Under the pieces are notes generated by a model, which was not told where the DNA came from, did not search any database, and was given only the letters and a program-made list of their open reading frames with translations. A DNA stretch of 64,000 nt. Origin: Aggregatilineales bacterium. Its GTDB lineage: Bacteria > Chloroflexota > Anaerolineae > Aggregatilineales > Phototrophicaceae. The stretch is taken from contig JAUQWZ010000022.1 in assembly GCA_030834905.1 (NCBI GenBank), forward strand, positions 28,335 through 92,334, given 5' to 3'. Shown piece after piece: positions 1 to 64,000 of this stretch; positions within the stretch are counted from its first letter, which is position 1, and the number at the start of each line of letters is the position of its first letter. A program made the translations under genes and the position numbers.

Positions 1-2
1 TG

Positions 3-1763
3 CGGGTCTACGACAGCACCATCGTCGGAAACGTCGCCATCAATGGCGGCGGCGGCATCGTCAGCAACGGGGTTCTGGTGTATTTACGCCGCGTCTCTAT
101 TCGCGAAAATTATGCGGGTGGTGGTGCAGGACTCCAGACCGATTTCAGCGGTAGGCTAGATGCTGAATGCGTACAGTTCTGGGATAATTCCAGTGGCTAT
201 GGTGTTGGCGTATTAAGCGGTGCCAGCAGCAACACCAGCGCGCAGGTAAGCATCCATTACAGCAGTTTATATGGGAATCTGACGATCAATAATCCAAATC
301 CTGAAGAAGATATCTTTAACCTGCTGCCCAACAACGTTAGCATACAGGCGCAGCAGAATTGGTGGGGCGCAGATGGAGTACCTGCCGTATTCGACGGGCA
401 AACGGGCGCGTCAATTGACACGTCATCGGCGCTTTCATTCGACCCGACGATTCCCATCAACGGACAATATGCGATTTCCGAATGTGAGCCACAACTGCCG
501 GAAGTGCCGCCAACTCCCACACCTACTCCCACTCCTACCCCAACGGAGACGCCGACGCCCACCTTTACGCCGACACCTGACCCTGCGTTGCCGTATTACG
601 AACGATTCGAAGGACTGATGTTCTGGATTATGTACAATGAAACTTCACAGAATATAGTAGAGGATCAGTTCGACATAGTGGAAACGGCTGCGAACAATGG
701 GTCGCCCACTGATCCTAACAGAGTAGTTCTAGTCCCTTCATCAGCCAGCTTCCCACGAGAACAGCGTGGAGTACGCTATCTCTTCGGGCGCACAATTCTG
801 AATAACATCCCAGACTACGTACCCGGTTCAGAGGCAGCGGGGTATGAAGGAGGTTATGCATATGGGAGAAATTGGGGAGGGTCTATAAACGATCCAAACA
901 ATACGATATGGAGCAGCTATCAAGGATGCCCTGACACACATGGGTGGAACTACAATGGTGGTACGCTTCCGTCGTATAGCAGTATATACAACGGGACTGC
1001 TCTACAGATTTTGGATTGGTTCAGTGATTATGCTAGTTGCCGCGCTGCTGCTAATCCGAACTTTCAACCACATTATCAGATGTTAATCAGCGTTATCGGT
1101 ACGGCTACGCAGCATCATATAGCTAACACTCCCAATCCGGCTGGCAATGCCTATTACATTCGCAATGCGAATAGTTGCTTCGTCTCTGATCCGCCAGGTG
1201 GTGCTTGCATTACAACAAATACAATCCAAGCATGGTGTACAGGGGCAGGTCGTAACTGTAGAAGTGCAAACGTGTACGTAGAAGAAGTATCTACCGGAGC
1301 AGTGGGCGTTACGGTCGCTGATTGGTACAATTACAATCAACTACCAAGTCAGTATAGTACCCCTATTGCTGAACCCCAAAATCTTGTATTCAACCCGACT
1401 TATCTCTTTGATCCGTTGACCTCTGGGAACCCGCAACAGATAACCTACAACTCACAGGTCGGGGTACATTACCATATCAGTACTGGGCTATACGATGTTG
1501 ATAGTCAGGCACGATATTTCCTAATGGGGATAGGAGCTAGCCAGTTCTCTGAAACCATAGAGTCTGCCTTTGCTAGGCACTGGAATCGATTGAACCGGGA
1601 TCGAACTCCGGTAAATCCAGAAACGCTCTATCCAAGCACCTGCATCAATGCGGCAGCCCACATTACCTTTGGTCAAGGTGCATTTCAAACTTGGGCTACC
1701 TACATTTTCCAAGCCGAAACTCAAACACCAGGAGGTGATATATGGTTCTGCGCCGCACCATGA
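3..1763 (+). CDS. 5'-truncated large secreted/surface protein: beta-helix (Pmp-like) repeats, conserved NWWG module, Pro/Thr linker, variable C-terminal domain (candidate polymorphic effector, cassette 1)
   Basis: Frame is open from position 3 (RVYDSTIVGNVAINGGGGIVSNG...), so the gene starts before the window. GG-rich beta-helix-like repeats, PT repeats at ~512-582, stop TGA at 1761-1763 overlaps the next ATG. Confidence 0.8.
   Translation, partial: RVYDSTIVGNVAINGGGGIVSNGVLVYLRRVSIRENYAGGGAGLQTDFSGRLDAECVQFWDNSSGYGVGVLSGASSNTSAQVSIHYSSLYGNLTINNPNPEEDIFNLLPNNVSIQAQQNWWGADGVPAVFDGQTGASIDTSSALSFDPTIPINGQYAISECEPQLPEVPPTPTPTPTPTPTETPTPTFTPTPDPALPYYERFEGLMFWIMYNETSQNIVEDQFDIVETAANNGSPTDPNRVVLVPSSASFPREQRGVRYLFGRTILNNIPDYVPGSEAAGYEGGYAYGRNWGGSINDPNNTIWSSYQGCPDTHGWNYNGGTLPSYSSIYNGTALQILDWFSDYASCRAAANPNFQPHYQMLISVIGTATQHHIANTPNPAGNAYYIRNANSCFVSDPPGGACITTNTIQAWCTGAGRNCRSANVYVEEVSTGAVGVTVADWYNYNQLPSQYSTPIAEPQNLVFNPTYLFDPLTSGNPQQITYNSQVGVHYHISTGLYDVDSQARYFLMGIGASQFSETIESAFARHWNRLNRDRTPVNPETLYPSTCINAAAHITFGQGAFQTWATYIFQAETQTPGGDIWFCAAP
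315..455 (+). repeat. Arm 1, copy 1 (conserved module FNLLPNNVSIQAQQNWWGADGVPAVFDGQTGASIDTSSALSFDPTIP)
   Basis: 315-370 matches 3037-3092 at 54/56 nt; 347-424 matches 7636-7713 at 77/78 nt (manual alignment). Confidence 0.95.
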
Positions 1764-2983
1764 ACATTTTCAAGTTGTTTGCCCTAATAGTCATTTGGCA
1801 AACATTTATACCTTCCGTTGTGGCTCAAAATGCCTCCCTTACCTTTACTGCTTGGAGTCCCGATGGCATATTTCTAGCAGTTACCAGCGGATCGACCGTA
1901 CAAATAGTCGATGTAGCCACAAGTCAACCAACGAATCAACTTTCGGACTTGTCTGAGCAAGTCACTGCATCATTGTGGAGTCCAGACGGGAGCAGACTAG
2001 CGGTTGCAAATGGTTCTACTTTAGAAATATGGCAGCAACCTTGGGATGGGGGTCTTGCAAGCCTTGAAGCGAGATTACAATCTACCGCATACATTCGCTC
2101 AATGGCATGGAATCCGCAAGGTAACCAAATCGCTATCGCCCATGATGCGGTGGAAGTATGGAATTTGGGAACTCGTACTCAGATTTATAGCGTATACGCC
2201 CATAACGGCTTCATCACGCAAATTTCGTGGAGTCCCGATGGGGCACGGTTTGCTACCACGAGTGTAGACAGGAGCGTAAAAGTCTGGGATGCAGCGACAG
2301 GAGCAATATTAAGCACCATGACTGTTGTGCAAAATTCCAATTTGCCCGTATCCGAAATTTTTACAGTCGCCACGTCAGTCTCATGGAGTCCGGTCAATAC
2401 GGAGTTGGTTTTCGGAGCAGAAGATGGGACAACGCGCCTTTGGAATACGGCTCAGTTAACTGGGAGTGAAGTCAGAACATCTGAAAACAGCCCAGGAGTT
2501 TTTCGTGCTAATGAAGAGGCAGTTCTAGCCGTTGATTGGAATCCTACAGGGACAGAAGTCGCCGCTGGTGCTAGGGATGGTATCGTTTCTATCTGGGATA
2601 CAGAAACAGGTGACCAATTACAAACGTTTCAAAGTGATCTCAGCATAAATTCCGTCTCCTACAGTCCATACGGCGGCAGATTGGCAATAAGTGGAAGTTC
2701 ACCGCTGTCACAAGTAGATACCGACCTTTCGATAAACGCTTCTCAATTTCTTGCCAATGGCGCAGTCCAAATCGTTGTCCCCGCACCCTCACTTGAACGG
2801 CTGCAAACGATTGCGGATGCTTGCAACGCGCCTATTGCCATCGAGCAGTCGCTCACTGCCAGCATCCAAGCCGATCAACTCGCGGATGTAGTCGCACAGG
2901 TTGAAGCGCTGCCGGAGAACACCATCCCGCCCGCCTGCGCCGCCGATTTGATCGCGGTAGCAGAAGCGCTGCAAAGCCAGTAG
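1760..2983 (+). CDS. Secreted WD40 beta-propeller protein with conserved helical C-terminal tail (candidate immunity protein 1)
   Basis: ATGA overlap with upstream stop; signal-peptide-like MNIFKLFALIVIWQTFIPSVVA|Q; repeated WSPDG/WD motifs; tail shared with 8888-10096. Confidence 0.9.
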   Translation: MNIFKLFALIVIWQTFIPSVVAQNASLTFTAWSPDGIFLAVTSGSTVQIVDVATSQPTNQLSDLSEQVTASLWSPDGSRLAVANGSTLEIWQQPWDGGLASLEARLQSTAYIRSMAWNPQGNQIAIAHDAVEVWNLGTRTQIYSVYAHNGFITQISWSPDGARFATTSVDRSVKVWDAATGAILSTMTVVQNSNLPVSEIFTVATSVSWSPVNTELVFGAEDGTTRLWNTAQLTGSEVRTSENSPGVFRANEEAVLAVDWNPTGTEVAAGARDGIVSIWDTETGDQLQTFQSDLSINSVSYSPYGGRLAISGSSPLSQVDTDLSINASQFLANGAVQIVVPAPSLERLQTIADACNAPIAIEQSLTASIQADQLADVVAQVEALPENTIPPACAADLIAVAEALQSQ

Positions 2984-3025
2984 CTTCACGCTCACAAAGG
3001 GCGCATCCACGCGGGTGCGCCCGTT
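2906..3025 (+). repeat. Arm 2, copy 1 (WD40 3' end, stop codon and hairpin)
   Basis: 115/120 nt identical to 10019-10138; includes hairpin GGGCGCATCC-ACGC-GGGTGCGCCC at 2999-3022. Confidence 0.95.
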
Positions 3026-3036
3026 TCCCTTGAACA

Positions 3037-3092
3037 TTTAACCTGCTGCCCAACAACGTAAGCATACAGGCGCAGCAGAACTGGTGGGGCGC
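3037..3092 (+). repeat. Arm 1, truncated copy (untranslatable fragment FNLLPNNVSIQAQQNWWGA)
   Basis: 54/56 identical to 315-370; in-frame stops at 3031-3033 and 3100-3102; 3069-3092 is identical to 7636-7659. Confidence 0.95.
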
Positions 3093-3094
3093 TG

Positions 3095-4273
3095 ATGACT
3101 AACTCTGCAATTGAAGACGCTAAACAGGCGGCGCTGTCAGTGCTGCTCCACAATGCTCACGGAGACTATCACGGGCTGCCGCGTACCGCCGGGTGGGGCT
3201 ATGCCGAACCCTACACCCGCGACCTGATGATCGCCAGCCTGGGGATGCTGGTGACCGGCGATCAAACCCTGCTGGCGTCTACGCGGGCGGTTCTGGAAGC
3301 GCTGGCGTCGAACCAGACGCCGCTGGGACACATTCCCGGCTTAGCGCACGATCCCGGCGATCTTGGCTCCAGCGATACGACGCCGCTGTTTCTCATCGGG
3401 CTGGCGCTGTTTCGCGCGGCGGCGGGCGAGGCGCGCTTTCTCTCTGCTGCTGCCGAAAAGGCGCTCACCTGGCTGCGATATCAGAGTCCCGATAACAGCG
3501 GGCTGGTGGCGCAGCAGCCGACCAGCGACTGGCGCGATGAACAGTGGGTGCCGGGCTTTGGGCTGTACGTCAATACGCTGGTCTACATCGCGCTGCGGCT
3601 CTGGGATCGCAGCGAAGAAGCTGACGCGGTGGGGCGGCTCATCAATTTGCCCATCGTCAGGGCGGGCTGGAAGGATGCTCACGTCCACGAAGGCTTAGCC
3701 ATTCCTGACAAGCCTTACTATGCCCTGTGGTCATACAAAGTCCACAACAGCGAGCGCTTTGATTTGCTCGGCAACAGTCTGGCAGTCCTGTCGGGCGCGG
3801 CGTCGCCGGCTAAAGCCAGCCAGATGGTGGACTGGATCGAATCCCAGTGTCAGGCGCTCCAGCGAAACCATGCGCTGGCGGTGAATCTGCCGCCCTGTCT
3901 GTTTCCCTACATTCAGCCCGGCGATGGCGACTGGAACCCGCGTTATCAGCAGTTTAACCAGCCGGGCGAGTATCACAACGGCGGTCTGTGGCCCTTTGCC
4001 ATCGGCTTCTACATCGCCGCGCTGGTCGCTGCCGGACGCGCTGACCTTGCCAGCGACAAGCTTGATCTTCTGACCGAGCTAATCCGCCTCGCGCGGCAGG
4101 TCAACGTCACCTTCGGATTTAATGAGTGGCTGCGGGCGCAGGATGGAACGCCGCGCGGGCAGGACTGGCAGACGTGGTCGGCGGCGATGTATCTGTACGC
4201 GGCGGCGGCGGTTGAAGAAAATCGGACGCCGTTTTTAGACCATCTGCGCGGGCAAAACAGCGCTGCCGGATAA
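3095..4273 (+). CDS. Glycoside hydrolase, (alpha/alpha)6 type (GH100/amylo-alpha-1,6-glucosidase-like)
   Basis: Motifs GWGYAEPYTRD, DWRDE, YHNGGLWPF, QDWQTWSAAMY. Confidence 0.75.
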   Translation: MTNSAIEDAKQAALSVLLHNAHGDYHGLPRTAGWGYAEPYTRDLMIASLGMLVTGDQTLLASTRAVLEALASNQTPLGHIPGLAHDPGDLGSSDTTPLFLIGLALFRAAAGEARFLSAAAEKALTWLRYQSPDNSGLVAQQPTSDWRDEQWVPGFGLYVNTLVYIALRLWDRSEEADAVGRLINLPIVRAGWKDAHVHEGLAIPDKPYYALWSYKVHNSERFDLLGNSLAVLSGAASPAKASQMVDWIESQCQALQRNHALAVNLPPCLFPYIQPGDGDWNPRYQQFNQPGEYHNGGLWPFAIGFYIAALVAAGRADLASDKLDLLTELIRLARQVNVTFGFNEWLRAQDGTPRGQDWQTWSAAMYLYAAAAVEENRTPFLDHLRGQNSAAG

Positions 4274-4326
4274 GCCGAACGGGACGCATCCACACGGATG
4301 CGTCCCATTCAGCGCGTCCTCCAGTT

Positions 4327-4659
4327 TCAGGGGATCTCCGGCGCGTCAGCGTCGTCGTTTTCGAGGAAGTGCTTCAGCCGCACCAGGCGTTCATCCCACT
4401 TGAAGCCGATTTCCTTGATCCATTGATCGACTTCCTTCAGCGGGTCGGGTCTGAAGCTGTAACGTTTTTCACGTCCCGCCTGATAGACGGTGACCAGCCC
4501 GGCATCTTTGAGGATGTGCAGATGCTTGATAATCCCCTGTCGGGTGATCGGGTATTCCTCTGCGAGCTGGGTCGCCGTCCTGGGGCTGTGTTCCGCCAGG
4601 TTCACCAGCAAATCCCGGCGCACCGGGTCAGCCAGCGCGGCGAAAACGGGTCTGTCCAT
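4327..4659 (-). CDS. ArsR/SmtB family transcriptional regulator
   Basis: VFAALADPVRR...ITRQGIIKHLHILKDAGLV; paired with an SRPBCC gene. Confidence 0.9.
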   Translation of the reverse strand: MDRPVFAALADPVRRDLLVNLAEHSPRTATQLAEEYPITRQGIIKHLHILKDAGLVTVYQAGREKRYSFRPDPLKEVDQWIKEIGFKWDERLVRLKHFLENDDADAPEIP

Positions 4660-4822
4660 AGTTCATGCGGCAGGTTTCCGCCCTCCAGATATGATGTCAG
4701 ACTAAAGTATTGTCTGTGGGCGCAGCACTGCTGCGCCCCTGCTTTCAACTTTACACTTGCGACTCAGTACTCTCCTACAGCCGCCGAATGTCTTAAGGTG
4801 CTCGACTCGTTTGGCTAAGCCG

Positions 4823-5749
4823 CTAAAAACCCTGTGGTATCGGCAGGCTGTAGCCCTCGATCACGGCTTTCACGTTCCCCAGCATCATACCAAAGCCGAA
4901 ACTGTTCTGCTCCATATCGGTCCAGCGAATAGCGTCCGGCACCGATTCATAGCCGGAATAGATCAGCGTCAGGCGCGTGCCGCCAGCTTCCTCTTTCAGC
5001 ACCCAGTCGGTGGTATACGATGCTTCTTCGCCTTCCGGCACCGAGCGCGTCATCAGTCGATGAGGCGGATCGACCACTTCGAGGATCTGGACGTACATTT
5101 CTCCACCCGTTTCCGGGTTCTCCACGTAAAGCCGCGCGCCCACGCCCGTCCCCGTCACCTTAAACGTGGTTCCCGGCGCAAACCACTGCTCGATCTGCCC
5201 CGGATCGGTCAGCGCCTGCCACACGCGCTGGCGCGACGCTTTGATCCAGATGCTGCGTTCGAGCGAGACGCTGTCTTTTGATTCGCGCCAGAAGCCCAAC
5301 AGCGGGCTGACATAAGCGTGCGGGAACGGCAGGTCGGCGCTGGCGAGATAGGCTTTCAGGTTTTCCAGCGTCTTTTCCCAGCCAGCCCGGATCTGATCGA
5401 GCCGATCCTCGCGGGCATCTTCCGGCAGCGCTTCAAATCCACTCATGGTCACGGTGACGCGCGTGCCAGCCTGCTCCTCGTCCAGTCTGTAGGTGGTGAT
5501 GATCTGGCGTTCCGGCACGCTGCGCAGGGCAGCTTCGCGCGGCGGGTTCACCAGTTCCAACTGGAACACGTCAATTCCCATCTCTCCCATGTGGATCGTG
5601 ACCTTGCCGCTGTCATCACGGGTCATTTGCGCGCCCGGCAGGTTGGGCACAAACCACTGCGCCACCTGTTCGGGGTTGGTCACCGCTTCCCATACTCGCT
5701 CGCGCGGAGCGCCAATCCAGATGCTGCGTTCAACGGTTATCGTCTGCAC
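4823..5749 (-). CDS. Tandem SRPBCC/AHSA1 domain protein
   Basis: Two repeats of ERSIWI.A.R.RVW.A.T.P.Q..QWF; GTG start with AGGAGG upstream. Confidence 0.9.
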   Translation of the reverse strand: MQTITVERSIWIGAPRERVWEAVTNPEQVAQWFVPNLPGAQMTRDDSGKVTIHMGEMGIDVFQLELVNPPREAALRSVPERQIITTYRLDEEQAGTRVTVTMSGFEALPEDAREDRLDQIRAGWEKTLENLKAYLASADLPFPHAYVSPLLGFWRESKDSVSLERSIWIKASRQRVWQALTDPGQIEQWFAPGTTFKVTGTGVGARLYVENPETGGEMYVQILEVVDPPHRLMTRSVPEGEEASYTTDWVLKEEAGGTRLTLIYSGYESVPDAIRWTDMEQNSFGFGMMLGNVKAVIEGYSLPIPQGF

Positions 5750-5766
5750 GTCCTATGCCTCCTATG

Positions 5767-5784
5767 TGTAACCAAACGGTTGCA
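5767..5784. promoter_or_regulatory. Putative operator of the ArsR-SRPBCC operon
   Basis: Imperfect inverted repeat TGTAACC-N4-GGTTGCA just upstream of the SRPBCC ribosome-binding site. Confidence 0.45.
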
Positions 5785-5931
5785 TATACTGTATTAGAAA
5801 AAGCGTTCTATGTCAAGTCATTCGCCAGGGCAGGTTTCAGCATCGTCGCCCCGGCGTCCGATTCTCGTCACTTGCTCCTAAGCATCTGGTGGCTTAAACT
5901 GTACACAGAGCAGTCTCAGAGAACACGCACT

Positions 5932-7530
5932 ATGATGGCAACACCGCCCGACGACCTGATCGGCAAGACACTTGGACAGTTTGAAATTCTGGACGAAATC
6001 GGACGCGGCGGCATGGCAACCGTTTACCGCGCCCGCCAGCGTTCGATTAATCGCATGGTGGCGGTCAAAGTGCTGCCGCGCGCGCTGCTGCACGACCCCA
6101 GCTTTTACGAGCGCTTCACTCGCGAAGTGGACGTGATCGCCCATCTTGAACACCCGCACATTCTGCCGATTTACGACTATGGCGAAGTTGAGGGCATCCC
6201 CTACATCGCCATGCGCTATCTCGCCGGGGGCAGTCTGGCGCAGGTGATTCGCCGCGGGCTGATGCCGCTGGAGCAGTTGATCAAGCCGTTCTCGCAGATC
6301 GGGCAGGCGCTGGATCACGCGCACCAGCAGGGCGTCATCCATCGCGATCTCAAGCCGGGAAATATCCTGCTCGATGAGCGCGGCAACGCCTACCTGTCCG
6401 ATTTCGGCATCGCCCGCGTCCTCAACAGCAGCCTGACCGGCAGCGCCATCATCGGCACGCCCGCTTACATGAGTCCTGAACAGGCGAACGGCTATCCGCT
6501 GGATGGTCGCTCGGATGTTTACGCGCTGGGCGTGGTGTTGTTCGAGATGATCGCCGGACGCGAGCCGTTTGAAGCCGAAACGCCGGTTGCCATGCTGATG
6601 AAGCACATCAACGAGCCGATGCCTCCTATTCGCCAGTTCCGTCCGGGTACGCCAGAGGCGGTTGAGCAGGTGCTTTTCCGGGCGACGGCGAAACATCCCG
6701 ACCAACGCTTTCCGTCGGCGGGCGATCTGGCGGCTGCCTTCAGCGAAGCGGTCTATCAACCGGCGTCGCGCCCGATGATGCCGCCCATCAATCAGGACGA
6801 TACGCCCACGATGATCCCCGAAGCTGGCTCGGCGGCACGTCTCACGCCGTCGCATCTCACCCCGCCCGCGCAGACCACATCGCCAGCGGATCAGCATCCG
6901 ACCACGTTTGAATCGCACCACCCGGCACAAAGCCGCCTGCCAGCGCTGCTGATCGGGCTGGTTTTGGTGGTCGTCGTGGTTGGCGCGGCGGTGCTGTTCA
7001 TCGCCACCCGCCCGTCGGATATCCCGCCGACTCCCACGCCGCCGGTTGTCGCCCTGCCAACGCCGTTTGCCAACGCGCGGGTGGCTCGTGCCGATACCTA
7101 TACGCTCTCGGTGCCGGATAGCTGGCGGTTCACCGATCTGTCGGCGGACGATGGCGTGCTGACTCACGTCTGGCAGGATGGGCTGGACGCCTACATCGGC
7201 TTATCGCTGATCCCGGCGGAGATAGGCAATCAGGATGCTTTCCGGGGGCAGATCACCGCCTACCTCGCAGACCACTACGCCGAAGACGCCTATACGTTCG
7301 TGGACGAAGCCATCGCGCCGGACGGCACAGTGCGCCGCAGCTACCGCCTGTTTGGGCAGGTACAGCCCGAATTCGCGCCCGGACAGACCGACACCTTCTT
7401 CTTCAACCGCGCGCCCTATTTCGTCGTGCTTGAGCTTTACGCCTCGGACGCATACGGCAGCGACCTCGTGCCGCAGTACCAGCAGGTGCTCGATTCGCTC
7501 CGCATCCTCCCGCAGGTCGAGCAGGGGTAA
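5932..7530 (+). CDS. Membrane-anchored Hanks-type Ser/Thr protein kinase
   Basis: GRGGMATVY, VAVK, HRDLKPGN, DFG, GTPAYMSPE motifs; transmembrane helix and extracellular C-terminal domain. Start taken at MMATPP. Confidence 0.95.
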   Translation: MMATPPDDLIGKTLGQFEILDEIGRGGMATVYRARQRSINRMVAVKVLPRALLHDPSFYERFTREVDVIAHLEHPHILPIYDYGEVEGIPYIAMRYLAGGSLAQVIRRGLMPLEQLIKPFSQIGQALDHAHQQGVIHRDLKPGNILLDERGNAYLSDFGIARVLNSSLTGSAIIGTPAYMSPEQANGYPLDGRSDVYALGVVLFEMIAGREPFEAETPVAMLMKHINEPMPPIRQFRPGTPEAVEQVLFRATAKHPDQRFPSAGDLAAAFSEAVYQPASRPMMPPINQDDTPTMIPEAGSAARLTPSHLTPPAQTTSPADQHPTTFESHHPAQSRLPALLIGLVLVVVVVGAAVLFIATRPSDIPPTPTPPVVALPTPFANARVARADTYTLSVPDSWRFTDLSADDGVLTHVWQDGLDAYIGLSLIPAEIGNQDAFRGQITAYLADHYAEDAYTFVDEAIAPDGTVRRSYRLFGQVQPEFAPGQTDTFFFNRAPYFVVLELYASDAYGSDLVPQYQQVLDSLRILPQVEQG

Positions 7531-7557
7531 TACCGTACCCGCATACCAACCGGACAG

Positions 7558-7590
7558 GAGCCGTCATGAATAATGGACGGCTCTTTTGTT
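7558..7590 (+). terminator. Rho-independent terminator after the kinase, directly upstream of orphan cassette 2
   Basis: GAGCCGTC-N10-GACGGCTC followed by TTTTGTT. Confidence 0.75.
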
Positions 7591-8857
7591 ATGCTGTGAT
7601 TGTGGCAAGCTGGTACCGAATGATGTGACCATTATGGCGCAGCAGAACTGGTGGGGCGCAGATGGAGTACCTGCCGTATTCGACGGGCAAACGGGCGCGT
7701 CAATTGACACGTCGCAGGCGCTTTCGTTTGACCCAACAATACCTAACCCTGTCACTGGACTGTATGACGTGCCGCAGTGTGCGCCTGCAGCTCCAGAAAC
7801 GCCGCCCACGCCCACACCGACCTTTACGCTGACACCGACGCCTACCAATACCCCGACACCGACGAATACGCCGACCTACGCGCCTTCGACCTCTTTAGAC
7901 CTCAATGGCACGAATAGCGGGCTGAAAGCGGTGATCTTCTGGGCGATATTCCATGAGTCCAGTTCAGATAACTTCGATTCGGGTAGTCCCGTTGATAATT
8001 TTGACTTAGGCAACCCTCGATTCGCCAGTTTCCTATTCAATAACCCATATTGCTCACCTGGCAGTGTTCCAGGCGACAATGCCGCTGAATCACCATTCCA
8101 AAATTGGTACATCCGTCACTGTCCATATGATTATCGTTATATGGTTGCTCAGACGATGTTCAATGGATTCTTGAACTATGAACGGCGGTTCGGCGTAAAT
8201 AGCGCATTCGAGTATGCCGAGCAAAACTTCGGTGGCTCGATTGGAAACACCGCTGCTGGTTTATGGCTAATCTCAGATTGCCAGGTAAATCAGTATGGCA
8301 CAAGCTATGCCGCAGCCCGAGTGAGCAGTGGTCAAAGTACCGCCTATGCAAACGCAATCGGATGGCTCACTGAATATATGACCTGCCTAGCTGGTTTGAG
8401 CACTACCGATTACACCCCAATACGGGTACAACGAGCGTACCAGAGTACCATTTGGTCACAGATCAATGTAGCCGTAAATGATTTCTACACTGATCCTCAA
8501 GACTACACAGATGGCGCTTTTCAAGCCAAAGTCATTAATTTCGGAGCAACACGAACACTGGTTACTTGCGTTGGAGGCTGCTATATCCAGGGGACATCAG
8601 GTGTTGTCTACACTTACGAGTCACCACAAGATCAATTTCTTGGTTTTGCGACAACACCAGTCACAAATATAAGTCAAGCAGACGTAACTGATGCATACAA
8701 CACTCACATGACACAAATCAGCAGTTACACTCCAAGTTTCCACTCAGTTGCGCAACCGATTCTGATTTACAGCTATAACAGTGGAAATCATGTTGGTTAC
8801 GTGTGGGAAACAGAAATTTATCAACAAACGACAGATATGTCTCACACCCCTAGGTAG
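7586..8857 (+). CDS. Orphan C-terminal cassette 2: arm 1 module, Pro/Thr linker and variable domain; lacks the N-terminal body (possibly silent)
   Basis: Begins directly with arm 1 (KLVPNDVTIMAQQNWWG...); in-frame stop at 7571-7573; no signal peptide or clear RBS; possible ATG at 7634. Confidence 0.7.
   Translation: MLCCDCGKLVPNDVTIMAQQNWWGADGVPAVFDGQTGASIDTSQALSFDPTIPNPVTGLYDVPQCAPAAPETPPTPTPTFTLTPTPTNTPTPTNTPTYAPSTSLDLNGTNSGLKAVIFWAIFHESSSDNFDSGSPVDNFDLGNPRFASFLFNNPYCSPGSVPGDNAAESPFQNWYIRHCPYDYRYMVAQTMFNGFLNYERRFGVNSAFEYAEQNFGGSIGNTAAGLWLISDCQVNQYGTSYAAARVSSGQSTAYANAIGWLTEYMTCLAGLSTTDYTPIRVQRAYQSTIWSQINVAVNDFYTDPQDYTDGAFQAKVINFGATRTLVTCVGGCYIQGTSGVVYTYESPQDQFLGFATTPVTNISQADVTDAYNTHMTQISSYTPSFHSVAQPILIYSYNSGNHVGYVWETEIYQQTTDMSHTPR
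7636..7743 (+). repeat. Arm 1, copy 3
   Basis: 7636-7713 is 77/78 identical to 347-424; similarity then decays, mostly at third codon positions. Confidence 0.95.
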
Positions 8858-8887
8858 CTAGCCGCATAGCATAAGGAGAAACGACTG

Positions 8888-10096
8888 ATGAAGAAACCAT
8901 CCTATATTATTTTGCTCATCAACATGATCTTGGTATTCAGTCTTCTAAGTCTCGGCTTAAAAGCTTTTGCTCAGAGTACAAAGGGAGATGTCAGTGCTCT
9001 ATCGTGGAATCAAGATGGGGTGCGGCTCGCTATTGGCTTTGAATCTGGACTAATTGAAGTCGTAAATACACAGACTGGAGAAACGGTATTCACCAACTCG
9101 GCGTTACAACGAGTAGCCTCTTTGGATTGGAGTCCTCTCTATTTAGACTATTTAGCGGTAGGAGGAAACACAGGAAGTCTAGCGGGTACAGTAATTGTTA
9201 TAAACACCCTTTCCAATCAGATTCAATACTCTCTAGAAAGCGGTGAAAGTCTCAGTTCTACCGCGTGGAGTCCTGATGGCACAAAGATTGCAGCAACAAG
9301 TAACATCGTCGGTACACCTATAACTTCAAGGAATGAAGTCCGAGTTTGGGATGCTGGCACAGGAGAGTTATTAACGAATTCGCTGTTCTCCATTGGCCCA
9401 ATCACGTCCATTGCTTGGAGTCCTACTAGTCAGCAGATTGCGGGTTCAACTACTGATCATGTCACGTTGATTTGGGATGTCGCTACGGGAGCGGTCATAC
9501 ATACTCTTACGGGACATACGGACGTAGTAATGTCTGTTGCATGGAGTTCCGACGGTCGTCAGCTAGCTACTACCGGAAGTGTTCTTGACAACACAGTCAG
9601 GATTTGGAACGCAGATACGAGCGAGAACATTTCCTCGTTTCCGAGTAGATTCGGGATAGTGAGATGGAGTGCTGTTGGCAACCTGTTAGCTATTGGCGAG
9701 AGTGGCTCCTTAAGACTCTTGGATGCTGGCACAGGGGAAGAATTTGGATCGATCCAACTGAATGCGGTGAGCCGTGCATTCGCATACAGTCCCTATGGTG
9801 GACGACTTGCATTAGCTGGTTCAGCTCCATCAACTCACACAATGGAGAACGCTGTCCAAACACTTGCCAACGGTGCCGTCCAAATCGTCGTTCCCGTCCC
9901 TTCGCCCGAACGGCTGCAAGCGATTGCCGATGCATGCAACGCGCCTGCCGCTGTCGGGCAATCGCTGACTGCCAGTCTGCAAGCCGACCTACTCAGCAGC
10001 TTCATCGCACAGGTGGAGGCGCTGCCGGAGAACACCATCCCGCCCGCCTGCGCCGCCGATTTGATCGCGGTGGCAGAAGCGCTGCAAAGTCGGTAG
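8888..10096 (+). CDS. Secreted WD40 beta-propeller protein with conserved C-terminal tail (candidate immunity protein 2)
   Basis: AAGGAG RBS; signal peptide ...LKAFA|Q; WD repeats; tail LANGAVQIVVP...ALPENTIPPACAADLIAVAEALQS shared with 1760-2983. Confidence 0.9.
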   Translation: MKKPSYIILLINMILVFSLLSLGLKAFAQSTKGDVSALSWNQDGVRLAIGFESGLIEVVNTQTGETVFTNSALQRVASLDWSPLYLDYLAVGGNTGSLAGTVIVINTLSNQIQYSLESGESLSSTAWSPDGTKIAATSNIVGTPITSRNEVRVWDAGTGELLTNSLFSIGPITSIAWSPTSQQIAGSTTDHVTLIWDVATGAVIHTLTGHTDVVMSVAWSSDGRQLATTGSVLDNTVRIWNADTSENISSFPSRFGIVRWSAVGNLLAIGESGSLRLLDAGTGEEFGSIQLNAVSRAFAYSPYGGRLALAGSAPSTHTMENAVQTLANGAVQIVVPVPSPERLQAIADACNAPAAVGQSLTASLQADLLSSFIAQVEALPENTIPPACAADLIAVAEALQSR

Positions 10097-10138
10097 CATC
10101 ACGCTCACAAAGGGCGCATCCATGCGGGTGCGCCCGTT
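10019..10138 (+). repeat. Arm 2, copy 2
   Basis: 115/120 identical to 2906-3025; hairpin at 10112-10135. Confidence 0.95.
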
Positions 10139-10249
10139 CTCACCCTGTACCCATGTCCATTCGATCTGTATAATGCCTTGTCCTCGCAGCAAACATGGTC
10201 GTTCGCTGTACCCCACTTAGCACTTCCATAAGAACTTTGCTAGAACTCC

Positions 10250-10278
10250 TTGACTGTAACCCCTGCTTTTGCTATAGT
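10250..10278 (+). promoter_or_regulatory. Sigma70-type promoter of groESL
   Basis: TTGACT (10250-10255), 17 bp spacer, TATAGT (10273-10278). Confidence 0.8.
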
Positions 10279-10291
10279 TCGGGGTATGGCA

Positions 10292-10318
10292 TTAGCACTC
10301 AGATGATGCGAGTGCTAA
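10292..10318. promoter_or_regulatory. CIRCE element (HrcA operator)
   Basis: Exact consensus TTAGCACTC-N9-GAGTGCTAA upstream of groES. Confidence 0.97.
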
Positions 10319-10374
10319 GTTTTCGTTTAATCACCCTTTGCAAGTGGGATATCAATACTGGAGGTCATGAGGTT

Positions 10375-10671
10375 ATGCCCGTGAAAATTCGCCCCCTCGG
10401 TGATCGCGTGCTCATAGAGCCGGTCGAGCAGGAAGAGACTATCGCGGGCGGTATGCTGGTGCTGCCAGAAACCGCCAAGGAAAAGCCGCAGCAGGGCAAC
10501 GTCATTGCTGTTGGCGCTGGTCGTCGCGACGACGACGGTGATCGCATTGAGATGGACGTGAAGGCTGGCGATAAGGTGCTGTTCGCCAAATATGCTGGCA
10601 CCGAAGTCAAGCTGGACGGCAAGAAGCTGCTGATCATGAAGGAAACAGACATCCTGGGAATCGTCGAGTAA
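10375..10671 (+). CDS. groES: Co-chaperonin GroES
   Basis: [16 protein letters not shown]...[12 protein letters not shown]; start at ATG 10375 after GAGGT. Confidence 0.98.
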
Positions 10672-10746
10672 TCGACCTGGTTCGCAGGATTTGTTTTTGA
10701 ATTTCCCCCGTACACAAATGACGTATGATGAAACAGGAGAGTGAAT

Positions 10747-12381
10747 ATGGCTGCTAAACAACTGACTTTCCGCGAAGAAGCCCGTCGTGGTCTTCAGCGC
10801 GGTGTCGATAAGCTGGCAGAGGCAGTGAGCACCACCCTTGGTCCTAAGGGACGCAATGTGGCGCTCGATAAGAAATTTGGCGCGCCGACCGTGACCCATG
10901 ACGGCGTGACGGTGGCGAAGGAAATCGAACTCGAAGACCCGTATGAGAACATGGGCGCGCAGCTTCTGAAGGAAGCCGCCACCAAGACCAACGACATTGC
11001 CGGTGACGGCACGACCACCGCCACCGTTCTGGCGCAGGCGATTGTCAACGAAGGTCTGAAGAACGTCGCTGCTGGCGCGAACCCGATGCTGCTCAAGCGC
11101 GGCATCATGGCAGCCGCCGAAGCGATTGCCCGCAACATCAAGGAACAGGCGATTCCCATCAGCACCAAGGACGAGATTGCCAACGTTGCCAGCGTTTCGG
11201 CGCAGGACAGCGAAATCGGCAACCTGATCGCCGAAGTGATGGACAAGGTCGGCAAGGACGGCGTGGTCACGGTCGAAGAAAGCCGTGGTCTTGAGTTTGA
11301 AACCGAGTACGTCGAAGGTATGGCGTTTGACCGTGGCTACATCAGCCCCTACTTCATCACCAATCCTGAGGCGATGGAAGCGGTCATCGAAGAGCCGTAC
11401 ATCCTGATCTACGACAAGAAGGTCAGCGCGGCGCAGGATATCGTGCCTCTGCTGGAGAAGATGGTTCAGATCGGCAAGCGCGACATCGTCATCATCGCCG
11501 AAGACGTTGACGGCGAAGCCCTGGCGACGCTGGTGCTGAACAAGCTGCGCGGTATGCTCAACGTGCTGTCGATCAAGGCTCCCGGCTTTGGCGACCGCCG
11601 CAAGGCAATGCTGGCGGACATCGCCACCCTCACCGGCGGTCTGGTCATCAGCGAAGAGACGGGTCGCAAGCTCGAATCGGTCACGCTTCAGGATCTGGGT
11701 CGCGCGGCGAAGGTTGTTGCTACCAAGGACGAGACCACCATCGTGGACGGCGCTGGCGAAGAGAGCGCCATCAAGGGACGCATCGACCAGATCCGCAAGG
11801 AAATCGAACTGAGCACCAGCGACTATGACCGCGAGAAGCTCCAGGAGCGTCTGGCAAAGCTCAGCGGCGGCGTGGCGGTCATCCGCGTGGGCGCGGCGAC
11901 GGAAACCGAACTGAAAGAGAAGAAGCACCGTGTTGAGGACGCGCTGAGCGCGACCCGCGCAGCCGTTGAAGAGGGTATCGTCCCTGGCGGCGGCGTGGCG
12001 CTGATCAACGCGCTGCCCGCGCTCGACAGCCTCAAGTTCGACAACGAGGACGAGAACACGGGTGTCGTCATCGTCCGGCGGGCGCTGGAAGTGCCGATGA
12101 AGAAGATCGCCGCCAATGCCGGTATTGACGGCGCGGTGGTCATTCAGGAAGTGCGCCGCGCGCAGCAGGCGCAGAAGAACCCGAACATCGGCTACAACGT
12201 CATCACCAACGAGTACGGCGACATGATCGCCGCCGGTATTCCTGACCCGGCGAAGGTGACGCGCGGCGCGGTGGAGAACGCGGCTTCGATTGCCGCCATG
12301 ATCCTGACGACCGAAGTGCTGATCACCGATGCGCCGCAGAAGGAAGCCGCTGCGCCGATGCCGCAGATGCCGGAGTATTAA
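10747..12381 (+). CDS. groEL: Chaperonin GroEL
   Basis: [34 protein letters not shown] motifs; AGGAGA RBS. Confidence 0.99.
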
Positions 12382-12446
12382 AGCCAGCCCTCATCCCCAG
12401 CCCCTCTCCCTCAGGTAGAGGGGGAATATGCGGGGGTTTCTAAGGC

Positions 12447-12471
12447 GGACACGACATTGTCGTGTCCCTAC
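12447..12471. repeat. REP-like hairpin, family GGACACGAC-N3-GTCGTGTCC(CTAC)
   Basis: Related copies at 13700-13724, 16177-16199, 19343-19367, 41781-41805, 52784-52808 and 54332-54356, all intergenic. Confidence 0.85.
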
Positions 12472-12544
12472 GGTGAATAACGGCAGGGCGATCTCGAATG
12501 AGGTCGCCCTGTTTGATTCCAGCGTGTCCCTACAGGTGATGGGG

Positions 12545-13675
12545 TTAGCGGGGGATGCCCCAGAGGCGCAGGGTGGCGTCGTAGCCGGATGAGGCGAGCA
12601 GCGTGCCATCGGCGTTGAAGGCGAGGGCGGTGACTCCCGAGGCGTGACCTGTGAGCGAAACGAGCGCGGGCGTGTCGGGGCTGGCGAGGGCGGCGGTTAC
12701 GTCCCACAGATGGATGGCGCGGTCGAGGCTGGCGGAAGCGATCAGGCGACCATCGGGGCTGAAGGCGACGGCGGTGACGGCGCGAATATGCCCGAACAGG
12801 CGGGCGCGTTCGCCGCCTGCTGCGGCGTCCAGCAGGCGAACGGTGCCGTCACTGCGACCCTGGGCGATGAGCGTGCCGGTGGGATCGGTGACCTCGGCGG
12901 GCGGGTCTGACGGCTGGCTGATCGGGCGCTGCGCCATCTGCCCGGTCTGGAGATCCCAGGTATAGGCGGAACCGCTGTCTGAGATGGCGGTGACAGCGGT
13001 CGGAGACTCGAACGTCAGGGCGTTGAGGGGACACATGAAGCCGGGGATGGCGCGGCGCTGGAGCGACGGCGATACCATCTCGACTGAATCGCAGTAGCCG
13101 ATGCGGGCGAAGCCGCCGCTGGCGCTGAACGCCAGTTGATCCGGCGAGGCGTAGGACTGACCAAGACTTTCGAGGGTGGCGTACTCGGTCAGCGAGTCCA
13201 TGTTCCAGAGGCGAACGACGCCGCTGCTGTCGCCGCTGGCAAGCAGGGAACCACTGGCGCTGAAGGCGAGGCTGGCGACGGCGTAGAGATGGCTCTCAAA
13301 GCTGGCAAGTGGGGACAGCGAAGCGCTGTCCCAGACGTGGACGGTGCCATCGTCGCTGCCCGCCGCGATATGGCGGGCGCTGAGGGCGAGGCTGGCAGCG
13401 CCTGCTGGCAGTTCCAGCAGAACCGGAGAAGACTCGGGGATGCTGGCGTCGCGCAGCCAGACGCCGATAGACGAGGCGATCCCCAGCGTGTGACCATCGG
13501 GCGACCAGGCGAGGCTGCGGGCGCTGCCGCTGCCCAGCCGGGCGATCTGCGCCAGCGACCCGGCGCTGTCAGGCGTGATGCGATCAAGCGGCGGGAGCAC
13601 AAAATCGCCCTGCGCCCGGACGACGAACGGCAGCAGCAGAGATAGCAGGATGAGCAGGTATCGAAACACGGTCAT
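12545..13675 (-). CDS. Secreted WD40 repeat protein
   Basis: Signal peptide MTVFRYLLILL...VRA|Q; GH...V.A.AFS.DG.L.AS...D.T..LW repeats. Confidence 0.9.
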   Translation of the reverse strand: MTVFRYLLILLSLLLPFVVRAQGDFVLPPLDRITPDSAGSLAQIARLGSGSARSLAWSPDGHTLGIASSIGVWLRDASIPESSPVLLELPAGAASLALSARHIAAGSDDGTVHVWDSASLSPLASFESHLYAVASLAFSASGSLLASGDSSGVVRLWNMDSLTEYATLESLGQSYASPDQLAFSASGGFARIGYCDSVEMVSPSLQRRAIPGFMCPLNALTFESPTAVTAISDSGSAYTWDLQTGQMAQRPISQPSDPPAEVTDPTGTLIAQGRSDGTVRLLDAAAGGERARLFGHIRAVTAVAFSPDGRLIASASLDRAIHLWDVTAALASPDTPALVSLTGHASGVTALAFNADGTLLASSGYDATLRLWGIPR

Positions 13676-13790
13676 GCCTTTACAGATTCGGGACAGGGCG
13701 GACACCACATTGTCGTGTCCCTACTTGGCAGGCGGACAGTTCAATTCTACACTAAGACGCTTGTGAGCAGAACAGCCTGACGACTGCCCG

Positions 13791-14423
13791 ATGGTTCGCC
13801 CGATCCTGCGCCTGATGCCGATTGTGCTGTGCCTGAGCTTCACCGCCACGGCGCTGATGCTGCTGGCGCGCGCCGGGACGACGCCATCGGCGCTGGTCTA
13901 CAGCCAGTTCGAGGCGGGGATCGGGCGTTATTACGTGTATGTCGATGCTGGGCGCGGGATACGCGCCGCGCGGAGAGACGCGCTGCATAACGCGGCGGGC
14001 ATTCAGTCGCGTCCGGTATCGCCCGATGGCTCTATGGTGATCACCACGCGCCCGACAGCGAACGGCGTTGACCTGTTTATCCGCGATATGGGCGACGGCG
14101 TGCCGCGCCGCTTGACCCGGTGGGATGCGTTTGAAACCGGCGATCTGACCGGCGACATGCGCTCGAACACCTACCCGGTCTGGTCGCCGGATGGCGAGTG
14201 GGTGGCGTTCATCTCGTCGGACAGCACCGCGCAGATGGACATCTACACCATACGCCCCGATGGCAGCAACCTGCGCCTGCTGGCATCTGATGTTGGCACG
14301 CCCACGGCGCTGGAGATGCGCTGGGGCAGCTTTCAGGAGCGCCCACTTGACGTGACGGCGCTGCTGGCGGTGGGCGGCGTGCTGGCGCTGCTGATATATC
14401 CCAAATTCCGGCGGCAAAACTGA
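13791..14423 (+). CDS. Membrane protein with PD40/TolB-like repeat
   Basis: N- and C-terminal hydrophobic helices; PVWSPDGEWVAFIS...DIYTIRPDGSNLR. Confidence 0.7.
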   Translation: MVRPILRLMPIVLCLSFTATALMLLARAGTTPSALVYSQFEAGIGRYYVYVDAGRGIRAARRDALHNAAGIQSRPVSPDGSMVITTRPTANGVDLFIRDMGDGVPRRLTRWDAFETGDLTGDMRSNTYPVWSPDGEWVAFISSDSTAQMDIYTIRPDGSNLRLLASDVGTPTALEMRWGSFQERPLDVTALLAVGGVLALLIYPKFRRQN

Positions 14424-14545
14424 TGAGTGACCGAAGGCGCGCGCCGGTGGTTGGGATACGGTTGGGATATCGGTTGAATCGGCGCAGCACGGAAATTTGG
14501 GATATCCTGCCTGTTATCCCAAATTTATCCCAAACAGCGGTCATG

Positions 14546-14572
14546 GTAGGGCGCAGCACGCTGCGCCCCTAC
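14546..14572. repeat. REP-like hairpin, family GGGCGCAGC-N2-3-GCTGCGCCC
   Basis: GTAG...CTAC feet; related copies at 4718-4738, 20066-20094, 21721-21740, 21808-21832, 23401-23427, 56156-56179 and 56221-56244. Confidence 0.85.
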
Positions 14573-14628
14573 GGAATATATCCTCAATGTTCTCCACACC
14601 TACTGATGGGGAATGGGGAAAATCGCGG

Positions 14629-14654
14629 TGACAGTGGGTTTAAACCCACTGTCA
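14629..14654. repeat. Perfect 26-bp palindrome TGACAGTGGGTTTAAACCCACTGTCA
   Basis: Sequence equals its own reverse complement; intergenic. Confidence 0.9.
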
Positions 14655-14844
14655 GGACGGCTGCTGTATCCTTACAATTCCCCACTCCTTACTGATGAGA
14701 ACAGATGTGCGCTCACAGCGCTTTGTGATAAAATCTACCCGGCACTAAAACGAGCAACCGAACAGGCGCAGAAGCACCAACCCAGGACGAGGTTGGGATT
14801 GACGCCACTTTCGTCGGCGATAGGCACGTTCACGAGGCAGAAGC

Positions 14845-15525
14845 ATGAACTTCAGCTTTGATGCGAGATCATCCGATTTGCCGCTGGTCGAATTTATCTG
14901 GCGCACGCAAAGCGACCAACCCGGTACTTTTATGTCTACCGCCGAGAGCAATTGGGAGATGGTCATTACGCGGCAGAAAGGAAAAACATGGCTCACGGTG
15001 CGCGGACCGGAGACGAAGGCATCGCTCGCGCCAGTGCCAGCAGAGGCGGAATTCTTCGGGATTGCCTTTAAGATGGGCACGTTCATGCCTCATCTGCCCG
15101 TCAGGGCGCTGGTAGGCAGAGGCATCAATCTGCCAGAGGCGAACAGCAGCGCTTTCTGGATGGATGGCGCTGCCTGGGAGTTTCCCACGTTTGAAAACGC
15201 GGACACGTTTGTCAGACGGATGATGCGCCAGGAGATGCTGGTGACCGATCCGGTGGTGGAAGCGGTGTTACAAAACCATCCCCACGACTGGTCGATTCGC
15301 ACCGTCCGGCGGCGGTTCGTGCAGGCAACCGGACTGACGCACAAAGCGATCCAGCAGATCGGACGCGCCAAAGAAGCGGTAGCGCTGCTGAAGCAAGGGC
15401 GACCAATCCTCGACGTAGTCTACGAAACTGGCTACTTCGATCAGGCGCACATGACCAAATCGCTGAAGCATTTTCTCGGACAAACGCCAGCGCAAATCCT
15501 CAAGGTCAGCCAACCGAATCAGTGA
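14845..15525 (+). CDS. AraC family transcriptional regulator
   Basis: C-terminal GYFDQAHMTKSLKHFLGQTP helix-turn-helix. Confidence 0.9.
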   Translation: MNFSFDARSSDLPLVEFIWRTQSDQPGTFMSTAESNWEMVITRQKGKTWLTVRGPETKASLAPVPAEAEFFGIAFKMGTFMPHLPVRALVGRGINLPEANSSAFWMDGAAWEFPTFENADTFVRRMMRQEMLVTDPVVEAVLQNHPHDWSIRTVRRRFVQATGLTHKAIQQIGRAKEAVALLKQGRPILDVVYETGYFDQAHMTKSLKHFLGQTPAQILKVSQPNQ

Positions 15526-15604
15526 CCCTTTTTTACAAGACCTGGCTGCCAGTTTCATCTATCCTGTAGACATAGACCAACGTATTACTCATGAGGAGCA
15601 TATC

Positions 15605-16141
15605 ATGCGCAAATTAGTTGTCACTGAATTCCTATCCCTTGACGGCGTGATGGAAAACCCGGGGTGGACGTTTCCTTACTGGAATGACGAAACCGCCAAA
15701 TTCAAGGGCGATGAGGGTGAAGCCGCTGATGCCCTGCTGCTGGGGCGCGTGACCTATGATGGGTTTGCGGCAGCCTGGCCCACCAGCAAGGACGAAGGGG
15801 CAGACTACTTCAACAGCATCCGCAAATACGTGGTGACCACGACGCTCGACAAGGCGGAGTGGAACAACTCTGTCCTGATCAAAGAGGACGTCGTGGAAGA
15901 AATCAACCGGCTCAAGCAGCAGGATGGCAAGAACATCATCGTTCACGGCAGCGGCAGGCTGATTAAAACCCTGATGCAGCACGATCTGGTGGATGAATAC
16001 CGCTTTCTCATCTATCCGCTTGTGCTGGGCAAGGGGCAGCGCCTGTTTGACGACGACCACACGGTGAAGCTGAAGCTGGTCGAGTCCAGTGCTACCAGTA
16101 AAGGCGTTGTCGCGGTAGTCTACGAGCCGATGCGCCAGTAA
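15605..16141 (+). CDS. Dihydrofolate reductase-like (RibD C-terminal domain) protein
   Basis: FLSLDGVM, LLGRVTY, GSGRLI...LVDEY...YPLVLGKGQRLF. Confidence 0.9.
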   Translation: MRKLVVTEFLSLDGVMENPGWTFPYWNDETAKFKGDEGEAADALLLGRVTYDGFAAAWPTSKDEGADYFNSIRKYVVTTTLDKAEWNNSVLIKEDVVEEINRLKQQDGKNIIVHGSGRLIKTLMQHDLVDEYRFLIYPLVLGKGQRLFDDDHTVKLKLVESSATSKGVVAVVYEPMRQ

Positions 16142-16344
16142 ACCGACGATTGGCTGCAATGGAACAAGTGACTTCACGGACACCACAATGTGGTGTCCGT
16201 TTTGATTGCTGCCAATAACCAGTGGCACGCTTCAGACGCGGACACAGCATAGAGACAGTGTTAAGCCTGTGCCAGCACAAACGCCGACTATAATAAAGTA
16301 ACACCAGGGTATCAGATACCCGACAGTGAAAAGGACGCTTCACC

Positions 16345-16372
16345 TATGAGTATGAGCGTATGAGTATGAGCG
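16345..16372 (+). repeat. Perfect 14-bp tandem duplication over the kinase start codon
   Basis: TATGAGTATGAGCG x2 (16345-16358 and 16359-16372). Confidence 0.95.
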
Positions 16373-18663
16373 CCATTGAATTACTGACGCTGCTCACTCA
16401 GGCAGTTTATATCCTGCTTTCCATCGTCACCGTGATCGCTTATATCCGGTATCGGGACGTGGTGCGGCGCGACGTGGCGCTGACGTTCAGCGTGCTGGCG
16501 ATTCCCTTTTATGTGCAGGTGGCGGTTCAGCTTTATCCGAACTTTTCAGTCCCAGCGCTGACCCTGATGGGGGCGGTGTCGGTCTTTGCCTTAGTGGCGC
16601 AGCCGTATCTGCTGCTGCGGCTGGTGCGCTACTTCTGGCACATTCCCCGGCTGTTTCTGCTGGCGGCGCTGATCGTGATGCTGGCGGCGTGCGCGGGTTT
16701 TTACCTGATCTTCACAACCGGAACTGACATTCCCATTGTGGTTCCCCTGTTCAATGGTTACCTTGCCGTAGTGGGCGGCTACGTCGTGTTCAGCTTTGTA
16801 CGCGCCGCGCTGTTCAGTACCGGGGTTATTCGCTGGCGCAGGCGATTCGCGGCGGTGGGCGCAAGCCTGCTGGTGATGCTGCTGTGGCTGTCAGCGCTTC
16901 AGCGGTTCTTTCCGGCGCTGGCGAATTTGTCGGGCGCGTTTACGCTGGTGGTGGCAGTCGTGGCGGCGTTCTGCTTCTATCTGGGCTTCGCGCCGCCGCG
17001 CTGGCTGCGCCGCGCATGGCAGGTCAACGAGTTTCGCGACTTTCTGTTACAGTCCCTCAGCAAGCATCAATCGGGCGAAACCAGCGCGGCGCTGACCTTG
17101 CAGGTGCTGGGGTCAATCGCGCTGCAAACCGTCAACGGCATGGCTTCCGCCGTCGTTCAGCCGGATGAAGCAGGTGGCGGCTGGGTGACGCGCGCCAGCA
17201 GCGGCGATGCCAATCTGGACGGACTGGCAGAGGAAGGCGCGTGGCTGTTCGCGGACATGATGAAGCAGGGCAAGCCGCGCGCGCTGCGCAAGGGAGATCG
17301 CTTCGACGGTAGCACGCCAGCATGGTGGGATCGCCTCGATGCTGGCATGATGATGCTGGTGCCAGTGGCGACGGTGGCACGCACCTGGGGGATTCTGGTC
17401 GTCTTTCTCAAGCGCGGCTCGATCTTCGCCGACGATGACCTGGAGATGCTGATTCTGCTGGCGCAGCACAGCGCCATTCTGCTGGAGAACTACGGGCTGG
17501 TTGACGAACTGAGCCGTTATTCGCATATGCTGGAACGGATCGTCGAGCAGCGAACGGCGGAACTGGGCGAGCGCGAAGCGCAGTACCGGCAGATCGTCGA
17601 AACGGCGCAGGAAGGCATCTGGTCGGTGGGCGCGGACAATAAGACCCGCTTCGTGAATCCCTGCATGGCTGCCATGCTTGGCTATACCTTTGACGAGATG
17701 CTGGAGATGCCGGTGTCGCAGATTCTGGACACGGACAGCGCCGCCGACGTGATGACAGACGTGAACAGACCGGCAGGCAGCGTGTACCAGCAGGAAGTGA
17801 AGCTGCGGCGCAAGGATGGCAGTATGATATGGGGGTTGCTGTCCGCCGACCATCTGCTCGAAACCGATGGGCAGGGCGAAGGCTTTCTGGCAATGGTGGT
17901 CGATATCACCGACCGCAAGCACGATGAAGAGGAGATTCGCCAGCTAAACGCCGAACTGGAAGAACGGGTGGCGGAACGGACAGCGCAGTTGAGCATCGTC
18001 AACCGGGAACTGGAAGCCTTCAGCTATTCGGTGTCTCATGACCTGCGCGCGCCGCTGCGAGCGCTGGACGGCTTCAGCCAGGCGCTGATCGAAGACCACG
18101 CCGAACGGCTGGACGGGCAGGCGCTGAACTTTCTGGAGCGTATCCGGGCAGCCAGCCAGCGTATGGGGCAGTTGATCGACGACCTGCTCCAGCTATCGCG
18201 GCTCTCGCGCGCCGAGATGCGACACGACGCGGTCGATTTAAGCGAGCTGGCTCAGCAGATAGCCGCCGAACTGGTCGAACAGGAACCGGAACGGCAGATA
18301 GAAATCAGGCTGGCAGCCGGGCTGACCGCCAGGGGCGACGAACGACTGCTGCGGGTGGCATTGAGCAACCTGATCAACAATGCCTGGAAGTACACGCGCA
18401 AACAGCCGACTCCCTGTGTTGAGTTTGGCGCTACTGAGCATAATGGCAAACAGGCATATTTCGTGCGTGACAACGGTGCCGGGTTCGATATGACCTATGC
18501 AAACCGCTTGTTTGGGGCATTTCAGCGCCTGCACAGTTCAAGCGAGTTTGAAGGCACCGGCATTGGCTTGGCAACGGTACAGCGGATCATCCACCGGCAT
18601 GGCGGCGAAATCTGGGCAGAGGCGGCGGTCGATAATGGCGCTACGTTTTATTTCACGCTTTAG
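16360..18663 (+). CDS. Multi-TM sensor histidine kinase (GAF, PAS, HisKA, HATPase)
   Basis: FSYSVSHDLRAPL H-box, N box NLINNAWKY, DNGAGF, GTGIGLA. Confidence 0.95.
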   Translation: MSMSAIELLTLLTQAVYILLSIVTVIAYIRYRDVVRRDVALTFSVLAIPFYVQVAVQLYPNFSVPALTLMGAVSVFALVAQPYLLLRLVRYFWHIPRLFLLAALIVMLAACAGFYLIFTTGTDIPIVVPLFNGYLAVVGGYVVFSFVRAALFSTGVIRWRRRFAAVGASLLVMLLWLSALQRFFPALANLSGAFTLVVAVVAAFCFYLGFAPPRWLRRAWQVNEFRDFLLQSLSKHQSGETSAALTLQVLGSIALQTVNGMASAVVQPDEAGGGWVTRASSGDANLDGLAEEGAWLFADMMKQGKPRALRKGDRFDGSTPAWWDRLDAGMMMLVPVATVARTWGILVVFLKRGSIFADDDLEMLILLAQHSAILLENYGLVDELSRYSHMLERIVEQRTAELGEREAQYRQIVETAQEGIWSVGADNKTRFVNPCMAAMLGYTFDEMLEMPVSQILDTDSAADVMTDVNRPAGSVYQQEVKLRRKDGSMIWGLLSADHLLETDGQGEGFLAMVVDITDRKHDEEEIRQLNAELEERVAERTAQLSIVNRELEAFSYSVSHDLRAPLRALDGFSQALIEDHAERLDGQALNFLERIRAASQRMGQLIDDLLQLSRLSRAEMRHDAVDLSELAQQIAAELVEQEPERQIEIRLAAGLTARGDERLLRVALSNLINNAWKYTRKQPTPCVEFGATEHNGKQAYFVRDNGAGFDMTYANRLFGAFQRLHSSSEFEGTGIGLATVQRIIHRHGGEIWAEAAVDNGATFYFTL

Positions 18664-18692
18664 AGCGTATCTGAAAAGCAGGAGGAAATCAT

Positions 18693-19136
18693 ATGCAAAT
18701 CAGCGTGCCGCAGATTTTACTGGTCGAAGACAGCGCCGACGACGAGATCCTGACCCTTCGAGCCTTCAACAAGACGAATATCCGCAATGAAGTCGTGGTG
18801 ACCAGAGACGGTGCCGAAGCGCTCGATTATCTGTTTGCGACCGGAAGTTACGCGGATCGCGATGCCAATGATCTGCCGCATCTGGTTCTGCTTGACCTGA
18901 AGCTGCCGAAGATTGACGGGCTGGAAGTCCTCAGGCGCATTCGCGCTGACGAACGCACGCGGCTGCTGCCGGTCGTCATTCTGACGACCTCGCGCGAGCA
19001 GGAAGACCTGCTGAGCAGCTATTCGCTGGGGGCAAACAGCTATATCCGCAAGCCGGTCGATTTCAACCAGTTCTTCCAGGCGATCCAGCAGGTGGGGCTG
19101 TACTGGCTGGTGCTGAACGAAACGCCGTTTCAGTGA
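18693..19136 (+). CDS. Single-domain response regulator
   Basis: ILLVED, LLDLKLPKIDG, YIRKP. Confidence 0.95.
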   Translation: MQISVPQILLVEDSADDEILTLRAFNKTNIRNEVVVTRDGAEALDYLFATGSYADRDANDLPHLVLLDLKLPKIDGLEVLRRIRADERTRLLPVVILTTSREQEDLLSSYSLGANSYIRKPVDFNQFFQAIQQVGLYWLVLNETPFQ

Positions 19137-19463
19137 GGAAGGACAGCAGCAAAAGTAAGGAACGTAGAAGAAAGTAAAGGAAGTGCTGAGTACCGAGTGC
19201 TGAGGGGCAGCGATCAGCTTCTGTTTTGTCGCCTAGACTGCTGTTGTATTACAAAATAATACGGGTTTTTTCGCAAGGACGCGTGCATACTGCGTATGCT
19301 GCATACTGCGGACTCTTTGTCGTGTCCGTTTTTTGTGGGGGCGGACACGACATTGTCGTGTCCCTACATGTCCCGTATTTAATTATTAAACGGCATAAGC
19401 TGGCGCATATGAGGCGCAGGATACTGCGCCTCTGCTAACGCGGTGTTGATCAGGCGGGAGCGA

Positions 19464-19955
19464 TTACGACGCCTGAGTCGCCTCGGGGGTGACTTCGGAC
19501 GTGGCTTCGGCATCCACCACGGCGGGCAGGAGACTGAGATCGCCGACCACTTCCACGACACAACGTGCCACCCAGGCGTCACCTTCATTAAAGGTCACCT
19601 GAATCCACATATCGAGATCGTTGCCGAGATCTTCAGTGCAGCGGCGGTCAAGATCAAAGTCGTTATACGCAACCGCTTCGAGATAGCGATTGGGACGCAG
19701 GACGCCGCGAACGCGGTGCTGCAAACCGGGACCGCGCCGGACATTGACCACCGAGTCCTGCAGCGGGGTGACAAAGACCAGACTGGGATCGGGAGTGGCT
19801 TCTGCCTCAAGGGTGAAATCTGGGCTGGGCAGGGCTTCCTGCGTGGCATCTGGCGTAACGTCCGGTGTTGACTCCTGCGCGAATACGAACGCCGTTAAAG
19901 TGAGCGAGAGCGCGAGGAAGGCAGCAGCGAAAAGGAACGAGCGCTTACGAGCCAT
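19464..19955 (-). CDS. Secreted protein with SH3b-like domain
   Basis: Signal peptide MARKRSFLF...VFA|Q; VNVRRGPGLQH...W. Confidence 0.7.
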   Translation of the reverse strand: MARKRSFLFAAAFLALSLTLTAFVFAQESTPDVTPDATQEALPSPDFTLEAEATPDPSLVFVTPLQDSVVNVRRGPGLQHRVRGVLRPNRYLEAVAYNDFDLDRRCTEDLGNDLDMWIQVTFNEGDAWVARCVVEVVGDLSLLPAVVDAEATSEVTPEATQAS

Positions 19956-20107
19956 ATCGGTTTTCTCCTGTAGCTGGCACAAGACACAAAATGTCCAGTA
20001 GATATTTACAATGTAATTATGATGAAGTCAATATAGAAGCGGTGTCGATAGGACTAAAGGAGGGGGTGGGGGCGCGAGCGTGCTGCGCCCCCACGGCGCG
20101 GCGAAGG

Positions 20108-21055
20108 TTAGTCGGCTTCCTGTACCAGCAGGCGCTGCCCGACCTGAATACGGCGGGCGGTGTCGCGGGTCAGGCTGTTCAGTTGCATGATCTGGGTTAC
20201 GGTCACGTCATAGGCGATGGCAATGCCGCTGAGGGTATCGCCCGGCTGGATGACGTGGACAATCGAGCCATCCGGCTGCGGCTCCTGCGGGATGGCGACG
20301 AAGGCGGTCGGGCGCGCGGGTGGCACCGGCGTACCTGGCGCGGTTTCCGCGCCCGGCGTGACGACAACCGAAGCTCTACCGCCAGGTCCGCCAACGACCA
20401 GCGAGGCGTTGTCGTAGTAGCGGTTATTGAAGTCGGTGGGCCAGCGCGAGTTGGTGTAAACGAAGAACGTCACCTGAGTGCCGATTGCGGTCGCGTTGAC
20501 CGAGGCGGTTTCCCAGTGGTCAAGCGGCGAAACGGAAGGACCCCAGATAATGCCGGGGGACGTTGGATCGATGCCGCCGGTGGGGTCAACGCCCACGCGC
20601 ACGAAGGCTTCCGAGAAGGGCGTCGAGGCGCACGAGCCGGGAATCCAGTTATTGTTGTTGTCGCGAGTGTTGCAGGATTGAATCCAGACGCCGACGCTGC
20701 CGATCAGATTGGCGTTATTGGGTACGGTCACCTGTTGAAACACCGCTGCCGCGAACTGGACAAAGCCGCCATTCAGGTTCAGCGACGCGGCACCTGACAG
20801 CACCTGGGGGGCGGCATTGTGCGGGAAGGCGTAGACGTGATCGCCGCGATTCTCCCATTCCTGCCCGGTGGGTCCCTGCTGTAACCAGATGGGCCAGGCA
20901 GCCGGTGTGTTCAGGTCGGCGCGTCCACGATTAAGATATGGACCTTCAAAACCGGGGTCTTGCAGCAGATTTAAGTCCTGTGCCGCCGCAGGCACAATCA
21001 CCAGCGTGCTGAGAACCAGAACCAGCGCCAACAGACTGAGGTACTTCAAACGCAT
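20108..21055 (-). CDS. Secreted LysM-domain protein
   Basis: Signal peptide; C-terminal HVIQPGDTLSGIAIAYDVT...IQVGQRL; GGAGG RBS. Confidence 0.9.
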   Translation of the reverse strand: MRLKYLSLLALVLVLSTLVIVPAAAQDLNLLQDPGFEGPYLNRGRADLNTPAAWPIWLQQGPTGQEWENRGDHVYAFPHNAAPQVLSGAASLNLNGGFVQFAAAVFQQVTVPNNANLIGSVGVWIQSCNTRDNNNNWIPGSCASTPFSEAFVRVGVDPTGGIDPTSPGIIWGPSVSPLDHWETASVNATAIGTQVTFFVYTNSRWPTDFNNRYYDNASLVVGGPGGRASVVVTPGAETAPGTPVPPARPTAFVAIPQEPQPDGSIVHVIQPGDTLSGIAIAYDVTVTQIMQLNSLTRDTARRIQVGQRLLVQEAD

Positions 21056-21136
21056 ATCGAGCCTCCAATAGTTGCATATTCTTCCGAAGATTATAACATC
21101 TGTTGATACAAGTAGTGTGTGCAAAGTGAGGTATTG

Positions 21137-21685
21137 ATGTTGGCGACAACGGATAAGGCGACAGCGGCGCGGCTGCTGGCGATGGAACATACGGCGGTCA
21201 AGGCACTGATCGGCGCGCTAACGGATGATGAAATGACGCGCCCGGACACGATTCGACATGGGCTGTATCCCGACCAGAAGCTGTCTTTCAAAGACCTGCT
21301 GGCGCACCTGACGACCTATGAAGTGTATACGATTGAAGCGGTTGAAGACTGGACTCAGGGGCAGAAACACTGGATTATCGACGCGCTGAACAGCCACGAA
21401 GGCGGAATCCGGGTGCATTATGACGGTATCGAGGAACGGCGCGGACAGTCGCTGGGTGAGATGATCGATGAGTGGGAAGCGACCCAGTTGGCGTTGATGA
21501 GAATGCTGAACGACCTGACGGATGAGGTGTGGAACAGCCCTGCGCCCTACGAGACGGACGAGCCAACCGATCTGGGTGGGATGGTGGAGATGATCCTGGT
21601 GCAGCCGCCGCGCCCGCTGTACCGTCATCTGCCGGTGCATGTCCCGGACGTGGGGGCGTATGTGCGACGGCTGAAGGGCGAGTGA
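21137..21685 (+). CDS. DinB/ClbS-DfsB-like four-helix bundle protein
   Basis: SFKDLLAHLTTYE motif; GAGG RBS. Confidence 0.65.
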   Translation: MLATTDKATAARLLAMEHTAVKALIGALTDDEMTRPDTIRHGLYPDQKLSFKDLLAHLTTYEVYTIEAVEDWTQGQKHWIIDALNSHEGGIRVHYDGIEERRGQSLGEMIDEWEATQLALMRMLNDLTDEVWNSPAPYETDEPTDLGGMVEMILVQPPRPLYRHLPVHVPDVGAYVRRLKGE

Positions 21686-22054
21686 TAGTACTGAGTGGAA
21701 AGTTGAAAGTAGAAAGTAGAGGCGCAGCGCTGCTGCGCCCACAGGCATCAACCTAAGACATTGGGCGGCTGAGTACTAAGTTGCAAGTGAAAAGTTGAAA
21801 GTGGAAAGTAGGGGCGCAGCATTGCTGCGCCCATGCGTACCAGGTTAAGGAATTCAGCAGAATATTCTGCCCGCGCCGCCAGACAATAAATTGTCCGGCT
21901 CCGAAAAGACAAGCACACTAAAGGTGCTGTTTTGAGTCTCTTTAGCAGACTTGTCTTTTCGGAGCCGTAGGTTTTAACCTCCGACGCCAAAACAGATCGC
22001 CTTTGCAAGTAAAAACGGCTCAACTTGATGCGCAGGGGGTGTTCATAACCCGCG

Positions 22055-22447
22055 CTAGTTCAGGCTGAAACTGATCGAAGCTGGCGGGCGGTAGGCGATG
22101 GCGTTTTCGGCAGGGCGCTCCTGCTGGCTGACCTTGCGGACGCCAAGCAGCCGCGTTTCGGTTCGCCAGGCGGCGTTGAGCAGCGCCCGGTAGTCCTGAC
22201 GGTTGAGCGCCAGACAGGTCTTGCCGATCCACACTTCACGCAGATCGTCATCGACCCGCACGACGCAGCAGGTGACGCCGCCGACATAGTGGCGCGTCAA
22301 GCCGCTTTCCAGCGCGCGCACGAGCCGGATAAACGCCGCGTGATCGAGCGAAAACCGGTGATTTTCCCAGTGAATACGGACAATCTGACCTGAATCGTGG
22401 GTGATGTGCCGACGATGGTCGATAGCAGCCAGCAGTTGAAAATTCAT
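22055..22447 (-). CDS. Hypothetical protein
   Basis: Isolated ORF in an otherwise empty interval; start uncertain (22447 or 22474). Confidence 0.5.
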   Translation of the reverse strand: MNFQLLAAIDHRRHITHDSGQIVRIHWENHRFSLDHAAFIRLVRALESGLTRHYVGGVTCCVVRVDDDLREVWIGKTCLALNRQDYRALLNAAWRTETRLLGVRKVSQQERPAENAIAYRPPASISFSLN

Positions 22448-22595
22448 ACAGGGGAACCTACAGTTTTCATCCACAGTCGTTCAACCCAGCACGATAGCAG
22501 AAGCGGCTGTGTATATCCACAAGCGCGATTAAGTGCCTTTTTTCGCCGCCTGTTTAACCTTGTTCACAATATTGTTGGCTGTTTTAACTGCGGTT

Positions 22596-22628
22596 AAAAA
22601 CAAAACAGGCTGGCAACACGCCAGCCTG
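22596..22628 (-). terminator. Rho-independent terminator downstream of dps
   Basis: Stem CAGGCTGGC-N5-GCCAGCCTG (22606-22628) followed by a T-run on the minus strand. Confidence 0.7.
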
Positions 22629-22668
22629 CGATGGGTTCATGGTCGAAGGTGATAAGGGCGAGGCAGGC

Positions 22669-22693
22669 GGGCGACCCACCGGGTCGCCCCTAC
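22669..22693. repeat. REP-like hairpin GGGCGACCC-ACC-GGGTCGCCC-CTAC
   Basis: Perfect 9-bp stem with CTAC foot; intergenic. Confidence 0.75.
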
Positions 22694-22718
22694 AAACATC
22701 GCGACGAAATCGTGAGGG

Positions 22719-23225
22719 TTAGAGATTTTCGCCTTCAAGATGGGCGCGCAGCAGCCATGCCATCTTCTGGTGATTCTGGATCAGACCGGTGAAGTAGTCT
22801 TCAACCGCGACATCGCCGAATTTTTCACCGGCAGCTTCGGTGTCCTCGCGCAGTTGGCGAATCACTGCCTCGTGATCGGCGACCAGGTTGGCGACCATTT
22901 CACGGGCGGTTGGCACTACGCCCGGCTCTTCGTTGAGGCGGGACAGGTCGATCATTTCCTGGAGCGTGCCGGGAGCGAAAGCGCCATACTGGCGGATACG
23001 CTCGGCGGATTCATCAATTGACGCGCCGATCTGTTCGTACTGCTCCTCGATCAGTTCGTGAAGCTGCTGGAACTGGGGACCGGTGATATTCCAGTGGTAG
23101 TTGCGCATCCGCATATACAGAATATGCTGGTCGGCAAGCACGTACTTCAGCAGTTCGACGACACCCGTCTGCTGGTCTGCGGTTAGCCCATCGTTCACCT
23201 GGATGTTTTTGGTTTTAGTTGCCAT
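22719..23225 (-). CDS. dps: DNA starvation/stationary phase protection protein Dps
   Basis: RNYHWNITGPQFQQLHELIEEQY...DESAERIR ferroxidase motif. Confidence 0.95.
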   Translation of the reverse strand: MATKTKNIQVNDGLTADQQTGVVELLKYVLADQHILYMRMRNYHWNITGPQFQQLHELIEEQYEQIGASIDESAERIRQYGAFAPGTLQEMIDLSRLNEEPGVVPTAREMVANLVADHEAVIRQLREDTEAAGEKFGDVAVEDYFTGLIQNHQKMAWLLRAHLEGENL

Positions 23226-23451
23226 AGATGCTTCTCCTCGATCTCAATATTAACGATGCTCATATAACTTGATCCTACCGCATATTAGTTAGATTCACGA
23301 TGGTTAAACATGAGAGTTCGCTTAGTTAAACCATAAATGATTATATTTCTGGTAACGGCGGGTTGTGGGATGCGGCTGCGGCGGCAGGCGGATAAACGCA
23401 AGGGGGCGCAGACACGCTGCGCCCCCTGAGCCGGGTTATGGTGATGTGGAG

Positions 23452-26235
23452 TTATTCAAAGGCTGCCAGCATGGCGGGCTGACCGTTAAGGTCAATATAC
23501 CAGTAGGGTATCCAGCCGATGCCGAACATATCGATGGAGATGTCCTTCTTGTAGGGCGTGATGTGGTGCTCCTCAACCTGGGCGGCGATCTTCGCCCACT
23601 TTTCGTTGATCTGGCGCAGCTCGGCTTCAAAATCCTGCTGCGAGCGCTCCATCTCGATTTGCGCCTGCTGCACGTCCAGTTCCAGCGATTCCGCCTGCCC
23701 TTTGGAACGCTGCTTGTAGACCGAGGCGCGGCTCATGCGCGAGAGGGTGAAGGCGGTGCGCCCCTTGAGCAAGCCCAGCACTGCTTCGCCAGTTGTGAAC
23801 AGTTCTTCGCGCTTGATGTTCGCCAGCTCGCGTTTTTCCGAGTCGAGGCGTTGGGCTTTGCGCTGCATCTGAGCTTCCAGCTTGTCGAGGATGGTTTCAA
23901 ACTTGCGGGTCAGGGTATCGACTTCGGCGTCTCGGCGCTCGCGGGCTGCCTGCTGCACCTGGGCGCGGAAGACGCTGAAATCGCCATCGGGATCGGCGTA
24001 AATATCGAGCGTCGAGTTGTACGGCACTTTCAGGCGCGCGGTGGTGTAGAGCATGTCGGTCAGCTCGCGCTTAAGCGTCGTCAGGCGTTTGGCGTCGGTC
24101 AAGCCGGGCGGCAGATCGCCGAAGATGCCGTTGTTGAACGGCTCGCCGGAGACGCGGCGCGGGTCAATGGGCGCGGTTTCGTATTCTTCCCAATGGACGA
24201 GTCCCGAACGCTCGACATTCGGAATCTGGTACGCCAGCATCCGGGTGATGTAAAGCTGAGTCTTGCGATCCTGGTAGCGGATGGACGCCTGCGCCAGCAG
24301 CACCGGCTTGTACGCCATGATCGCGCCGCCAAAGCCAGTCGCGGCAAAGCCAGTTTTGCGCTCCCAGTTGGCAATCGCCTGCTGGTTGGAGATGCTGTTG
24401 GGCAGGAAATACTGCGCCACCGAGCCGGACAGCGGCGGCGGGCTGTCGGCGAATCCCATCGGGGCGCGGCTCGCCTGAGTGCCGCCGGTGCGAACGGGCT
24501 GGCTGACTGGCGCGGAACTACCGACCGGCGGCACGTTTATCGCCGGCGAACCGCCGGGCGTAAACAACTGCGCCGACGCGGTTGGCGTTTCGACGAATTC
24601 GGGCAGATGGGGCGGCATTTCCGGCAGGCTGGGCGGCGGCGGAACCGGCGTACTGCCGGGCAGGACTGACGGGTGGCGGGCGGGCGGGGCGTAGTGGGCG
24701 GCTGCCTGCTGCGCGTAGTATGCCGCCTGCGAGCCAAAGGTGGGTCCGGGCGTGCCTGCGGCTGCCGGAGCAGGCGGGTTATAAGCTGCCGCGCCAATGC
24801 GGGCGAGAAACTGCGCCCGCTGATCCTGCATCAGGATTTGCACCTGCTGGCGCGTCAGGGGTCCGCGCAGGTAGCTCATTGCCCAGCGGGTATGCACCAT
24901 GACGGGTCCGCCCTGGTCGTGAACGTTGTGCATGAGGAAGATGCGCGGCTCAAGCTCGGAGATCAGCCGCCCCACCTCGCGCAAGTCCATCTGCGTATTG
25001 ACGGACGCCATCGATTCGAGTCCGGTGACGACGCGCTGCTTGTCGTTTTCAGACTGCAAGCGACCGATAAACCAGGTTCCGGCGTTGCTCAAGCCTTTGT
25101 AATCCAGGTCGCCCGGATTCTGGGTCGCCAGAATTAGCCCAACGCCGAAGGCGCGCGCCTGTTTGAGCAAGCGCAGCATCGGGTCTTTAGTGGGCGGGTT
25201 GCGCGGGTAAGGCGGGAAGTAGCCGTAAATCTCGTCAATGTAAAAGAGCGAGCGCAGGCTGGTCGTGCCGCTGAGAGTGCGCATCCAGCCGAGCATGTTT
25301 TCGAGCAGCAGGGTGATGATGAACTGGCGCTCGGCTTCGGAAAGATGGGCGATGTAGAAGATCGACACGCGCGGGCGACCATCGGGCTGGTAGAGCAGTG
25401 ACTGGATATCCATCGGGTCGCCGTTCAGCCACGACTGGAACGACGGCGCGGCGACGATGTTGTTGAGTTCGAGCGCCAGCTTCTGGCGGTTCTTCTCGGT
25501 GATGTACTCGTCTACCGGAAAGACGCCAAGCCGGTTGAAGGGCGGGTTCTGCACCTGACGGATGATGTCTTCCAGCGACAGGTCGATACCCCGCTGCCAG
25601 GCATATTCAAAGATGTTGGCGATGAGGACGTGTTCCTTGTCCTGTACCGGCTGGGCATTGCGCCCAACCAGCGCCAGCAGCGCGGTGACGATGCCGTTGA
25701 TACGCTCGCGGCTCTCCTCTTCGTTCCCTGCCCAACCGCCGCGCGGCGCTTGCAGCGAGGCAAGGATGTTGACCGGCAAGCCGGTATCTGAGCCGGGGGT
25801 GTAGATGCTGTACTGGGTGGCGTATTTCAGCCAGCGCATCCGGTCAGGGACGATGCTCCAGCTTGCCAGCCCTTCGCGCCAGCGGTAGGCAACGTCGGCG
25901 GTATACTGCGGCACGTCCATGCCAGCGCGGCGGGCATCGTCCACGTTGATCCAGGGCTGAAAATCGCTCGGCAGCAGGTCGGGAAAGTTGAGCAGCAGAT
26001 TGGTGATGTCGCCTTTGGGGTCAATCACAATCGCCGGAATGTTATCGAGGATGGCTTCTTCAAGCAGGGTGATGCACAAGCCGGTCTTGCCGCTGCCGGT
26101 CATGCCGACGACGACGGCGTGGGTGGTCAGATCGCGCGAGTCGTAGTAGACCACGTCGTCGGTCAGTTTGTGGGTGGTCGGCTCATAGCGGCGACCGAGG
26201 TAAAAGGTTGTCGGCGCTTCAATAAAGGGCATCAA
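23452..26235 (-). CDS. HerA/FtsK-superfamily (DUF87-like) P-loop ATPase with Pro/Ala linker and coiled-coil tail
   Basis: Walker A GMTGSGKT, Walker B YIDE, LKQARAFGVG, ATQNP. Confidence 0.9.
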   Translation of the reverse strand: MMPFIEAPTTFYLGRRYEPTTHKLTDDVVYYDSRDLTTHAVVVGMTGSGKTGLCITLLEEAILDNIPAIVIDPKGDITNLLLNFPDLLPSDFQPWINVDDARRAGMDVPQYTADVAYRWREGLASWSIVPDRMRWLKYATQYSIYTPGSDTGLPVNILASLQAPRGGWAGNEEESRERINGIVTALLALVGRNAQPVQDKEHVLIANIFEYAWQRGIDLSLEDIIRQVQNPPFNRLGVFPVDEYITEKNRQKLALELNNIVAAPSFQSWLNGDPMDIQSLLYQPDGRPRVSIFYIAHLSEAERQFIITLLLENMLGWMRTLSGTTSLRSLFYIDEIYGYFPPYPRNPPTKDPMLRLLKQARAFGVGLILATQNPGDLDYKGLSNAGTWFIGRLQSENDKQRVVTGLESMASVNTQMDLREVGRLISELEPRIFLMHNVHDQGGPVMVHTRWAMSYLRGPLTRQQVQILMQDQRAQFLARIGAAAYNPPAPAAAGTPGPTFGSQAAYYAQQAAAHYAPPARHPSVLPGSTPVPPPPSLPEMPPHLPEFVETPTASAQLFTPGGSPAINVPPVGSSAPVSQPVRTGGTQASRAPMGFADSPPPLSGSVAQYFLPNSISNQQAIANWERKTGFAATGFGGAIMAYKPVLLAQASIRYQDRKTQLYITRMLAYQIPNVERSGLVHWEEYETAPIDPRRVSGEPFNNGIFGDLPPGLTDAKRLTTLKRELTDMLYTTARLKVPYNSTLDIYADPDGDFSVFRAQVQQAARERRDAEVDTLTRKFETILDKLEAQMQRKAQRLDSEKRELANIKREELFTTGEAVLGLLKGRTAFTLSRMSRASVYKQRSKGQAESLELDVQQAQIEMERSQQDFEAELRQINEKWAKIAAQVEEHHITPYKKDISIDMFGIGWIPYWYIDLNGQPAMLAAFE

Positions 26236-27015
26236 CTAATCTCCTAAATCTTCGACAACTAAACTACCCATGATGTTCAAGTCTAGGTTTCCACTGTTGA
26301 GTTCTATGAGTTTTGCCCAATCTATCTCACCAGTTGGTAGGCAATACGTGGCTTTTAGTTCGTTAGTAAATTGGACAGCAATGGCATTACGACTATCGAG
26401 GAAAGCATCGTTGTATCTTCTAGCTTCATCACCAAGAGGCTCGATAATTCGTTGGTAAAGTTGTGGGTCTTCACTGATGAAATACCAGAAGTTTTGCCCA
26501 ATTACCTTCATATAGCCTCTCAGGAAAGTTGTTCTGCCTTTTCCATAGCAGCAGCCAAGTACAGGCTGGATATTGCGGCTGAGACGTGACTGCTTGAGGC
26601 GTTTGATAGCTTCTTTGAAATCTTGCTCCTGTGAATATTGCTGACTGCTATTTCCCCAATTGGGTCCCGATTTGACGGATACTATGTAATACGCACCTTT
26701 ATGCGCAAACTCAAAATCAATTCCCGATGCTGTTGATTTGTGCGCACCACAGGTTTGGGATGCCACGAAAATAGAAATATCTTCAAGAAACTCTCCAAAC
26801 AATTTCTCTTCAGTGGAAGAGAGAACTGCGGCGAGTAGATCATTAATCAATTCGGATGGGGCGGTTATGTTTTTTGCTCGGAATAGATAGGGGTTTTTCT
26901 TCCTGAGCAGACTAATTAAATTCATCTTTTCAAGCAGCCGCACCCGATCTTGATGAAAGCGTGAGATATTTTTATTAACGAATTCTCGCAAAGCTTCCAT
27001 ATCCAGAGGATTCAT
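26236..27015 (-). CDS. Type II restriction endonuclease (PD-(D/E)xK; PmeII/EcoO109I-like)
   Basis: KKNPYLF, GIDFEF...SVKSGPNWGNS, GQNFW; coupled to a DNA methyltransferase; AT-rich. Confidence 0.75.
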   Translation of the reverse strand: MNPLDMEALREFVNKNISRFHQDRVRLLEKMNLISLLRKKNPYLFRAKNITAPSELINDLLAAVLSSTEEKLFGEFLEDISIFVASQTCGAHKSTASGIDFEFAHKGAYYIVSVKSGPNWGNSSQQYSQEQDFKEAIKRLKQSRLSRNIQPVLGCCYGKGRTTFLRGYMKVIGQNFWYFISEDPQLYQRIIEPLGDEARRYNDAFLDSRNAIAVQFTNELKATYCLPTGEIDWAKLIELNSGNLDLNIMGSLVVEDLGD

Positions 27016-27836
27016 AAAAGAAGCCTCTCAACATGAGTAAGCTCACGTTGCGCTAAGTCATAGTAATTCTGATTGAGTTCAATACCGTTATAGTGCCGCT
27101 TCATGCGTTTGGCTACAATTGCCGTTGTACCCGAACCCAGAAATGGATCAAGCACAACATCACCTTCCTGAGTAAATAGATTAATAAACCATTCTGGTAG
27201 CGCTTTAGGAAAAGTTGCGCTGTGATTGCGATTTCCGGTTTCAGGAGCTAAGTGAAGGACGTTTGTTGGATAAACCATGTCACGTCCAGTCCAATTAGAC
27301 ACGTTTTTGCCGAAGCCACTTCCTACTTTTGACGTATCTCGTATCTTGTCGGTTTCGCTGAGCTTGGCGAGACGTGTTTTCGCCCAATCCCCTATCGGAA
27401 CCATTACTGCTTCCTGATACATATTGAACTTGCGCTGCTTGTTAAACTGTAAGCAGCGTTCCCAAGAGTCACGAAAGCGGTTCGACCATTTTCCCGGATA
27501 TGCGTTCTTTTTGTGCCAAACGAACTCTTCTGTCCAAAGCCATCCTTGACGACGCATTTCGAGAATTAGTTCGAGAACATAAGTATGACGCTCCCCATTT
27601 AGCGCTTTTTCCTTAATGTTGAGGATAAACGTTCCCGTTGGCTTGAGCACACGCAGCAATTCCGCAGAACGTGGTAGAAACCACGCGACATAATCATCTG
27701 GATGAATACCGCCATAGGTACTTTTACGACTGTCTGCATAGGGTGGTGAGGTCACAATGAGATCTACACTGTTATCAGGAAAAGATTTCAAGACCTCACC
27801 ACAATCACCATGAAAGATAGTATCGTTTGGTAGCAT
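27012..27836 (-). CDS. Beta-class amino-DNA methyltransferase (probably N4-cytosine)
   Basis: Catalytic TSPPY precedes the SAM-binding VLDPFLGSGTT. Confidence 0.95.
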   Translation of the reverse strand: MLPNDTIFHGDCGEVLKSFPDNSVDLIVTSPPYADSRKSTYGGIHPDDYVAWFLPRSAELLRVLKPTGTFILNIKEKALNGERHTYVLELILEMRRQGWLWTEEFVWHKKNAYPGKWSNRFRDSWERCLQFNKQRKFNMYQEAVMVPIGDWAKTRLAKLSETDKIRDTSKVGSGFGKNVSNWTGRDMVYPTNVLHLAPETGNRNHSATFPKALPEWFINLFTQEGDVVLDPFLGSGTTAIVAKRMKRHYNGIELNQNYYDLAQRELTHVERLLL

Positions 27837-27870
27837 CGCATTATCCCTTCAATGGTTGCATCAGAACTTT

Positions 27871-27879
27871 ATTCTAGCA
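27871..27879 (-). promoter_or_regulatory. Putative extended -10 promoter of the R-M pair
   Basis: TGCTAGAAT on the minus strand in the 51-bp gap upstream of the MTase. Confidence 0.4.
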
Positions 27880-27887
27880 CACATTTT

Positions 27888-29090
27888 CTACTGGCACGAC
27901 AGAGATGTTGGCGTGGCGGCTTCCGCCCAGCGGCGGTTGAACTCGGCGGTGTACTGTGCCGCCAGATCGGGATCGCTGATGATAACCAGATTTTCGTCGT
28001 TGGAACGGGTGGCGTTGCCGGAAATGTTGAATGAGCCGGTGATCACCGTCACGTCGTCGATGATGAAAACCTTGTGATGCAGGATGAACGGATTGCCGTC
28101 CTGCCGCACCTCTAGTCCCGCGCAGAACAGCGGCGTCATCTCGCTGAACTCGGTTTCGCTGCCGGTGCGCTCGAAGATGCCCTGCACGTTCACGCCCGCG
28201 CCCGCCCGTGAGATCAGAATGTCGCCCATCTCATCCACCGTAAACGAGAAGGTCATGAAGCGGATCGAACGCTGCGCGGCGCTGAGGGCGTCGTCAATAG
28301 CGCGGATGACGTCGTCTTCGGGCGCGAAATAGACGCCGATGGGGATGGCGTCCTGCGCGAATTGAGCGTTGGGTGTGTTGGACGGTGATGACGGTCCAAA
28401 GCGCCTATCGACGAACATCTCGTTAAATTCCGCCTGATAATTGGCGACTGCCTGACGCGAGCGAATGACCAGCGCGTTGTTGTTGTTGCGGTAGGTGTCG
28501 TTGATGGTGAAGTTCCACGATCCCGTCCAGACGACGGTGCTGTCGATGATGACGAACTTGTTGTGCATCAGGGCGGTGCGGTCATCGGTGACCACTGGAA
28601 TCCCGGCGCTGATCAACTGGTGCAGAGTCGTCTCGTCGTCGCCAAGTCCGTCCTCGTTATCCGCCACTACCCGAATCACCACACCGCGCTGTTTCGCCGC
28701 CAGCACTGCCTGCGTCAGCGACTGAAGGTTGAACTCGTAGGCGGCGATATCAATCGTGCGCCGCGCCTCGCCGATGGCGATTGCCAGCATGGTATCAATG
28801 CCGCCGGCATAGCTGGCTGGGTCGCGGTTGCCGGTGGGCGCGGTGAAGTACACCTGCCAGAAGCCTTTTTGCGCGGCAAAGCCCTGCGGCAGATTGAAAG
28901 TCGCCACGCTGCCGGGCGTGGTGAGGATGGTCGGTATAGGGACAATCGAGGGCGTTGGCGTCGGGTTAATGCCAAGCACATCGATGCCGGTGATCTGTGA
29001 AAAAATGAAGGCAGCCAGCAGGATGATGACGCCGATGATGCTGCCGACGAGATTACGCTGCTGCGATGCGGTGCTTTTGCGCTTTGCCAT
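27888..29090 (-). CDS. Membrane-anchored phospholipase D-superfamily protein (two HKD motifs)
   Basis: HNKFVIID and HHKVFIID; N-terminal basic stretch plus TM helix. Confidence 0.9.
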   Translation of the reverse strand: MAKRKSTASQQRNLVGSIIGVIILLAAFIFSQITGIDVLGINPTPTPSIVPIPTILTTPGSVATFNLPQGFAAQKGFWQVYFTAPTGNRDPASYAGGIDTMLAIAIGEARRTIDIAAYEFNLQSLTQAVLAAKQRGVVIRVVADNEDGLGDDETTLHQLISAGIPVVTDDRTALMHNKFVIIDSTVVWTGSWNFTINDTYRNNNNALVIRSRQAVANYQAEFNEMFVDRRFGPSSPSNTPNAQFAQDAIPIGVYFAPEDDVIRAIDDALSAAQRSIRFMTFSFTVDEMGDILISRAGAGVNVQGIFERTGSETEFSEMTPLFCAGLEVRQDGNPFILHHKVFIIDDVTVITGSFNISGNATRSNDENLVIISDPDLAAQYTAEFNRRWAEAATPTSLSCQ

Positions 29091-29852
29091 TTACAGATGA
29101 TCTCCTGAAGGGTGTTCGTCGCGCGGATGCGAGTCGTCGCCGGGCAGTGTGTCCTCTGAAGCTGGCTCAGGTGTTTCGCCCGATTCGCTGGCGCTGCTGT
29201 CCGGCGGCTGATCAGCGGCAGATGATACCACTTCAGCCGCGTCAGCCAGAGGCTGCATGAAGTTTCGCCACCAGGCGGCTGCCTGTGGGGCGGCTGTTTC
29301 GGCGGGAACATCGGGGGGCGGCGGCGGCGCGGCGGGTTCTTCCGCTTCGGCGGGTGGCTCGGCGGATGAAAACGCCGGAGGCTGCGCGGGCGCGGGCGGT
29401 GCTGGGGGTGCTGGCGGCGTTTCCGGCGCAGACGGGGCTGGCGCTGCCTGGGCAGCAGGCGCGGCGCTGGTTTCGATCTGGCTGAGCAGCGCCTGAAGCG
29501 CGGCGACATTATCGGCGGCGGCTTGCGCCTCAAACGACGCCGTGAATGCGTCGGCGGGCAGCGGGTAGCCCAGCGACTGGGCGTGGTCGGCAATTTTGGC
29601 GAAGGCGGCTGCCTGCTCGTCGGGCGTGGAATAGCTGCGCCGCCCGATGAAGCGGTTGATCGATTTGATCAGGCTGCCGAGGGTATCGACAGCCGTTTCG
29701 AAGGCGGTTTCGTCGGCGCTGCTGGCGTCAACCTTGCTCAACTCTGCTTCCGCCCAGCGTAACAGGTGCTGCGCCTCGTCGTCGGTCAGTTCGTCGCGCA
29801 GATCCGAGTCTTCGTAGAGGCGCTCGATGGCGGCTTCAACGCGGGCGCTCAT
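29091..29852 (-). CDS. Hypothetical protein, helical N-terminus and Pro/Ala-rich acidic tail
   Basis: ORF abuts both neighbours (0 and 2 bp gaps). Confidence 0.7.
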   Translation of the reverse strand: MSARVEAAIERLYEDSDLRDELTDDEAQHLLRWAEAELSKVDASSADETAFETAVDTLGSLIKSINRFIGRRSYSTPDEQAAAFAKIADHAQSLGYPLPADAFTASFEAQAAADNVAALQALLSQIETSAAPAAQAAPAPSAPETPPAPPAPPAPAQPPAFSSAEPPAEAEEPAAPPPPPDVPAETAAPQAAAWWRNFMQPLADAAEVVSSAADQPPDSSASESGETPEPASEDTLPGDDSHPRDEHPSGDHL

Positions 29853-29854
29853 GA

Positions 29855-30481
29855 CTACGTTCCGGTTTCGTCGGGTGAAACATCGACCACGTCACCTTCC
29901 CGGTCGAGGTCGGTGTATGGGCGCAGCATTTCGGTGATGAGGGTATGCCCGTTTGCCTGGGCTACCTCAACTGGCAGCTTGCCGTTGTGATCGGTGGCAT
30001 AGGGGTTAGCGTCGTGTTCGAGCAGCCAGCGCGCCATCTCTGCCTGACCGAAGCCTGCCGCGCCGTGAAGGGCGGTATTGCCGCCCGCGCCCGCGTTCAC
30101 GTCGGCGCCCGCCGCCAGCAAGCGCTCGGCAATGGCGATATTGCCGCTGATCGCCGGATAGAACATCACTGGGATGTCGTGCGCGCCGCTTGCCCCCGCC
30201 AGCAGCGGATTATCGTTGAGGAAGGTGCTGACTTCGTCCTCATAGCCAAGCATGGCTGCCGTACAGATATCCAGCGGCGCGCCCTTCTCAAGCAGATATT
30301 CGGCGATTTCCCGGCTGCCGACGTGCGCCGCCGCCTGGATCGGCGTTTCGACCCACGAGGCATTTTCGTTGAGCAGCCCCGGGTTTTCGCCGAGGATTTC
30401 CTGCACCCTGGCAAAATCCTGATGGGCGGCGATTACGAGTTGATCGATTTGGTTCTGATCGAGTTGTTGGGAAGTAGTCAT
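29855..30481 (-). CDS. Ankyrin repeat protein
   Basis: TPIQAAAHVG, GADVN...NTALHGAAGFG...LLEHDANP. Confidence 0.9.
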   Translation of the reverse strand: MTTSQQLDQNQIDQLVIAAHQDFARVQEILGENPGLLNENASWVETPIQAAAHVGSREIAEYLLEKGAPLDICTAAMLGYEDEVSTFLNDNPLLAGASGAHDIPVMFYPAISGNIAIAERLLAAGADVNAGAGGNTALHGAAGFGQAEMARWLLEHDANPYATDHNGKLPVEVAQANGHTLITEMLRPYTDLDREGDVVDVSPDETGT

Positions 30482-30641
30482 CAGTTTTGTCCTTTATCGC
30501 TCCTATCCTCAATACTAGACGTTTGCCTGCTTCAAATCAATTTCATGGCTCGCTGCTGGCTGTAATCTGGGGCTGGCAGCCGCTTACGTCGATCTTCTGG
30601 CATCTCATGTTGTAATAGGGATAGAAGATGAGAGGCAGGGT

Positions 30642-31199
30642 GTGATCACCGACGAAGAACTGGCGCTGAATCTTAAGGATGCCAGCGGGGGGCAGCAGGG
30701 CGCGCTAACGGCGCTGGTCGAGCGACATTACGACGCGCTGCTGGGCTACCTGTATCGCCTGACCGGCGGTGACCGCGCTCTGGCGGAAGATCTCGTCCAG
30801 GAAGCGTTTCTGCGCCTGCTGAACGCGGCGGGGCAGTACCAGTATCCGCGCCCGTTCAAGCCGTGGCTGTACGCCATCGCTACTAATCTTGCCCGCAACC
30901 ATTACAAACGCGCCGATACACGCCGCACGCTGGCGGCGGTGGACGAGGACTACGACGGTGAAGGGATAGACGAGACGCCGGAAGCCGTGCTGCTGGCAGA
31001 TGCCGAAGTTCAGGCGGTGATTACGGCGCTGGTCAGCCTGCCGAATGAACAGCGCGAAGTCATCGTGCTGTATTACTACCAGTCGCTGGAAGGACAAGAG
31101 ATCGCGGCGGCGCTGGGGATTCCGTTGGGAACGGTGCGGTCGCGGCTGGCGGCGGGCGTGCGCAAGCTGCGCCAATGGATGCAAGCAGCGGCGAGGTGA
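30642..31199 (+). CDS. ECF sigma factor
   Basis: AEDLVQEAFLRL, FKPWLYAIATN, EIAAALGIPLGTVRSRL. Confidence 0.95.
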   Translation: MITDEELALNLKDASGGQQGALTALVERHYDALLGYLYRLTGGDRALAEDLVQEAFLRLLNAAGQYQYPRPFKPWLYAIATNLARNHYKRADTRRTLAAVDEDYDGEGIDETPEAVLLADAEVQAVITALVSLPNEQREVIVLYYYQSLEGQEIAAALGIPLGTVRSRLAAGVRKLRQWMQAAAR

Positions 31200-31338
31200 C
31201 CGAAATGTGGTATGCGCTTGTTCTACCCCTCACCCCTGCCCGTCTCCCACACAAGCGGGGAGAGGGGAGAAAGATGACGTTCAGTGTATTTAAGTCCCTC
31301 TCCATGAGGGAGAGGGATTTAGGGTGAGGGCTGCGCCA

Positions 31339-32178
31339 ATGAAACACACGTCTAATCACAACGAAATGCCGGATGAAGCGGCGATGGGCGAAGTGGGGCA
31401 TTTTTTGCGCCAGTGGCAAGCGCCTGAAGCTGACCCGGACGCCAAAGCGCGGTTGATCGCCCTGCTGGCGCGGGCACAGATGCGCCCGGCGAACGCCGCG
31501 CCGGTGATAGCGCGTTCGGCGCTGAGGATGTCGCTGCGCTGGGCGTGGCTGATTTTGCGGGCGCAGACACGCCTGATCCACCGCGTCATGTGGGTGGCGT
31601 CGGCGCTGCTGCTGGCGCTGGGCACGCTGGTGACGCTGATCAGCTACCAGACACCGAACGGCACGACGCTGCCGATCATCCTGATCGCGCCGGTGGTGGC
31701 GGCGGTGGGGGTGGCGTTCCTGTATGGCGAAGACGTTGACCCGCCGCTGGAACTGCAAATGACGACGCCCGTCTCGCCGCGCCTGATTTTGCTGGCGCGG
31801 CTGGCGCTGCTGTTCGGCTTTAATCTGGCGCTGGCGCTGGCGGGCAGTCTGGTGCTGGCGGCGGCGCGGGCGGAGATTTCGCTGCTGCCGCTGGTGCTGT
31901 CGTGGCTGGCGCCGATGACGTTCCTCTCGGCGCTGGCGTTCCTGCTCGGCGTGCTGCTGTTCGATACCACGCTCAGCATCATCATCAGCATCGCCGCCTG
32001 GTTTGTGCTGGTGTGGCGGCATTTTGGCGACCTGACAGTGATGCCGTATGCAGCCTATCTACCCGACCTGCTGGCGGTTGATCTGCGGCTGACGTTGTTC
32101 GCGGTCGCGCCGCTGCTGGTGCTGGTGGCGCTGTGGCTTTCGGCGCGCGAGAGCCGCTTCAACAATACAAGCGGCTGA
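31339..32178 (+). CDS. Multi-TM protein with short soluble N-terminus (putative anti-sigma/ABC-2 permease)
   Basis: About 6 hydrophobic helices; ELQMTTP motif echoes ELLLSSP of the next gene; start uncertain. Confidence 0.7.
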   Translation: MKHTSNHNEMPDEAAMGEVGHFLRQWQAPEADPDAKARLIALLARAQMRPANAAPVIARSALRMSLRWAWLILRAQTRLIHRVMWVASALLLALGTLVTLISYQTPNGTTLPIILIAPVVAAVGVAFLYGEDVDPPLELQMTTPVSPRLILLARLALLFGFNLALALAGSLVLAAARAEISLLPLVLSWLAPMTFLSALAFLLGVLLFDTTLSIIISIAAWFVLVWRHFGDLTVMPYAAYLPDLLAVDLRLTLFAVAPLLVLVALWLSARESRFNNTSG

Positions 32179-32234
32179 TTTGTGAGATTGAAACCTCACC
32201 CCACTAAACAAAGTGCAGCGGGGTGAGGTAGTAA

Positions 32235-32936
32235 ATGGAGGAACGCTTGAGCACAAAATGGTCTTTCGCGTGGCGGATGAGCTTCCGCGTGATGGGATGG
32301 TATTTTCCGCTGGTCAGCATCATTGTCCTGTTTGTCGTGATGGTGTTTCCAGAGACGCGAAGCCGAACCATCGAGATCGTCATGCCGCTGATCGCGGGGC
32401 TTCAGGCGGCATTCCTGTTCGCGCCTGACGACGAACCGGCGCTGGAACTGCTGCTGTCGTCGCCGCGCCCGGCTTCGTGGGTGATCTACGAACGGCTGGC
32501 GGCGCTGCTGGGGATCCAGGTGAGCATCGGTCTGCTGTGGTCGCTGCTGATTTCGGCGCTGCCGGATATGCCCGACGTGCCCGCGCTGGTGATCGGCTGG
32601 CTGCCGCCGACGCTGGCGCTGATCGGATTGGCAGCGGCGATCACGTTTGTGATGCGGCGCAGCAGTTTCGGCGTGCTGGCGGCGCTCTTTATCTATGGAG
32701 CGCTGCTGTTCGCGGGCGATATGGCGGTGATGCAGTGGAATTTTGCGTGGGTCGTCCACCTGTTTTTGCAGCGCGATTTCGCCTATGCGCTTGCTATGAC
32801 GTGGAACTCCTCGCCCGATCTGCTCTATTTCGCCAACCGCGCCGTCCTCATGCTGGTTGGAGCCGCCGGCATGGTGTGGATTTTATACGGGCTGCGAGAT
32901 GAGGAGAAGATGTTGGGCGCAGGGAACAGGGGATAG
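32235..32936 (+). CDS. ABC-2-type permease-like membrane protein
   Basis: Multi-TM; lies in the ABC operon. Confidence 0.75.
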   Translation: MEERLSTKWSFAWRMSFRVMGWYFPLVSIIVLFVVMVFPETRSRTIEIVMPLIAGLQAAFLFAPDDEPALELLLSSPRPASWVIYERLAALLGIQVSIGLLWSLLISALPDMPDVPALVIGWLPPTLALIGLAAAITFVMRRSSFGVLAALFIYGALLFAGDMAVMQWNFAWVVHLFLQRDFAYALAMTWNSSPDLLYFANRAVLMLVGAAGMVWILYGLRDEEKMLGAGNRG

Positions 32937-32947
32937 GGCGGAGTCAA

Positions 32948-32976
32948 AAGTGCAAAGTTGAAAGTGAGAGCAGCTT
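32948..32976. repeat. 29-bp inverted repeat, left copy
   Basis: AAGTGCAAAGTTGAAAGTGAGAGCAGCTT; exact reverse complement at 33977-34005. Confidence 0.9.
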
Positions 32977-33040
32977 GCTACTTTCAACTTGCTACTTTCA
33001 ACTTCTTTTTCTAATCGCTAACTGCTAAAGGCTAAAACCA

Positions 33041-33949
33041 ATGAGCTTACAACTTGCCCAACTACGCGGAATGATCAAATACGAACTGCTGATGGCATGG
33101 CGTCGGCGCAGCCTGCTGGTGACGATCCTGTTTCTGTTCGTCGGGCTGGCAGTGTTCACCATGACCATGCAGAAAGAGCCGCTGGGCGCGGAGGGCGGCG
33201 AAGTCCTGTACGTGGACGATACGGTTACACCCGCAACCGTGACCATGCGGCTGTACGCCACAGGTGAAGTGACGACGATGCCAGCCGATGACGCTGTCCT
33301 GACCAACATCCCCAACTGGCTGCGAAACATCGATTTGCAGCAGGCGAACGCCACCCTCAAAATGGCAACGCTGCTGACGCTTGTGACGCAGCTTCTGATC
33401 ATCATGCTGCTGCTGATGAGCGCCGAGACGATTCCGCTGGACAAGCACTACCGGGTGAACGAACTGCTGCACACCCTGCCGGTTGGACGCGCCACGTATC
33501 TCGGCGGCAAGCTGCTGGCGGTCTGGGTTGGGCTGCTTGCCGGAATGGTGATGTGCGCCCTGCTCTACATTCCTATCGCGCAGGGGCGCTTTGGGGCGTT
33601 TGACATGAGCGCCTATCTGCGGCTTTGGGGCGTGATGCTGCTGCCTGCCGCCGTCTTCGCCTCGGGGCTGTCGATTCTGGCGGCGGCGGGCGTGGCGACG
33701 CGGCGGGCGTCGGTGCTGATCGGGCTGGCGCTGATGCCTGCCGGTATTTTCGTGTTCGTGTTCGTCATTCTGGCGGTCTTTACGCCGCTGGTGGGCACCG
33801 CAAACGCCGCCTATACCTCGCTCAGCTATGACGGCTTGATCAACTCGATGTTCGGCAATATCGGGCAGACGATGCTGATCGCTAATCTGGCGATGCTGTT
33901 GCTGGGGCTGGTGGTGTGGGGCGTCGGGCGGCTGAGGGAAGGACAGTAG
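33041..33949 (+). CDS. ABC-2-type permease-like membrane protein
   Basis: YELLMAWRRR, ELLHTLP, YLGGKL motifs; multi-TM. Confidence 0.8.
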   Translation: MSLQLAQLRGMIKYELLMAWRRRSLLVTILFLFVGLAVFTMTMQKEPLGAEGGEVLYVDDTVTPATVTMRLYATGEVTTMPADDAVLTNIPNWLRNIDLQQANATLKMATLLTLVTQLLIIMLLLMSAETIPLDKHYRVNELLHTLPVGRATYLGGKLLAVWVGLLAGMVMCALLYIPIAQGRFGAFDMSAYLRLWGVMLLPAAVFASGLSILAAAGVATRRASVLIGLALMPAGIFVFVFVILAVFTPLVGTANAAYTSLSYDGLINSMFGNIGQTMLIANLAMLLLGLVVWGVGRLREGQ

Positions 33950-33976
33950 AGCGCTGAAACAAAAGTGAAAAGTAGA

Positions 33977-34005
33977 AAGCTGCTCTCACTTTCAACTTTG
34001 CACTT
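33977..34005. repeat. 29-bp inverted repeat, right copy
   Basis: Exact reverse complement of 32948-32976. Confidence 0.9.
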
Positions 34006-34036
34006 CTTTTTCTCAGTACTAACAGAAGGCTAAACC

Positions 34037-34933
34037 ATGATTGAAATTACCAACCTCACCAAAACGTATCGCGGCGGCGTGAAGGCGCTGAACGGTCTGA
34101 CACTGGATATCGGCATGGGCATGTTTGGGCTGGTCGGTCCCAACGGCGCGGGCAAGACGACGTTCATGCGCATCCTCGCCGGGCTGCTGCGCCCGACCAC
34201 CGGGCAGGTGATCGCCTTCGGGCACGATATGAATACGGCACATGGACGGATGGCGGCAAAAGCCAATCTCGGCTATCTGCCGCAGGAGCTGGGCTTGTAT
34301 CCCAACCTGAACGCGCTCGAATTCCTCGACTACATGGCGATCCTCAAAGGCGTGACTGACGGCGGCGAGCGCAAGCGGCAGATACACGATCTGCTGGAGA
34401 AGGTGCGCCTGACCGACGTGGCGAAGCGGCGGCTGAAGACTTATTCCGGCGGCATGAAGCGGCGCATCGGCATCGCTCAGGCATTGCTGGGCAACCCGCG
34501 CCTGCTGATCGTGGACGAGCCGACTTCGGGACTTGATCCTGAGGAACGGGTGCGCTTCCGCAATCTGCTGGCGGACATGGCGCTGGAACGGACGATTATC
34601 CTCTCGACGCATATCGTCGAGGATATCAGCCAGAGCTGCAACGATCTGGCGGTCATGCGCGCCGGTCAGGTGATCTTCCGGGGCGCGCCGGGCGATTTGA
34701 TCGAACGGGCGCGCGGGCACGTGTGGACGATCACCAGTTCGGGCGAGCGCCCCAACGGCGGCTTGACGCTGGTTTCGACGCTGCAAATGGCGAACGGCGT
34801 GCAGTATCGCGTGGTCGGCGATCCGCCGCCGGAGTATCGCGCGGTGCCCAACGAGCCAAGTCTTGAGGATGGCTATATGTGGCTGATGCAGGATACGGTC
34901 AGCGCAGCGGAGCGCGAGGGGATCGGCGTGTAG
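34037..34933 (+). CDS. ABC transporter ATP-binding protein
   Basis: GPNGAGKTT, YSGGMKRR, IVDEP. Confidence 0.97.
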   Translation: MIEITNLTKTYRGGVKALNGLTLDIGMGMFGLVGPNGAGKTTFMRILAGLLRPTTGQVIAFGHDMNTAHGRMAAKANLGYLPQELGLYPNLNALEFLDYMAILKGVTDGGERKRQIHDLLEKVRLTDVAKRRLKTYSGGMKRRIGIAQALLGNPRLLIVDEPTSGLDPEERVRFRNLLADMALERTIILSTHIVEDISQSCNDLAVMRAGQVIFRGAPGDLIERARGHVWTITSSGERPNGGLTLVSTLQMANGVQYRVVGDPPPEYRAVPNEPSLEDGYMWLMQDTVSAAEREGIGV

Positions 34934-35008
34934 GCGGTTCAACTTCTCCTCGCTTTCTTTTCGCGCCCTTTGCGTTACCATTCACCTGGAAACGGGTGAA
35001 CGAGTGAC

Positions 35009-36682
35009 GTGAAAGCCATGCTTACTGTTGCCGATGCGCTGCAAATGCCAGAATTTGCCGGGGCGCGGGTGGTCGCCGGATCAGCCGGGCTGAGCCACGC
35101 CGTCGCCTGGGTGCATGTCTCAGGCGTGCCCGATGCCCCGCAGTGGCTGAACGGCGGCGAGCTGGTGCTGACGACCGCTATCAACATGCCAACCGATCCC
35201 GACGAGCAGCGAAGCTATATTCAGGCGATGGCGGATAAGGGCGTGGCGGCGCTGGCAATCGCCGTCGGGCGCTACATCACCCAGACGTCCGATTATCTGC
35301 GCGATCAGGCGGAGAGCAGCCAGTTTCCGCTGATCGAGATCCCCTTTCAGGCGCGGTTCGTGGATATTGCCCGCGCCACTAACCAGCGCATTGCTCAGGA
35401 GAATATGGCGCTGGTCGAAAGGGCGCTGACCATCAACCGGGTGCTGACCCAGTTGGTGCTGGCGGGCGGCGATTTGCGCCAGCTTGCCGAAACGCTGGCG
35501 GGGCTGGTTGGGCAGTCGGTCAGCATCGAGAACGAGCGCTTTGAGGCGCTGGCGGCGCACAATATCGCCGCCTTTGACGAAGCCCGACGCTACACCCTCA
35601 GCGAAGGGCGCACCGATCCCCGGCTGATTCGAGCGCTGGAAGATCGGGGCGTCCTCGGACAGATTCGGGACACGCTGCGCCCGGTGCAAATTCCGCAGAT
35701 GCCGGACGTAGGTCTGGAGATGGAGCGCATCCTCGCGCCGATTGTTGTCCACAGCGAGATTTACGGCTACGTCTGGATTATCGCCGATGACCGCCCGCTG
35801 TCGGATTTAGACCGGATGGCGCTGGAAAGCGGGGCGACGATTGCCGCGCTGATGATGCTGTATCAGGAAGCGGCGCAGAACGCCGAAGCCTCGCTGAAGG
35901 GCGGGCTGCTGTCGCAGTTGATACAGGGCGATCCGGGACGCGAAGCGGTGCTGAACGATCAGACGCTGCGTTACGGGCTGAACCTGACCGCGCCGTTCAC
36001 CATGCTGCTGATTGAGCCAAAAGGAGAAGGCGACGAGCGCGGCTCGCAGAGGCTGCTCCAGCTTTATCGTCGTCTGAACCGGCTGGCGTCGTCACAGCGC
36101 TGGCAGGCGGTGGTCGGGCAGTTCGCCGGGCAGGTGGTCGTCCTCATTCAGGCGAACGCCAGCGTGGATGCGATTGTCGATGCCGTCCATGCCCCATCGG
36201 ACGCGAACGCGCCGCTGGGCGCTGTGCGGGTGGCGGTGAGCGCCGTCCATCGGGGCGCGGACAGCGCCAGCCTGGCGCACCAGCAGTGCCGCGACGCGCT
36301 GCTGATCGCCTCGCGGCTGGGCGACGAGGTGCTGGCGCGGGACGGCACGATCTATTTTGACGATCTTGGCTATTTACACACGCTGTATCGCGCCGGGGCG
36401 GAAAGCCTGACCAGCAGCCCCTACGCGCGGGCGCTGCGGCGGCTGCGGCGCGAAAACGGGGCAGACCTGTTTCATACGCTGGAAGTGTATCTGGATGCGG
36501 GCGGCAACAGCGTACTGACGGCGGAACGGCTGACCATTCACCGCAGCACGCTGAACTATCGTCTGGCGCGCATTCAGGAACTTCTGGATGTGAAGCTGAA
36601 CGAGCCGATCATACGAACCAATCTGCAAGTCGCGCTCAAACTGCTCCGGTTGTTTGAGGTCGAGAACGAAGAATTGCGCTGA
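35009..36682 (+). CDS. PucR family transcriptional regulator
   Basis: N-terminal WLNGGELVLTT purine-catabolism domain; C-terminal TAERLTIHRSTLNYRL. Confidence 0.92.
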   Translation: MKAMLTVADALQMPEFAGARVVAGSAGLSHAVAWVHVSGVPDAPQWLNGGELVLTTAINMPTDPDEQRSYIQAMADKGVAALAIAVGRYITQTSDYLRDQAESSQFPLIEIPFQARFVDIARATNQRIAQENMALVERALTINRVLTQLVLAGGDLRQLAETLAGLVGQSVSIENERFEALAAHNIAAFDEARRYTLSEGRTDPRLIRALEDRGVLGQIRDTLRPVQIPQMPDVGLEMERILAPIVVHSEIYGYVWIIADDRPLSDLDRMALESGATIAALMMLYQEAAQNAEASLKGGLLSQLIQGDPGREAVLNDQTLRYGLNLTAPFTMLLIEPKGEGDERGSQRLLQLYRRLNRLASSQRWQAVVGQFAGQVVVLIQANASVDAIVDAVHAPSDANAPLGAVRVAVSAVHRGADSASLAHQQCRDALLIASRLGDEVLARDGTIYFDDLGYLHTLYRAGAESLTSSPYARALRRLRRENGADLFHTLEVYLDAGGNSVLTAERLTIHRSTLNYRLARIQELLDVKLNEPIIRTNLQVALKLLRLFEVENEELR

Positions 36683-36766
36683 CGGTCATATCGAGCGAAG
36701 GATCAACTCAGAATCCTGCCGGATGGTCGGCAGCCGGTAACTATGGATTGAGGCTTGTCTACTCGC

Positions 36767-36990
36767 CTACTGGTATGAAATTCCAAGCACCACGAGAACT
36801 GACTTAAAAACCTCGGTGAGTTGTTCATTGGTCACATTGCCAAGTCGCCGTACAAACCTCTCTGTCGAAACGGACTTGAAAGGAACTATTGTAAGGCAGT
36901 TTGGAGATGTGGTGATTCTCGAAGCACCTCGATGAGATGTCGTTCCCACTCGGTAAGACTCATCTGTTCCAGGTGTTTAGTTTTAGGCAC
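36767..36990 (-). pseudogene. Remnant of a MazF/PemK-type toxin-antitoxin locus
   Basis: AGGAGG plus a 34-codon ORF (36990-36886), followed by a start-less fragment KSVSTERFVRRLGNV...VLVVLGI resembling the MazF C-terminus; AT-rich. Confidence 0.6.
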
Positions 36991-37041
36991 AGGGTAACCC
37001 TCCTTTCCGTTCAGTGATGTACATTATGGCGTAAGACCCCT

Positions 37042-37392
37042 CTATGGCAGGACGAACGTGCCGTCGTCCTGCGGCTCAAACTCCATGACGTGGATTACGG
37101 CGTCGAGGTTCAGCGGTCCGTAGAGATGGGGGAACACTTCGCCGCTTTCGATCATCTGCCCGCCTTCGTAGGGTGCTTCGTACCTGAGTTCAGCCGTCAG
37201 CTTTTCATCATCCACCAGAACCAGCATCAGCCCGCTGTGTCCCTTAAAACGCGCGTTGGCGACGCGCACCACCTGGTCAGGCTTCGAGAAATGGATGAAT
37301 CCCTCGGCATCAAGCGTATCGCCCCGGTAGATTCCCGCCTGTTGTGCCTGTTCCCACTGGTAGCTGGGAAGAATGTGAAGAATAGTCGCCAT
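37042..37392 (-). CDS. DUF952 domain protein
   Basis: GFIHFS, LRYE, FPHLYGPLNLDAV. Confidence 0.9.
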   Translation of the reverse strand: MATILHILPSYQWEQAQQAGIYRGDTLDAEGFIHFSKPDQVVRVANARFKGHSGLMLVLVDDEKLTAELRYEAPYEGGQMIESGEVFPHLYGPLNLDAVIHVMEFEPQDDGTFVLP

Positions 37393-37895
37393 GTAGAATG
37401 TCCTTAGCCTTTCGCAGATACGTGGGACAGTGATCAGACCGGCGGCAGCGTGGTTGACGCGCAGCGCCGCCTGAAGCATTGCCTTATGTATTTACTATAC
37501 AATATTTTGGCGGGCGCGCTGAAGGCGGCGGGGAGTCGCCGGTCATGCCGGTAAATCCAGCCCGTTCCCCGCATACGTATACAAGACAACACGAGTCCGG
37601 TCTGCCGGGTTGTGATACGGCGGCGTGTGATGTCATTGATTCAGCATAGGCATGAGATGATGAACGGGATGGAATCAGGAAGAACTTCGTAAATTATTGA
37701 CGAAAACTCACAATACTTTTGGTGAAAGATCAATTATGCTAATCGGAAGCGTCGAAATTAACATCATGGATATCAACGACTGACGCTGGCGATCTGGTCA
37801 TTTGTGAGCCGAAGATTAAAGGAAAGCACGACCTAGTGAAAATTTACACGTTCGGCATTAACGGTTGCGAACACCTGTAGTATAATGGGCGCACC

Positions 37896-38624
37896 ATGAC
37901 ACACGAAAACCGGGCGGCGATTGTGCGAATTCGCAACCTCAGCAAGACGTATGCTGAGGCTGGAATAATGCGCGAAATTCTCACCGGGGTAAATATCGAC
38001 ATTCAGCAGGGCGAGTTTTTCGTGCTGCTTGGCAAAAGCGGCAGCGGTAAAAGCACGCTGCTGAACCTGATCAGCGGTATTGATCTCGCGGATGATGGCG
38101 AGATTTGCGTCAACGACACCAACATCACCCACCTCAATGACCGACAGTTAACGCTCTTTCGCCGCGAACACATCGGCATCGTCTTTCAATTCTTTAACCT
38201 GATTCCAACGCTCACCGTTCTCGAAAACGTCACCCTGCCGCTGGAACTGCGCGGCGTCAGCCCGCGCGAAGGCGCGCGCCGGGCGCTGGCGCTGCTGGAA
38301 CGGGTCGGGCTGGAACACCGCGCCGAGACCTTTCCAGACAAGCTGAGTGGTGGCGAACAGCAGCGGGTGGCAATCGCGCGCGCGCTGGCGCACGAACCCG
38401 ATCTGGTGCTGGCAGACGAGCCAACCGGCAACCTGGACGAAGAGACAGGTCAGCAGGTTCTTGGACTTCTGCTAGAATTAACCAGAGACGCTGGAAAAAC
38501 GCTGGTAATGGCGACACACAATCCCGAAATCGTGCCGCTGGCAGATCGTGTGTGTCGGATACATGATGGTAAGTTGATGGTCACCGCGCATGATTTTCAT
38601 GCGGTGAAGGAGCTTATTCTATGA
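37896..38624 (+). CDS. ABC transporter ATP-binding protein (LolD/MacB-like)
   Basis: [31 protein letters not shown]. Confidence 0.97.
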
Positions 38625-39067
38625 CGGACCCCGATCCGAACGCTCTGAAGCAGGCTCTTTCAGAACTGCGGGACATAAACAAGGAAAAGCGCCGTACCGC
38701 AGTCATGAAACTGGGCATGATGGGGGGCGATACCGCCCTGTTGACACTCATTGGTTTAGTGCGGAATCATCACGAAGACCTGATAGTTCGCGGGCGTGCC
38801 GCGCTGATGCTGGGCAAGCTGGGCGACCGCCGCGCGGTTGATCCGTTAATTGACGCCTTATATGCGCCGGGCTATCAAACCCGCGTCCATGCCGCCCAAT
38901 CGCTGGGCAAGCTGGGCGATCCACGCGCTATCCCGTCGCTGGTACGGGTGGTCGAGACTGAAAGCGACACCTTCCGGGTGGCGGCAGAAGAAGCGCTGCA
39001 AAAGCTGGGCTACAAGTCTGACGAGGACGAATCGCCGCAGCCGGTCATGGAAGGTGAAACTGAGTAG
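38621..39067 (+). CDS. HEAT/PBS-lyase-like repeat protein
   Basis: Repeated AA..LGKLGD.RA motifs; ATGA overlap with the ATPase gene. Confidence 0.85.
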
Positions 39068-39196
39068 CCTGAGCAGAGAATATCCTTAACGCAACGGCGC
39101 TAAGGGATACGGAAAGGCACAATGGGACGATATAATCGACTCCTTGTGCCTTTTTTCGTCGCTGCTTCTTCATTTGCGGCTTAGATAGAAAGTCCT

Positions 39197-41773
39197 ATGA
39201 ACACGCCTATTGTCGTCCGTTTGGCGGGGCGGTACATTGCCCGCCGCCTGCTGCAAAGCGTGCTGTTCATCATCGGCGTCGCGCTGGGTGTCGCCGTCGT
39301 CATCGCCATTGACCTTGCCAACAGCAGCGCCAGCCGCGCCTTCGCCATCAGCACCGAGAGCGTCACCGGGCGCGCCACGCACCAGATCATCGGCGGTCCC
39401 AACGGCTTGCCGAGCGACCTTTACCGCCAACTGCGGATCGATCTCGGACTGAGCGACAGCGCGCCGGTGGTCGAAAACTACGTTCGCGCCGTCGAACTGG
39501 GCGACCGACCGCTGCGGCTGCTGGGCGTCGATCCGTTCGCCGAGCCGCCGTTTCGCGATTACCTGACCAGCGTCGAAGTGCAGGGCGAGACGCAAAATCC
39601 GTTTGAAGCACTGACCGCCTTCATCTCGATGCCGAATACCATCCTCATCAGCCAGCGCCTCGCCGCCGAGTACGGCATACAGCCGGGCGATACCGTCACC
39701 TTGCAGCCCGGCGGCGATCAGGTCGCAGCGCGGGTGGTCGGCTTGCTGCGCACCGACGACGAATTGAGCGCTCAGGCGCTGGAAAACCTGATCCTGACCG
39801 ACATTGCCACCGCCCAGGAGATCGTCGGCAGACCGGGCGCGATCAGCCGAATCGATCTGATCCTGCCGCCAGACGATGATAATGATCTGGCGCGGATTAG
39901 GGCGCTGCTGCCGCCGGGCGCGACCATCACCACCCCGCGCGATCAGTCGAACGCCCTCAGCCAGATGACCGCCGCCTTTGAACTCAACTTACAGGCGTTG
40001 AGCCTGCTGGCGCTGGTGGTCGGCGTGTTCCTGATTTACAACACGGTCACGTTCAGCGTCGTGCAGCGCCGCCCGGTACTGGGTATTTTGCGGGCGCTCG
40101 GCGCGACGCGCGGGCAGATTTTCGTCCTGATCCTGGGCGAATCGCTGGCGCTGGGGCTGATCGGCACGCTGGTTGGCTTGGGCTTGGGCATCATCTTCGG
40201 ACGGGCATCGGTTGGGCTGATCGCGCAGACGATCAGCGACCTGTATTTCAGCGTGAACGTGCAGAGCGTGACGCTGGACGTAGTGACGCTGCTCAAAGGG
40301 GCGGGCATCGGGATGCTGGCGAGCCTAACAGCCGCGCTGGTGCCGTCGCTTGACGCGACGCGGACGCCGCCCGCCGGATCGCTGCGCCGTTCGCAGCTTG
40401 AAGAACGGGCGCGCCGCCTGCTGCCGCCCATTACGCTGGTCGCTGTCCTGCTGAATCTGGCAGGACTGGCGCTGCTGCTCGTCCCGACGGACAGCATCGT
40501 CGTCAGCTTCACGGCGCTGTTCTGCATCATCGTCGGTGGGGCGCTGTTCACGCCGCTGGCGCTGGTGTTTGCCATGCGCCTGCTGACGCCGCTGACAAAC
40601 GCCCTGTTTGGCATGTTGGGGCGGATGGCACCGCGCGCCGTCTCGCGCTCGTTGAGCCGCACGTCGGTGGCGGTGGCGGCGCTGACGGTGGCGGTGAGCG
40701 TGATCGTCGGCGTCAGCGTGATGATCACCAGCTTTCGGGGGACGGTGGCGGACTGGCTGAATACGACGCTCGGCGCGGATATTTACGTCGCCCCGCCGCA
40801 GCTTACCGCCGTCCGCGCCACCGCCGACGTTGAACCGGCATTAGCCGAGCGCGTGCGGGCGGTTGAAGGCGTGGATCGGGTGGTCACCGGGCGCAATGTC
40901 AACGTGATCGCCCCCGACTACCCGAATCTGCCGCCGGTCAACCTGACCGTCGCCAGCGGCGAGATTGCGAGCAGCCGCCGTTTCGCCTGGCTGGACGCGC
41001 CGCCGGACGACTACCGCGCCGCGCTGGAAAACGACGGCATCATGGTCAGCGAGCCGTTCGCCTTCCGGCGCGGCATCACGCCGCAGAACAACCAGCTCAG
41101 GCTGCTGACGGATCGCGGGGCAGAGACGTTCACCGTCATCGGCGTGTATTACGACTACGCCACCGATCAGGGATCGGTCTTTATGGCGGATACCGCCTAC
41201 CGCCAGTTTTACGACGATGCCTATATCTCGACCATCGCCGTCTTTACCGCCGAGGGCGCGGACGCCGAACAGGTGATTCGCGGTATCCGCCAGACGCTCA
41301 GCGGGACGGATTTGCTGGCGCAGAGCAACGCCAGCCTGCGCGCCAGCGTGTTCGAGGTGTTCGAGCGCACTTTTGCGATTACCCAGGCGCTGCGGCTGCT
41401 GGCGACGATTGTCGCCTTCATCGGCATCCTCAGCGCGTTAATGGCGCTCCAGATTGAGCAGACGCGGCAGTATGGCGTCATGCGGGCTGTTGGGCTGACG
41501 CGGCGGCAGGTGTGGGATTACACGCTGCTGCAAACCGGGCTAATGGGCATCGTCGCCGGGCTGCTGGCGCTGCCGATTGGCGCGGTGCTGGCTTACGTGC
41601 TGGTGTACGTCATCAACGTGCGCTCGTTCGGCTGGACGATGCAGCTTACGCTTGCGCCGGAAGAATTTATCATCGCCTTTGCCGTCGCCGTGGTGGCGGC
41701 GCTGGCGGCGGGCATCTACCCTGCCGGGCGGGTGGCGAACCTGCAAACCGGCGCCGCCCTGCGGAACGAGTGA
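39197..41773 (+). CDS. FtsX-like ABC permease (duplicated MacB-type)
   Basis: Two MacB-periplasmic/FtsX halves; LRALGAT and MRAVGLT motifs. Confidence 0.9.
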   Translation: MNTPIVVRLAGRYIARRLLQSVLFIIGVALGVAVVIAIDLANSSASRAFAISTESVTGRATHQIIGGPNGLPSDLYRQLRIDLGLSDSAPVVENYVRAVELGDRPLRLLGVDPFAEPPFRDYLTSVEVQGETQNPFEALTAFISMPNTILISQRLAAEYGIQPGDTVTLQPGGDQVAARVVGLLRTDDELSAQALENLILTDIATAQEIVGRPGAISRIDLILPPDDDNDLARIRALLPPGATITTPRDQSNALSQMTAAFELNLQALSLLALVVGVFLIYNTVTFSVVQRRPVLGILRALGATRGQIFVLILGESLALGLIGTLVGLGLGIIFGRASVGLIAQTISDLYFSVNVQSVTLDVVTLLKGAGIGMLASLTAALVPSLDATRTPPAGSLRRSQLEERARRLLPPITLVAVLLNLAGLALLLVPTDSIVVSFTALFCIIVGGALFTPLALVFAMRLLTPLTNALFGMLGRMAPRAVSRSLSRTSVAVAALTVAVSVIVGVSVMITSFRGTVADWLNTTLGADIYVAPPQLTAVRATADVEPALAERVRAVEGVDRVVTGRNVNVIAPDYPNLPPVNLTVASGEIASSRRFAWLDAPPDDYRAALENDGIMVSEPFAFRRGITPQNNQLRLLTDRGAETFTVIGVYYDYATDQGSVFMADTAYRQFYDDAYISTIAVFTAEGADAEQVIRGIRQTLSGTDLLAQSNASLRASVFEVFERTFAITQALRLLATIVAFIGILSALMALQIEQTRQYGVMRAVGLTRRQVWDYTLLQTGLMGIVAGLLALPIGAVLAYVLVYVINVRSFGWTMQLTLAPEEFIIAFAVAVVAALAAGIYPAGRVANLQTGAALRNE

Positions 41774-41827
41774 AAATGACGGACACGACAATGTCGTGTC
41801 CCTACGGCGTCCGTTGGGGGAAACGAA

Positions 41828-42733
41828 TTAATCAGCGTGGTACTGGGCGGCGTCCTGCGAACAATCGTCTTCGTTGTACTCCAGTTCAATCGTCAGATGT
41901 TCCAGGCGCAGATCGCTGACCGCGGCGCAGACGCCGCGCTTGATGCGGATCAGTCCGTCTTTATCGACTTCGTCAGCCACGACCAGATGAGTCGTCAGCA
42001 CATTGTGCTCGCCGTCCAGCGACCAGAGGTGAGTGTGGTGAATGGATCGCACGCCGTCGATGGCGCGCAGTCTGTCCTCGACTTCGGTCAGGTTGATCTC
42101 AGCGGGGACTGCCTGCAGGAACAGCGCCAGCGATTGGCGCAGATTATCGATGGCGTGCATCAGAATGTAGACGGTTATCAGGATCGACAGGATGGGATCG
42201 AGGATCGGCGCGTCCACGAACAGCGAGATGACACCAGCGATCAGCACCGCCACCCATCCGAGCACATCTTCCATCAGGTGCCAGCCGATCACCTGCGTGT
42301 TGAGCTGATGACTGCCGCGCAGGCGCAGGACGGCAATGCCGTTGATGACAACGCCGATCACGGCGATGACGATCACGCCCGGCGCGTCAAACGGCTCAGG
42401 CGATTGCAGCCGCTGGATGGCTTCGGACAGCACGAACAGCGAGCCACCGACGAGGATGGCTGAATTGAGGAACGCGCCCAGCAGCGAAAACCGCCGGTAG
42501 CCGTAGGAAAAGCGCTGGTCGTGCGCTTTTTCCGAGTAGCGACCCAGCAGCCATGCCATTCCGAGTGAAATAGCGTCGCCGAGATCGTGCAGCGCGTCTG
42601 ACAGAATGGCGATGCTGTTGGTCAGCAGCCCGCCGAAGACCTCGAAAATGGCGAAGCCGACGTTCAGCAGAAACGCCAGCCGCAGGTCGCCGCTGTCGCT
42701 GCGAGCGTGTCGGTGATTGTGTTCGTGGCTCAT
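41828..42733 (-). CDS. Cation diffusion facilitator (CzcD-like)
   Basis: SDALHDLGD, FSYGYRR, HLMEDVLG, HHTHLWSLDG. Confidence 0.95.
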   Translation of the reverse strand: MSHEHNHRHARSDSGDLRLAFLLNVGFAIFEVFGGLLTNSIAILSDALHDLGDAISLGMAWLLGRYSEKAHDQRFSYGYRRFSLLGAFLNSAILVGGSLFVLSEAIQRLQSPEPFDAPGVIVIAVIGVVINGIAVLRLRGSHQLNTQVIGWHLMEDVLGWVAVLIAGVISLFVDAPILDPILSILITVYILMHAIDNLRQSLALFLQAVPAEINLTEVEDRLRAIDGVRSIHHTHLWSLDGEHNVLTTHLVVADEVDKDGLIRIKRGVCAAVSDLRLEHLTIELEYNEDDCSQDAAQYHAD

Positions 42734-42756
42734 GCGAAATCCCGTCTAGACAGCCG

Positions 42757-43215
42757 CTATTGTACCGCCTGCTGGACGCCCATAATGCCGAGCGAGATCG
42801 CCACCGCGAACAGCGCCGCCCACAGCAGCCCGCCAACCGACATCAGCAGGAACAGACGGCGCGGCGAAGCGTTCAGCGCCATGCCCACCGCCGCCCCGAT
42901 CTGCGCGCCGGTCGTCACCGGTGCCAGCAGCGCCAGCCCGATCACGCCGTAGCGCGCCCAAACCCGGCTGACGGCGCTGTTGGGGTCGCCCGTCACTTTG
43001 TCGCCAAAACGCCGCATGATCCAGCCGCGCACCGGCGCGCCCAGAAACGCCACCAGCCCGACGCCGGCAGCATAGCTCAGCGCTGACGTGACGATGATCG
43101 GCAGCGGACTCAAGCCGAGCGCCAGACCCGCCGGAATCGACGCCCAGAGTGAAAAAAACGCTATCCCAAACACGCTCAGCAGTTTGGGCAGTTCGGCTGC
43201 CAGATCGAGCATCAT
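42757..43215 (-). CDS. Small multi-drug export-like membrane protein
   Basis: Four hydrophobic helices; IPAGLALG and LLAPVTTGA motifs. Confidence 0.65.
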   Translation of the reverse strand: MMLDLAAELPKLLSVFGIAFFSLWASIPAGLALGLSPLPIIVTSALSYAAGVGLVAFLGAPVRGWIMRRFGDKVTGDPNSAVSRVWARYGVIGLALLAPVTTGAQIGAAVGMALNASPRRLFLLMSVGGLLWAALFAVAISLGIMGVQQAVQ

Positions 43216-43351
43216 CGTTCCTGAATAGTGGTATCACAAAAGCCGCATCTGAACGTGATTGTACCCTGAATTGTTACCCCTGTTGACGCGGCATTGGTTA
43301 CAATGACGGCGCTTTCTGACACCTTCACCTTTACACGACGAGATCTCATAA

Positions 43352-44449
43352 ATGACCGCAATGGAATTACCTCAACTGCTGCGCGTTGGCGTCGTCGGGC
43401 TGGGCTGGGCTGGCGAGACGCACGTCAAGGCATACGCCGGACTGCCGAACGTCGAAGTCGTGGCTGTCGCCGACCCGCGCTCTGAACGACTCAACGATAT
43501 TGGCAAGACCTATGGCATCACCAATCTGTACACCGACTATACGGAACTGATCGCCCGCGACGATATCGACATCGTCAGCGTCGCCACGCCGAACCATCTG
43601 CACGCGCCGGTTACAATCGCGGCGCTTGAAGGCGGCAAGCATGTGCTGTGCGAAAAGCCGCTGGCGCGCACCGTTGCCGAAGGCGAGGCGATGGTGAAGG
43701 CGGCAATCGACAACCGCCGCGTCCTGAAGATCGCCTTTAATCACCGCCAGCGCGGCGACGTGCAGGTGCTGAAGTCGTACATCGATCAGGGCGGGCTGGG
43801 GCGGGTGTACCACGCCAAGGCGACCTGGATGCGCCGCAGCGGTATCCCCGGCATGGGCGGCTGGTTCACCACCCGCGAGATGGCGGGCGGCGGACCGCTG
43901 ATCGACCTGGGCGTGCATGTGCTGGATATGGCGATGTACCTGCTCAACGAGCCGGAAGTGGTCGCCGTCAGCGGCGCGACCTACGCCGAACTGGGACCGC
44001 GCGGGCGCGGCAGTCGCAAGGCGACGGCAGTGGGCAGCACCTACGAAGTGGAAGATTTGGCGACAGCGTTTATTCGGCTGGCGGACGGCGTGACGCTGCT
44101 GCTGGAAGCGAGTTGGGCGGTCTACGGCAAGAACAACGACGATTTTGGCGTGTCGCTGTATGGCACCGAAGGCGGCGCGGAAATCGACATCAAGAATTAC
44201 GTCTGGCAGGATACGCTGCGGATCTTCACCGATACCGGCGGCGTGCCGTCGGAAATTCGCCCCCAGTTGTATCCCGGCGAAGGTCATGCGGCGGTGGTGC
44301 GCGACTTCATCGAGATCGTTCGCGGCGGCGATTGGTCGAACCACGTCGGGCGTGAAGGGCTGCGCCGCACGCAGATCATCGAGGCGTGTTATCTCTCCGC
44401 CCAGCAGGGGCGCGAAGTGGCGCTGGTCGATGTGGCGGGACACGTATAG
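43352..44449 (+). CDS. Gfo/Idh/MocA family oxidoreductase
   Basis: GVVGLG, KHVLCEKP, GGGPLIDLGVH. Confidence 0.95.
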   Translation: MTAMELPQLLRVGVVGLGWAGETHVKAYAGLPNVEVVAVADPRSERLNDIGKTYGITNLYTDYTELIARDDIDIVSVATPNHLHAPVTIAALEGGKHVLCEKPLARTVAEGEAMVKAAIDNRRVLKIAFNHRQRGDVQVLKSYIDQGGLGRVYHAKATWMRRSGIPGMGGWFTTREMAGGGPLIDLGVHVLDMAMYLLNEPEVVAVSGATYAELGPRGRGSRKATAVGSTYEVEDLATAFIRLADGVTLLLEASWAVYGKNNDDFGVSLYGTEGGAEIDIKNYVWQDTLRIFTDTGGVPSEIRPQLYPGEGHAAVVRDFIEIVRGGDWSNHVGREGLRRTQIIEACYLSAQQGREVALVDVAGHV

Positions 44450-44502
44450 CAGCGGTCATCCTGATAAACTTCTCGCCCGCTTGAGGGCAAAGGTGCTGTG
44501 CC

Positions 44503-45204
44503 ATGTTCTCCAAAACTGCCGCGCTGTACGACGTGATCTATCACTGGAAGGACTACGCCGCCGAGTCGGAGAAGCTGCACGCCATTATTCAGCAGCACAA
44601 GCAGGCGGCGGGTAACAGGCTGCTTGACGTGGCGTGTGGAACCGGCAAGCATCTTGAACACCTGCGCGGCTGGTATACGGTCGAAGGGCTTGATCTGGAC
44701 GCCGAGCTGCTCAAGGTCGCTGCCGAACGGCTGCCGGATGTGCCGCTGCGCGAAGGCGATATGCTGGATTTCGATCTTGGGCGCAGTTTCGACGTGGTGA
44801 CCTGCCTGTTTGGTTCGGTGGCATATTCCGGCACCCTGGCGCGGCTGCGGGCGGCGGTGGCAAACATGGCGCGGCACGTTGCGCCCGGCGGGCTGCTGAT
44901 CATTGAGCCGTTTCTATTTACAGAGAACTTCACGCCTGGAAAAATCTCCCTGCAAACGGCGGAAGTGCCGGGGCTGTCCATCGCTCGGATGACCGTCAGC
45001 CGGACGGAAGGCGAAGCCGCCTACTTCTCCTTCAACTATCTGGTGGGAACCGAAGCGGGTGTGCAGTATTACGAAGAGGAGCATATCCTCGGAGTATTCA
45101 CCCGGCAGGAGTATCAGGAGGCGCTGGAAGCGGCGTCCCTGGACGCCCGCTTTGACGACGAAGGGCTGATGGGACGCGGCTTGTTCGTGGGGGTGAAAAG
45201 ATAG
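44503..45204 (+). CDS. Class I SAM-dependent methyltransferase (resembles TylM1/DesVI-like enzymes)
   Basis: LLDVACGTGKH, GDMLDFDLGRSFDVVTCLF, GRGLFVG. Confidence 0.85.
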   Translation: MFSKTAALYDVIYHWKDYAAESEKLHAIIQQHKQAAGNRLLDVACGTGKHLEHLRGWYTVEGLDLDAELLKVAAERLPDVPLREGDMLDFDLGRSFDVVTCLFGSVAYSGTLARLRAAVANMARHVAPGGLLIIEPFLFTENFTPGKISLQTAEVPGLSIARMTVSRTEGEAAYFSFNYLVGTEAGVQYYEEEHILGVFTRQEYQEALEAASLDARFDDEGLMGRGLFVGVKR

Positions 45205-45251
45205 CCACGCCCACTGGCTAAGCCGGTCAGATCCGACGATGACCAGGGCGG

Positions 45252-45776
45252 TTAGTGGGCGAATTCCATCTCTTTGAAGTAGATGTGGATGGGCAGCTTG
45301 GCAAACCAGACTTCGTCGCCGTTGCGCAGCACATACGGCACGCGCGAACTCAGGCGCTGACCATTCAGAAATGTCCCGTTGCGGCTGTTCATATCGAGCA
45401 GCGAAAGGGTGTCTTCGGTGCGGTAGAGCGCGGCGTGAATGCGCGAAACGCCATGCTCAAACGCGCCGTAGCGGGTGAGATCAATATCCGCCTGCAGCGG
45501 TCCGCTGGTGTCGCGCCGCCCAATGGTGGCGGGCTTGGCATACGGCAGATAGACGCTCTCAGCATTCTGATCGTCAAAGACGAACAGACATTCATCGCTG
45601 ATCGGCAGGTTGGACTGCTTGGCGCGCGCGAAGAATTCTTCAAGGGCGACATCGACGGGTTTAGTGCGCGGTGATGAGTCAGGATTTCCCTGCACAACGC
45701 GCTCGCCACAATTATCGCAGTACACTAATCCAGCACGATATTCCAGATCACAGTGAGGACAAACGGGCATCTTCAA
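45252..45776 (-). CDS. Zinc-ribbon plus FHA domain protein
   Basis: CPHC...CDNC; IGR...GVSRIHA...DMNSRNGTFLNG. Confidence 0.92.
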   Translation of the reverse strand: MKMPVCPHCDLEYRAGLVYCDNCGERVVQGNPDSSPRTKPVDVALEEFFARAKQSNLPISDECLFVFDDQNAESVYLPYAKPATIGRRDTSGPLQADIDLTRYGAFEHGVSRIHAALYRTEDTLSLLDMNSRNGTFLNGQRLSSRVPYVLRNGDEVWFAKLPIHIYFKEMEFAH

Positions 45777-45959
45777 CTCCCGCGATTAGCGTCTTATGGA
45801 GTATGACTGCATTATAGCGGATGATCAATACTCGGAATTGTCAAGAACATATAAAAGACCATACTAGGCTGCTTACATATTTGAACAATATTAATAATTT
45901 AACAATTACTGAACACAACAAGGGTTGAAGCAGTCACACAGACGCACAGGAAAACTATC

Positions 45960-46472
45960 ATGTCAAAACTCGATTCGTACTTCGCCCGCAAAGCTGACGC
46001 CATCGCGCAGCGTCAGGCTGATTTCCGGGCACACCCGGAGACGTCGCTTTTCACCCTGACGGCATCGGCAAAAGTTGCCGGAATTACCGGAGCGCGTCCG
46101 ATACGTATGGGCGAAACCGTCCTGATCAGCGACTCCGGTCCCGGGCTTGCCGGTCATGCGCTCGGTCCAACCGCGCCCGAAATCCTGCTGGGGGCGCTGG
46201 CAAGCTGCCTGGTTCACACCTATCTGCTCCAGTCGGTGCTGCTGGCGATTCCAATCGATCAGGTCGAGGTCACCACTTCCGGCTCGCTGGATTACGCGCC
46301 GGTTGTTGGGCTGCCCGCCGACGAGCCTTCGCGGATGCGGGACGTGACCTACACGGCGCAGGTTGAAAGCGACGCCGCGCCCGAACAAATCGAGCAGCTT
46401 CACGCGGCGGTCGAAACCACCTGCCCGGTGCTGAACACGCTGCGCCTGCCGGTTGAGGTCACGCGAGTCTAG
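45960..46472 (+). CDS. OsmC family protein
   Basis: PTAPEILLGALASC...CPVLNTL. Confidence 0.9.
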   Translation: MSKLDSYFARKADAIAQRQADFRAHPETSLFTLTASAKVAGITGARPIRMGETVLISDSGPGLAGHALGPTAPEILLGALASCLVHTYLLQSVLLAIPIDQVEVTTSGSLDYAPVVGLPADEPSRMRDVTYTAQVESDAAPEQIEQLHAAVETTCPVLNTLRLPVEVTRV

Positions 46473-46541
46473 GGGCGCGCGCTTGTGTGGGCAGTTCAAT
46501 TCGCGCTACACTAGCGAACACTCTAACGAAGGGGATTACAC

Positions 46542-46994
46542 ATGACCGAGCCGATGTTGTCACGGCAGAAAATGCTCGACTTTATCGACCAGAAATGGCG
46601 CGTCTACCTGGATACGCTGGAAGCGTTGGGCGATGACCAGCTTCAGGCGTTCGCGCGGGAGCATGGCTACCCCAGCGCTAAAGAGCTTTTCGCCCACATC
46701 GCCGCCTGGTGGCGCGAAGGCTCGCGCCATGTGCGCGGGCTGATGGCGGGGCAGTCAGTATCCACCGATTACGACAACGACGACGAATTTAACGCCCGCA
46801 TCATCGGGCACGTGCGGACGCGCACCTATGAGCAGGTGAAGGAAGATTTCGAGAGCGCCCGCATCGAAATCGCCGGGCTGGTGGCGGAACTGCCTGAGGT
46901 CGCGTTCGATAACCCGCAGATATACGATGAATTGGAAGGTGAGATCGTCGGGCATTACTACCAGCACGCGCCGCCCGGCGAAGAATCCGCCTGA
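46542..46994 (+). CDS. ClbS/DfsB-like DinB four-helix bundle protein
   Basis: SAKELFAHIAAW...HYYQH. Confidence 0.7.
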   Translation: MTEPMLSRQKMLDFIDQKWRVYLDTLEALGDDQLQAFAREHGYPSAKELFAHIAAWWREGSRHVRGLMAGQSVSTDYDNDDEFNARIIGHVRTRTYEQVKEDFESARIEIAGLVAELPEVAFDNPQIYDELEGEIVGHYYQHAPPGEESA

Positions 46995-47095
46995 TCGGAT
47001 AGCAAGGTATCAGCATTTGAAGCTGGTTGTTCGAGCGTCGTGGCGTTTCATACCCGACATGCCTGATATATACCAGAAGCTTTCAGGGAGAGAGT

Positions 47096-48487
47096 ATGCT
47101 GTTGAAGTATTTCTATGATCAGGAGCTGGCGCAGGCGTCCTATCTGGTGGGATCGCCGGATACTGGCGAAGCGCTGGTCATCGATCCTGCCCGCCACGTC
47201 GAGCCATATTTGCAGGCGGCGCGGCAGGAAGGCTTGCGGATCACCCAGGTGACGGAGACTCACATCCACGCCGATTTTGTCAGCGGCAGCCGCGAACTGG
47301 CGGCGCGGACGGGCGCGCGTCTGTACCTGAGTGGCATGGGCGGCGAGGACTGGTCGTATGCCTTTGCCGACGACAACACGGTGCTGCTGCGCGACGGCGA
47401 TCACTGGCTGCTGGGCGAAATTCGGATTGACGCGCTGCACACGCCGGGACATACCCCCGAACATCTCATCTTTCAGATTACCGACGCTGGCGCGAAGACG
47501 CCGATGGCGCTGTTCACCGGCGACTGCCTGTTCGTCGGTGATGTCGGGCGTCCCGATTTGCTCGAAACTGCCCTCGGCAGCCTCAACACCAGCGAAGCCG
47601 GGGCGCGGCAGCAGTTCAGGAATGTGCAGCGCTTCAAAACCATGCCCGATCATCTACAGGTGCTGCCGGGTCATGGGGCGGGCAGCGCCTGCGGCAAGGC
47701 GCTCGGCGCGGTGCCTTCGAGTACCATCGGCTATGAAAAGCTGGTTAATCCCGCCTTCCAGTTGGATGATGAAGATGCTTTCGTGGACTGGCTGCTGGAA
47801 GGGCAGCCGGAGACGCCGCGCTACTTCGCGCAGATGAAGCGCGTCAACCGTCAGGGAGCAGCGCTGCTGTCGGAACTGCGACCACCGCAGCCGCTGGAAC
47901 GCTTCATTCTGCCGGAAGTGCAGAAAGACGGCGCGCTGGTGATCGACACCCGCAGCGCCGTTCTGTTCGGTCACGCCCATGTGCCAGGCACTCTGAATAT
48001 TCCGCCCGACAGGCAGTTCAGCACCTACGCCGGTTGGTTCGTGGATTACACTGCGCCCACCTACCTGATCGCCAGCGACAGCCTCATCGACGATCTGGCG
48101 CGCCAGCTTCGCGCCATCGGAGTTGATCACATCCCCGGCTATTTTCCATCACAGCAGGTGGATGTGTCGCAGGCGCTGCCGACGATAGAGGCTCAGGCGG
48201 CAGCCCAGCGGCTTGAATCAGGGCGGGCGCTGCTGCTCGACGTGCGCTCGCGGAGCGAATATGACAGCCAGCACATTGAAGGCGCGCGCCATATTCATTA
48301 CGGTAATCTGGTCGAACATATAGACGCGCTGCTGCCCGAACAGGATATCATCCTGTACTGCGCCAGCGGCACGCGCTCGCAGATCGCCGCCAGCCTGCTG
48401 CAAAGCTACGGCTTCAGCGGTGTCGCCAACATGCGCGGCGGCATTGAGGCATGGCGCAAAGCCGGACTGTCAGTAGTTGAAAGCTGA
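47096..48487 (+). CDS. Metallo-beta-lactamase fold plus rhodanese domains (persulfide dioxygenase/sulfurtransferase-like)
   Basis: THIHADF, HTPGHT, FTGD; C-terminal YCASGTRS. Confidence 0.92.
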   Translation: MLLKYFYDQELAQASYLVGSPDTGEALVIDPARHVEPYLQAARQEGLRITQVTETHIHADFVSGSRELAARTGARLYLSGMGGEDWSYAFADDNTVLLRDGDHWLLGEIRIDALHTPGHTPEHLIFQITDAGAKTPMALFTGDCLFVGDVGRPDLLETALGSLNTSEAGARQQFRNVQRFKTMPDHLQVLPGHGAGSACGKALGAVPSSTIGYEKLVNPAFQLDDEDAFVDWLLEGQPETPRYFAQMKRVNRQGAALLSELRPPQPLERFILPEVQKDGALVIDTRSAVLFGHAHVPGTLNIPPDRQFSTYAGWFVDYTAPTYLIASDSLIDDLARQLRAIGVDHIPGYFPSQQVDVSQALPTIEAQAAAQRLESGRALLLDVRSRSEYDSQHIEGARHIHYGNLVEHIDALLPEQDIILYCASGTRSQIAASLLQSYGFSGVANMRGGIEAWRKAGLSVVES

Positions 48488-48500
48488 GTGGGTAACCGCC

Positions 48501-50294
48501 TCATGGCTCGTCGTGTGAGCCGGTAATGATCGACAGGGCGACGACGTTGAGATCGACCGGCTTGTTCAGTTCCGACGCCAGCCGGTCTTCGACGACGCCG
48601 ACAAACTGCGGCGTCACCGGCGCAATCGAGCGCACCGTCGCCAGCACCGCGATGGTCTCGCCGTCGGTTACGTTTACGTCAACTATCTCGGCGGGCAAAA
48701 AGGCTTCCTGCAGCCGTTCCTCGATCAGACCGGCTGCGCCCTGCTGATTGCTGAGGGTAAGCAGCGCCGCCACCAGCGGCAGCGCCAGCACCATCACCAG
48801 CGCTACGGTTAGGTACTGCTGTTTGCGCGAGCGCTCGATTAAGCGGGGGCGCATCCCCATCCAGAAGAACACACCCCACACCGCCAGACTGATGCAGATG
48901 AAATTGGTCGTAAACAGCAGCGCCGCGCCCGTCGCCAGTTCGATATTTCGCACGCCAATCGCCAGCCCAATGGTGCAGATCGCCGGTTCCAGCGACGCCG
49001 AGATGGCGACGCCCGCCAGCGCGTCCGAAATATGCTTGCGGGCGGCAGCATAAGCGCCGACGAAGCCAGCGGCAAGCGCCACGGCGACATCGATTAACGT
49101 CGGGTGGCTCCAGTTTTGCATCTCGCCAGTCGGAGTCTTAAAGACAACCAGCTTGCCCATCAGAAACGCGACCACGAAGGCGATCAGCATCCCGACGCCG
49201 AGCGTGACCGTGGCGCGGCGCATGGTGCTGATATTGCCGGTCGTCAGCCCGGTGGCGAACGCCATGATCGGCGCGCGCAGCGGCGCGACCAGCATCGCGC
49301 CAATGATCAGGGTGGCGTTATTCAGCAGCAGCCCCGCCGTCGCGATTATGGCGGCGAGTGCCATCAGCAGCCAGTAATCGAGGTTGGGCGATGCCTGTTC
49401 TTCCGCCGTCCAGACCAGTTCTTCCTGTTCGGTATCGGTCAGCGTTGGTTTCAGCCAGCGCCAGCGCCGCTGGAGCCACGACAGCCGCGCGGCACGTCCA
49501 TTTTCAACGCTCGTCGTCAGCAGCACCGGACCCTCGGCGCGTTCAAACAGCGGCGCTGAGAAGCTGCTGAACAGCCACCTGTCCAGCGTCACGTGATCGA
49601 CAAAGCCAATGACGATCAGGTCGCTCGGCGTCACCTCGCTGAACAAACCTTCCAGGGGGTCGTCTTCGGGCACGATGATCCGGCGGACTTTCTGCGCGCC
49701 CGGTAAGTAGCGCAGCGCCCGGTCAATCTGCGCCCTGATTTCGCCGGCGGTATGCCCGGGACGCTGGACGCCGACGGCGATCATGTTCACGCCCGAATAA
49801 CGCGCCAGCCGCAGCCCGACGCGGCAGGCAACCCGCGCGTGGTCGCTGTTGTCCACCGGCACGACCACCCGCTGGAAGTCGTTTGGCTGATGGGCGATCA
49901 TCACGGCGCAGGGCGCTGCCGGGGCGACATTGCGGGCAATGGGATGATGCTCGTCGGCGCTGCTCGTCCCCATGATAATCAGATCCGCCTGCACTTCGCG
50001 GGCGACTTCGAGGATGCTGCGGGCGATGCTGCCAGAATGGCGCACCAGCAGTTCGGTGGCGGGGTATTCCCGCTGGAAGCGGTCAACGACGGTTTCGATC
50101 TCGTCCAGCAGGTCGCTCTGTTCTACGTCGTGTTCCAGCCGGACGAACAGGGCGATAATTCGCCCGACGCGCGAGTCGATTAGTCCGGCTGTCAGCCGCA
50201 GCAGAACCGGCGCGGTGTCAGGGTTGCCAACCGGAACGACGATGACGTTGAGATCATCGTTCGGCGGGATTCTGGCTGAACGTTCAGCCGCCAA
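48501..50294 (-). CDS. Tandem universal-stress-protein domains fused to a DUF389 membrane domain
   Basis: VVPVG/ADLIIMG and VVVPVD USP motifs; IIGAMLVAPL and AGVAISASLEP DUF389 motifs. Start near 50294 inferred because the longer ORF overlaps galK. Confidence 0.8.
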   Translation of the reverse strand: MAAERSARIPPNDDLNVIVVPVGNPDTAPVLLRLTAGLIDSRVGRIIALFVRLEHDVEQSDLLDEIETVVDRFQREYPATELLVRHSGSIARSILEVAREVQADLIIMGTSSADEHHPIARNVAPAAPCAVMIAHQPNDFQRVVVPVDNSDHARVACRVGLRLARYSGVNMIAVGVQRPGHTAGEIRAQIDRALRYLPGAQKVRRIIVPEDDPLEGLFSEVTPSDLIVIGFVDHVTLDRWLFSSFSAPLFERAEGPVLLTTSVENGRAARLSWLQRRWRWLKPTLTDTEQEELVWTAEEQASPNLDYWLLMALAAIIATAGLLLNNATLIIGAMLVAPLRAPIMAFATGLTTGNISTMRRATVTLGVGMLIAFVVAFLMGKLVVFKTPTGEMQNWSHPTLIDVAVALAAGFVGAYAAARKHISDALAGVAISASLEPAICTIGLAIGVRNIELATGAALLFTTNFICISLAVWGVFFWMGMRPRLIERSRKQQYLTVALVMVLALPLVAALLTLSNQQGAAGLIEERLQEAFLPAEIVDVNVTDGETIAVLATVRSIAPVTPQFVGVVEDRLASELNKPVDLNVVALSIITGSHDEP

Positions 50295-51444
50295 CGGGGA
50301 CGACGACCGATGCGCCCGCTGCCGCTGGCGAAACGTAGATCCGGGCATCCAGTCCGGTTTCCTGCCGGTAAGCGGCGGTAACGCTTTCGATGAAGGCGGC
50401 TTCCACGTCGGCGCGAACCAACGCCACCGCGCAGCCGCCAAAGCCGCCGCCGGTCATGCGCGCGCCGTAGCAGCCAGCCTGACGCCGCGCGATTTCGACA
50501 ATCGTATTGAGGGCGTCGTTGGTCACTTCAAAGTCGTCGCGCAGGCTGGTGTGACTGGCGTCCATCAACCTGCCAAAAGTGGTCGCGTCACCGGCGCGCA
50601 TGGCGTCTGCCGCCTGAAGCGTGCGCTCATTTTCGGTGATCACGTGGCGGGCGCGCTTTGCCACCACCGGATCGAGCAGATCGGCGGCGGCTTCAAACTG
50701 CTGTAAGCTGACGTCGCGCAGGGCGGACACGTTGAAGAAACTGGCTGCCTGCTCACACTGCCTGCGACGTTCGTTATAAGCCGACGTCACCAGCTCGCGG
50801 CGGGTGGTGGTGTCCATGATCACCACTCGCGTATCGGGCGGCAGCGGCACCGGTTCCAGCGTCAGCCAGCGGCAGTCAATCAGCAGGGCGCGTCCTTCCA
50901 CGCCCGCCGACGAAATCAACTGATCCATGATGCCGGATTTCATGCCGACCCACTCGTTTTCGGCGCGCTGGCAGATTTTCGCCATCTCGACCGCGTCCCA
51001 CACATGCGACGAGAGTTCGGCGAAGGCGCGGGCGGTTGCCAGCTCAATGGCAGCCGACGACGACAGTCCAGCGCCAATCGGCACGTCGCCCGCCATGACG
51101 CCTTCCCAGCCGTTCAGCGTCCAGCCGGCTTCCTGCAGCGCCCAGGCGACGCCCTTCATGTATTCGACCCATTCGCCATGCCGCTGCGATTCCTGCGACA
51201 TTTCGGCAGGCGAAAACTCGGCAACCTCATCGTAATCCAGTGAGTAGATGACCACATAGCTGTCATTGCGCGGGCGCAGCGCGATCCAGACGGCGCGGTC
51301 AATCGCCATCGGCAGCACGAAGCCGTCGTTGTAGTCGGTGTGCTCGCCGATCAGATTTACGCGCCCCGGCGCGCGCGCGATGATATCGGGCGGCGTTCCA
51401 AAGCGGTTCGCAAACTCCTGTGCCACATGTTCCTGCAGGCTCAT
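50284..51444 (-). CDS. galK: Galactokinase
   Basis: APGRVNLIGEHTDYNDG, PIGAGLSSSAA, GARMTGGGFGG. Confidence 0.98.
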   Translation of the reverse strand: MSLQEHVAQEFANRFGTPPDIIARAPGRVNLIGEHTDYNDGFVLPMAIDRAVWIALRPRNDSYVVIYSLDYDEVAEFSPAEMSQESQRHGEWVEYMKGVAWALQEAGWTLNGWEGVMAGDVPIGAGLSSSAAIELATARAFAELSSHVWDAVEMAKICQRAENEWVGMKSGIMDQLISSAGVEGRALLIDCRWLTLEPVPLPPDTRVVIMDTTTRRELVTSAYNERRRQCEQAASFFNVSALRDVSLQQFEAAADLLDPVVAKRARHVITENERTLQAADAMRAGDATTFGRLMDASHTSLRDDFEVTNDALNTIVEIARRQAGCYGARMTGGGFGGCAVALVRADVEAAFIESVTAAYRQETGLDARIYVSPAAAGASVVVPVGG

Positions 51445-51541
51445 TGACCGAAACTCCCCCACCAAGCCGCTTGCGGCGGCTGAATGATTCCATAGCCACT
51501 ATCATTATGGTGTGTAATATACCATCAGCCGCCGTCGGTGT

Positions 51542-52648
<1,107 letters not shown>

Positions 52649-52852
52649 TCAAAATGCCCTCACCCTAAAGCCCTCTCCCTAAATCCCTCTCCCTCAGGGC
52701 GAGGGACTTGCAGACAAAGACTCTGGTTTGCACCGGGAGTAAGGGCTGCCTGCTGGTAATTCACAAGATAATTACGGTTTTTCGTAGGAACACGACATCG
52801 TCGTGTCCGCCGTCTGGCTGCATTTCCCGGATGACGGTTGCCTTGCTGTCCG

Positions 52853-54148
52853 CTACTGGTACTGCGGCAGCCAGCCCTCATGGGCGGCGATCAGGTCATC
52901 GACCAGCGACCAGATCTGGTCGAGACTGAGTTCCGCCGCCGTGTGCGGGTCGAGCATTGCCGCGTGATAGATATGTTCGCGCCTGCCGGTCAGCGCCGCT
53001 TCGACGGTGAGCGCCTGCACGTTGATATTGGTCTGCATCAGCGCGGCAAGGTGCGGTGGCAGCGCGCCGATCTTCGTTGGCTGCAAGCCGTTTTTATCCA
53101 CCAGACACGGCACTTCGACGCAGCAGCCTTCGGGCAGGTTGTCGATCAGCCCGTTGTTGGCGAAGTTGCCGTAAATGACACGCGGCTGTCCGGTTTCGAG
53201 GCTGTGGATGATGAGCGAGCCATATTCGTGACTGCGCCGGACTTCGATATCCGCGCCAGCTTCGAGTTCGGCGCGCTGTTTTTCCCAACCGGCGATCTGG
53301 TTTTCGCTGCGGCGAATGTACTCGTCGAGGGGGATGTTGAACTGCTCGATCAGATCCGGGCGGTCGCGTTTGATAAACCAGGGGACGTATTCGCTGAAGT
53401 GCTCGCTGCTTTCGGTCACGAAATAGCCCAACCGCTGGAACATCTCATAGCGCACGCGGTTCCAGTCGGGCACGCGCCCTTCTTCGACCACCTGGCGGAT
53501 GCGCGGGTACAGGTTTTCGCCCTCGCGCTCAAAGCGCAGGTAAAACGCCATGTGATTGATGCCCGCGCACAGGTAGTTGATTTCGTCAATCGGGATGCCA
53601 ATATCCTCTGCCAGTTGTTCCGCTGTCCCCTGCACGCTGTGGCACAGCCCGACCGTCTTAATGCTGGTTTCGCGGTTGATCGCCCAGCAGTTCATCGCCA
53701 TCGGGTTGACGTATTGCAGGAAGGTCACGTCCGGGCAAAGCTGCTCCATCTCGTGGCACATATCCAGCAGCACCGGAATGGTGCGCAAGCCGCGCATAAT
53801 GCCGCCGATGCCGAGCGTGTCGGCAATCGTCTGGCGCAGCCCATACTTCTTGGGGATTTCAAAGTCGGTGACTGTACCCGGCTTGTAGCCGCCGACCTGG
53901 ATCATACAGATGGCGTAATCGGCATCTGCCAGCGCCCGGCGGCGGTCAGTAGTCGTTTCAATGGTCGGATGAGCGCCGAGCGCCTGGGCGACCTTGTGGG
54001 CGACAATTTCCGACGTGCGCAGCCGTTCGGCGTCGATATCGAACAGGGAAATGGTGGCGTTCTGGAGTTCGGGAAAACTTAAAATGTCGCCGAGCAGGTT
54101 CTTTGCGAAGACGGTGCTGCCAGCGCCAATGAACGTAATTCTGGGCAT
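52853..54148 (-). CDS. melA: Alpha-galactosidase, glycoside hydrolase family 4
   Basis: ITFIGAGS, QTIADTLGIGG, NPM, GLCHS, AGINHM. Confidence 0.92.
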   Translation of the reverse strand: MPRITFIGAGSTVFAKNLLGDILSFPELQNATISLFDIDAERLRTSEIVAHKVAQALGAHPTIETTTDRRRALADADYAICMIQVGGYKPGTVTDFEIPKKYGLRQTIADTLGIGGIMRGLRTIPVLLDMCHEMEQLCPDVTFLQYVNPMAMNCWAINRETSIKTVGLCHSVQGTAEQLAEDIGIPIDEINYLCAGINHMAFYLRFEREGENLYPRIRQVVEEGRVPDWNRVRYEMFQRLGYFVTESSEHFSEYVPWFIKRDRPDLIEQFNIPLDEYIRRSENQIAGWEKQRAELEAGADIEVRRSHEYGSLIIHSLETGQPRVIYGNFANNGLIDNLPEGCCVEVPCLVDKNGLQPTKIGALPPHLAALMQTNINVQALTVEAALTGRREHIYHAAMLDPHTAAELSLDQIWSLVDDLIAAHEGWLPQYQ

Positions 54149-54367
54149 GATAATCCTCATGATTCAGGAACCTCGCCTGTTGGCTGACTACAGCGGGCGG
54201 CGAGGTAACGCGCTGACGCTCTTTTATAGCGCAGAATGAAGCAGTTAGCGAAGGAAAATCGAATGAAAACAGCGCATTTTTAGAGGCTGTCTGAACATTC
54301 GGAAGGGCATTAATAACGAAATGCGGGAAATGTAGGGACACGACACCGCCGTGTCCGTTTCGTGCTG

Positions 54368-54904
54368 CTAGGATAACGGATCGTGTGGCTCTGGGACTTC
54401 CGGCGCTGCGGTCTGTTCCTGTTTTTTGGGATCGCTGCGCCAGCTTTCAACGAAGATGATCAGCACGCCAAAGACGATGGCGTGATCGGCAAGGTTGGAG
54501 ACGTTCGAGATCAGTCCGGGGATCTGGTAGTGGATGAAATCGATGACCGCGCCGTACTGAAGCCGGTCAAGCGCGTTGCCGAGCGCGCCGCCGCACACCA
54601 GACCAATCGCAAAACGCGACAGCACCGCTTCTTTGGGCATCCGGGGATAAAAGACGAGCATGGCGATGACGACCACGACGGCGATCACCAGGAAGATATC
54701 GCCCGCCTGCGGCAGAAAGCCAAACGCCGCCCCCTTGTTTTCGCTGTAGGTAAGCTGGAAGTAGGGCACCAGCGCTTCTATCGGGGCAAACGTCTGACCC
54801 ACATACAGGCGCTCCATGATCAGGCGCTTGGTGAGCTGATCGACCAGCAGCACCGCGCCGATAATCAGCAGCAGCGGCAGCCATATCCTGAGCGTGCGAG
54901 CCAT
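54368..54904 (-). CDS. lspA: Signal peptidase II
   Basis: DQLTK, NKGAAFG, GALGNALDR, SNLAD. Confidence 0.92.
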   Translation of the reverse strand: MARTLRIWLPLLLIIGAVLLVDQLTKRLIMERLYVGQTFAPIEALVPYFQLTYSENKGAAFGFLPQAGDIFLVIAVVVVIAMLVFYPRMPKEAVLSRFAIGLVCGGALGNALDRLQYGAVIDFIHYQIPGLISNVSNLADHAIVFGVLIIFVESWRSDPKKQEQTAAPEVPEPHDPLS

Positions 54905-55088
54905 GAGTACTCCGAATAAAACATTGAGCGTCCAGCATTCTACCATAGGGCAGGCGGCGACTCGCAGTGGGAAAAGAAAAGACCCAACCCAAAGGCGCGA
55001 GGATGAAAAGAAAGGCGCTAAGGATTCTAAGTAATCCCCTTTGCGTCCTTCCTTAGTTCTTTGCGTCTTTGCGTTAAGTCTTTAGTCT

Positions 55089-56036
55089 TTAGTCGTTTCC
55101 GGCTGGCGGCAATACTACGCTGCTCTCCGTCTCGCGCAGGTAGCGGTCGAAGAAGCCGACGACGCTGCTTTCCCACAGCGCCGGGTCGCTGGCGAGCAAG
55201 CCGCTGTGTCCCGCTGAATCGAACCGAACCAACTGCCTGGGTTCTCCGGCGGCGTCATACAGCCGCTGGCTGTTTTCAGAGCCGATCAGCCGATCCTGCC
55301 CGCCATACATCAGCAGGACGGCGCGCGGCGCGATCCGGGCGATCTCGTCCACCGGGCGCACCTGCCCGATTCGCAAGCCGGTTTCCAGCTCACCGAAGAA
55401 GATTACCAGCGGGGCAAAGGGGAACGGCGGCAGCCCGGCGATCTGGCGCACACCGGCGGCGACGTTTTCCTCAATGCTGGTGAAGGCGGACTGCGCCACG
55501 ACAGCGCGGAGTTCGGGCATCTGCGCCGCCGCCCGAATTGCCGTAATCGCGCCGAGCGATTCGCCAAATATGCCGATGTGATCGGGGTTGACCTCCGGCT
55601 GGATCAGCAGAAAATCCAGGGCGGCGCGGACGTCGCGCGGTTCGTAGTAACCCAGCGTGCTGAGTTCTCCGCCGCTTTCGCCGTGGCTGCGAAGATCGAG
55701 CAGCAGCGCGCCGTAACCGTGATCGTAGAGGACGGCAGCCTGTTGTAACAAAAGCTGGCGGTTGCCCCCCAGCCCGTGAAGGTAGATCACCACCGCGCCT
55801 GATTCAGCCGGTGCCATGTACCAGGCGGCGAGGTCGATGCCGTCGCTGGTCTGCAATCGCGCCGTTTGATAGTCGATGAATCCGGCGCTGTCCGGCTGCA
55901 CCGTGATAGGCAGGCGGGGCGGATGCACCAGGATCATGGCGCGGCTGCGCGTCAGCAGCAATCCGGCTGCGGTGGTGAGGACAAGGATAACCACCAGTGC
56001 CGCCACAACCACGTTACGCACGCGATGACGTTTCAT
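55089..56036 (-). CDS. Membrane-anchored alpha/beta hydrolase
   Basis: GESLG nucleophile motif; YLHG; AGH. Confidence 0.9.
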   Translation of the reverse strand: MKRHRVRNVVVAALVVILVLTTAAGLLLTRSRAMILVHPPRLPITVQPDSAGFIDYQTARLQTSDGIDLAAWYMAPAESGAVVIYLHGLGGNRQLLLQQAAVLYDHGYGALLLDLRSHGESGGELSTLGYYEPRDVRAALDFLLIQPEVNPDHIGIFGESLGAITAIRAAAQMPELRAVVAQSAFTSIEENVAAGVRQIAGLPPFPFAPLVIFFGELETGLRIGQVRPVDEIARIAPRAVLLMYGGQDRLIGSENSQRLYDAAGEPRQLVRFDSAGHSGLLASDPALWESSVVGFFDRYLRETESSVVLPPAGND

Positions 56037-56267
56037 CAGGCAACTTTCGCAGCAGGAAATCGTGAATTTCCATGCTACAGGAAAACGTCAACTTGCACTA
56101 CTCGACTCGCAAAATTGGCGCGGGTTAGCGTGGTGGGTTAAGAAAGAATGAGAGAGGGCGCAGCACGCCGCGCCCCTACGGGTGGTAATTTGTGACGCGG
56201 GATTAAGAGCGAACAAGAGAGGGCGCAGCACGCTGCGCCCCTACGGATGGCAATGTGTGACGTGGGG

Positions 56268-57311
56268 TTAGCGGACTGGCACGTTAAAGCGTTCGCCGCG
56301 CACCGTGACCCAGGGAGCAGCAATCCAGCCGACCTGATCGTTGTAACGCACCTGATACCACTGGTCGATCCCCGCCTGAACGGTGCGACCCACCAGCGAG
56401 GTTGGCGCGCCCCAGGGGATGCTGGCGATCTGCGGCGAGCGCGTGCTGGGACGCGCTCGCATATTCATGACTGCGCGCGGGATGGCGACGACGCCCAGTT
56501 CCGGCGGGTTGGCGAATTCGTCAAACACGCTGCCCTGAAGCGGCAGCGAATTGATGTCCACATTTAGCTGCAAGTAGCGACCGGATGCCCAACCGCGCCG
56601 TTCGCCCACCTGGAGCAGATACCAGTTATAGACGCCTTCGTCGCGGTTGCGTGCCAGCACCGGGTAGCTCTGCTGTCCTATCAGCGCGGTGATATAGCTG
56701 GCGCCAAGATAGGGACCGGTGCGCAGCGCCAAGCCGCGCACGCCGACCACCGTTGCTGATGGACCGGTATAGACGGCTGTCGGCGGCGGTGTCCCGAACG
56801 GAGTCACCACGACAACGCCTCCGGGCGGCGTGACGGTTCCGGTGCTGATGAGGAACCACTGAAACTGAAGTGCCGCCTGATCGACGTACTCGACATACTC
56901 GACGGTGATGGAGTGCGAACCCGCCGTCAGCGACTGTTGGAAGCGGTCGGTTGTCAGCACCCGCCCAACGAAACGGTCGAGCACCAGGACGTTGTCGATG
57001 TACACGCGCACGCCGTCGTCAGACGCGATGACGAACTCGTAAGTGCCCGGCGTGAACAACTGTACCGACGTGAAGCGGGCGGAGAAATTATCGGGCTGAA
57101 CCAGTACGTTGGGGGAACCGGTGCCCCAGTTAAAGTTGATGCCGCTGGGTAGGGTTTCGGTATATGCCGCCGAGCCGGACAAATCGGCGTTGTTGAAGTA
57201 CTGGGCTGTCCACCCCGCGCCCAAACCCGATTGTCCCAGCACCAGGGAAGTCAACGCGCCCATGAGCGCGATCAGCACTGCTAGTATGAGAGTGGAACGT
57301 CGATTCGGCAT
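56268..57311 (-). CDS. Secreted PA14 plus tandem SH3b-domain protein
   Basis: INFNWGTGSP...FSARF...SDDGVRVYID; LRTGP and MRARPS...WYQV. Confidence 0.88.
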   Translation of the reverse strand: MPNRRSTLILAVLIALMGALTSLVLGQSGLGAGWTAQYFNNADLSGSAAYTETLPSGINFNWGTGSPNVLVQPDNFSARFTSVQLFTPGTYEFVIASDDGVRVYIDNVLVLDRFVGRVLTTDRFQQSLTAGSHSITVEYVEYVDQAALQFQWFLISTGTVTPPGGVVVVTPFGTPPPTAVYTGPSATVVGVRGLALRTGPYLGASYITALIGQQSYPVLARNRDEGVYNWYLLQVGERRGWASGRYLQLNVDINSLPLQGSVFDEFANPPELGVVAIPRAVMNMRARPSTRSPQIASIPWGAPTSLVGRTVQAGIDQWYQVRYNDQVGWIAAPWVTVRGERFNVPVR

Positions 57312-57481
57312 AGTCCCTCCGCGTGGTCGTCAAGCTCTCACCTAAATATAGCGCAAAAATCGGCTGGCGATATAGCAATGCTTGTTGATTCTTGCTATAA
57401 TGGAAAACGTAATATGAAACCTTTGAGGCACTTCTTCGTATTAGGTAGTGAAGCACTTAACTTGAGAAGGAGCAAGAGGTC

Positions 57482-57892
57482 ATGTCGGATAATCCGAACA
57501 ACGAGCAGAATCAGGGTCGCCGGGCGTTCAATGAGGAACTGGAAGTGGCTGGCAACCAGTTGGTTGAGCGTGTACGTGAACTGATTGAAGAGGGCAATGT
57601 GCGCCGTTTGATCATCCGCAATCAGGATGGGCGTACCCTGCTCGAAATCCCGCTGACATTTGGCGTGGTTGCTGGCGGCGCGCTGCTGGTCTTCTACCCG
57701 CTGCTGGCAGGTCTGGCGGCGATTGGCGGTCTGGTGTCTCGCCTTCATATTGAAGTGGTGCGCGAAGAGACGGACGATCTGATGCACGACGTGAAGGAAA
57801 AGGTCGATGACGTGCGCGGTGAGCTGCGCTCTGCCGCTAAGGACGCCAGGAAAAATGTCGAAAACGTGCGCGACGAGCTGACCGGCGAATAA
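57482..57892 (+). CDS. DUF4342 domain protein
   Basis: LVERVRELIEEGNVRRLII...LLEIPLTFG. Confidence 0.88.
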   Translation: MSDNPNNEQNQGRRAFNEELEVAGNQLVERVRELIEEGNVRRLIIRNQDGRTLLEIPLTFGVVAGGALLVFYPLLAGLAAIGGLVSRLHIEVVREETDDLMHDVKEKVDDVRGELRSAAKDARKNVENVRDELTGE

Positions 57893-58023
57893 TTCTTCGC
57901 CTGAACCGTCGGCGCAGTAACAGGCAGGGGCACGCGATGTGCTCCTGTTTTGTTTTCCGAGACAGCGGCGCGATGTGTTCCGCCCGCGCGCGTTTCAGCG
58001 GGCGAGGCAAGGGGTAAGGCAAT

Positions 58024-58048
58024 GGGCGAGGCGTTGCCTCGCCCCTAC
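58024..58048. repeat. REP-like hairpin, family GGGCGAGGC-N3-GCCTCGCCC-CTAC
   Basis: Second copy at 60588-60612; the two flank the oxidase-ZIP pair. Confidence 0.8.
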
Positions 58049-58069
58049 GGGATAATTCCCCACTGTTTG

Positions 58070-58098
58070 TTGACATTATTTTAGATTTGGCTAAAATA
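58070..58098 (+). promoter_or_regulatory. Promoter with overlapping palindromic operator
   Basis: TTGACA (58070-58075), 16 bp, TAAAAT (58092-58097); inverted repeat TATTTTAG-N6-CTAAAATA (58077-58098). Confidence 0.7.
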
Positions 58099-58138
58099 TA
58101 TATTCAACCAAAGAAAATGATTTTTAGGACACCGGAAC

Positions 58139-59302
58139 ATGCAGCCATCGACGCCGAAAGGCTTTTCGCGCCGGAGATTCGTCGGTTTGGGACTCGGTGG
58201 CGCTGCCGCCCTGGTCGGAACGACGGTTTTGCAGGCGGCTCAGGCGCAGGCGAATACGCCAACGCCAACCCCTCACGACATGGGGGCAATGTCGCCCGAT
58301 TCTGAAGGCGAGTATGACAGCCACACCGCGGCGATGCTGGTAGGCGCGGTTGATCACGAACGGAACGGCTTCGACCCGATGCAGATGCTGGTCGATTGGG
58401 ACTATGGCAGCCAAACCGGCGCGGCTGAAAACGGCAGCGCGATTCGTGAGTATGACGTCAGCGCCGGGGATATCGAGATCGAAATTGCGCCGGGGCTGTT
58501 CTTTCCGGCGTGGGCATACAACGCGCGGGTGCCGGGTCCGACCATCCGCTGTGTCGAGGGCGATCATCTCCGCATCCACTTTGCCAATTACGGCAGCCAT
58601 CCCCACACCATGCACTTTCACGGCTTTCATCCAGCCGAAATGGACGGCGTCTCCGGCGAGTATCGGGGCGCGGTCAATCCGGGCGACAGCTTCACCTACG
58701 CCTTTGACGCCGATCCGTTTGGCTGCCACCTGTACCATTGTCACGCGCAGCCGCTGAAACGACACATCCATAAGGGCATGTACGGCGCTTTCATCATCGA
58801 TCCGCTTGAGGGGCGACCACCCGCGCGCGAACTGATGATGATCATGAACGCCTTCGACACCAATTTCGACGGCGGCAACGAAATCTACGCCGTGAACACC
58901 GTTGGGCACGAATTTATGCGCCGCCCAATTCCCATCAAGGTGGGCGAACTGGTGCGCATCTATCTGATCAACCTGGTGGAATTCGATCTGATCAACTCAT
59001 TCCATCTGCACGCCCACTTTTTCGACTACTACGATACCGGCACCACGCTCCAACCCACCAGCCGGATGATCGACACCATCGCCCAGGTACAGGGGCAGCG
59101 CGGCATTCTGGAATTTCGCTCGCGCTATCCCGGACGGTATATGTTCCACGCTCACGTGAGCGAGTTCGCGGAACTGGGCTGGATGGGCTTCTTCAACGCC
59201 GTCCGACCAGAGGATTATGACGCCGCGCTGGCTGAGGTCGGGCTGGACGAGGAATGGGACTACAAATCGACCCATGGCAGCGCAGTTGAGCAGGAGGCAT
59301 AG
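58139..59302 (+). CDS. Tat-exported two-domain multicopper oxidase
   Basis: SRRRFVG Tat motif; HTMHFHG, HCH...HIHKGM, FHLHAH, FHAH. Confidence 0.92.
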   Translation: MQPSTPKGFSRRRFVGLGLGGAAALVGTTVLQAAQAQANTPTPTPHDMGAMSPDSEGEYDSHTAAMLVGAVDHERNGFDPMQMLVDWDYGSQTGAAENGSAIREYDVSAGDIEIEIAPGLFFPAWAYNARVPGPTIRCVEGDHLRIHFANYGSHPHTMHFHGFHPAEMDGVSGEYRGAVNPGDSFTYAFDADPFGCHLYHCHAQPLKRHIHKGMYGAFIIDPLEGRPPARELMMIMNAFDTNFDGGNEIYAVNTVGHEFMRRPIPIKVGELVRIYLINLVEFDLINSFHLHAHFFDYYDTGTTLQPTSRMIDTIAQVQGQRGILEFRSRYPGRYMFHAHVSEFAELGWMGFFNAVRPEDYDAALAEVGLDEEWDYKSTHGSAVEQEA

Positions 59303-59303
59303 C

Positions 59304-60509
59304 ATGTCCACCCAAACGACGACGCCCGAAATTTCGTCACCGGGTCGCCTCAGCGGCGCGGCGTGGGGACTGGCGCTGGTGCCGCTGATCCTGCTGGGAC
59401 TGGTGCTGACGTATCTGGTCGTCACCGGCGGCGGCTTGACCGAGCTTTCGGGTCCGCCGGTCGAGCAGGTGGCTATCCAGCGCATCACCCTGCCCGAAGC
59501 GGGCATCATCCAGATCGAGATTGTGAACGACGGACCGCAGACGGTCACGCTGCCGCAGGTGCAGGTGGACGACGCCTACTATATGTTCACGGCGGAACCC
59601 TCGACGACTATTCCCCGGCTGGGTCGGGCAACTTTTACCGTCTATTACCCCTGGGTCGAGGAAGAAGCGCACGCCATCGCCTTAGTCAGCTCGCTGGGGA
59701 CGGTCTTTGCAGGCGAAATTCCGGCTGCCGTCGAAACGCCAGCGCTGTCGCTGGGGCTGTTTTTGCAGTTTGGTCTGGTCGGGCTGTATGTGGGGATTGT
59801 GCCAATTACCCTGGGGCTGCTGTGGTATCCGTTCATGCGCCGCCTGAGCCGACAGGCAATGCAGTTTATCCTGTCGCTCACGGTTGGCTTGCTCATCTAT
59901 CTGGCGGTGGGGACGTGGCTGGATGCGAATGAATTTGCCGCCGAACTGCCCGCGTTCTGGCAGGGCATCCCACTGGTGATCTTCGTTGCGCTGACGACGC
60001 TCGGCGCGCTGCTGGTTATCGGCAGGGTGCAAAGGGGGCGCGAAATCTCACCGCTCTCGATTGCCTATCGGATCGCGTTCGGCATCGGGCTGCACAACCT
60101 GGGCGAGGGGCTTGCCATCGGCGCGGCGTTCGCTTCGGGTGAAGCGGCGCTGGGGACGTTTCTGATCCTCGGCTTTACGCTGCACAATATCACCGAAGGG
60201 GTCGGCATCGCCGCGCCGATTGTGCGCCAGAATCCGGGCTGGCGGCATTTTGTGCTGCTGGTGCTGGTATCGGGCGCGCCAGCGATCATCGGGACGTGGA
60301 TCGGGGGATTCGCCTTCAATCCAGTGCTGGCGACGCTGTTCCTCGCCATTGGCATCGGCGCGATCCTGCAAGTGGTGTGGGAAGTGGGCAAGCTGATGGC
60401 GCGTGACGCCGTCAAGTTCAGCCAACCGATCATCAACCGGGTGAGCTTAAGCGGCGTGGTTGCGGGCATTGCCATCATGTACGTCACCGCCTTCATGGTG
60501 AAGTTTTAG
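59304..60509 (+). CDS. ZIP family metal transporter with extracellular N-terminal domain
   Basis: GIGLHNLGEGLAIG, LHNITEG; RBS AGGAGG lies in the end of the oxidase gene. Confidence 0.92.
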   Translation: MSTQTTTPEISSPGRLSGAAWGLALVPLILLGLVLTYLVVTGGGLTELSGPPVEQVAIQRITLPEAGIIQIEIVNDGPQTVTLPQVQVDDAYYMFTAEPSTTIPRLGRATFTVYYPWVEEEAHAIALVSSLGTVFAGEIPAAVETPALSLGLFLQFGLVGLYVGIVPITLGLLWYPFMRRLSRQAMQFILSLTVGLLIYLAVGTWLDANEFAAELPAFWQGIPLVIFVALTTLGALLVIGRVQRGREISPLSIAYRIAFGIGLHNLGEGLAIGAAFASGEAALGTFLILGFTLHNITEGVGIAAPIVRQNPGWRHFVLLVLVSGAPAIIGTWIGGFAFNPVLATLFLAIGIGAILQVVWEVGKLMARDAVKFSQPIINRVSLSGVVAGIAIMYVTAFMVKF

Positions 60510-60755
60510 CTTTTCTGGACTCGTCCCCACCCTTTCCCCGCGAGGGTCTGAGGTGAGGACGCCCCTACAAAACCTTCCGTAATCAGCGGGCGAGGCACCG
60601 CCTCGCCCCTACGCGCCCGCCTTCTGTTTATGTTTGCGAAAAATCTCCACCTTGTTTGCGGCAACATTGCGCTATGATTATACTTGGATCAGGCAGACTT
60701 CCCGCCGTAATCCATATTGAACCGAAGACTGGATCGCCTTACAGGAGTTAAATCG

Positions 60756-61127
60756 TTGGCTAAGACACGAACTGAACAACTGGTAGCGCGCCTGCGCGAT
60801 TTACAAGCCAGTTCGAGTGACGTTGAGGCTGCTGCCATCGTCAGCGTCGATGGTTTGAGCATCGCCTCCTCGCTGCCGGTTGGCACCGAAGAAGACCGCG
60901 TGAGCGCGATGTCTGCCGCGATGCTCTCCCTGGGTGAGCGAATTTCCTCTGAATTGGGGCGCGGGCTGCTGCAGCAGGTATTTGTGAAGGGTGAGAATGG
61001 TTATGTGATTCTCACGGCTGTCGGCGAAGAAGCGGTGCTGACGGTGCTGGCGCGTAAAGAAGCCAAGCTCGGCTTGATCTTCCTTGACGTGGCGCGCACA
61101 GTGCAGGATCTGGAGCAGCTTCTTTAG
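60756..61127 (+). CDS. Roadblock/LC7 (MglB-like) protein
   Basis: AAIVSVDGL.IAS...RVSAMSAAML.LGER; TTG start after AGGAG. Confidence 0.9.
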   Translation: MAKTRTEQLVARLRDLQASSSDVEAAAIVSVDGLSIASSLPVGTEEDRVSAMSAAMLSLGERISSELGRGLLQQVFVKGENGYVILTAVGEEAVLTVLARKEAKLGLIFLDVARTVQDLEQLL

Positions 61128-61148
61128 CGGAAGAAAGTCTCTCGTTCT

Positions 61149-61796
61149 GTGGTGAACCCAAGTACACACATCGACGCTCAACCCGCCGGGTTGTATTATC
61201 CTAATCGCTTCGCGCGTGCCTTCTTCTTCGCGCTTGAAGAAGTGATGGGCAAACATGGCTTCGATGCGACTCTGGGCATTGCCGGGCTGAGCCGTTTTAT
61301 CGACGCCTTCCCGGATGAGTCGCTCGAACGCGCCATTGATTTTCGGGCGGTGGCGGCGCTGAACCTGGCGCTGGATGAAATGTATGGCACGCGCGGTGGG
61401 CGCGGCATGGCGCTGCGTTCCGGGCGGGCGTGGCTGGTGAAGGGTATGAACACCTTTGGCGCGCTCTCAGGGCTGAATGACCCGGCGTTCCGGGCGCTGC
61501 CGACAGAAGCGCGTGTCCGTTTGGCAGTTCAGGCGCTCGCCAGCATCTTTACCCACTTCAGCGATCAACAGTCCCGCTTTGACGAAACGGCAGCGGCATT
61601 TCGCCTGATCGTCGCCAACAGCCCGATGGTCTGGACGCGGGCAAACGATAAACCCGTCTGCCATCCGCTGGTGGGGCTGCTGCAAGAGACAGCGCGCTGG
61701 GCTTCCAATGGGCGCGATTATGCGGTGCGCGAAATCGAGTGCCGCGCCTGTGGGGATGAAGCCTGCGTCTTCGTGGTCAATAAAACGCCTCTTTAG
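61149..61796 (+). CDS. V4R (4-vinyl reductase) domain protein
   Basis: CH...G.L.E...VREIECRACGDEACVF. Confidence 0.88.
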   Translation: MVNPSTHIDAQPAGLYYPNRFARAFFFALEEVMGKHGFDATLGIAGLSRFIDAFPDESLERAIDFRAVAALNLALDEMYGTRGGRGMALRSGRAWLVKGMNTFGALSGLNDPAFRALPTEARVRLAVQALASIFTHFSDQQSRFDETAAAFRLIVANSPMVWTRANDKPVCHPLVGLLQETARWASNGRDYAVREIECRACGDEACVFVVNKTPL

Positions 61797-61809
61797 CGAG
61801 ATTCTATGT

Positions 61810-62700
61810 ATGGACAAACCGAAAATCCTGATTGTTGAAGACGACATCGATCTTTCACACATGCTGTGTGCCTTCTTTCGCAGCCAGGATTATGACGTGC
61901 GCGCGGCTGTCTGGGGGCGGGATGCGCTCGCGATCAGCCGCGAGGAATCCCTCAGTCTGATCATGCTGGATATTCGCCTGCCAGACATGGATGGTTACGA
62001 GGTCTACCACCAGCTTCGTCAGAACCGCCACACGCAGGCGGTACCGATCATCTTCTTATCCGAAAAGCGTCACCGCGTCGAAATTCTGCATGGACTCGAA
62101 CTCGGCGTGGTCGATTACATCGCCAAACCGTTTGATGTGCAGGAACTACGGCTGCGGGTGCGCAACGCCATTCTGCGCGCGTCTCAGCCAAATCTGACTA
62201 ATCCGGTGACCAACCTGCCGGAGATGCCGCTGCTGGAAGAACGATTCATGGAAGTCACCGCCAGCAAACAGCCGTGGTCGCTGCTGGTCGTCTCGATTAA
62301 GGGGATGGATAAACTGCGCGAGCTGCGCGGCTTTGTCGCGGCGGATGAACTGTTTCGCGCCGTCGCGCTGATGGTCAGCAGCGCCATCCGCGACCGGGGC
62401 AACGACGGCGATCTGGTGACGCATTACCGCGCCGAAGACCTGATCATCCTCACCACGCCGGACAAAGTCGGACGGATGCGGGCGCTGATCGATTCGCGGG
62501 TGCGCCAGTCGCTGATGCACTTATACCGTCCGGTGGACGCGGACGGTTCCAGCGAGAGCCGCTACCTCAACATTGAAACCAGTATCGTCGAGCGCAGCCG
62601 CGAGCCTGATCTGGATATCGACGGACTGCGCGCCCGACTGACCGCCATCATCGGCGCTCCGGCGGTTGAAATAGGCGACGCCGCCGAGGGCAGCCGCTAA
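61810..62700 (+). CDS. Response regulator with degenerate GGDEF-like output domain
   Basis: ILIVEDD, MLDIRLP, YIAKPF; NPVTNLP; HYRAEDL occupies the GGDEF position. Confidence 0.85.
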   Translation: MDKPKILIVEDDIDLSHMLCAFFRSQDYDVRAAVWGRDALAISREESLSLIMLDIRLPDMDGYEVYHQLRQNRHTQAVPIIFLSEKRHRVEILHGLELGVVDYIAKPFDVQELRLRVRNAILRASQPNLTNPVTNLPEMPLLEERFMEVTASKQPWSLLVVSIKGMDKLRELRGFVAADELFRAVALMVSSAIRDRGNDGDLVTHYRAEDLIILTTPDKVGRMRALIDSRVRQSLMHLYRPVDADGSSESRYLNIETSIVERSREPDLDIDGLRARLTAIIGAPAVEIGDAAEGSR

Positions 62701-63506
62701 TCTCCGCTTTGCGGCAGGCGTTCCAGCAGCCCTTCGGTCAGCGATTGGACGTAGATGTCCATTTCCCACTCAATGGCGACATCAGCTTCGCCAAGCGCCA
62801 GATCCATAAGCTGGACGCCGGTGTTACGGACGATGACAAACGGCGTTGCTTCATCGCGCTCGCCCATCATCAGTTCGGCGGCGGCGACAATGGTATCGGC
62901 GATGGCACGCCGCGTGACCTGCATCGGGTTGCCAAACAGGTCGGTCATGCCGCGCTCGTCCTGAATGGGCTTGAAACCCGCCATCGCCAGCGCCACGCCG
63001 GTTGTGCCCAACCTACCCGGCATCAGCCAGCTATCGGTCAGCACCACGCCCACGCCTGTATTCAGGCGCTGGCGCAGTTCACGGCGGATCGCCGCCGCCG
63101 ATTCGTAGGGATATTCAGGAAACAGCACCGCGAAACCGTTGGGGATATTGGAGCGATCCAGCCCGGCGTTGGGCGAAAGGATGCCGTCTTTATACGTGAG
63201 CAGGAAGCCGGGAATGCCGCCAAAGACGTGATCCGCTTCCTGGAGCACCAGTTGAGCAATGCGCGGGTTCATCTGGTAGCGTTCGGCAACCGCTTCGGCT
63301 TCGGCGGTGACCTGGACATCGTCCAAACGGACAATGCGCCCTTCGCTGATGGCGACATATTTGCTGGAGATCGCCAGCACGTCGCCGTCCTCAAGGGTTT
63401 CTCCGCTGGATTGAAGGCTGTTTACCAGCGTGGCGTACAAATCAAACGCGCCCTGCTGGACGGGCGCTTCGACCGGAATAACGAGCAGTGGTTTACGTTT
63501 GGGCAT
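62697..63506 (-). CDS. cofE: Coenzyme F420-0:gamma-glutamyl ligase
   Basis: DGDVLAISSK..EGR, NAGLDRSN, VVLTDS, E.DEATPF. Confidence 0.88.
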   Translation of the reverse strand: MPKRKPLLVIPVEAPVQQGAFDLYATLVNSLQSSGETLEDGDVLAISSKYVAISEGRIVRLDDVQVTAEAEAVAERYQMNPRIAQLVLQEADHVFGGIPGFLLTYKDGILSPNAGLDRSNIPNGFAVLFPEYPYESAAAIRRELRQRLNTGVGVVLTDSWLMPGRLGTTGVALAMAGFKPIQDERGMTDLFGNPMQVTRRAIADTIVAAAELMMGERDEATPFVIVRNTGVQLMDLALGEADVAIEWEMDIYVQSLTEGLLERLPQSGD

Positions 63507-63708
63507 GAGACAATCTCTCAATTTACACCAGACCAGGATCGTAGAATCCTATCACTCACGCCGCCTGCTGAATAGTGCCGAGTAGGGGTGGATTGAAATT
63601 TTACATGAGAGAATTGTAACAAACATCCATTTACAGCCGTCTGTTCGATTACAGTTACAGGAAAACGGGCAAATTATCACTGACCAGTTACAACACGGAG
63701 GGCTATTG

Positions 63709-64000
63709 ATGTCTCGTACTGTACGGATTCTGCTGGGATTGGTTATTGTGGTCGCGCTTGCGGGCGCTGGTTTCCTGGCATACATCTCTGTGCGCGGAGG
63801 GTCAGGCGAAGCGAGTCGAGAAATCTCTGCGCCCGAACTAACAGCCGAAGCTGAAGGTGTTGTTTTCAACATTGTGCCTGAAGAATCACTGGTACGGTTC
63901 GAAATTAATGAGGTGCTGCGCGGTCAGCCAACCACGGTTGTTGGGCGAACCAACCAGGTTGCAGGGCAGGTGCTGGTGAACTTTGACAGCCCGGCGGCGG
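63709..64000 (+). CDS. YceI-like protein with N-terminal anchor (3'-truncated by window)
   Basis: GGAGG RBS; MSRTVRILLGL...FNIVPEESLVRFEINEVLRGQPTTVVGRT; frame open to the window end. Confidence 0.7.
   Translation, partial: MSRTVRILLGLVIVVALAGAGFLAYISVRGGSGEASREISAPELTAEAEGVVFNIVPEESLVRFEINEVLRGQPTTVVGRTNQVAGQVLVNFDSPAA

Follow-up and report, generated by a model that had tools for sequence, protein, structure and literature searches.

A locus with variable C-terminal payloads and variable secreted WD40 partners between conserved DNA arms in Aggregatilineales: a candidate polymorphic effector system

To our knowledge, Proteobacteria, Firmicutes and Bacteroidota have been well surveyed for polymorphic toxin systems such as CdiA/CdiI, Rhs and MafB/MafI, but scarcely the filamentous Chloroflexota that dominate mats, sludge and sediments. 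The locus described here shares with them a constant secreted N-terminal body with alternative C-termini on homologous bodies, a specific downstream partner gene, 5′-truncated silent cassettes having a homology segment in common with the full-length gene, partner-only gene arrays, a patchy distribution and an atypical composition. Unlike them, it has a short body (~440 aa), large payloads (330-390 aa) of undescribed families, a secreted WD40 partner of 400 aa and no small immunity protein, and a further homology arm at the partner gene's 3′ end, which makes joint replacement of payload and partner possible; toxicity and immunity are roles that we infer here. A Sec-only ('T2SS/Sec') class of polymorphic toxins has been recognised (Zhang et al. 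2012, PMC3482391). Pfam searches of the carrier and 47 family members found no TPS/FHA, RHS/YD, DUF1020, LXG/WXG or PAAR domain and no processing protease. Indeed, the CdiA/CdiI hallmarks (TPS domain, FHA repeats, VENN motif, neighbouring cdiB) are absent by Pfam and from the neighbouring genes, the RHS/YD repeats and PxxxxDPxGL core end of Rhs toxins were not found (no RHS match in Pfam), and the DUF1020 (MafB-N) domain of MafB gave no Pfam match.

Parts of the design have counterparts elsewhere. In AprA/AprI of Pseudomonas and in staphopain/staphostatin, the gene of a secreted protease is followed by that of its cognate inhibitor, for self-protection. A dedicated binding partner gene directly downstream is common to these pairs and our locus, where the binding itself is presumed; however, they are conserved and single-copy, lack orphan cassettes and arms, and use small non-propeller inhibitors. 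Neisseria pilE/pilS and Borrelia vlsE vary a single surface antigen by silent-cassette gene conversion, evading host immunity. They too have conserved flanks around variable cores, promoterless silent copies near the expression site and concerted constant parts, whereas here two genes, an enzyme-like payload and its partner, vary jointly, and in an environmental bacterium. In Pseudomonas aeruginosa, Tsi1, a small, exported, disulfide-bonded partial β-propeller, neutralises the hydrolase Tse1 outside the cytoplasm (PMC3391265). As in Tse1/Tsi1, a secreted β-propeller-like protein is encoded here beside its putative target enzyme, but that pair relies on T6SS delivery into the Gram-negative periplasm and has neither arm-framed cassette polymorphism nor a constant tail. 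A reading made from the sequence alone (the sequence-only reading) had taken our locus to be undescribed, and the searches agree: a targeted full-text literature search returned no title or abstract describing it, no curated family in Pfam, NCBIfam, PHROGs or PADLOC corresponds to it, and the carrier, the payloads, the HExxH payloads of relatives and the constant tail matched nothing there except WD40 and a weak β-helix model. No component matched any toxin or immunity family.

The locus opens a 64,000-nt stretch (the window) of contig JAUQWZ010000022.1, from a 5.29-Mb metagenome-assembled genome (MAG; 95.8% complete, 2.3% contamination, GC 0.594). A Chloroflexota host had been proposed from the letters, and the relatives with homologous loci, which are Anaerolineae/Aggregatilineales MAGs, bear this out. 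The carrier, both partner genes, the orphan gene and all arms lie on the + strand. The full carrier gene (contig 27587-30097) begins 747 nt ahead of the window and encodes 836 aa, in the order signal peptide, PT-rich stretch, ~250-aa β-helix, arm 1, PT linker and payload. Its 3′ two-thirds occupy positions 1-1763 of the window, with the β-helix end at 1-314, arm 1 at 315-445, the PT linker at 446-578 and the payload, CT1, at 579-1763. Judged from its sequence, it is a complete Sec-signal protein, predicted to be secreted by the Sec route. The idea that cassette 1 is fused to a long β-helix body held for the β-helix, to which Pfam gives a weak Pectate_lyase_5 match only (with weak Pectate_lyase_5/Chlam_PMP resemblance), but not for the length, as the whole protein makes no long filament. 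Extension in the 5′ direction recovered the expected signal peptide. Neither a dedicated secretion apparatus nor a mobile element was found near the locus, the neighbouring genes being metabolic or regulatory by Pfam.

In WD40 partner 1 (1742-2983), a signal peptide and a 7-blade-type WD40 propeller (to ~2734) precede a constant two-Cys helical tail (2735-2983). The start of this gene and the end of the payload gene overlap by 22 nt, and the latter contains an AGGAGG site. The orphan cassette gene, 423 aa from a TTG (7586-8857), consists of a second copy of arm 1 (arm 1″, 7636-7743), a PT linker and the payload CT2 (7874-8857); it is devoid of signal peptide, ribosome-binding site and β-helix. 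WD40 partner 2 (8888-10096), with its own AAGGAG ribosome-binding site, again has a signal peptide, a divergent propeller and the constant tail, and is 38% identical to partner 1 overall and ~88% across the last 75 aa. By inspection, the N-termini of both partners resemble signal peptides; both genes have strong Shine-Dalgarno sites, and the proteins match PF00400 at E 8e-33 and 1e-16, respectively, as well as many propeller families; an exact-sequence look-up of the two returned nothing on record.

The two-copy unit between conserved arms is real and exact, and the reported identities were reproduced. Arm 1 (315-445), which encodes the β-helix end (FNLLPNNVSIQAQQNWWGADGVPAVFDGQTGASIDTS), has a near-identical core at 347-424 that matches 7636-7713 at 77/78 positions, with a sole mismatch at position 359 and a longest exact run of 65 nt; the wider match (347-445 against 7636-7734) is 93.9% identical (blastn E 7e-39). 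Arm 2 (2735-3025) is the tail of the WD40 gene plus 42 nt of 3′ non-coding DNA that runs beyond the stop codon across a terminator-like hairpin (2999-3022), and its counterpart, arm 2′ (9848-10138), comprises the partner 2 tail and the 42 nt that follow it. Over their whole length they are 84.6% identical (293 nt, E 1e-80), rising to 95% in the final 134 nt (core 2892-3025), and 2906-3025 differs from 10019-10138 at five positions (115/120). Exact runs within the arms measure 53-65 nt. As had been noticed, the DNA between the arms is unalignable: blastn gives a single marginal match, of 37 nt, where the PT linker is encoded. CT1 and CT2 proteins are 24% identical over 92 aa and the propellers ~30%, the cores standing at 24-33% aa overall. 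The impression that these cores are AT-richer than their surroundings also proved right, with GC 0.46-0.48 and GC3 0.40-0.45 as against GC 0.60-0.64 and GC3 0.74-0.82 in the flanking genes; GC3 is low in the cores of five genomes.

Further copies of constant DNA mark the history of the locus. A 92-nt stretch lying 140-230 nt 5′ of the carrier start ('arm 0') matches 7510-7600 at 91% (blastn E 4e-31); this copy, arm 0′, comprises the last ~20 nt of a kinase gene and a terminator-like hairpin (7558-7583, then TTTTGTT). Since arm 0 lies upstream of the carrier, cassette 2 is a 5′-deleted, signal-less copy of a whole paralogous locus. The notion of an orphan module therefore stands in that cassette 2 is silent and 5′-truncated, but not in its being a payload unit alone, given the upstream arm. 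By its sequence it looks like a silent store that kept the upstream arm, arm 1 and arm 2, and lost promoter-proximal DNA, signal peptide and β-helix. Between arm 0′ and arm 1″ lies a diverged remnant of another β-helix end ('GKLVPNDVTIM', 7601-7635; ~56% to 315-346), and in the alignment and mismatch map identity climbs from 56% to 99% at 7635/7636, which probably marks a recombination or conversion breakpoint. A 61-nt vestige of the arm 1 start (arm 1′, 3037-3097; 95% to 315-375) begins 11 nt past arm 2 of cassette 1 and is cut off where the following gene has its ATG; the final 24 nt of the vestige (3069-3092) are identical to 7636-7659. The sharp identity switch and this vestige together point to past exchange at arm 1.

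The cassettes are separated by a 4.4-kb block of host-like genes on mixed strands (3095-7530; GC3 0.74-0.77), in which Pfam recognises a GH100/GDE-like glycosidase and a Ser/Thr kinase on the + strand and an ArsR-type regulator and a double AHSA1/SRPBCC protein on the − strand. We considered whether a single insertion had placed this block in an abutting orphan, with the 24-nt repeat 3069-3092/7636-7659 at its boundaries, but one such step does not account for arm 0′ together with the diverged helix end (7601-7635). A crossover with another degraded carrier locus likewise fails for both in one step.

Could the two cassettes simply be a decayed segmental duplication? One duplication, with copy 2 a 5′-shortened pseudogene and the similarity patches left by sporadic gene conversion, would fit a cassette 2 that is without signal peptide, ribosome-binding site or promoter-proximal DNA and sits 3′ of a terminator-like hairpin. 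It would also fit arm 0, which indicates that the whole locus, upstream DNA included, was once copied, and the finding that the arms have no copies in the 5.29-Mb genome beyond the sites of the locus. However, simple divergence after duplication is unable to yield the observed pattern, because the non-coding arms are 91-95% identical and the coding cores are as different as between genomes (24-33% aa). Furthermore, the 1.2-kb frame of CT2 is intact, its sequence agrees with the family at 21 of 22 conserved positions and its fold is modelled at pLDDT 94, the closer relatives of CT1 and CT2 lie in other genomes, and the design recurs independently in a relative (G008) with another payload family. 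We thus regard this unlikely history as distinctly improbable. An assembly chimera is unlikely too, and in our estimate very nearly out of the question. The genome is a MAG, and small-k assembly steps could be misled by the exact runs of 53-65 nt into joining the DNA of different strains at short repeats. Yet these runs are shorter than the usual final k-mers of assemblers, a single 93.5-kb contig contains both copies, 7 kb from each other, and the host genes that separate and surround them are coherent. The architecture is also repeated in independent assemblies of other genomes.

Relatives carry the same bodies with other payloads. The window β-helix body is 44% and 38% identical to those of carriers P0105 and P0106, respectively, NWWG pre-linker included; P0106 bears an HExxH payload and P0105 a third C-terminus of ~1000 aa, each followed by a signal-peptide WD40 gene. 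Homologous β-helix carriers bear at least three unrelated payloads, and one payload type is also found on unrelated carriers. In G008, a three-unit array of HExxH payload plus WD40-tail genes includes one signal-less orphan (L039:1991-3355), which begins 4 nt past the preceding WD40 stop and has a 235-nt arm (86%) in common with the full-length gene; the tail arms of the array are 91-97% identical. Every payload gene examined either overlaps a signal-peptide WD40 gene or is followed by one, and the propeller co-varies with the payload: partners of the same payload type score 92-207 bits against each other, and partners of different types 38-82 bits. The relatives' carriers, the G008 array and this co-variation support the proposal of a modular system whose constant arms enclose an exchange unit, a variable C-terminus together with a variable partner. 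Swapping onto the window's own carrier, also envisaged, was not borne out: no transfer of cassette 2 to it was observed, a DNA pattern degenerate for the arm 1 peptide had 0 matches in metagenome contigs, and no strain was found with this carrier bearing CT2, which counts against a cassette system.

CT1 and CT2 belong to one small family of 103 representatives, whose members nearly always form the C-terminus of their protein, on PD40, LamG, β-helix, malectin and other carriers. Within the genus it occurs in only 4 of 52 genomes, which counts against the cassette reading. CT1 and CT2 are each nearer to members in other genomes than to one another: CT1 homologues on other carriers are 44-51% identical, and payloads of the CT2 type reach 74% on a LamG+PD40 carrier and 65% on a β-helix carrier. 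Conserved in the family are a single Glu and a single His, and its members are rich in Trp and Tyr and have ~8 Cys. An AlphaFold2 model of CT2 from a 57-sequence alignment is confident (pLDDT 93.9), and its Foldseek comparison with PDB and BFVD gave no neighbour (nothing better than E 0.3, TM < 0.2); a search of the payload profile against PDB sequences gave no match. Assignment to lysozyme-like or SleB enzymes (SLT, GEWL, Hydrolase_2) was rejected as unsupported, since there is no Pfam match at E ≤ 10 and the structural matches to phage LT_GEWL and SleB (E 0.39-4.8) are not significant. The HExxH payload, the commonest payload family in relatives (22 ORFs match its model; Pfam, NCBIfam and PDB give no match), conserves the motifs VHE[FL]GH and E[AT]AADxFLNWVY in 12 aligned sequences; from these gluzincin-like HExxH...E[AT]AAD motifs it looks protease-like.

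These observations could also describe an ordinary secreted enzyme with a dedicated inhibitor, chaperone or scaffold, the payloads being extracellular hydrolases for nutrition or own wall remodelling, the WD40 partner serving to inhibit in pro-enzyme style, to help folding or as a scaffold at the surface (compare AprA/AprI and staphopain/staphostatin), the modularity coming from PT-linker shuffling and the arms being gene-conversion by-products of paralogues. PD40, LamG/3-keto-disaccharide hydrolase, malectin and β-helix modules belong to binding types often found in secreted hydrolases, PT linkers are present, one partner has a weak, sub-threshold CBM6 match (E 0.0014), the HExxH payload is protease-like, many WD40-tail genes are solitary, and neither secretion apparatus nor mobile element lies nearby. 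However, housekeeping pairs would not be expected to be hypervariable, patchy (4/52 genomes) and foreign in composition (GC3 0.40 vs 0.75), nor to have silent 5′-truncated copies and partner-only paralogue arrays, nor would one partner type and one carrier type be common to three unrelated payload families. This explanation is conceivable but rather unlikely.

We consider it probable, though well short of certain, that the locus is a polymorphic secreted effector and cognate-partner system specific to Aggregatilineales, with effector and immunity roles that we infer. The analogy drawn earlier with effector/immunity systems accordingly holds for the modular cassettes and is putative for the function. 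The carrier, a Sec-type secreted protein by its sequence, ends in an exchangeable payload domain behind the PT linker, and the partner gene, translationally coupled or closely downstream, encodes a secreted WD40 propeller with a constant two-Cys helical tail. The payload may be an extracellular enzyme acting on the envelope of neighbouring cells, and the propeller, by analogy with Tsi1 on Tse1, may bind and neutralise its own payload outside the cytoplasm, conferring immunity or self-protection. A secreted WD40 protein of 400 aa far exceeds typical immunity proteins in size, and neither payload family has a curated match; both points count against this reading. The foreign-looking, low-GC pair of payload and propeller would form the exchange unit between host-like arm 1 and arm 2. 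Arm 1 and the tail could provide homology for RecA-type recombination or gene conversion, swapping payload and partner in one step, so that toxin and antidote would stay matched. Payload-less WD40-tail genes would be orphan immunity genes, and the tail a shared functional module, surface docking being our guess.

More speculatively, the family might be a lineage-specific extracellular 'inhibitor repertoire', in which every hypervariable propeller, set on a genome-specific docking tail, neutralises a particular secreted enzyme, either the cell's own or a foreign one. The two-sided arms would then be a purpose-built capture site that takes in a matched weapon-and-shield pair by a single double crossover, the payload-less WD40 arrays acquired defence islands, and the window payload a new fold of envelope-attacking enzyme; we think this doubtful. 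The locus offers a system that uses Sec alone and two payload families not described before, of which one has no detectable fold relative despite a confident model, and its large secreted WD40 partner would be a new class. The two-arm design would answer how a toxin-antidote pair stays matched through cassette switching. Should the payloads prove to be lytic enzymes with protein inhibitors, they would also be candidate new enzyme-inhibitor pairs.

The second arm does lie inside the partner gene, as first noted, but it extends well beyond the cassette pair, being the constant tail of a family of WD40 genes present in 20 of the 52 genus genomes searched. Of 53 WD40-tail genes, 18 lack a partner upstream, and tandem arrays occur in relatives; given these partnerless genes, the family may have a payload-independent function. 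Tail identity is 82-94% within genomes and 53-81% between them, while propellers show ~19-42% in every comparison (25-35% within a genome). Trees were built for 27 genes drawn from 10 genomes: the tail tree needs 9 changes of genome label, which is the minimum, and the propeller tree 17 (shuffled mean 20.1). The tail is homogenised within each genome, in concerted evolution. The high within-genome identity of the arms could have arisen through gene conversion as a side effect that serves no adaptive role, a point against the cassette reading. The family offers a clean natural case of concerted evolution limited to a 75-residue module, the remainder of the same genes being anciently divergent.

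The two cassettes of the window have constant arms on either side of a variable unit. Each consists of arm 1, a PT linker and a payload (CT1 or CT2), followed by a WD40 partner (WD40-1 or WD40-2) whose constant end, the tail, is encoded by arm 2. The counts given for the arms by a sequence-only reading of this DNA are exact: 347-424 and 7636-7713 (arm 1) are identical at 77 of 78 positions, with the sole mismatch at base 359, and 2906-3025 and 10019-10138 (arm 2) at 115 of 120, with five mismatches. Using blastn, the matches widen to 347-445 versus 7636-7734 (93.9%, E 7e-39) and to 2735-3025 versus 9848-10138 (84.6%, E 1e-80), respectively. Uninterrupted identical runs of 53-65 nt occur within the arms, a length that suffices for RecA-dependent exchange. 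The inter-arm DNA of the two cassettes gives only one marginal 37-nt blastn match, in the PT-linker region; the CT1 and CT2 proteins are 24% identical over 92 aa, and WD40-1 and WD40-2 are ~30% identical in the propeller and ~88% across their last 75 residues. As had been noticed, the cores are AT-rich: CT1, CT2 and the two propellers have a GC content of 0.46-0.48 and a GC3 of 0.40-0.44, to be compared with a GC3 of 0.60-0.69 for the arms and 0.74-0.77 for the four genes lying between the cassettes (genome GC, 0.594). Over the whole source genome, a MAG of 5.29 Mb in 63 contigs, arm 2 is found at these two sites and arm 1 at its two sites plus one 61-nt fragment. Beyond this genome, where the same reading had proposed that the arms be sought, the arm 1 peptide pattern gave 0 matches in metagenome contigs.

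The contig extends 28 kb 5′ of the window, and there the carrier, the secreted beta-helix protein gene holding cassette 1, is complete. The long beta-helix body previously supposed is not borne out, as the full carrier has only 836 aa and forms no long filament. By inspection, it begins with a signal peptide-like N-terminus (MQPKRSKLLLLGVILALLFSISPPLLAQE), followed by a PT-rich stretch, a beta-helix of ~250 aa with only a weak Pectate_lyase_5 match, and the C-terminal part made of arm 1, the PT linker and the payload. The ribosome-binding site 5′ of the gene, AAGGAGG, is a strong one. We also found a third arm (arm 0), 92 nt long and located 140-230 nt before the start codon of the carrier, which is 91% identical to 7510-7600. 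Arm 0 takes in the last ~20 nt of the window's kinase gene (…PQVEQG, stop) and further holds an 8-bp hairpin with TTTTGTT behind it. The carrier-side copy has kept the coding relic (…PQAEQG, stop) with no gene attached.

Since arm 0 is present both upstream of the carrier and at 7510-7600, cassette 2 is a copy of a whole locus that lost everything from arm 0 to the last beta-helix codons. A diverged remnant of the helix end persists at 7601-7635 (GKLVPNDVTIM versus FNLLPNNVSIQ, ~56% DNA identity), and identity then rises abruptly to 99% at 7636, inside arm 1. This jump is a recombination or conversion breakpoint within arm 1, and records past recombination at this arm. 5′-truncated cassettes, predicted to be silent, are part of the system: the cassette 2 payload ORF (7586-8857), directly behind the hairpin of the second arm 0 copy, has neither a signal peptide nor a ribosome-binding site, and WD40-2 retains its own AAGGAG site. 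The 61-nt fragment of arm 1, at 3037-3097, is a copy of the arm start (95% to 315-375) lying 11 nt past arm 2 of cassette 1; it ends at the glycosidase ATG, and its final 24 nt match 7636-7659 exactly. It appears to be what is left of an orphan cassette formerly adjoining cassette 1.

The two payloads belong to a single family, as distant relatives: CT2 matches CT1-type proteins of two other genomes with E values of 4e-9 and 1e-7, and a five-sequence payload alignment is coherent. The family is small: among 1.84 billion cluster representatives, a profile search retrieved only 103 members (73 at E <= 1e-10). In most members at most a few residues separate the domain from the C-terminus, and the N-terminal parts of the 47 longer members include PD40 propellers (16), DPPIV_N-type propeller matches (8), LamG/3-keto-disaccharide-hydrolase, Chlam_PMP beta-helix, malectin, SH3 and PKD domains; none of the 47 carries an RHS, FHA/TPS, LXG, PAAR or MafB domain. 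The AlphaFold2 model of CT2, built from a 57-sequence alignment, has a mean pLDDT of 93.9 and a pTM of 0.93; residues 16-206 form a helical lobe and residues 217-317 a beta lobe. Foldseek returned no neighbour better than E 0.3 in the PDB or BFVD, with TM scores below 0.2, and a sequence profile retrieved no solved relative. Among 57 domains, the residues kept in 80% or more include, in CT2 numbering, F22, W23, E28, N97, W131, C136, W164, Y168, C171, H278, Y285, W311 and Q317, and the median number of cysteines per domain is 8. This conservation suggests an extracellular domain rich in disulfides and aromatics, with a single conserved Glu and a single conserved His, and is compatible with a glycan- or envelope-directed enzyme. 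The idea of a SleB-like payload found no support: no Pfam match appeared even at E 10, and the phage lysozyme-like Foldseek matches were non-significant.

The same layout is found with other payloads and other bodies. The related genome G008 carries an 8-kb array of three payload and WD40-tail units: a partial payload gene with its WD40-tail gene; an orphan payload gene without signal peptide, 4 nt past the preceding WD40 stop, again with a WD40-tail gene; and a full-length secreted gene (734 aa) followed by a third. The orphan and full-length genes have 235 nt of pre-linker sequence in common (86%), and DNA identity among the three tails is 91-97%. These payloads form a second undescribed family, with the motifs VHE[FL]GH, RGWGSGP, FQQNP and E[AT]AADxFLNWVY, that by motif alone appears gluzincin-like (the HExxH payload). 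As a hallmark test for alternative C-termini, we searched with the carrier body alone (residues 110-420). P0106, from an NCBI Chloroflexi MAG, is 38% identical to this body and ends in …NNWWGNDNNTP…, a linker and an HExxH payload; P0105 is 44% identical, ends in …QNYWGADGVPN… and continues into an unrelated C-terminus of ~1000 aa, a predicted third payload family. In both cases a signal-peptide WD40 gene comes next downstream. Constant secreted bodies therefore carry alternative payloads. P0105 (L076 569-4597, JGI metagenome 3300037311) has no Pfam matches in its ~1000-aa region, and its gene is overlapped by that of a 607-aa WD40 protein with a long C-terminal extension. Conversely, CT2-type payloads are borne by a LamG+PD40 body in P0012 (74% identity) and a beta-helix end in P0013 (65%), and CT2-like ones by beta-helix bodies homologous to that of the window (P0053, P0041 and P0076); CT1-type payloads are found on PD40, LamG-like, beta-helix and other bodies. 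The secreted WD40 partner directly downstream co-varies with the payload, same-type pairs scoring 92-207 bits and cross-type pairs 38-82 in ten non-independent comparisons. In four related genomes (G007, G008, G016 and G052) payload and propeller are again low in GC3 relative to host-like arms; either a common pool of lower-GC cassettes or GC-biased conversion limited to the recombining arms could account for this. At L038 (G048:C15), 15033-16835 encodes a 600-aa signal-peptide protein without family match, whose gene shares 4 nt with the start of a WD40-tail gene, a second such gene coming next; it may be a further payload type.

The 77-aa tail (…VQIVVPxPSxERLQxIAxxCxAP…ALPxxxIPPACAADLxAVAxAL), which has no Pfam, NCBIfam or PDB match, is present in 20 of the 52 genomes of the genus, at the end of signal-peptide WD40 ORFs of ~400 aa that are often clustered. 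Within a genome, tail identity is 82-94% for protein and 86-94% for DNA; between genomes it is 53-81% for protein. Propeller identity is ~19-42% whatever the comparison, and 25-35% for pairs from one genome. We built tail and propeller trees from the same 27 genes of 10 genomes and counted the changes of genome label against shuffles. The tail tree has 9 changes, the minimum possible (shuffled mean 20.1, minimum 17), and the propeller tree 17, within the shuffle range (mean 20.1, minimum 16). The tail thus undergoes concerted evolution. Moreover, DNA identity continues 16-54 nt past the stop codons; the tails are therefore homogenised as DNA, beyond mere protein conservation, and arm 2 is consequently a general property of the WD40-tail gene family. 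Paralogues of G022 and G048 share 5′ (signal-peptide) arms too. In G022, L040 (C580, 4420-6894, minus strand) holds two tandem WD40-tail genes and no payload gene, with signal-peptide arms 96.5%, tail arms 91% and propellers just 35% identical; one of the two is 48% identical to WD40-2 and appears to be an orphan copy of this type of partner. Directly upstream of 53 surveyed WD40-tail ORFs lay a member of the HExxH family in 13 cases, plus four truncated members identified with a family model, another WD40-tail gene in 6 and the window's payload family in 2; 18 had no upstream ORF within range. Partners of other lineages have different C-terminal extensions in place of the tail: a PD40 domain and, in one case, a region with a weak, sub-threshold CBM6 match. 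Named genome records with the tail are exclusively Chloroflexota/Anaerolineae/Aggregatilineales MAGs, save two bins labelled as cyanobacteria, 'Pleurocapsa minor' (L047/L052, JAHHHY010000008.1) and 'uncultured cyanobacterium' (L058, CAKZMO010000728.1). Both carry Aggregatilineales-specific WD40-tail genes, one of them is assigned to the same genus as the window, and they are probably mislabelled or mis-binned.

The effector/immunity cassette system initially proposed is supported in part: the architecture and the modular exchange, with alternative payloads on homologous bodies and a co-varying partner, are well supported, and the effector/immunity function is inferred. The payloads could be extracellular enzymes directed against neighbours, and the propeller the cognate inhibitor or immunity protein, by analogy with Tsi1, an exported, disulfide-bonded partial propeller that blocks the amidase Tse1 (PMC3391265). 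The tail would be a functional module common to the partners, which may dock them at the surface of the producing cell, and arms 1 and 2 together would allow payload and partner to be replaced in one conversion step. Among polymorphic toxins, Zhang et al. 2012 (PMC3482391) list a class that is Sec-only; in excerpts of that paper, beta-propellers are named only as repeats inside toxin bodies. A targeted full-text literature search returned no title or abstract describing the cassettes. They probably represent a polymorphic effector/partner cassette system with undescribed payload, partner and tail families and a two-arm layout.

The genes surrounding the cassettes are ordinary (aldolase, PNPOx-like, alpha/beta hydrolase, amylase, kinases, ArsR and SRPBCC), and include no secretion apparatus or mobile-element gene. 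Ser/Thr kinase genes adjoin cassette loci in two genomes (window 5755-7530; L006 8567-10642; L039 8172-11753), an association that may be due to chance; the G008 kinase, of 1193 aa and directly after the array, has a long C-terminal region that is repeat-rich by eye. The SRPBCC gene (4823-5749, minus strand) contains two AHSA1 domains by internal tandem duplication, with repeats at 5175-5260 and 5646-5731 and halves 76% identical in DNA. A third signal-peptide WD40 gene (12545-13708, minus strand) is devoid of the constant tail, is host-like in composition (GC 0.68, GC3 0.82) and is just 24% identical to partner 1; it seems to belong to a different class of secreted WD40 proteins. It is flanked, at 12444-12471 and 13697-13724, by a 21-nt perfect palindrome, GGACACGACATTGTCGTGTCC, which has compensatory variants such as GGACACCACATTGTGGTGTCC and 224 copies in the genome at <=2 mismatches, and these palindromes are a REP-like family of dispersed hairpin elements.

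Follow-up and report, generated by a model that had tools for sequence, protein, structure and literature searches.

Two diverged C-terminal domains from an Aggregatilineales genome belong to an unannotated superfamily found in putative cassettes of the polymorphic-toxin type

In a stretch of 64,000 nucleotides from an Aggregatilineales bacterium (hereafter the window), two genes encode C-terminal domains, CT1 and CT2, that by sequence comparison are two diverged members of one previously unannotated domain superfamily. We consider it somewhat better than an even bet that this is a new toxin-like domain, carried in a Sec-dependent cassette of the polymorphic-toxin type and neutralised by a cognate WD40 partner. 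The probable target of such a domain is the cell envelope, which it would attack by means of an invariant Glu. Coordinates of the genes, domains, motifs and flanking repeats are given in Table 1.

An earlier note on this DNA had aligned the two domains, at low identity, through five pairs of short motifs. The coordinates of every pair, including those of the two Glu codons, were confirmed by translation, and all five pairs were found in register by HHalign. The resemblance goes beyond chance. When cut after the Pro/Thr-rich (PT) linker, CT1 and CT2 matched each other in BLASTP with an E value of 3e-4 (24% identity over 92 aa), and a profile of the CT1 family aligned to a profile of the CT2 family over about 190 columns with an HHalign probability of 98.6% (E 7.7e-16). 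Identity between the two domains is about 22%. The homology extends past the motifs first described to a C...GGC motif and to a beta-rich C-terminal lobe, in which W372/W310, P352/P286 and Q378/Q316 are shared positions (CT1/CT2). By blastn, the DNA similarity between genes A and B ends exactly where the PT linker ends; thus, CT1 and CT2 are old, diverged homologues and not recent copies.

Table 1. Features of the two cassettes, in nucleotides of the window
Feature	Position	Strand	Remarks
Gene A, 3' two thirds in window	3-1763	+	complete gene 836 aa, L001:751-3261
Upstream homology arm, copy 1 (beta-helix end QQNWWGADG..DPTIP + PT linker)	347-574	+	blastn
PT linker 1	495-578	+	translation
CT1 domain, 394 aa, 8 Cys	579-1760	+	
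CT1 near-invariant Glu, E21, in FWxI[FY]NE[TS]S	639-641	+	near end of model helix 11-22
CT1 RY..A.T..N helix motif (RYLFGRTILN)	774-803	+	
CT1 NWGGSI motif	870-887	+	translation
CT1 W..Y..C helix motif (DWFSDYASC)	1014-1040	+	
CT1 degenerate DPxxGA turn (NPAGNAYY)	1134-1157	+	
WD40 propeller partner 1, signal peptide present	1742-2983	+	22 nt overlap with gene A end
Downstream homology arm, copy 1 (constant two-Cys tail of WD40 partner + 3' flank)	2750-3025	+	blastn
Upstream-arm fragment remaining 3' of partner 1	3069-3097	+	96.6% identity to 7636-7664
Gene B, orphan-like: arm + PT linker + CT2	7586-8857	+	
Upstream homology arm, copy 2, including PT linker 7781-7876	7636-7875	+	blastn, translation
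CT2 domain, 326 aa, 6 Cys	7877-8854	+	
CT2 near-invariant Glu, E27	7955-7957	+	final residue of model helix 16-27
CT2 RY..A.T..N helix motif (RYMVAQTMFN)	8135-8164	+	
CT2 NFGGSI motif	8225-8242	+	translation
CT2 W..Y..C helix motif (GWLTEYMTC)	8360-8386	+	translation
CT2 DPTxGA-type turn (DYTDGAFQ; family consensus DPTxGA[FY])	8501-8524	+	
WD40 propeller partner 2, signal peptide present	8888-10096	+	
Downstream homology arm, copy 2	9863-10138	+	blastn

The superfamily is rare, with 126 clusters among 1.84 billion representatives. Its domains are about 330-390 aa long and consist of an alpha-helical N-lobe of about 200 aa followed by a beta-rich C-lobe. The N-lobe carries the helix-terminal, near-invariant Glu, a DPxxGA turn and a conserved Cys pair, which in CT1 is made up of C154, within the W..Y..C helix motif, and C117 (927-929). 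Cys counts are even in both CT1 and CT2. In an alignment of 90 sequences, whose overall identity is about 20%, the five motif pairs coincide with the most conserved columns, the top ones being F15, W16, E21, R66-Y67, N75, N98, W111, C117, W147, Y151, C154, D/N186-P187 and G190-A191. The Glu is retained in 89 of the 90 sequences and is the only near-invariant acidic residue; the Asn of the RY helix is retained in 88% and is followed by Gly or Asn. The DPTxGA columns carry D/N (92% of sequences), P (84%), G (80%) and A (79%). AlphaFold2 models of the two domains had pTM values of 0.80 and 0.63, with the CT1 model poor past residue 200, and in both the Glu sits at the end of a helix.

CT1, CT2 and 67 relatives had no match in Pfam at E<=1, and sequence matches were not found in NCBIfam, PHROGs or the PDB. 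The earlier note had suggested that the domains could be highly diverged peptidoglycan-cleaving effectors related to SleB/Hydrolase_2. The homologous ends, the helix-terminal Glu and the effector-like context with a partner gene are all supported; the family assignment is not. The PF07486 model detected nothing at E<=0.01 in the whole genome, and the 90-sequence profile reached an HHalign probability of 1.8% when compared with 12 SleB-like sequences from phages, with the DPTxGA block alone aligned. Foldseek searches of the PDB (including SleB, 4F55/4FET) with both models returned nothing at E<0.1 or TM>0.16; E was 0.14-0.27 at best, TM did not exceed 0.16, and the 50 matches listed included no lysozyme-like entry. 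BFVD gave no match to either model. A Foldseek comparison of predicted folds was the check that the earlier note had itself put forward, with unrelated folds as grounds for abandoning the idea, and no lysozyme-like or SleB fold was matched; by that measure, and with the tools at hand, the SleB call fails. The NR arginine is missing, as had been recognized from the start, and no conserved Arg follows the Asn. The FPxTI...QFS hairpin, present between helix 2 and helix 3 in the SleB-like sequences that were fetched, has no counterpart in the superfamily, where a helical insert with a disulfide takes its place. On the HMM, profile-profile and Foldseek results, together with the missing Arg and hairpin, the domain is not a demonstrable member of SleB/Hydrolase_2.

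A more distant relationship was weighed separately, in which the N-lobe would be the lysozyme-like lytic transglycosylase core of SleB/Hydrolase_2, much diverged and enlarged by long insertions, and E21/E27 would be the SleB catalytic Glu. Aligned singly, three blocks reached the expected SleB motifs in the correct order: the Glu block fell on columns 25-28 of the template (P 0.14) and the RY helix on columns 38-49, the VAxVxxNR motif (P 0.07), while the block of helix and DPTxGA fell on columns 91-110 (P 0.0013) and was the best local HH block. Column-shuffled SleB profiles reached the observed block scores in 9, 1 and 0 of 120 trials, and the joint score in 0 of 120. The 12 SleB sequences, which are not independent of one another, outscored 400 decoys drawn from real proteins of this genome (one-sided Mann-Whitney p 0.007, 0.005 and 0.0016 for the respective blocks), and in 5 of the 12 the joint score was above the decoy 95th percentile, but the blocks had been picked with SleB in mind. 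The Glu at a helix end and the beta-strand after the DPTxGA turn are also as in SleB sequences, and the superfamily has the DPTxGA motif after a helix, in degenerate form in CT1 (NPAGNA). However, the mapping of the motifs is ambiguous. When a chained mini-profile was aligned to SleB (probability 5.8%), a different mapping resulted, in which the Glu helix falls on the second SleB helix, VAxVxxNR, with N-E over N-R; therefore, the motif correspondence with SleB is not robust. In particular, the chained alignment contradicts the placement of the Glu block, where the superfamily has NE[TS]S and SleB has EAxGE. What is left is a weak block-wise resemblance, robust only at the helix and DPTxGA block. 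Hydrolase_2 is, moreover, nearly absent from the phylum (1 of 151 genomes). Given this, and the lack of PF07486, full-length HHalign and Foldseek signals described above, we regard descent from a SleB-like core as rather improbable.

In the superfamily, the domain is always at the C-terminus of modular proteins, to which it is attached via Pro/Thr-rich linkers. The N-terminal modules are interchangeable (beta-helix, PD40 propeller, ConA-like lectin, malectin or SH3), and one type of beta-helix scaffold bears either a CT1-type or a CT2-type end. The proteins examined with complete N-termini have a Sec signal peptide. Gene A follows this plan, running from a Sec signal peptide through a PT-rich region, a right-handed beta-helix with a weak match to Pectate_lyase_5, and the PT linker to CT1. 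The translation of gene B, for which TTG 7586 and ATG 7634 are candidate starts, has neither a signal peptide nor an N-terminal module. Homologous DNA arms nevertheless flank both units, that of CT1 (in gene A) with partner 1 and the orphan, promoterless-looking unit of CT2 with partner 2: by blastn, the upstream arms are 76% identical over 243 nt and the downstream arms 85.6% identical over 277 nt. Beyond the upstream-arm fragment 3' of partner 1 come unrelated genes over about 4.5 kb. GC content is 0.475 in CT1 and 0.461 in CT2, and 0.46-0.50 in both cassettes, versus 0.60 in the remaining window. Among sampled genomes, the superfamily is confined to the window's order of Anaerolineae, where its occurrence is patchy: it was found in 5 of 36 genomes of the genus, in 8 of 60 relatives in the order and in 0 of 250 genomes elsewhere in the phylum.

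A WD40 propeller gene lies directly downstream of the domain in 11 of the 12 loci that had enough downstream DNA to be counted, and a signal peptide is present on all nine partners whose N-terminus was captured. Partners 1 and 2 are 38% identical, with nearly identical C-terminal tails. Similarity between domains tracks similarity between partners (Mantel r 0.79, p 2e-4, 10 pairs), a correlation that linkage and shared descent alone can yield. Judged from sequence, units of a C-terminal domain and its partner bracketed by arms have the layout of polymorphic toxin/immunity cassettes. Other marks of such systems are also seen, namely variable C-terminal domains on interchangeable secreted scaffolds, an adjacent downstream cognate gene that co-diverges with the domain (as linkage alone could also bring about), and an orphan cassette of C-terminal domain and putative immunity gene, flanked by homology arms that would allow displacement.

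The same arrangement could be read without a toxin. The domain would then be a secreted module, catalytic or binding, that serves polysaccharide, sheath or cell-wall remodelling; the WD40 protein would work with it as scaffold, chaperone or substrate binder, and the copies would be ordinary paralogues. The lectin or carbohydrate-binding type of the N-terminal modules, set on PT linkers as in modular glycoside hydrolases, is consistent with this, as are the neighbouring genes, which are housekeeping or carbohydrate enzymes, and the partners' length of 400-700 aa, large beside typical immunity proteins. It also counts against a toxin that no genes dedicated to secretion or delivery lie close by. 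This explanation does not readily fit a gene B that lacks a signal peptide and N-terminal module and yet keeps arms on both sides, nor the low GC of both cassettes, the patchiness of the family even inside the genus, the alternative ends on one scaffold type and the co-divergence of domain and partner. We therefore think it unlikely.

Under the toxin interpretation, the domain would be a toxic enzyme working outside the cell, with a polymer in the envelope of neighbouring cells as its substrate. The invariant Glu may serve as a general acid, with single-Glu glycan cleavage as the leading guess, and the cognate secreted WD40 propeller would bind and block the toxin domain on the producer. Since neither model matched the fold of a known toxin or enzyme, the proposed chemistry is a guess from one invariant Glu and many conserved aromatics. 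The same lack of a match to an enzyme family or fold, and the single near-invariant acidic residue, would also suit a non-catalytic module, such as an adhesin, receptor binder or pore-former, in which the Glu and aromatics are structural. This is very unlikely in our judgement, as retention of the Glu in all sequences but one at such low identity, beside conserved polar Asn, Ser and Tyr across the N-lobe, is more like an active site than a scaffold.

A stronger form of the toxin interpretation, which we put forward tentatively as a possibility that may well not hold, is that the domain has a new fold and represents a new class of Sec-exported, cell-envelope-lytic toxin restricted to a single order of filamentous Anaerolineae, with full seven-bladed WD40 propellers as polymorphic secreted immunity proteins. 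If so, the toxin/immunity pairing would be one not previously described, and would likely form a kin-discrimination system in these multicellular filaments. If it holds, the toxin interpretation itself would add to the polymorphic-toxin repertoire an enzyme-like toxin domain with no Pfam, NCBIfam, PHROGs, PDB or Foldseek match, and complete secreted WD40 propellers as an unusual type of immunity. To our knowledge, there has been almost no experimental work on interbacterial antagonism in Chloroflexota; with an invariant Glu and a conserved partner gene to work from, the toxin hypothesis can be tested directly in laboratory strains. The case is also a warning not to assign a family on the strength of three short motifs, since a SleB label would have been an over-annotation.

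Compared with SleB/Hydrolase_2 (PF07486; 4F55, 4FET), the superfamily shares a Glu that ends an N-terminal helix, a conserved Asn in an amphipathic helix further on, the succession of helix, DPTxGA turn and strand, and block-wise profile scores that are raised weakly but consistently. It differs in a core about twice as long, with about 58 and 86 extra residues between motifs, in an additional beta-rich C-lobe of 90-190 aa, and in the features noted above (no NR arginine, no FPxTI/QFS hairpin, and no HMM, HH or Foldseek match).

BLIP-II, a secreted seven-bladed propeller and tight inhibitor of class A beta-lactamases, resembles the putative immunity protein in setting a secreted beta-propeller against a secreted enzyme, but is not known to belong to a toxin/immunity cassette and has an unrelated target. 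Another parallel is Tsi1, a periplasmic partial-propeller immunity protein that blocks Tse1, a peptidoglycan hydrolase of the Pseudomonas aeruginosa type VI secretion system (PMC3391265). There, as would be the case here, neutralisation of a cell-wall effector takes place outside the cytoplasm and falls to an exported protein of propeller-like beta-sheets. Tse1, however, is an NlpC/P60-type amidase delivered by type VI secretion, whereas export here is by Sec, and Tsi1 is small and only part of a propeller whereas the WD40 propeller of the partner here is complete. Zhang et al. (2012, PMC3482391) described Sec-dependent polymorphic toxins whose N-terminal modules are laminin-G, SH3 or propeller domains. 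In contrast to those systems, the C-terminal domain here has no match among described toxin families, a full secreted WD40 propeller of 400-700 aa stands in place of a small immunity protein, and a PT linker forms the junction, where no known pre-toxin or processing domain is present. With them, CdiA-CT/CdiI and the Rhs orphan cassettes included, the present system has in common variable C-terminal domains on interchangeable secreted scaffolds, a cognate gene directly downstream, and an orphan C-terminal cassette between homology arms.

Gene A and the orphan-like gene B end in two different C-terminal domains, CT1 and CT2, each placed behind a PT linker. An earlier note had aligned the two domains at five pairs of short motifs; on translation, every pair and coordinate proved correct. 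The relationship is detected by BLASTP of the domains alone (E 3e-4), and all five motif pairs were in register when profiles of the two families, built from 4 relatives for CT1 and 9 for CT2, were compared with HHalign (probability 98.6%, E 7.7e-16). These same motifs are the most conserved columns in a 90-sequence alignment of CT1, CT2 and their relatives, referred to here as the superfamily. The Glu at E21 of CT1 and E27 of CT2 is kept in 89 of the 90 sequences, C117 in all 89 that have a residue at that column, and C154 in 85. Homology between CT1 and CT2 reaches into the C-terminal lobe. The shared motifs are real, and the case for them is stronger than could be seen by reading the sequence alone.

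The same note had tentatively proposed that these domains could be highly diverged peptidoglycan-cleaving effectors of the SleB / Hydrolase_2 type (PF07486), an identity that our searches did not sustain. Pfam gave no match at E<=1 for CT1, CT2 or 67 superfamily members, the PF07486 model had zero matches in this genome, and scans of CT1 and CT2 with NCBIfam and PHROGs gave no meaningful match. Because 151 genomes of the phylum yielded a single PF07486 fragment, the SleB profile was taken from 12 diverse genes of phages, whose annotation is either SleB-like or endolysin through a Hydrolase_2 fragment and which carry the canonical EAxGE, VAxVxxNR, FPxTI..QFS and DPTxGA motifs. Compared with these sequences by HHalign, the superfamily reached a probability of 1.8%, with only the helix and the DPTxGA block aligned. 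The superfamily lacks both the NR arginine and the FPxTI/QFS hairpin, and its motif spacing is about twice that of SleB. AlphaFold2 models were made from shallow alignments of 19 rows, since a third word-indexed protein search gave only four further sequences. The CT2 model was usable (pTM 0.80; pLDDT 73.9 overall and 80-97 in the core helices); that of CT1 was weaker (pTM 0.63), with residues 1-198 good. Foldseek, which can overlook a small core interrupted by long insertions, had no match for either model with E below 0.1 or TM above 0.16 in the PDB, which includes the SleB structures 4F55/4FET, and no match in BFVD.

Some residual signal is left, though we consider a very remote or convergent relationship to SleB / Hydrolase_2 improbable. 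When three motif blocks were aligned one by one, each landed on the expected SleB motif with the order preserved. Only 9, 1 and 0 of 120 column-shuffled controls reached the block scores, none of the 120 reached the joint score, and the SleB sequences outscored a decoy set of 400 real proteins of this genome (joint one-sided Mann-Whitney p 7e-6; 5 of 12 beyond the decoy 95th percentile). These statistics make the case look better than it is, as SleB guided the choice of blocks and the 12 SleB sequences are mutually related. Moreover, a chained alignment puts the Glu helix on the second SleB helix rather than the first. Membership of the domain in Hydrolase_2 could not be demonstrated, and the SleB label should not be adopted.

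Other identities fared no better. Searches of PDB sequences with phmmer and profiles gave one short helix match only, in which the W..Y..C motif (1014-1040 and 8360-8386) hits a CHCH-type 15 kDa subunit of complex I (9f5x_i) at E 0.0028; we take it for a chance agreement of motifs, probably a helix-Cys pattern common to both rather than homology. Cys-His chemistry of the papain or transglutaminase kind was rejected, as the His is present in just 76% of sequences and the invariant Cys are even-numbered and disulfide-like. An ADP-ribosyltransferase-like R-S-E logic was likewise set aside, E[TS]S lying at a helix end and not in strands. A likeness of the Glu surroundings to the HETTG of GH19 was weighed too, and no fold match supports it.

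The window corresponds to G000:C56:28335-92334 of the genome, from which the full gene A product was read. Its order is a Sec signal peptide, a PT-rich stretch, a right-handed beta-helix (a weak Pectate_lyase_5 match, terminating in QQNWWGADG...DPTIP), a Pro/Thr linker and CT1. At the DNA level the two units resemble each other only in two arms, and the similarity stops exactly at the start of the C-terminal domains. GC is 0.46-0.50 in both cassettes versus 0.60 in the rest of the window. Around them lie housekeeping genes (amylase, aldolase, GroES/GroEL, kinases), and there is no secretion apparatus close by. Within 3040-7660, a short piece of the upstream arm (3069-3097, with 96.6% identity to 7636-7664) lies directly after the WD40 gene that follows gene A; about 4.5 kb of unrelated, GC-rich genes split it from the remaining arm.

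Features of the two cassettes and of the DNA between them
Feature	Position	Strand	Remarks
Gene A	3-1763	+	window begins inside gene; full product 836 aa
Pro/Thr linker of gene A	495-578	+	between beta-helix and CT1
CT1	579-1760	+	394-aa C-terminal domain of gene A
Partner 1	1742-2983	+	WD40 propeller gene with signal peptide, after gene A
GH-like gene	3095-4273		between arm pieces
SRPBCC/AHSA1 gene	4823-5749	-	between arm pieces
Ser/Thr kinase	5755-7530		between arm pieces
Gene B	7586-8857	+	repeats only last part of beta-helix and PT linker, then CT2
PT linker of gene B	7781-7876	+	
CT2	7877-8854	+	326 aa, differs from CT1
Partner 2	8888-10096	+	WD40 propeller gene with signal peptide, after gene B
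Upstream arm	347-574 vs 7636-7875		76% DNA identity
Downstream arm	2750-3025 vs 9863-10138		85.6% DNA identity

Partners 1 and 2 are 38% identical, with almost identical C-terminal tails. A WD40 gene lies immediately downstream of the domain in 11 of the 12 loci with enough downstream DNA, very distant members included, and a signal peptide is present in all nine partners with a captured N-terminus (a tenth, at locus L017, is truncated). Across 10 pairs, similarity of the domains tracks that of the partners (Mantel r 0.79, p 2e-4), a correlation that linkage alone could give. The tail shared by partners 1 and 2 is a two-Cys helical segment (..VVP.PS.ERL...QVEAL...CAADLIAVAEA; 2750-2983 and 9863-10096), found also in the partner that accompanies a CT2-type gene from a metagenome (L010:1642-2931) and missing from the other six partners with captured C-termini. 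Another WD40-repeat protein of 387 aa, with no adjoining toxin-like domain, is encoded at 12545-13708 (-), just past groES/groEL (10195-12381). In a same-genus genome named Anaerolineae bacterium (L004:15323-17692), a CT1-type gene and its WD40 partner are followed within a few kb by a 230-aa ORF with a weak, sub-threshold match to the bacterial CdiA-CT RNase A domain (E 6e-4), and another WD40 propeller gene comes next. WD40 partners may accompany other toxin types too in this lineage.

The superfamily is rare and its distribution patchy. A shared-core profile found only 126 clusters among 1.84 billion representative proteins at E<=1e-3; in every one the domain is C-terminal, its core followed by a further 85-200 residues. 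The family is carried by 5 of the 36 genomes of the genus, by 8 of the 60 relatives in the order and by none of 250 genomes in the rest of the phylum sample; two of the carriers have public names that point to Anaerolineae. A narrow peptide-pattern search of genome and metagenome contigs returned three loci, all among those already found. CT1-type or CT2-type ends occur behind beta-helices, PD40 propellers, ConA-like lectin domains (3keto-disac_hyd, Laminin_G), malectin and SH3_3, and in all cases the junction is a PT linker. Many superfamily members in public data (P0008, P0013, P0029, P0032, P0037, P0040 and P0057) lack an N-terminal module, starting inside the PT linker or shortly ahead of it; orphan cassettes may be common or, equally, these may be products of contig truncation. 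One MAG contig labelled 'uncultured Pleurocapsa sp.' (CAZBPB010000204.1) shares an 843-aa open frame with a same-genus genome (L005 / L013 / L025); relatives of that genome are named Anaerolineae, and the cyanobacterial label looks wrong, through a mistake in binning or naming.

Taken together, the arms, the module-less gene B, the modularity, the partner linkage and the patchiness form the layout of a putative Sec-dependent polymorphic toxin with an orphan cassette, comparable to the Sec-dependent polymorphic toxin systems (PMC3482391). The putative toxin domain would act outside the cytoplasm, on the cell envelope, because both it and its partner are predicted to be exported, its Cys numbers are even (8 in CT1, 6 in CT2) and it sits behind N-terminal modules of the kinds that bind carbohydrates or walls. 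A single-acid glycan-cleaving enzyme would best account for one near-invariant Glu together with many conserved Trp, Tyr and Asn. No library searched contains the domain, and nothing matches its predicted fold. A precedent for the partner is Tsi1, which is exported, propeller-like and gives immunity to a peptidoglycan hydrolase (PMC3391265). It is unusual for a cognate secreted partner to be a full WD40 propeller; the general scheme of a polymorphic toxin and its immunity gene is already known.

Follow-up and report, generated by a model that had tools for sequence, protein, structure and literature searches.

Among the closest described counterparts of the locus analysed here are orphan modules of toxin and immunity genes that lie behind Rhs, CdiA and MafB genes, as in the Salmonella rhs-main/rhs-orphan loci (PMC3967940) and the Neisseria maf islands (PMC4287609). 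As in those systems, a full-length secreted protein has a variable C-terminal domain and a cognate gene downstream, promoterless 5′-truncated modules lie behind it, and each of them keeps a piece of the conserved region which permits homologous exchange with the main gene. In Salmonella, the shared arm comprises 522 bp at 95% (PMC3967940). For Vibrio cholerae T6SS effector/immunity arrays, sequential displacement is described in PMC5361080, and the term 'homology-facilitated illegitimate recombination' occurs in PMC6382021.

We analysed a stretch of 64,000 nucleotides from an Aggregatilineales bacterium (the window, to which coordinates refer unless a contig is named). The main gene starts at G000:C56:27587, 748 nt upstream of the window, and ends at 1763. 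Two cassettes follow, which are diverged homologues over their full length and have a GC content of 0.42-0.53 versus 0.56-0.65 in the block between them. The sequence-only reading had taken this block of about 4.5 kb for unrelated bystander genes that were carried into a conserved segment of the main gene (arm 1) by single-crossover integration of a circle. Exact repeats of 44, 50 and 66 bp occur within the locus, and the conserved upstream region of groES begins at about 10211. The features are as follows.

315-454, plus strand: arm 1, copy 1, inside the full-length main gene; core at 347-370 with one mismatch
2735-3025, plus strand: arm 2 of cassette 1, the conserved tail of WD40-1 with terminator hairpin (2999-3022)
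3037-3097, plus strand: arm-1 stump FNLLPNNVSIQAQQNWWGA, putative 5′ remnant of a gutted orphan cassette slot; core at 3069-3092
3093-3098, plus strand: left junction J1 (GC/T/GATG), where arm-1 sequence meets the native start region of the hydrolase
3095-4273, plus strand: glycoside hydrolase (GH), GH100/GDE_C-like, signal peptide absent
4252-4307, plus strand: arm-2-like stump; CGCGG microhomology (J3), then AGCGCTGC.., then a hairpin (4282-4307)
4327-4659, minus strand: ArsR-family regulator; its orthologue adjoins SRPBCC in genome G017
4823-5749, minus strand: double AHSA1/SRPBCC protein, native promoter and operator to about 5817
5818-5868, no strand: interval within which the SRPBCC promoter region is joined to the kinase unit
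5868-7530, plus strand: Ser/Thr kinase (STK, coding sequence 5932-7530) with its own conserved promoter and 5′ leader
7510-7600, plus strand: STK 3′ end and terminator, copy B; the terminator is kept in relative L078
7607-7635, plus strand: diverged arm-1 lead KLVPNDVTI, its M codon running into the core; 60% identical to copy 1
7636-7743, plus strand: core copy 3 (7636-7659) and 3′ part of arm 1, heading the orphan CT2 frame (7586-8857)
8888-10138, plus strand: partner gene WD40-2 (8888-10096) with arm 2 and hairpin (9848-10138)

The 24-bp repeat is exact at 3069-3092 and 7636-7659, as had been claimed, and both of these block-flanking cores have C at the single position where copy 1 (347-370) has T. 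The 24-mer had zero matches among shuffles of the window, and a whole-genome search (5.29 Mb) returned only the three arm-1 copies listed above. The repeat codes in frame for AQQNWWGA, and NWWGA forms the end of the beta-helix in distant homologues. Compared with copy 1, the stump at 3037-3097 is identical at 31/32 positions in the lead and 23/24 in the core. Copy 3 matches at 18/30 positions in the lead (7607-7636), 23/24 in the core and 54/55 in the next 55 nt, and decays beyond that; 77 of the 79 nt are identical between 347-425 and 7636-7714. Because of this identity profile, removal of 3069-7635 (joining 3068 to 7636) does rebuild arm 1, which then begins 14 nt behind the arm-2 hairpin of cassette 1. 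Likewise, the left end of the block reads GCT GAT G versus GCA GAT G, and KLVPNDVTIM proved to be a diverged homologue of NLLPNNVSIQ (18/30 nt ungapped, P about 2e-4). Of the 12 differences, 7 fall on third codon positions; the homology is real and protein-constrained, and the right-hand arm piece does stem from a different, diverged arm-1 copy. The 5′ limit of this lead (7607-7635) lies within 3 nt of that of the other orphan stump, and about 6 nt of filler separate it from the flank of the STK terminator. On the left, a host-type lead and the core are followed by foreign sequence, while on the right a diverged lead precedes the core and a host-type arm. Such a flank geometry would be the expected residue of a crossover inside the 24-mer. 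The core had been described as a weak inverted repeat, but folding z-scores of -0.4 and -2.2 do not make it notable.

The four cargo proteins were correctly recognised: a GH100/GDE_C-like hydrolase, an ArsR/HTH_20 regulator, a double AHSA1/SRPBCC protein and a Pkinase protein. Orthologues of GH occur in 3 of 51 genomes of the genus, none of them adjoining ArsR, SRPBCC or STK. J1 is a microhomology of 2-7 nt at the native GH start (ATG at 3095; the orthologue in G065 reads ..GTGCTGATGG), where an illegitimate join is needed under any model. At its other end, GH has a C-terminal extension of 6 codons relative to its orthologues, starting at the CGCGG common to arm 2. The hairpin at 4282-4307 carries the locus-specific motif GCATCCACRCGGRTGC. 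There are only three such hairpins in the 5.29 Mb, one each behind WD40-1 and WD40-2 and one immediately downstream of GH, a fourth near-match being part of a release factor coding sequence. Outside the hairpin, the GH tail has a modest similarity to arm 2, with an alignment score of 42-44 that is equalled by a few other GC-rich sites in the window. As the arm-2 hairpin stump lies behind GH, the left arm-1 stump has its partner 1.2 kb away rather than 4.5 kb, and the two stumps would represent a gutted cassette slot. The GH ORF alone occupies the space between them and, given the microhomology joins at its ATG and near its stop, is thus likely to fill this slot.

SRPBCC is found in 6 of the 51 genomes and the upstream ORF Y2 in none (0/51); GH, SRPBCC and Y2 never occur together in this set. 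The block would thus appear to be mosaic in origin. STK is the orthologue of the kinase located 3′ of PNPOx in relatives, where the order is PNPOx-STK-(variable island)-groESL. Within the genus, 7 genomes have PNPOx next to STK, as does the closest contig, L079, and L078 and G008 have STK-(island)-groES-groEL. In L079, PNPOx-STK-WD40(-)-APH(-)-groES lie inside 4.2 kb; the same interval extends over 13 kb here. Identity of STK to the nearest available sister strain is no higher than 72%. By this synteny, STK is the ancestral upstream neighbour at the locus, with its own conserved promoter and terminator, and the block does not form a single coherent cargo of unrelated bystanders. An ancestral residence of the cargo in relatives, considered earlier as a refutation, applies to STK but not to GH and ArsR-SRPBCC.

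A relic of a further STK was found about 0.9 kb upstream of the window, just 5′ of the main gene (G000:C56:27357-27448). It consists of 92 bp with the last STK codons and the terminator, and is 92% identical to 7510-7600, including a fully identical stretch of 44 nt. The sequence 5′ of the relic corresponds to the PNPOx-STK spacer of L079 as far as the -35 box, which indicates that one STK copy was deleted in place. Its encoded tail (ITPQAEQG*) is closer to relatives than that of the full STK, and thus it represents a separate allele rather than a fresh copy. The diverged arm 1 (arm 1′) lies directly 3′ of the STK terminator, as does the main gene behind the relic terminator. Identity between the two copies is uneven: about 60% in the spacer, 81% in the STK tail, 92-100% in the terminator and 60% in the arm lead.

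We lean towards a history in which two diverged tandem copies of one unit have undergone reciprocal losses, the 24-bp repeat being their overlap. The observed anatomy, synteny, relic, hairpin stump and microhomologies are its starting point. Between amylase-HpcH-PNPOx on one side and groES-groEL on the other there would be two head-to-tail copies of a unit consisting of the PNPOx-STK spacer, STK, terminator, a secreted beta-helix main gene, arm 1, a variable C-terminal domain with its WD40 partner, and arm 2. Copy 1 would have lost STK by an in-place deletion from the -35 box to 9 codons before the stop, retaining the main gene, cassette 1 and an orphan slot behind. Copy 2 would have retained STK with promoter and terminator, but its main gene would be 5′-truncated by 1.2 kb, with the diverged arm 1 (KLVPNDVTIM...) now abutting the STK terminator and heading the orphan cassette 2. 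Of the orphan slot that follows cassette 1, probably no more than the arm-1 stump (3037-3097) and the arm-2 hairpin stump (4252-4307) was left after gutting, GH having been joined between them by microhomology at the ATG and just before the native stop, and ArsR-SRPBCC would be accessory DNA that separates this slot from copy 2. The 24-bp repeats would be that part of arm 1 which was kept both by the gutted-slot stump and by the truncated arm of cassette 2, and their identity would be due to the encoded motif, AQQNWWGA, which is the most conserved in the domain, and to homogenisation of the tract between the copies. We infer that the copies were united by a single join, non-homologous or unequal, which brought in either a foreign allele or a duplicate, and that reciprocal loss and local gene conversion followed. 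As the 24-mers would be overlapping stumps of one gene segment from half-decayed copies, the 4.5-kb 'insert' looks like mostly resident chromosome rather than a mobile circle.

Some features of the arms are awkward for a history of two decayed copies. The identity switches from 60% to 100% exactly at the left edge of the 24-mer, for which gene conversion or motif conservation must be invoked, and the left stump ends just past its right edge, as a crossover would leave it. The uneven divergence requires that several recombination events are assumed. The 5′ limits of the orphan arm pieces agree within 3 nt, which would not be predicted from a random deletion of the second main gene.

We consider it unlikely that a 4.57-kb circle (core-GH-ArsR-SRPBCC-STK-terminator-diverged arm lead) was integrated by a single homologous crossover at the 24-bp core of a previously intact orphan arm 1 behind cassette 1, and this judgement includes a linear variant with a homology anchor in arm 1 and a microhomology join at the GH ATG. 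The identical 24-mers on both flanks, the hybrid flanks (31/32 before the core and then GH on the left; 60% before and 54/55 after on the right), the shared C in both flanking cores, the fact that the block genes are single-copy in the genome and the coding-type divergence of the inserted arm lead all speak for such an event. However, the circle would need an arm-2 hairpin stump upstream of STK, for which a donor with the ancestral order STK-terminator-main gene-cassettes offers no natural position, and its arm-1 piece would be only about 55 bp, illegitimately fused to the GH ATG anyway. A 24-bp homology only just reaches the minimum for RecA-type exchange, and a loss of the resident STK followed by gain of a second one would be required. 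Searches of the genome and of the collections gave neither an empty site nor a circle junction nor a second arm-1 locus. The original proposal is supported in part: the hybrid flank geometry and the diverged arm copy favour it, while the lack of a coherent cargo, the pairing of the left arm-1 stump with the hairpin stump behind GH, and the left join do not. Integration of an 8.5-kb unit (main gene-arm1-cassette 1-GH slot-ArsR-SRPBCC-STK) is improbable. It would have occurred by a single crossover at the 44-bp STK-terminator identity into a decayed resident locus (relic-terminator-KLVPN arm-cassette 2), with circle closure at the arm-stump/GH join. This would account for terminator copies that are hybrid like the arms, having unlike flanks around a 44-nt identical core, and for the presence of the relic and spacer where STK was located ancestrally; homology over 44-92 bp is more suitable for exchange than 24 bp, and STK-terminator-main gene is the native order. 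Yet the near-identity of arm-1 copies 3 and 1 (77/79 nt) is left unexplained, and the donor needs GH and ArsR-SRPBCC already upstream of STK.

An assembler may have concatenated two strain alleles of one locus at short repeats, given a metagenome-type assembly with 63 contigs, the exact repeats of 44, 50 and 66 bp, and a right junction (7583-7650) for which support comes from the genome assembly alone. We regard this as very improbable, since Logan contigs assembled from a number of separate runs (SRR25397367 to SRR25397372) match 2929-7583 unbroken and at 100% identity. They extend from arm 2 and the arm-1 stump across the join with GH, past the hairpin stump and ArsR-SRPBCC, through the junction with the STK unit and into the STK terminator, and so cover the entire block; the left junction is thus no product of misassembly. 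As the k-mer of these independent assemblies exceeds 24 nt, the 24-mer could not create a false path. Least credible of all is a site-specific insertion (integron-like, or using the att site of a phage or ICE) or a transposon that duplicated 24 bp of its target, for which only the identical direct repeats at both ends argue. Tyrosine and serine recombinases are absent from the entire 93.5-kb contig, in agreement with the earlier statement for the window; the four block proteins have no transposase domain, the block ends have no terminal inverted repeats, and the repeat, with its inconspicuous folding, is in-frame coding sequence of a conserved motif. The site is confined to this locus: the core, the terminator and the degenerate pattern AQQNWWGADG gave 0 matches in 185,579 species genomes and 241 million metagenome records, and the arm-1 protein segment gave no homologue. 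With no other arm-1 site in any collection, there is no sign that arm 1 is a general recombination hotspot.

Compared with known systems, the locus resembles Campbell-type integration of a circle in its identical end repeats and hybrid flanks. It differs in a repeat of only 24 bp and in an 'insert' pieced together from the remnant of a cassette slot, from accessory genes and from the neighbour gene that is ancestral to the locus; circle, empty site and recombinase were not seen here. The junctions at the GH ATG (GC/T/GATG) and before its stop (CGCGG), with 2-7 nt of microhomology, and the terminator/arm join with about 6 nt of filler are like illegitimate joins, but unlike in homology-facilitated illegitimate recombination an anchor region cannot be assigned.

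In contrast to the Salmonella rhs locus, the arms are very short (61 and about 80-110 bp), although the near-identical stretch shared by the main gene and cassette 2 could fuse the main gene to CT2. Unlike in Rhs, CdiA and MafB loci, the partner is a secreted WD40 propeller of putative function, a secretion system is not linked, one orphan slot holds an unrelated cytoplasmic hydrolase, and the slots are 3.3 kb of resident genes apart. As in the Vibrio cholerae arrays, growth may proceed by the arrival of new modules that push older ones downstream, but whole locus copies including the flanking kinase end, and not modules only, would be duplicated here.

Tandem duplication with reciprocal (random) loss is known for changes of gene order and for duplicated bacterial loci. 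The two tandem unit copies proposed here fit this scheme, as copy 1 is without the kinase and copy 2 without the main gene, the losses are marked by relics (the 92-bp STK end and the arm stumps), and the net result is a swapped order of STK and main gene. Divergence between the copies (60% to 100% identity) is, however, far too uneven for a duplication that arose simply and recently within this genome, and one of them may be a foreign allele.

The main gene of the locus starts 748 nt 5' of the window, which covers G000:C56:28335-92334, and ends at position 1763. Its product of 836 aa consists, from N to C terminus, of a signal peptide, a short right-handed beta-helix, a segment with ...NLLPNNVSIQAQQNWWGADGVPAVF..., a Pro/Thr linker and a low-GC variable C-terminal domain (CT1). 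Together with the WD40 gene behind it, CT1 makes up cassette 1; cassette 2 consists of a second variable domain (CT2) and a second WD40 gene (WD40-2). Two conserved segments, called arm 1 and arm 2, border these modules.

315-454: arm 1, copy 1, inside the main gene
1742-2983: gene for a secreted WD40 protein (WD40-1), behind the main gene
2735-3025: arm 2, the last 290 nt of WD40-1 and a terminator hairpin; recurs at 9848-10138 behind the second WD40 gene
3037-3097: arm-1 stump, 61 nt
7604-7743: arm 1, copy 3, heading the orphan CT2 frame
10375: groES, downstream of cassette 2
10748: groEL, downstream of cassette 2

All three copies of arm 1 are found at this locus and none elsewhere in the 5.29-Mb genome. 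While the variable domains and their WD40 partners have diverged down to 37-38%, the arms remain at 78-100%. The main gene has a conserved N-terminal part, a sharp switch from conserved to variable sequence and a cognate gene downstream, and it is followed by promoterless, 5'-truncated modules which keep part of the conserved region. The 5' limits of the stump and of the arm of copy 3 (here taken as 7607-7743) coincide on arm 1 to within 3 nt. Arms 1 and 2 are genuine module borders. The GC content of the four-gene block between the stump and copy 3 is host-like, and that of the cassettes is 10-20 points lower.

Neither C-terminal domain has a match in Pfam. Domains 44-48% identical to CT1, followed by WD40 genes, occur in two other genomes (L060 in G007:C204 and L061 in G016:C5), where the N-terminal parts that carry them are devoid of the NWWG motif. 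The CT1-type module is shuffled among different carrier proteins in these genomes. A contig of another species (L018, G022:C580, 4420-6894, minus strand) has a tandem pair of WD40 partner genes that is not interrupted by a gene for a variable domain. Both genes terminate with the hairpin and a conserved arm-2 tail, whose DNA is 76-77% identical to that of the window, and the pair looks like an array of partner genes only.

A sequence-only reading of this region had described identical 24-bp repeats on both sides of the block. The repeats at 3069-3092 and 7636-7659 do match in 24 of 24 positions, with a single mismatch in copy 1 (347-370), and no shuffled window reproduced a 24-mer match. According to a position-by-position profile, the stump agrees with copy 1 in 31 of 32 positions of the lead and in 23 of 24 positions of the core (the 24-mer), and it turns into the gene for a glycoside hydrolase (GH) after GCT GAT G, just as had been read. 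For copy 3, the agreement with copy 1 is 18 of 30 in the lead, 23 of 24 in the core, 54 of 55 in the next 55 nt and then 22 of 29, dropping further on. The ungapped 18 of 30 (P ~2e-4) bear out that KLVPNDVTIM, in front of the right-hand repeat, is a diverged homologue of NLLPNNVSIQ. Because third codon positions account for 7 of the 12 differences, the lead of copy 3 has diverged as coding sequence.

The 24-mer translates to AQQNWWGA and is part of a 79-nt tract that is near-identical in copies 1 and 3. In distant homologues of the genus, NWWGA closes the beta-helix. As truncation of the slot arm anywhere 3' of the core leaves a "direct repeat" with cassette 2, the repeat requires no special mechanism. 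Upon folding, the core gave no notable hairpin, and the weak inverted repeat described for it does not stand out. Nor is a general recombination hotspot at arm 1 supported, since the genome has no second such locus and exact scans of 185,579 species genomes and 241 million metagenome records gave 0 matches to the core 24-mer, to the terminator hairpin of 27 nt and to a degenerate pattern for AQQNWWGADG. The arm-1 protein segment (residues 330-440 of the main protein) had 0 homologues in a set of 5.8 billion proteins. A site-specific recombination site (attC/attI, or an att site of a phage or ICE) was rejected because the core never recurs beyond the locus and the contig is free of tyrosine and serine recombinases, as had been stated for the window; the 7 hits to PF00589 and 9 hits to PF00239 in the genome are all on other contigs. 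A transposon with target-site duplication was rejected as well, since no terminal inverted repeats pairing the block ends were found and the four block proteins, correctly described before as GH, ArsR, SRPBCC and a Ser/Thr kinase (STK), have no transposase domain. These results argue against a dedicated recombination site at the 24-mer, and the rearrangement of the locus does not qualify as an integron, transposon or integrative element.

An exact-protein look-up retrieved Logan contigs that stem from several separate runs within a single study and are 100% identical to positions 2929-7583. They are unbroken across the stump, the GH junction, the hairpin behind GH, ArsR-SRPBCC and STK, and their ends coincide with the points where 31-mers turn repetitive (arm 2 and the terminator). 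As the left junction and the block interior are thus spanned, both are real molecules, while 7583-7650 is known from the genome assembly alone. The same type of look-up returned no record for the CT2 product read from the ATG at 7634. REP-like palindromic families of the GGACACGACATTGTCGTGTCC and GGGCGCAGCACGCTGCGCCCCTACGG types are spread over the intergenic regions of the window (12443-12474, 13696-13727, 19339-19370, 41777-41808; 14533-14575, 56140-56247; 21694-21854).

The block had been taken for a group of unrelated genes, but its kinase is an old neighbour. In seven genomes of the genus an STK orthologue (50-80% aa identity) is located directly behind the orthologues of amylase, HpcH-type aldolase and PNPOx, which are the genes upstream of the main gene in this genome. 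The two closest kinases in a large protein collection are 72% identical to STK, so that the search did not uncover a sister strain. Their contigs have the gene orders PNPOx-STK-WD40(-)-APH(-)-groES (L079) and STK-terminator-HicB-APH(-)-groES-groEL (L078), and in genome G008 the order is STK-[ALTTAQ-repeat protein]-groES-groEL. The latter protein (739 aa) had been considered as a homologue of the main gene product, which it is not. From these gene orders, the ancestral backbone is PNPOx-STK-[small variable island]-groESL. The interval from PNPOx to groESL, ancestrally ~4 kb, measures 13 kb here. In L078, the closest JGI relative, about five 16-nt units (GCATTCGCAGGATGCC) are repeated in tandem 5' of the kinase promoter (L078:1000-1090).

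A DNA search uncovered a relic of STK at G000:C56:27357-27448 on the same contig (L004:19023-19114 in the upstream stretch), of which 27357-27443 are 92% identical to window positions 7510-7597. It lies ~0.9 kb 5' of window base 1 and 150 nt 5' of the main-gene start, immediately 5' of the AT-rich promoter region of that gene. The 92-nt match covers the last codons of STK and its terminator, which is also found behind the kinase of L078; it includes 44 wholly identical nt and stops a few bases past the terminator. Upstream of the 92 bp no longer relic was detected, the local score equalling that of shuffles. The relic tail ITPQAEQG* is closer to the tails of the relatives than is ILPQVEQG* of the full kinase, and the relic is therefore a separate diverged allele and not a fresh copy. 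The 40 nt 5' of the relic can be aligned with the spacer between PNPOx and STK in L079, the match ending just short of the -35 box. Relic and spacer together imply that one kinase copy was deleted in place, from the promoter to nine codons before the stop. The surviving STK has its own conserved promoter and leader (5868-5931). Order is parallel in both places, with the relic terminator leading to the main gene and the full STK terminator to the KLVPN arm. Both are copies of the same unit; the kinase is missing from the first, and the 5' 1.2 kb of the main gene from the second. A simple 6.9-kb insertion at one point of the PNPOx-STK spacer is doubtful, as both copies seem to retain promoter-proximal spacer.

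The 12-mer GTTTATCACGCC has three copies in the genome, two of which (L004:17379-17390 and 18987-18998) flank a 1.6-kb block with an alpha/beta hydrolase and an ORF for which none of 51 genus genomes has a homologue. In the equivalent spacer of L079, a REP-like hairpin is likewise surrounded by two similar motifs. This weakens the candidate target duplication, and the pair may be ancestral instead.

Directly behind the GH stop codon lies a hairpin (4282-4307, -25 kcal/mol). It has the 16-nt motif GCATCCACRCGGRTGC in common with both arm-2 hairpins (2999-3022, 10112-10135). With at most one mismatch the motif occurs four times in the genome, three of these being the hairpins in question; the fourth (C20) is a chance match inside a release-factor gene and forms no hairpin. 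The stem of the GH hairpin is unlike that of the other two, yet it folds fully paired. As the same hairpin is located behind the WD40 genes of G022, it is part of the 3' end of the WD40 gene. Its presence behind GH means that the arm-1 stump has its own arm-2 partner 1.2 kb downstream, with exactly one foreign ORF in between. Orthologues of GH in three genomes (G065, G042, G041) end one or two codons past ...LRG and have no hairpin. Here, six extra codons start at a CGCGG that is common to arm 2, and AGCGCTGC comes next, which arm 2 has too. Outside the hairpin, the GH tail resembles arm 2 only moderately. At the left junction (J1) arm 1 reads GGGCGC-A-GATGG, native GH (G065) GCGTGC-T-GATGG and the product GGGCGC-T-GATGA, which is a microhomology of 2-7 nt at the native GH start codon. 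At the right junction (J3) CGCGG is common to the GH end and arm 2. Both have the character of illegitimate junctions, with a few shared bases and no longer homology. Orphan slots can lose their content and take up another. The GH orthologue of G041 (L059, G041:C89, 8317-9241) is spread over three frames, is probably a pseudogene, and adjoins a paralogous kinase on the opposite strand.

Of 51 genus genomes, 3 have GH, 6 have SRPBCC and none has the ORF that precedes the relic, and the parts of the block are adjacent nowhere else. SRPBCC has its own conserved promoter and operator up to ~5817, so that its join with the kinase unit falls within 5818-5868. The hairpin and ArsR-SRPBCC are enclosed by a perfect 12-nt inverted repeat (4220-4231 and 5852-5863, AATCGGACGCCG and CGGCGTCCGATT), which was dismissed because chance alone would give ~0.7 pairs of this kind over the stretch.

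We infer the following history, which we consider somewhat more probable than not. Two diverged copies of the unit, one of them perhaps a foreign allele from a related strain or an old duplicate, would have come to lie head to tail through one or more non-homologous events. Reciprocal loss would then have removed the kinase from copy 1 and the 5' part of the main gene from copy 2. In the orphan slot behind cassette 1 the content may have been swapped for the GH ORF by two microhomology joins, for which one double template switch would suffice, and gene conversion may have homogenised short tracts (44 nt of the terminator and 79 nt of arm 1).

The sequence-only reading had proposed that a 4.5-kb cargo circle with its own paralogous arm 1 integrated by a single crossover. 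It was right in that a second, diverged copy of arm 1 exists, but the mosaic nature of the block leaves the mobile circle unsupported. A crossover in the 24-mer, including a linear variant with one-sided homology, would account for one repeat per insert end (24 of 24), for an identity switch that coincides exactly with the left edge of the 24-mer, and for the stump ending at its right edge. The flanks are hybrid, with recipient-type sequence outside the repeats and donor-type sequence inside, a pattern that would equally arise from two independently truncated arms and gene conversion. Exact-pattern scans of public collections gave no sign of an empty site or a circle junction. The insert is not one coherent donor but a mosaic of GH between stumps, ArsR-SRPBCC and STK, which are never linked in the 51 genus genomes. 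The donor would need an arm-2 hairpin 5' of its kinase, exchange would have to work on 24 bp, the kinase would have to be lost and then regained, and an illegitimate join at the GH ATG is required anyway. We regard this crossover as unlikely. A symmetrical model, with an 8.5-kb unit integrated via the 44-nt terminator identity, is formally possible but improbable. The uneven divergence between the copies (60% to 100%) and the coinciding 5' limits of the orphan arms are poorly explained by any model.

With the joining of two unit copies and reciprocal loss as the preferred history, the finding is an ordinary though intricate rearrangement, its curious detail being that a cassette slot captured the GH ORF from start to stop. 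It is improbable that the arms serve as a capture platform which works without a recombinase, short homologies just behind AQQNWWGA in arm 1 and in the arm-2 tail swapping a complete unrelated ORF, start and stop codons included, for the content of a silent orphan slot and the core allowing exchange with other locus copies. Were this so, bystander genes such as GH would be moved and put under the transcription of the cassette locus. Having lost its own upstream region, GH is predicted to be transcribed only by read-through of the arm-2 hairpin from the cassette-1 operon. CT2 is located behind the kinase terminator and has no start signal. The sole remaining substrate for a switch to CT2 is the identity between the main gene and the second orphan (77 of 79 nt). 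If 347-425 recombined with 7636-7714, the main gene would become fused to CT2, and cassette 1, GH, ArsR-SRPBCC and the only copy of the kinase would be lost.

Short identical repeats that flank foreign-looking genes invite interpretation as a mobile element, and caution is advisable. Here, synteny with relatives, the 92-bp gene relic and the hairpin stump point to another history. As judged from sequence comparison, they show a polymorphic secreted-protein locus of an uncultured Chloroflexota-type bacterium that was apparently doubled in part, each copy having probably lost a different portion. By their source names, the homologues suggest Anaerolineae/Aggregatilineales. The architecture is like that of the orphan modules behind Rhs, CdiA or MafB genes, but the partner is a secreted WD40 protein and there is no linked secretion system. 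In Salmonella, 522 bp at 95% identity between main and orphan rhs permit fusion after duplication of the locus (PMC3967940), while the tract shared here is just 61-110 bp. The rearrangement of this locus resembles a tandem duplication with reciprocal loss and microhomology joins.
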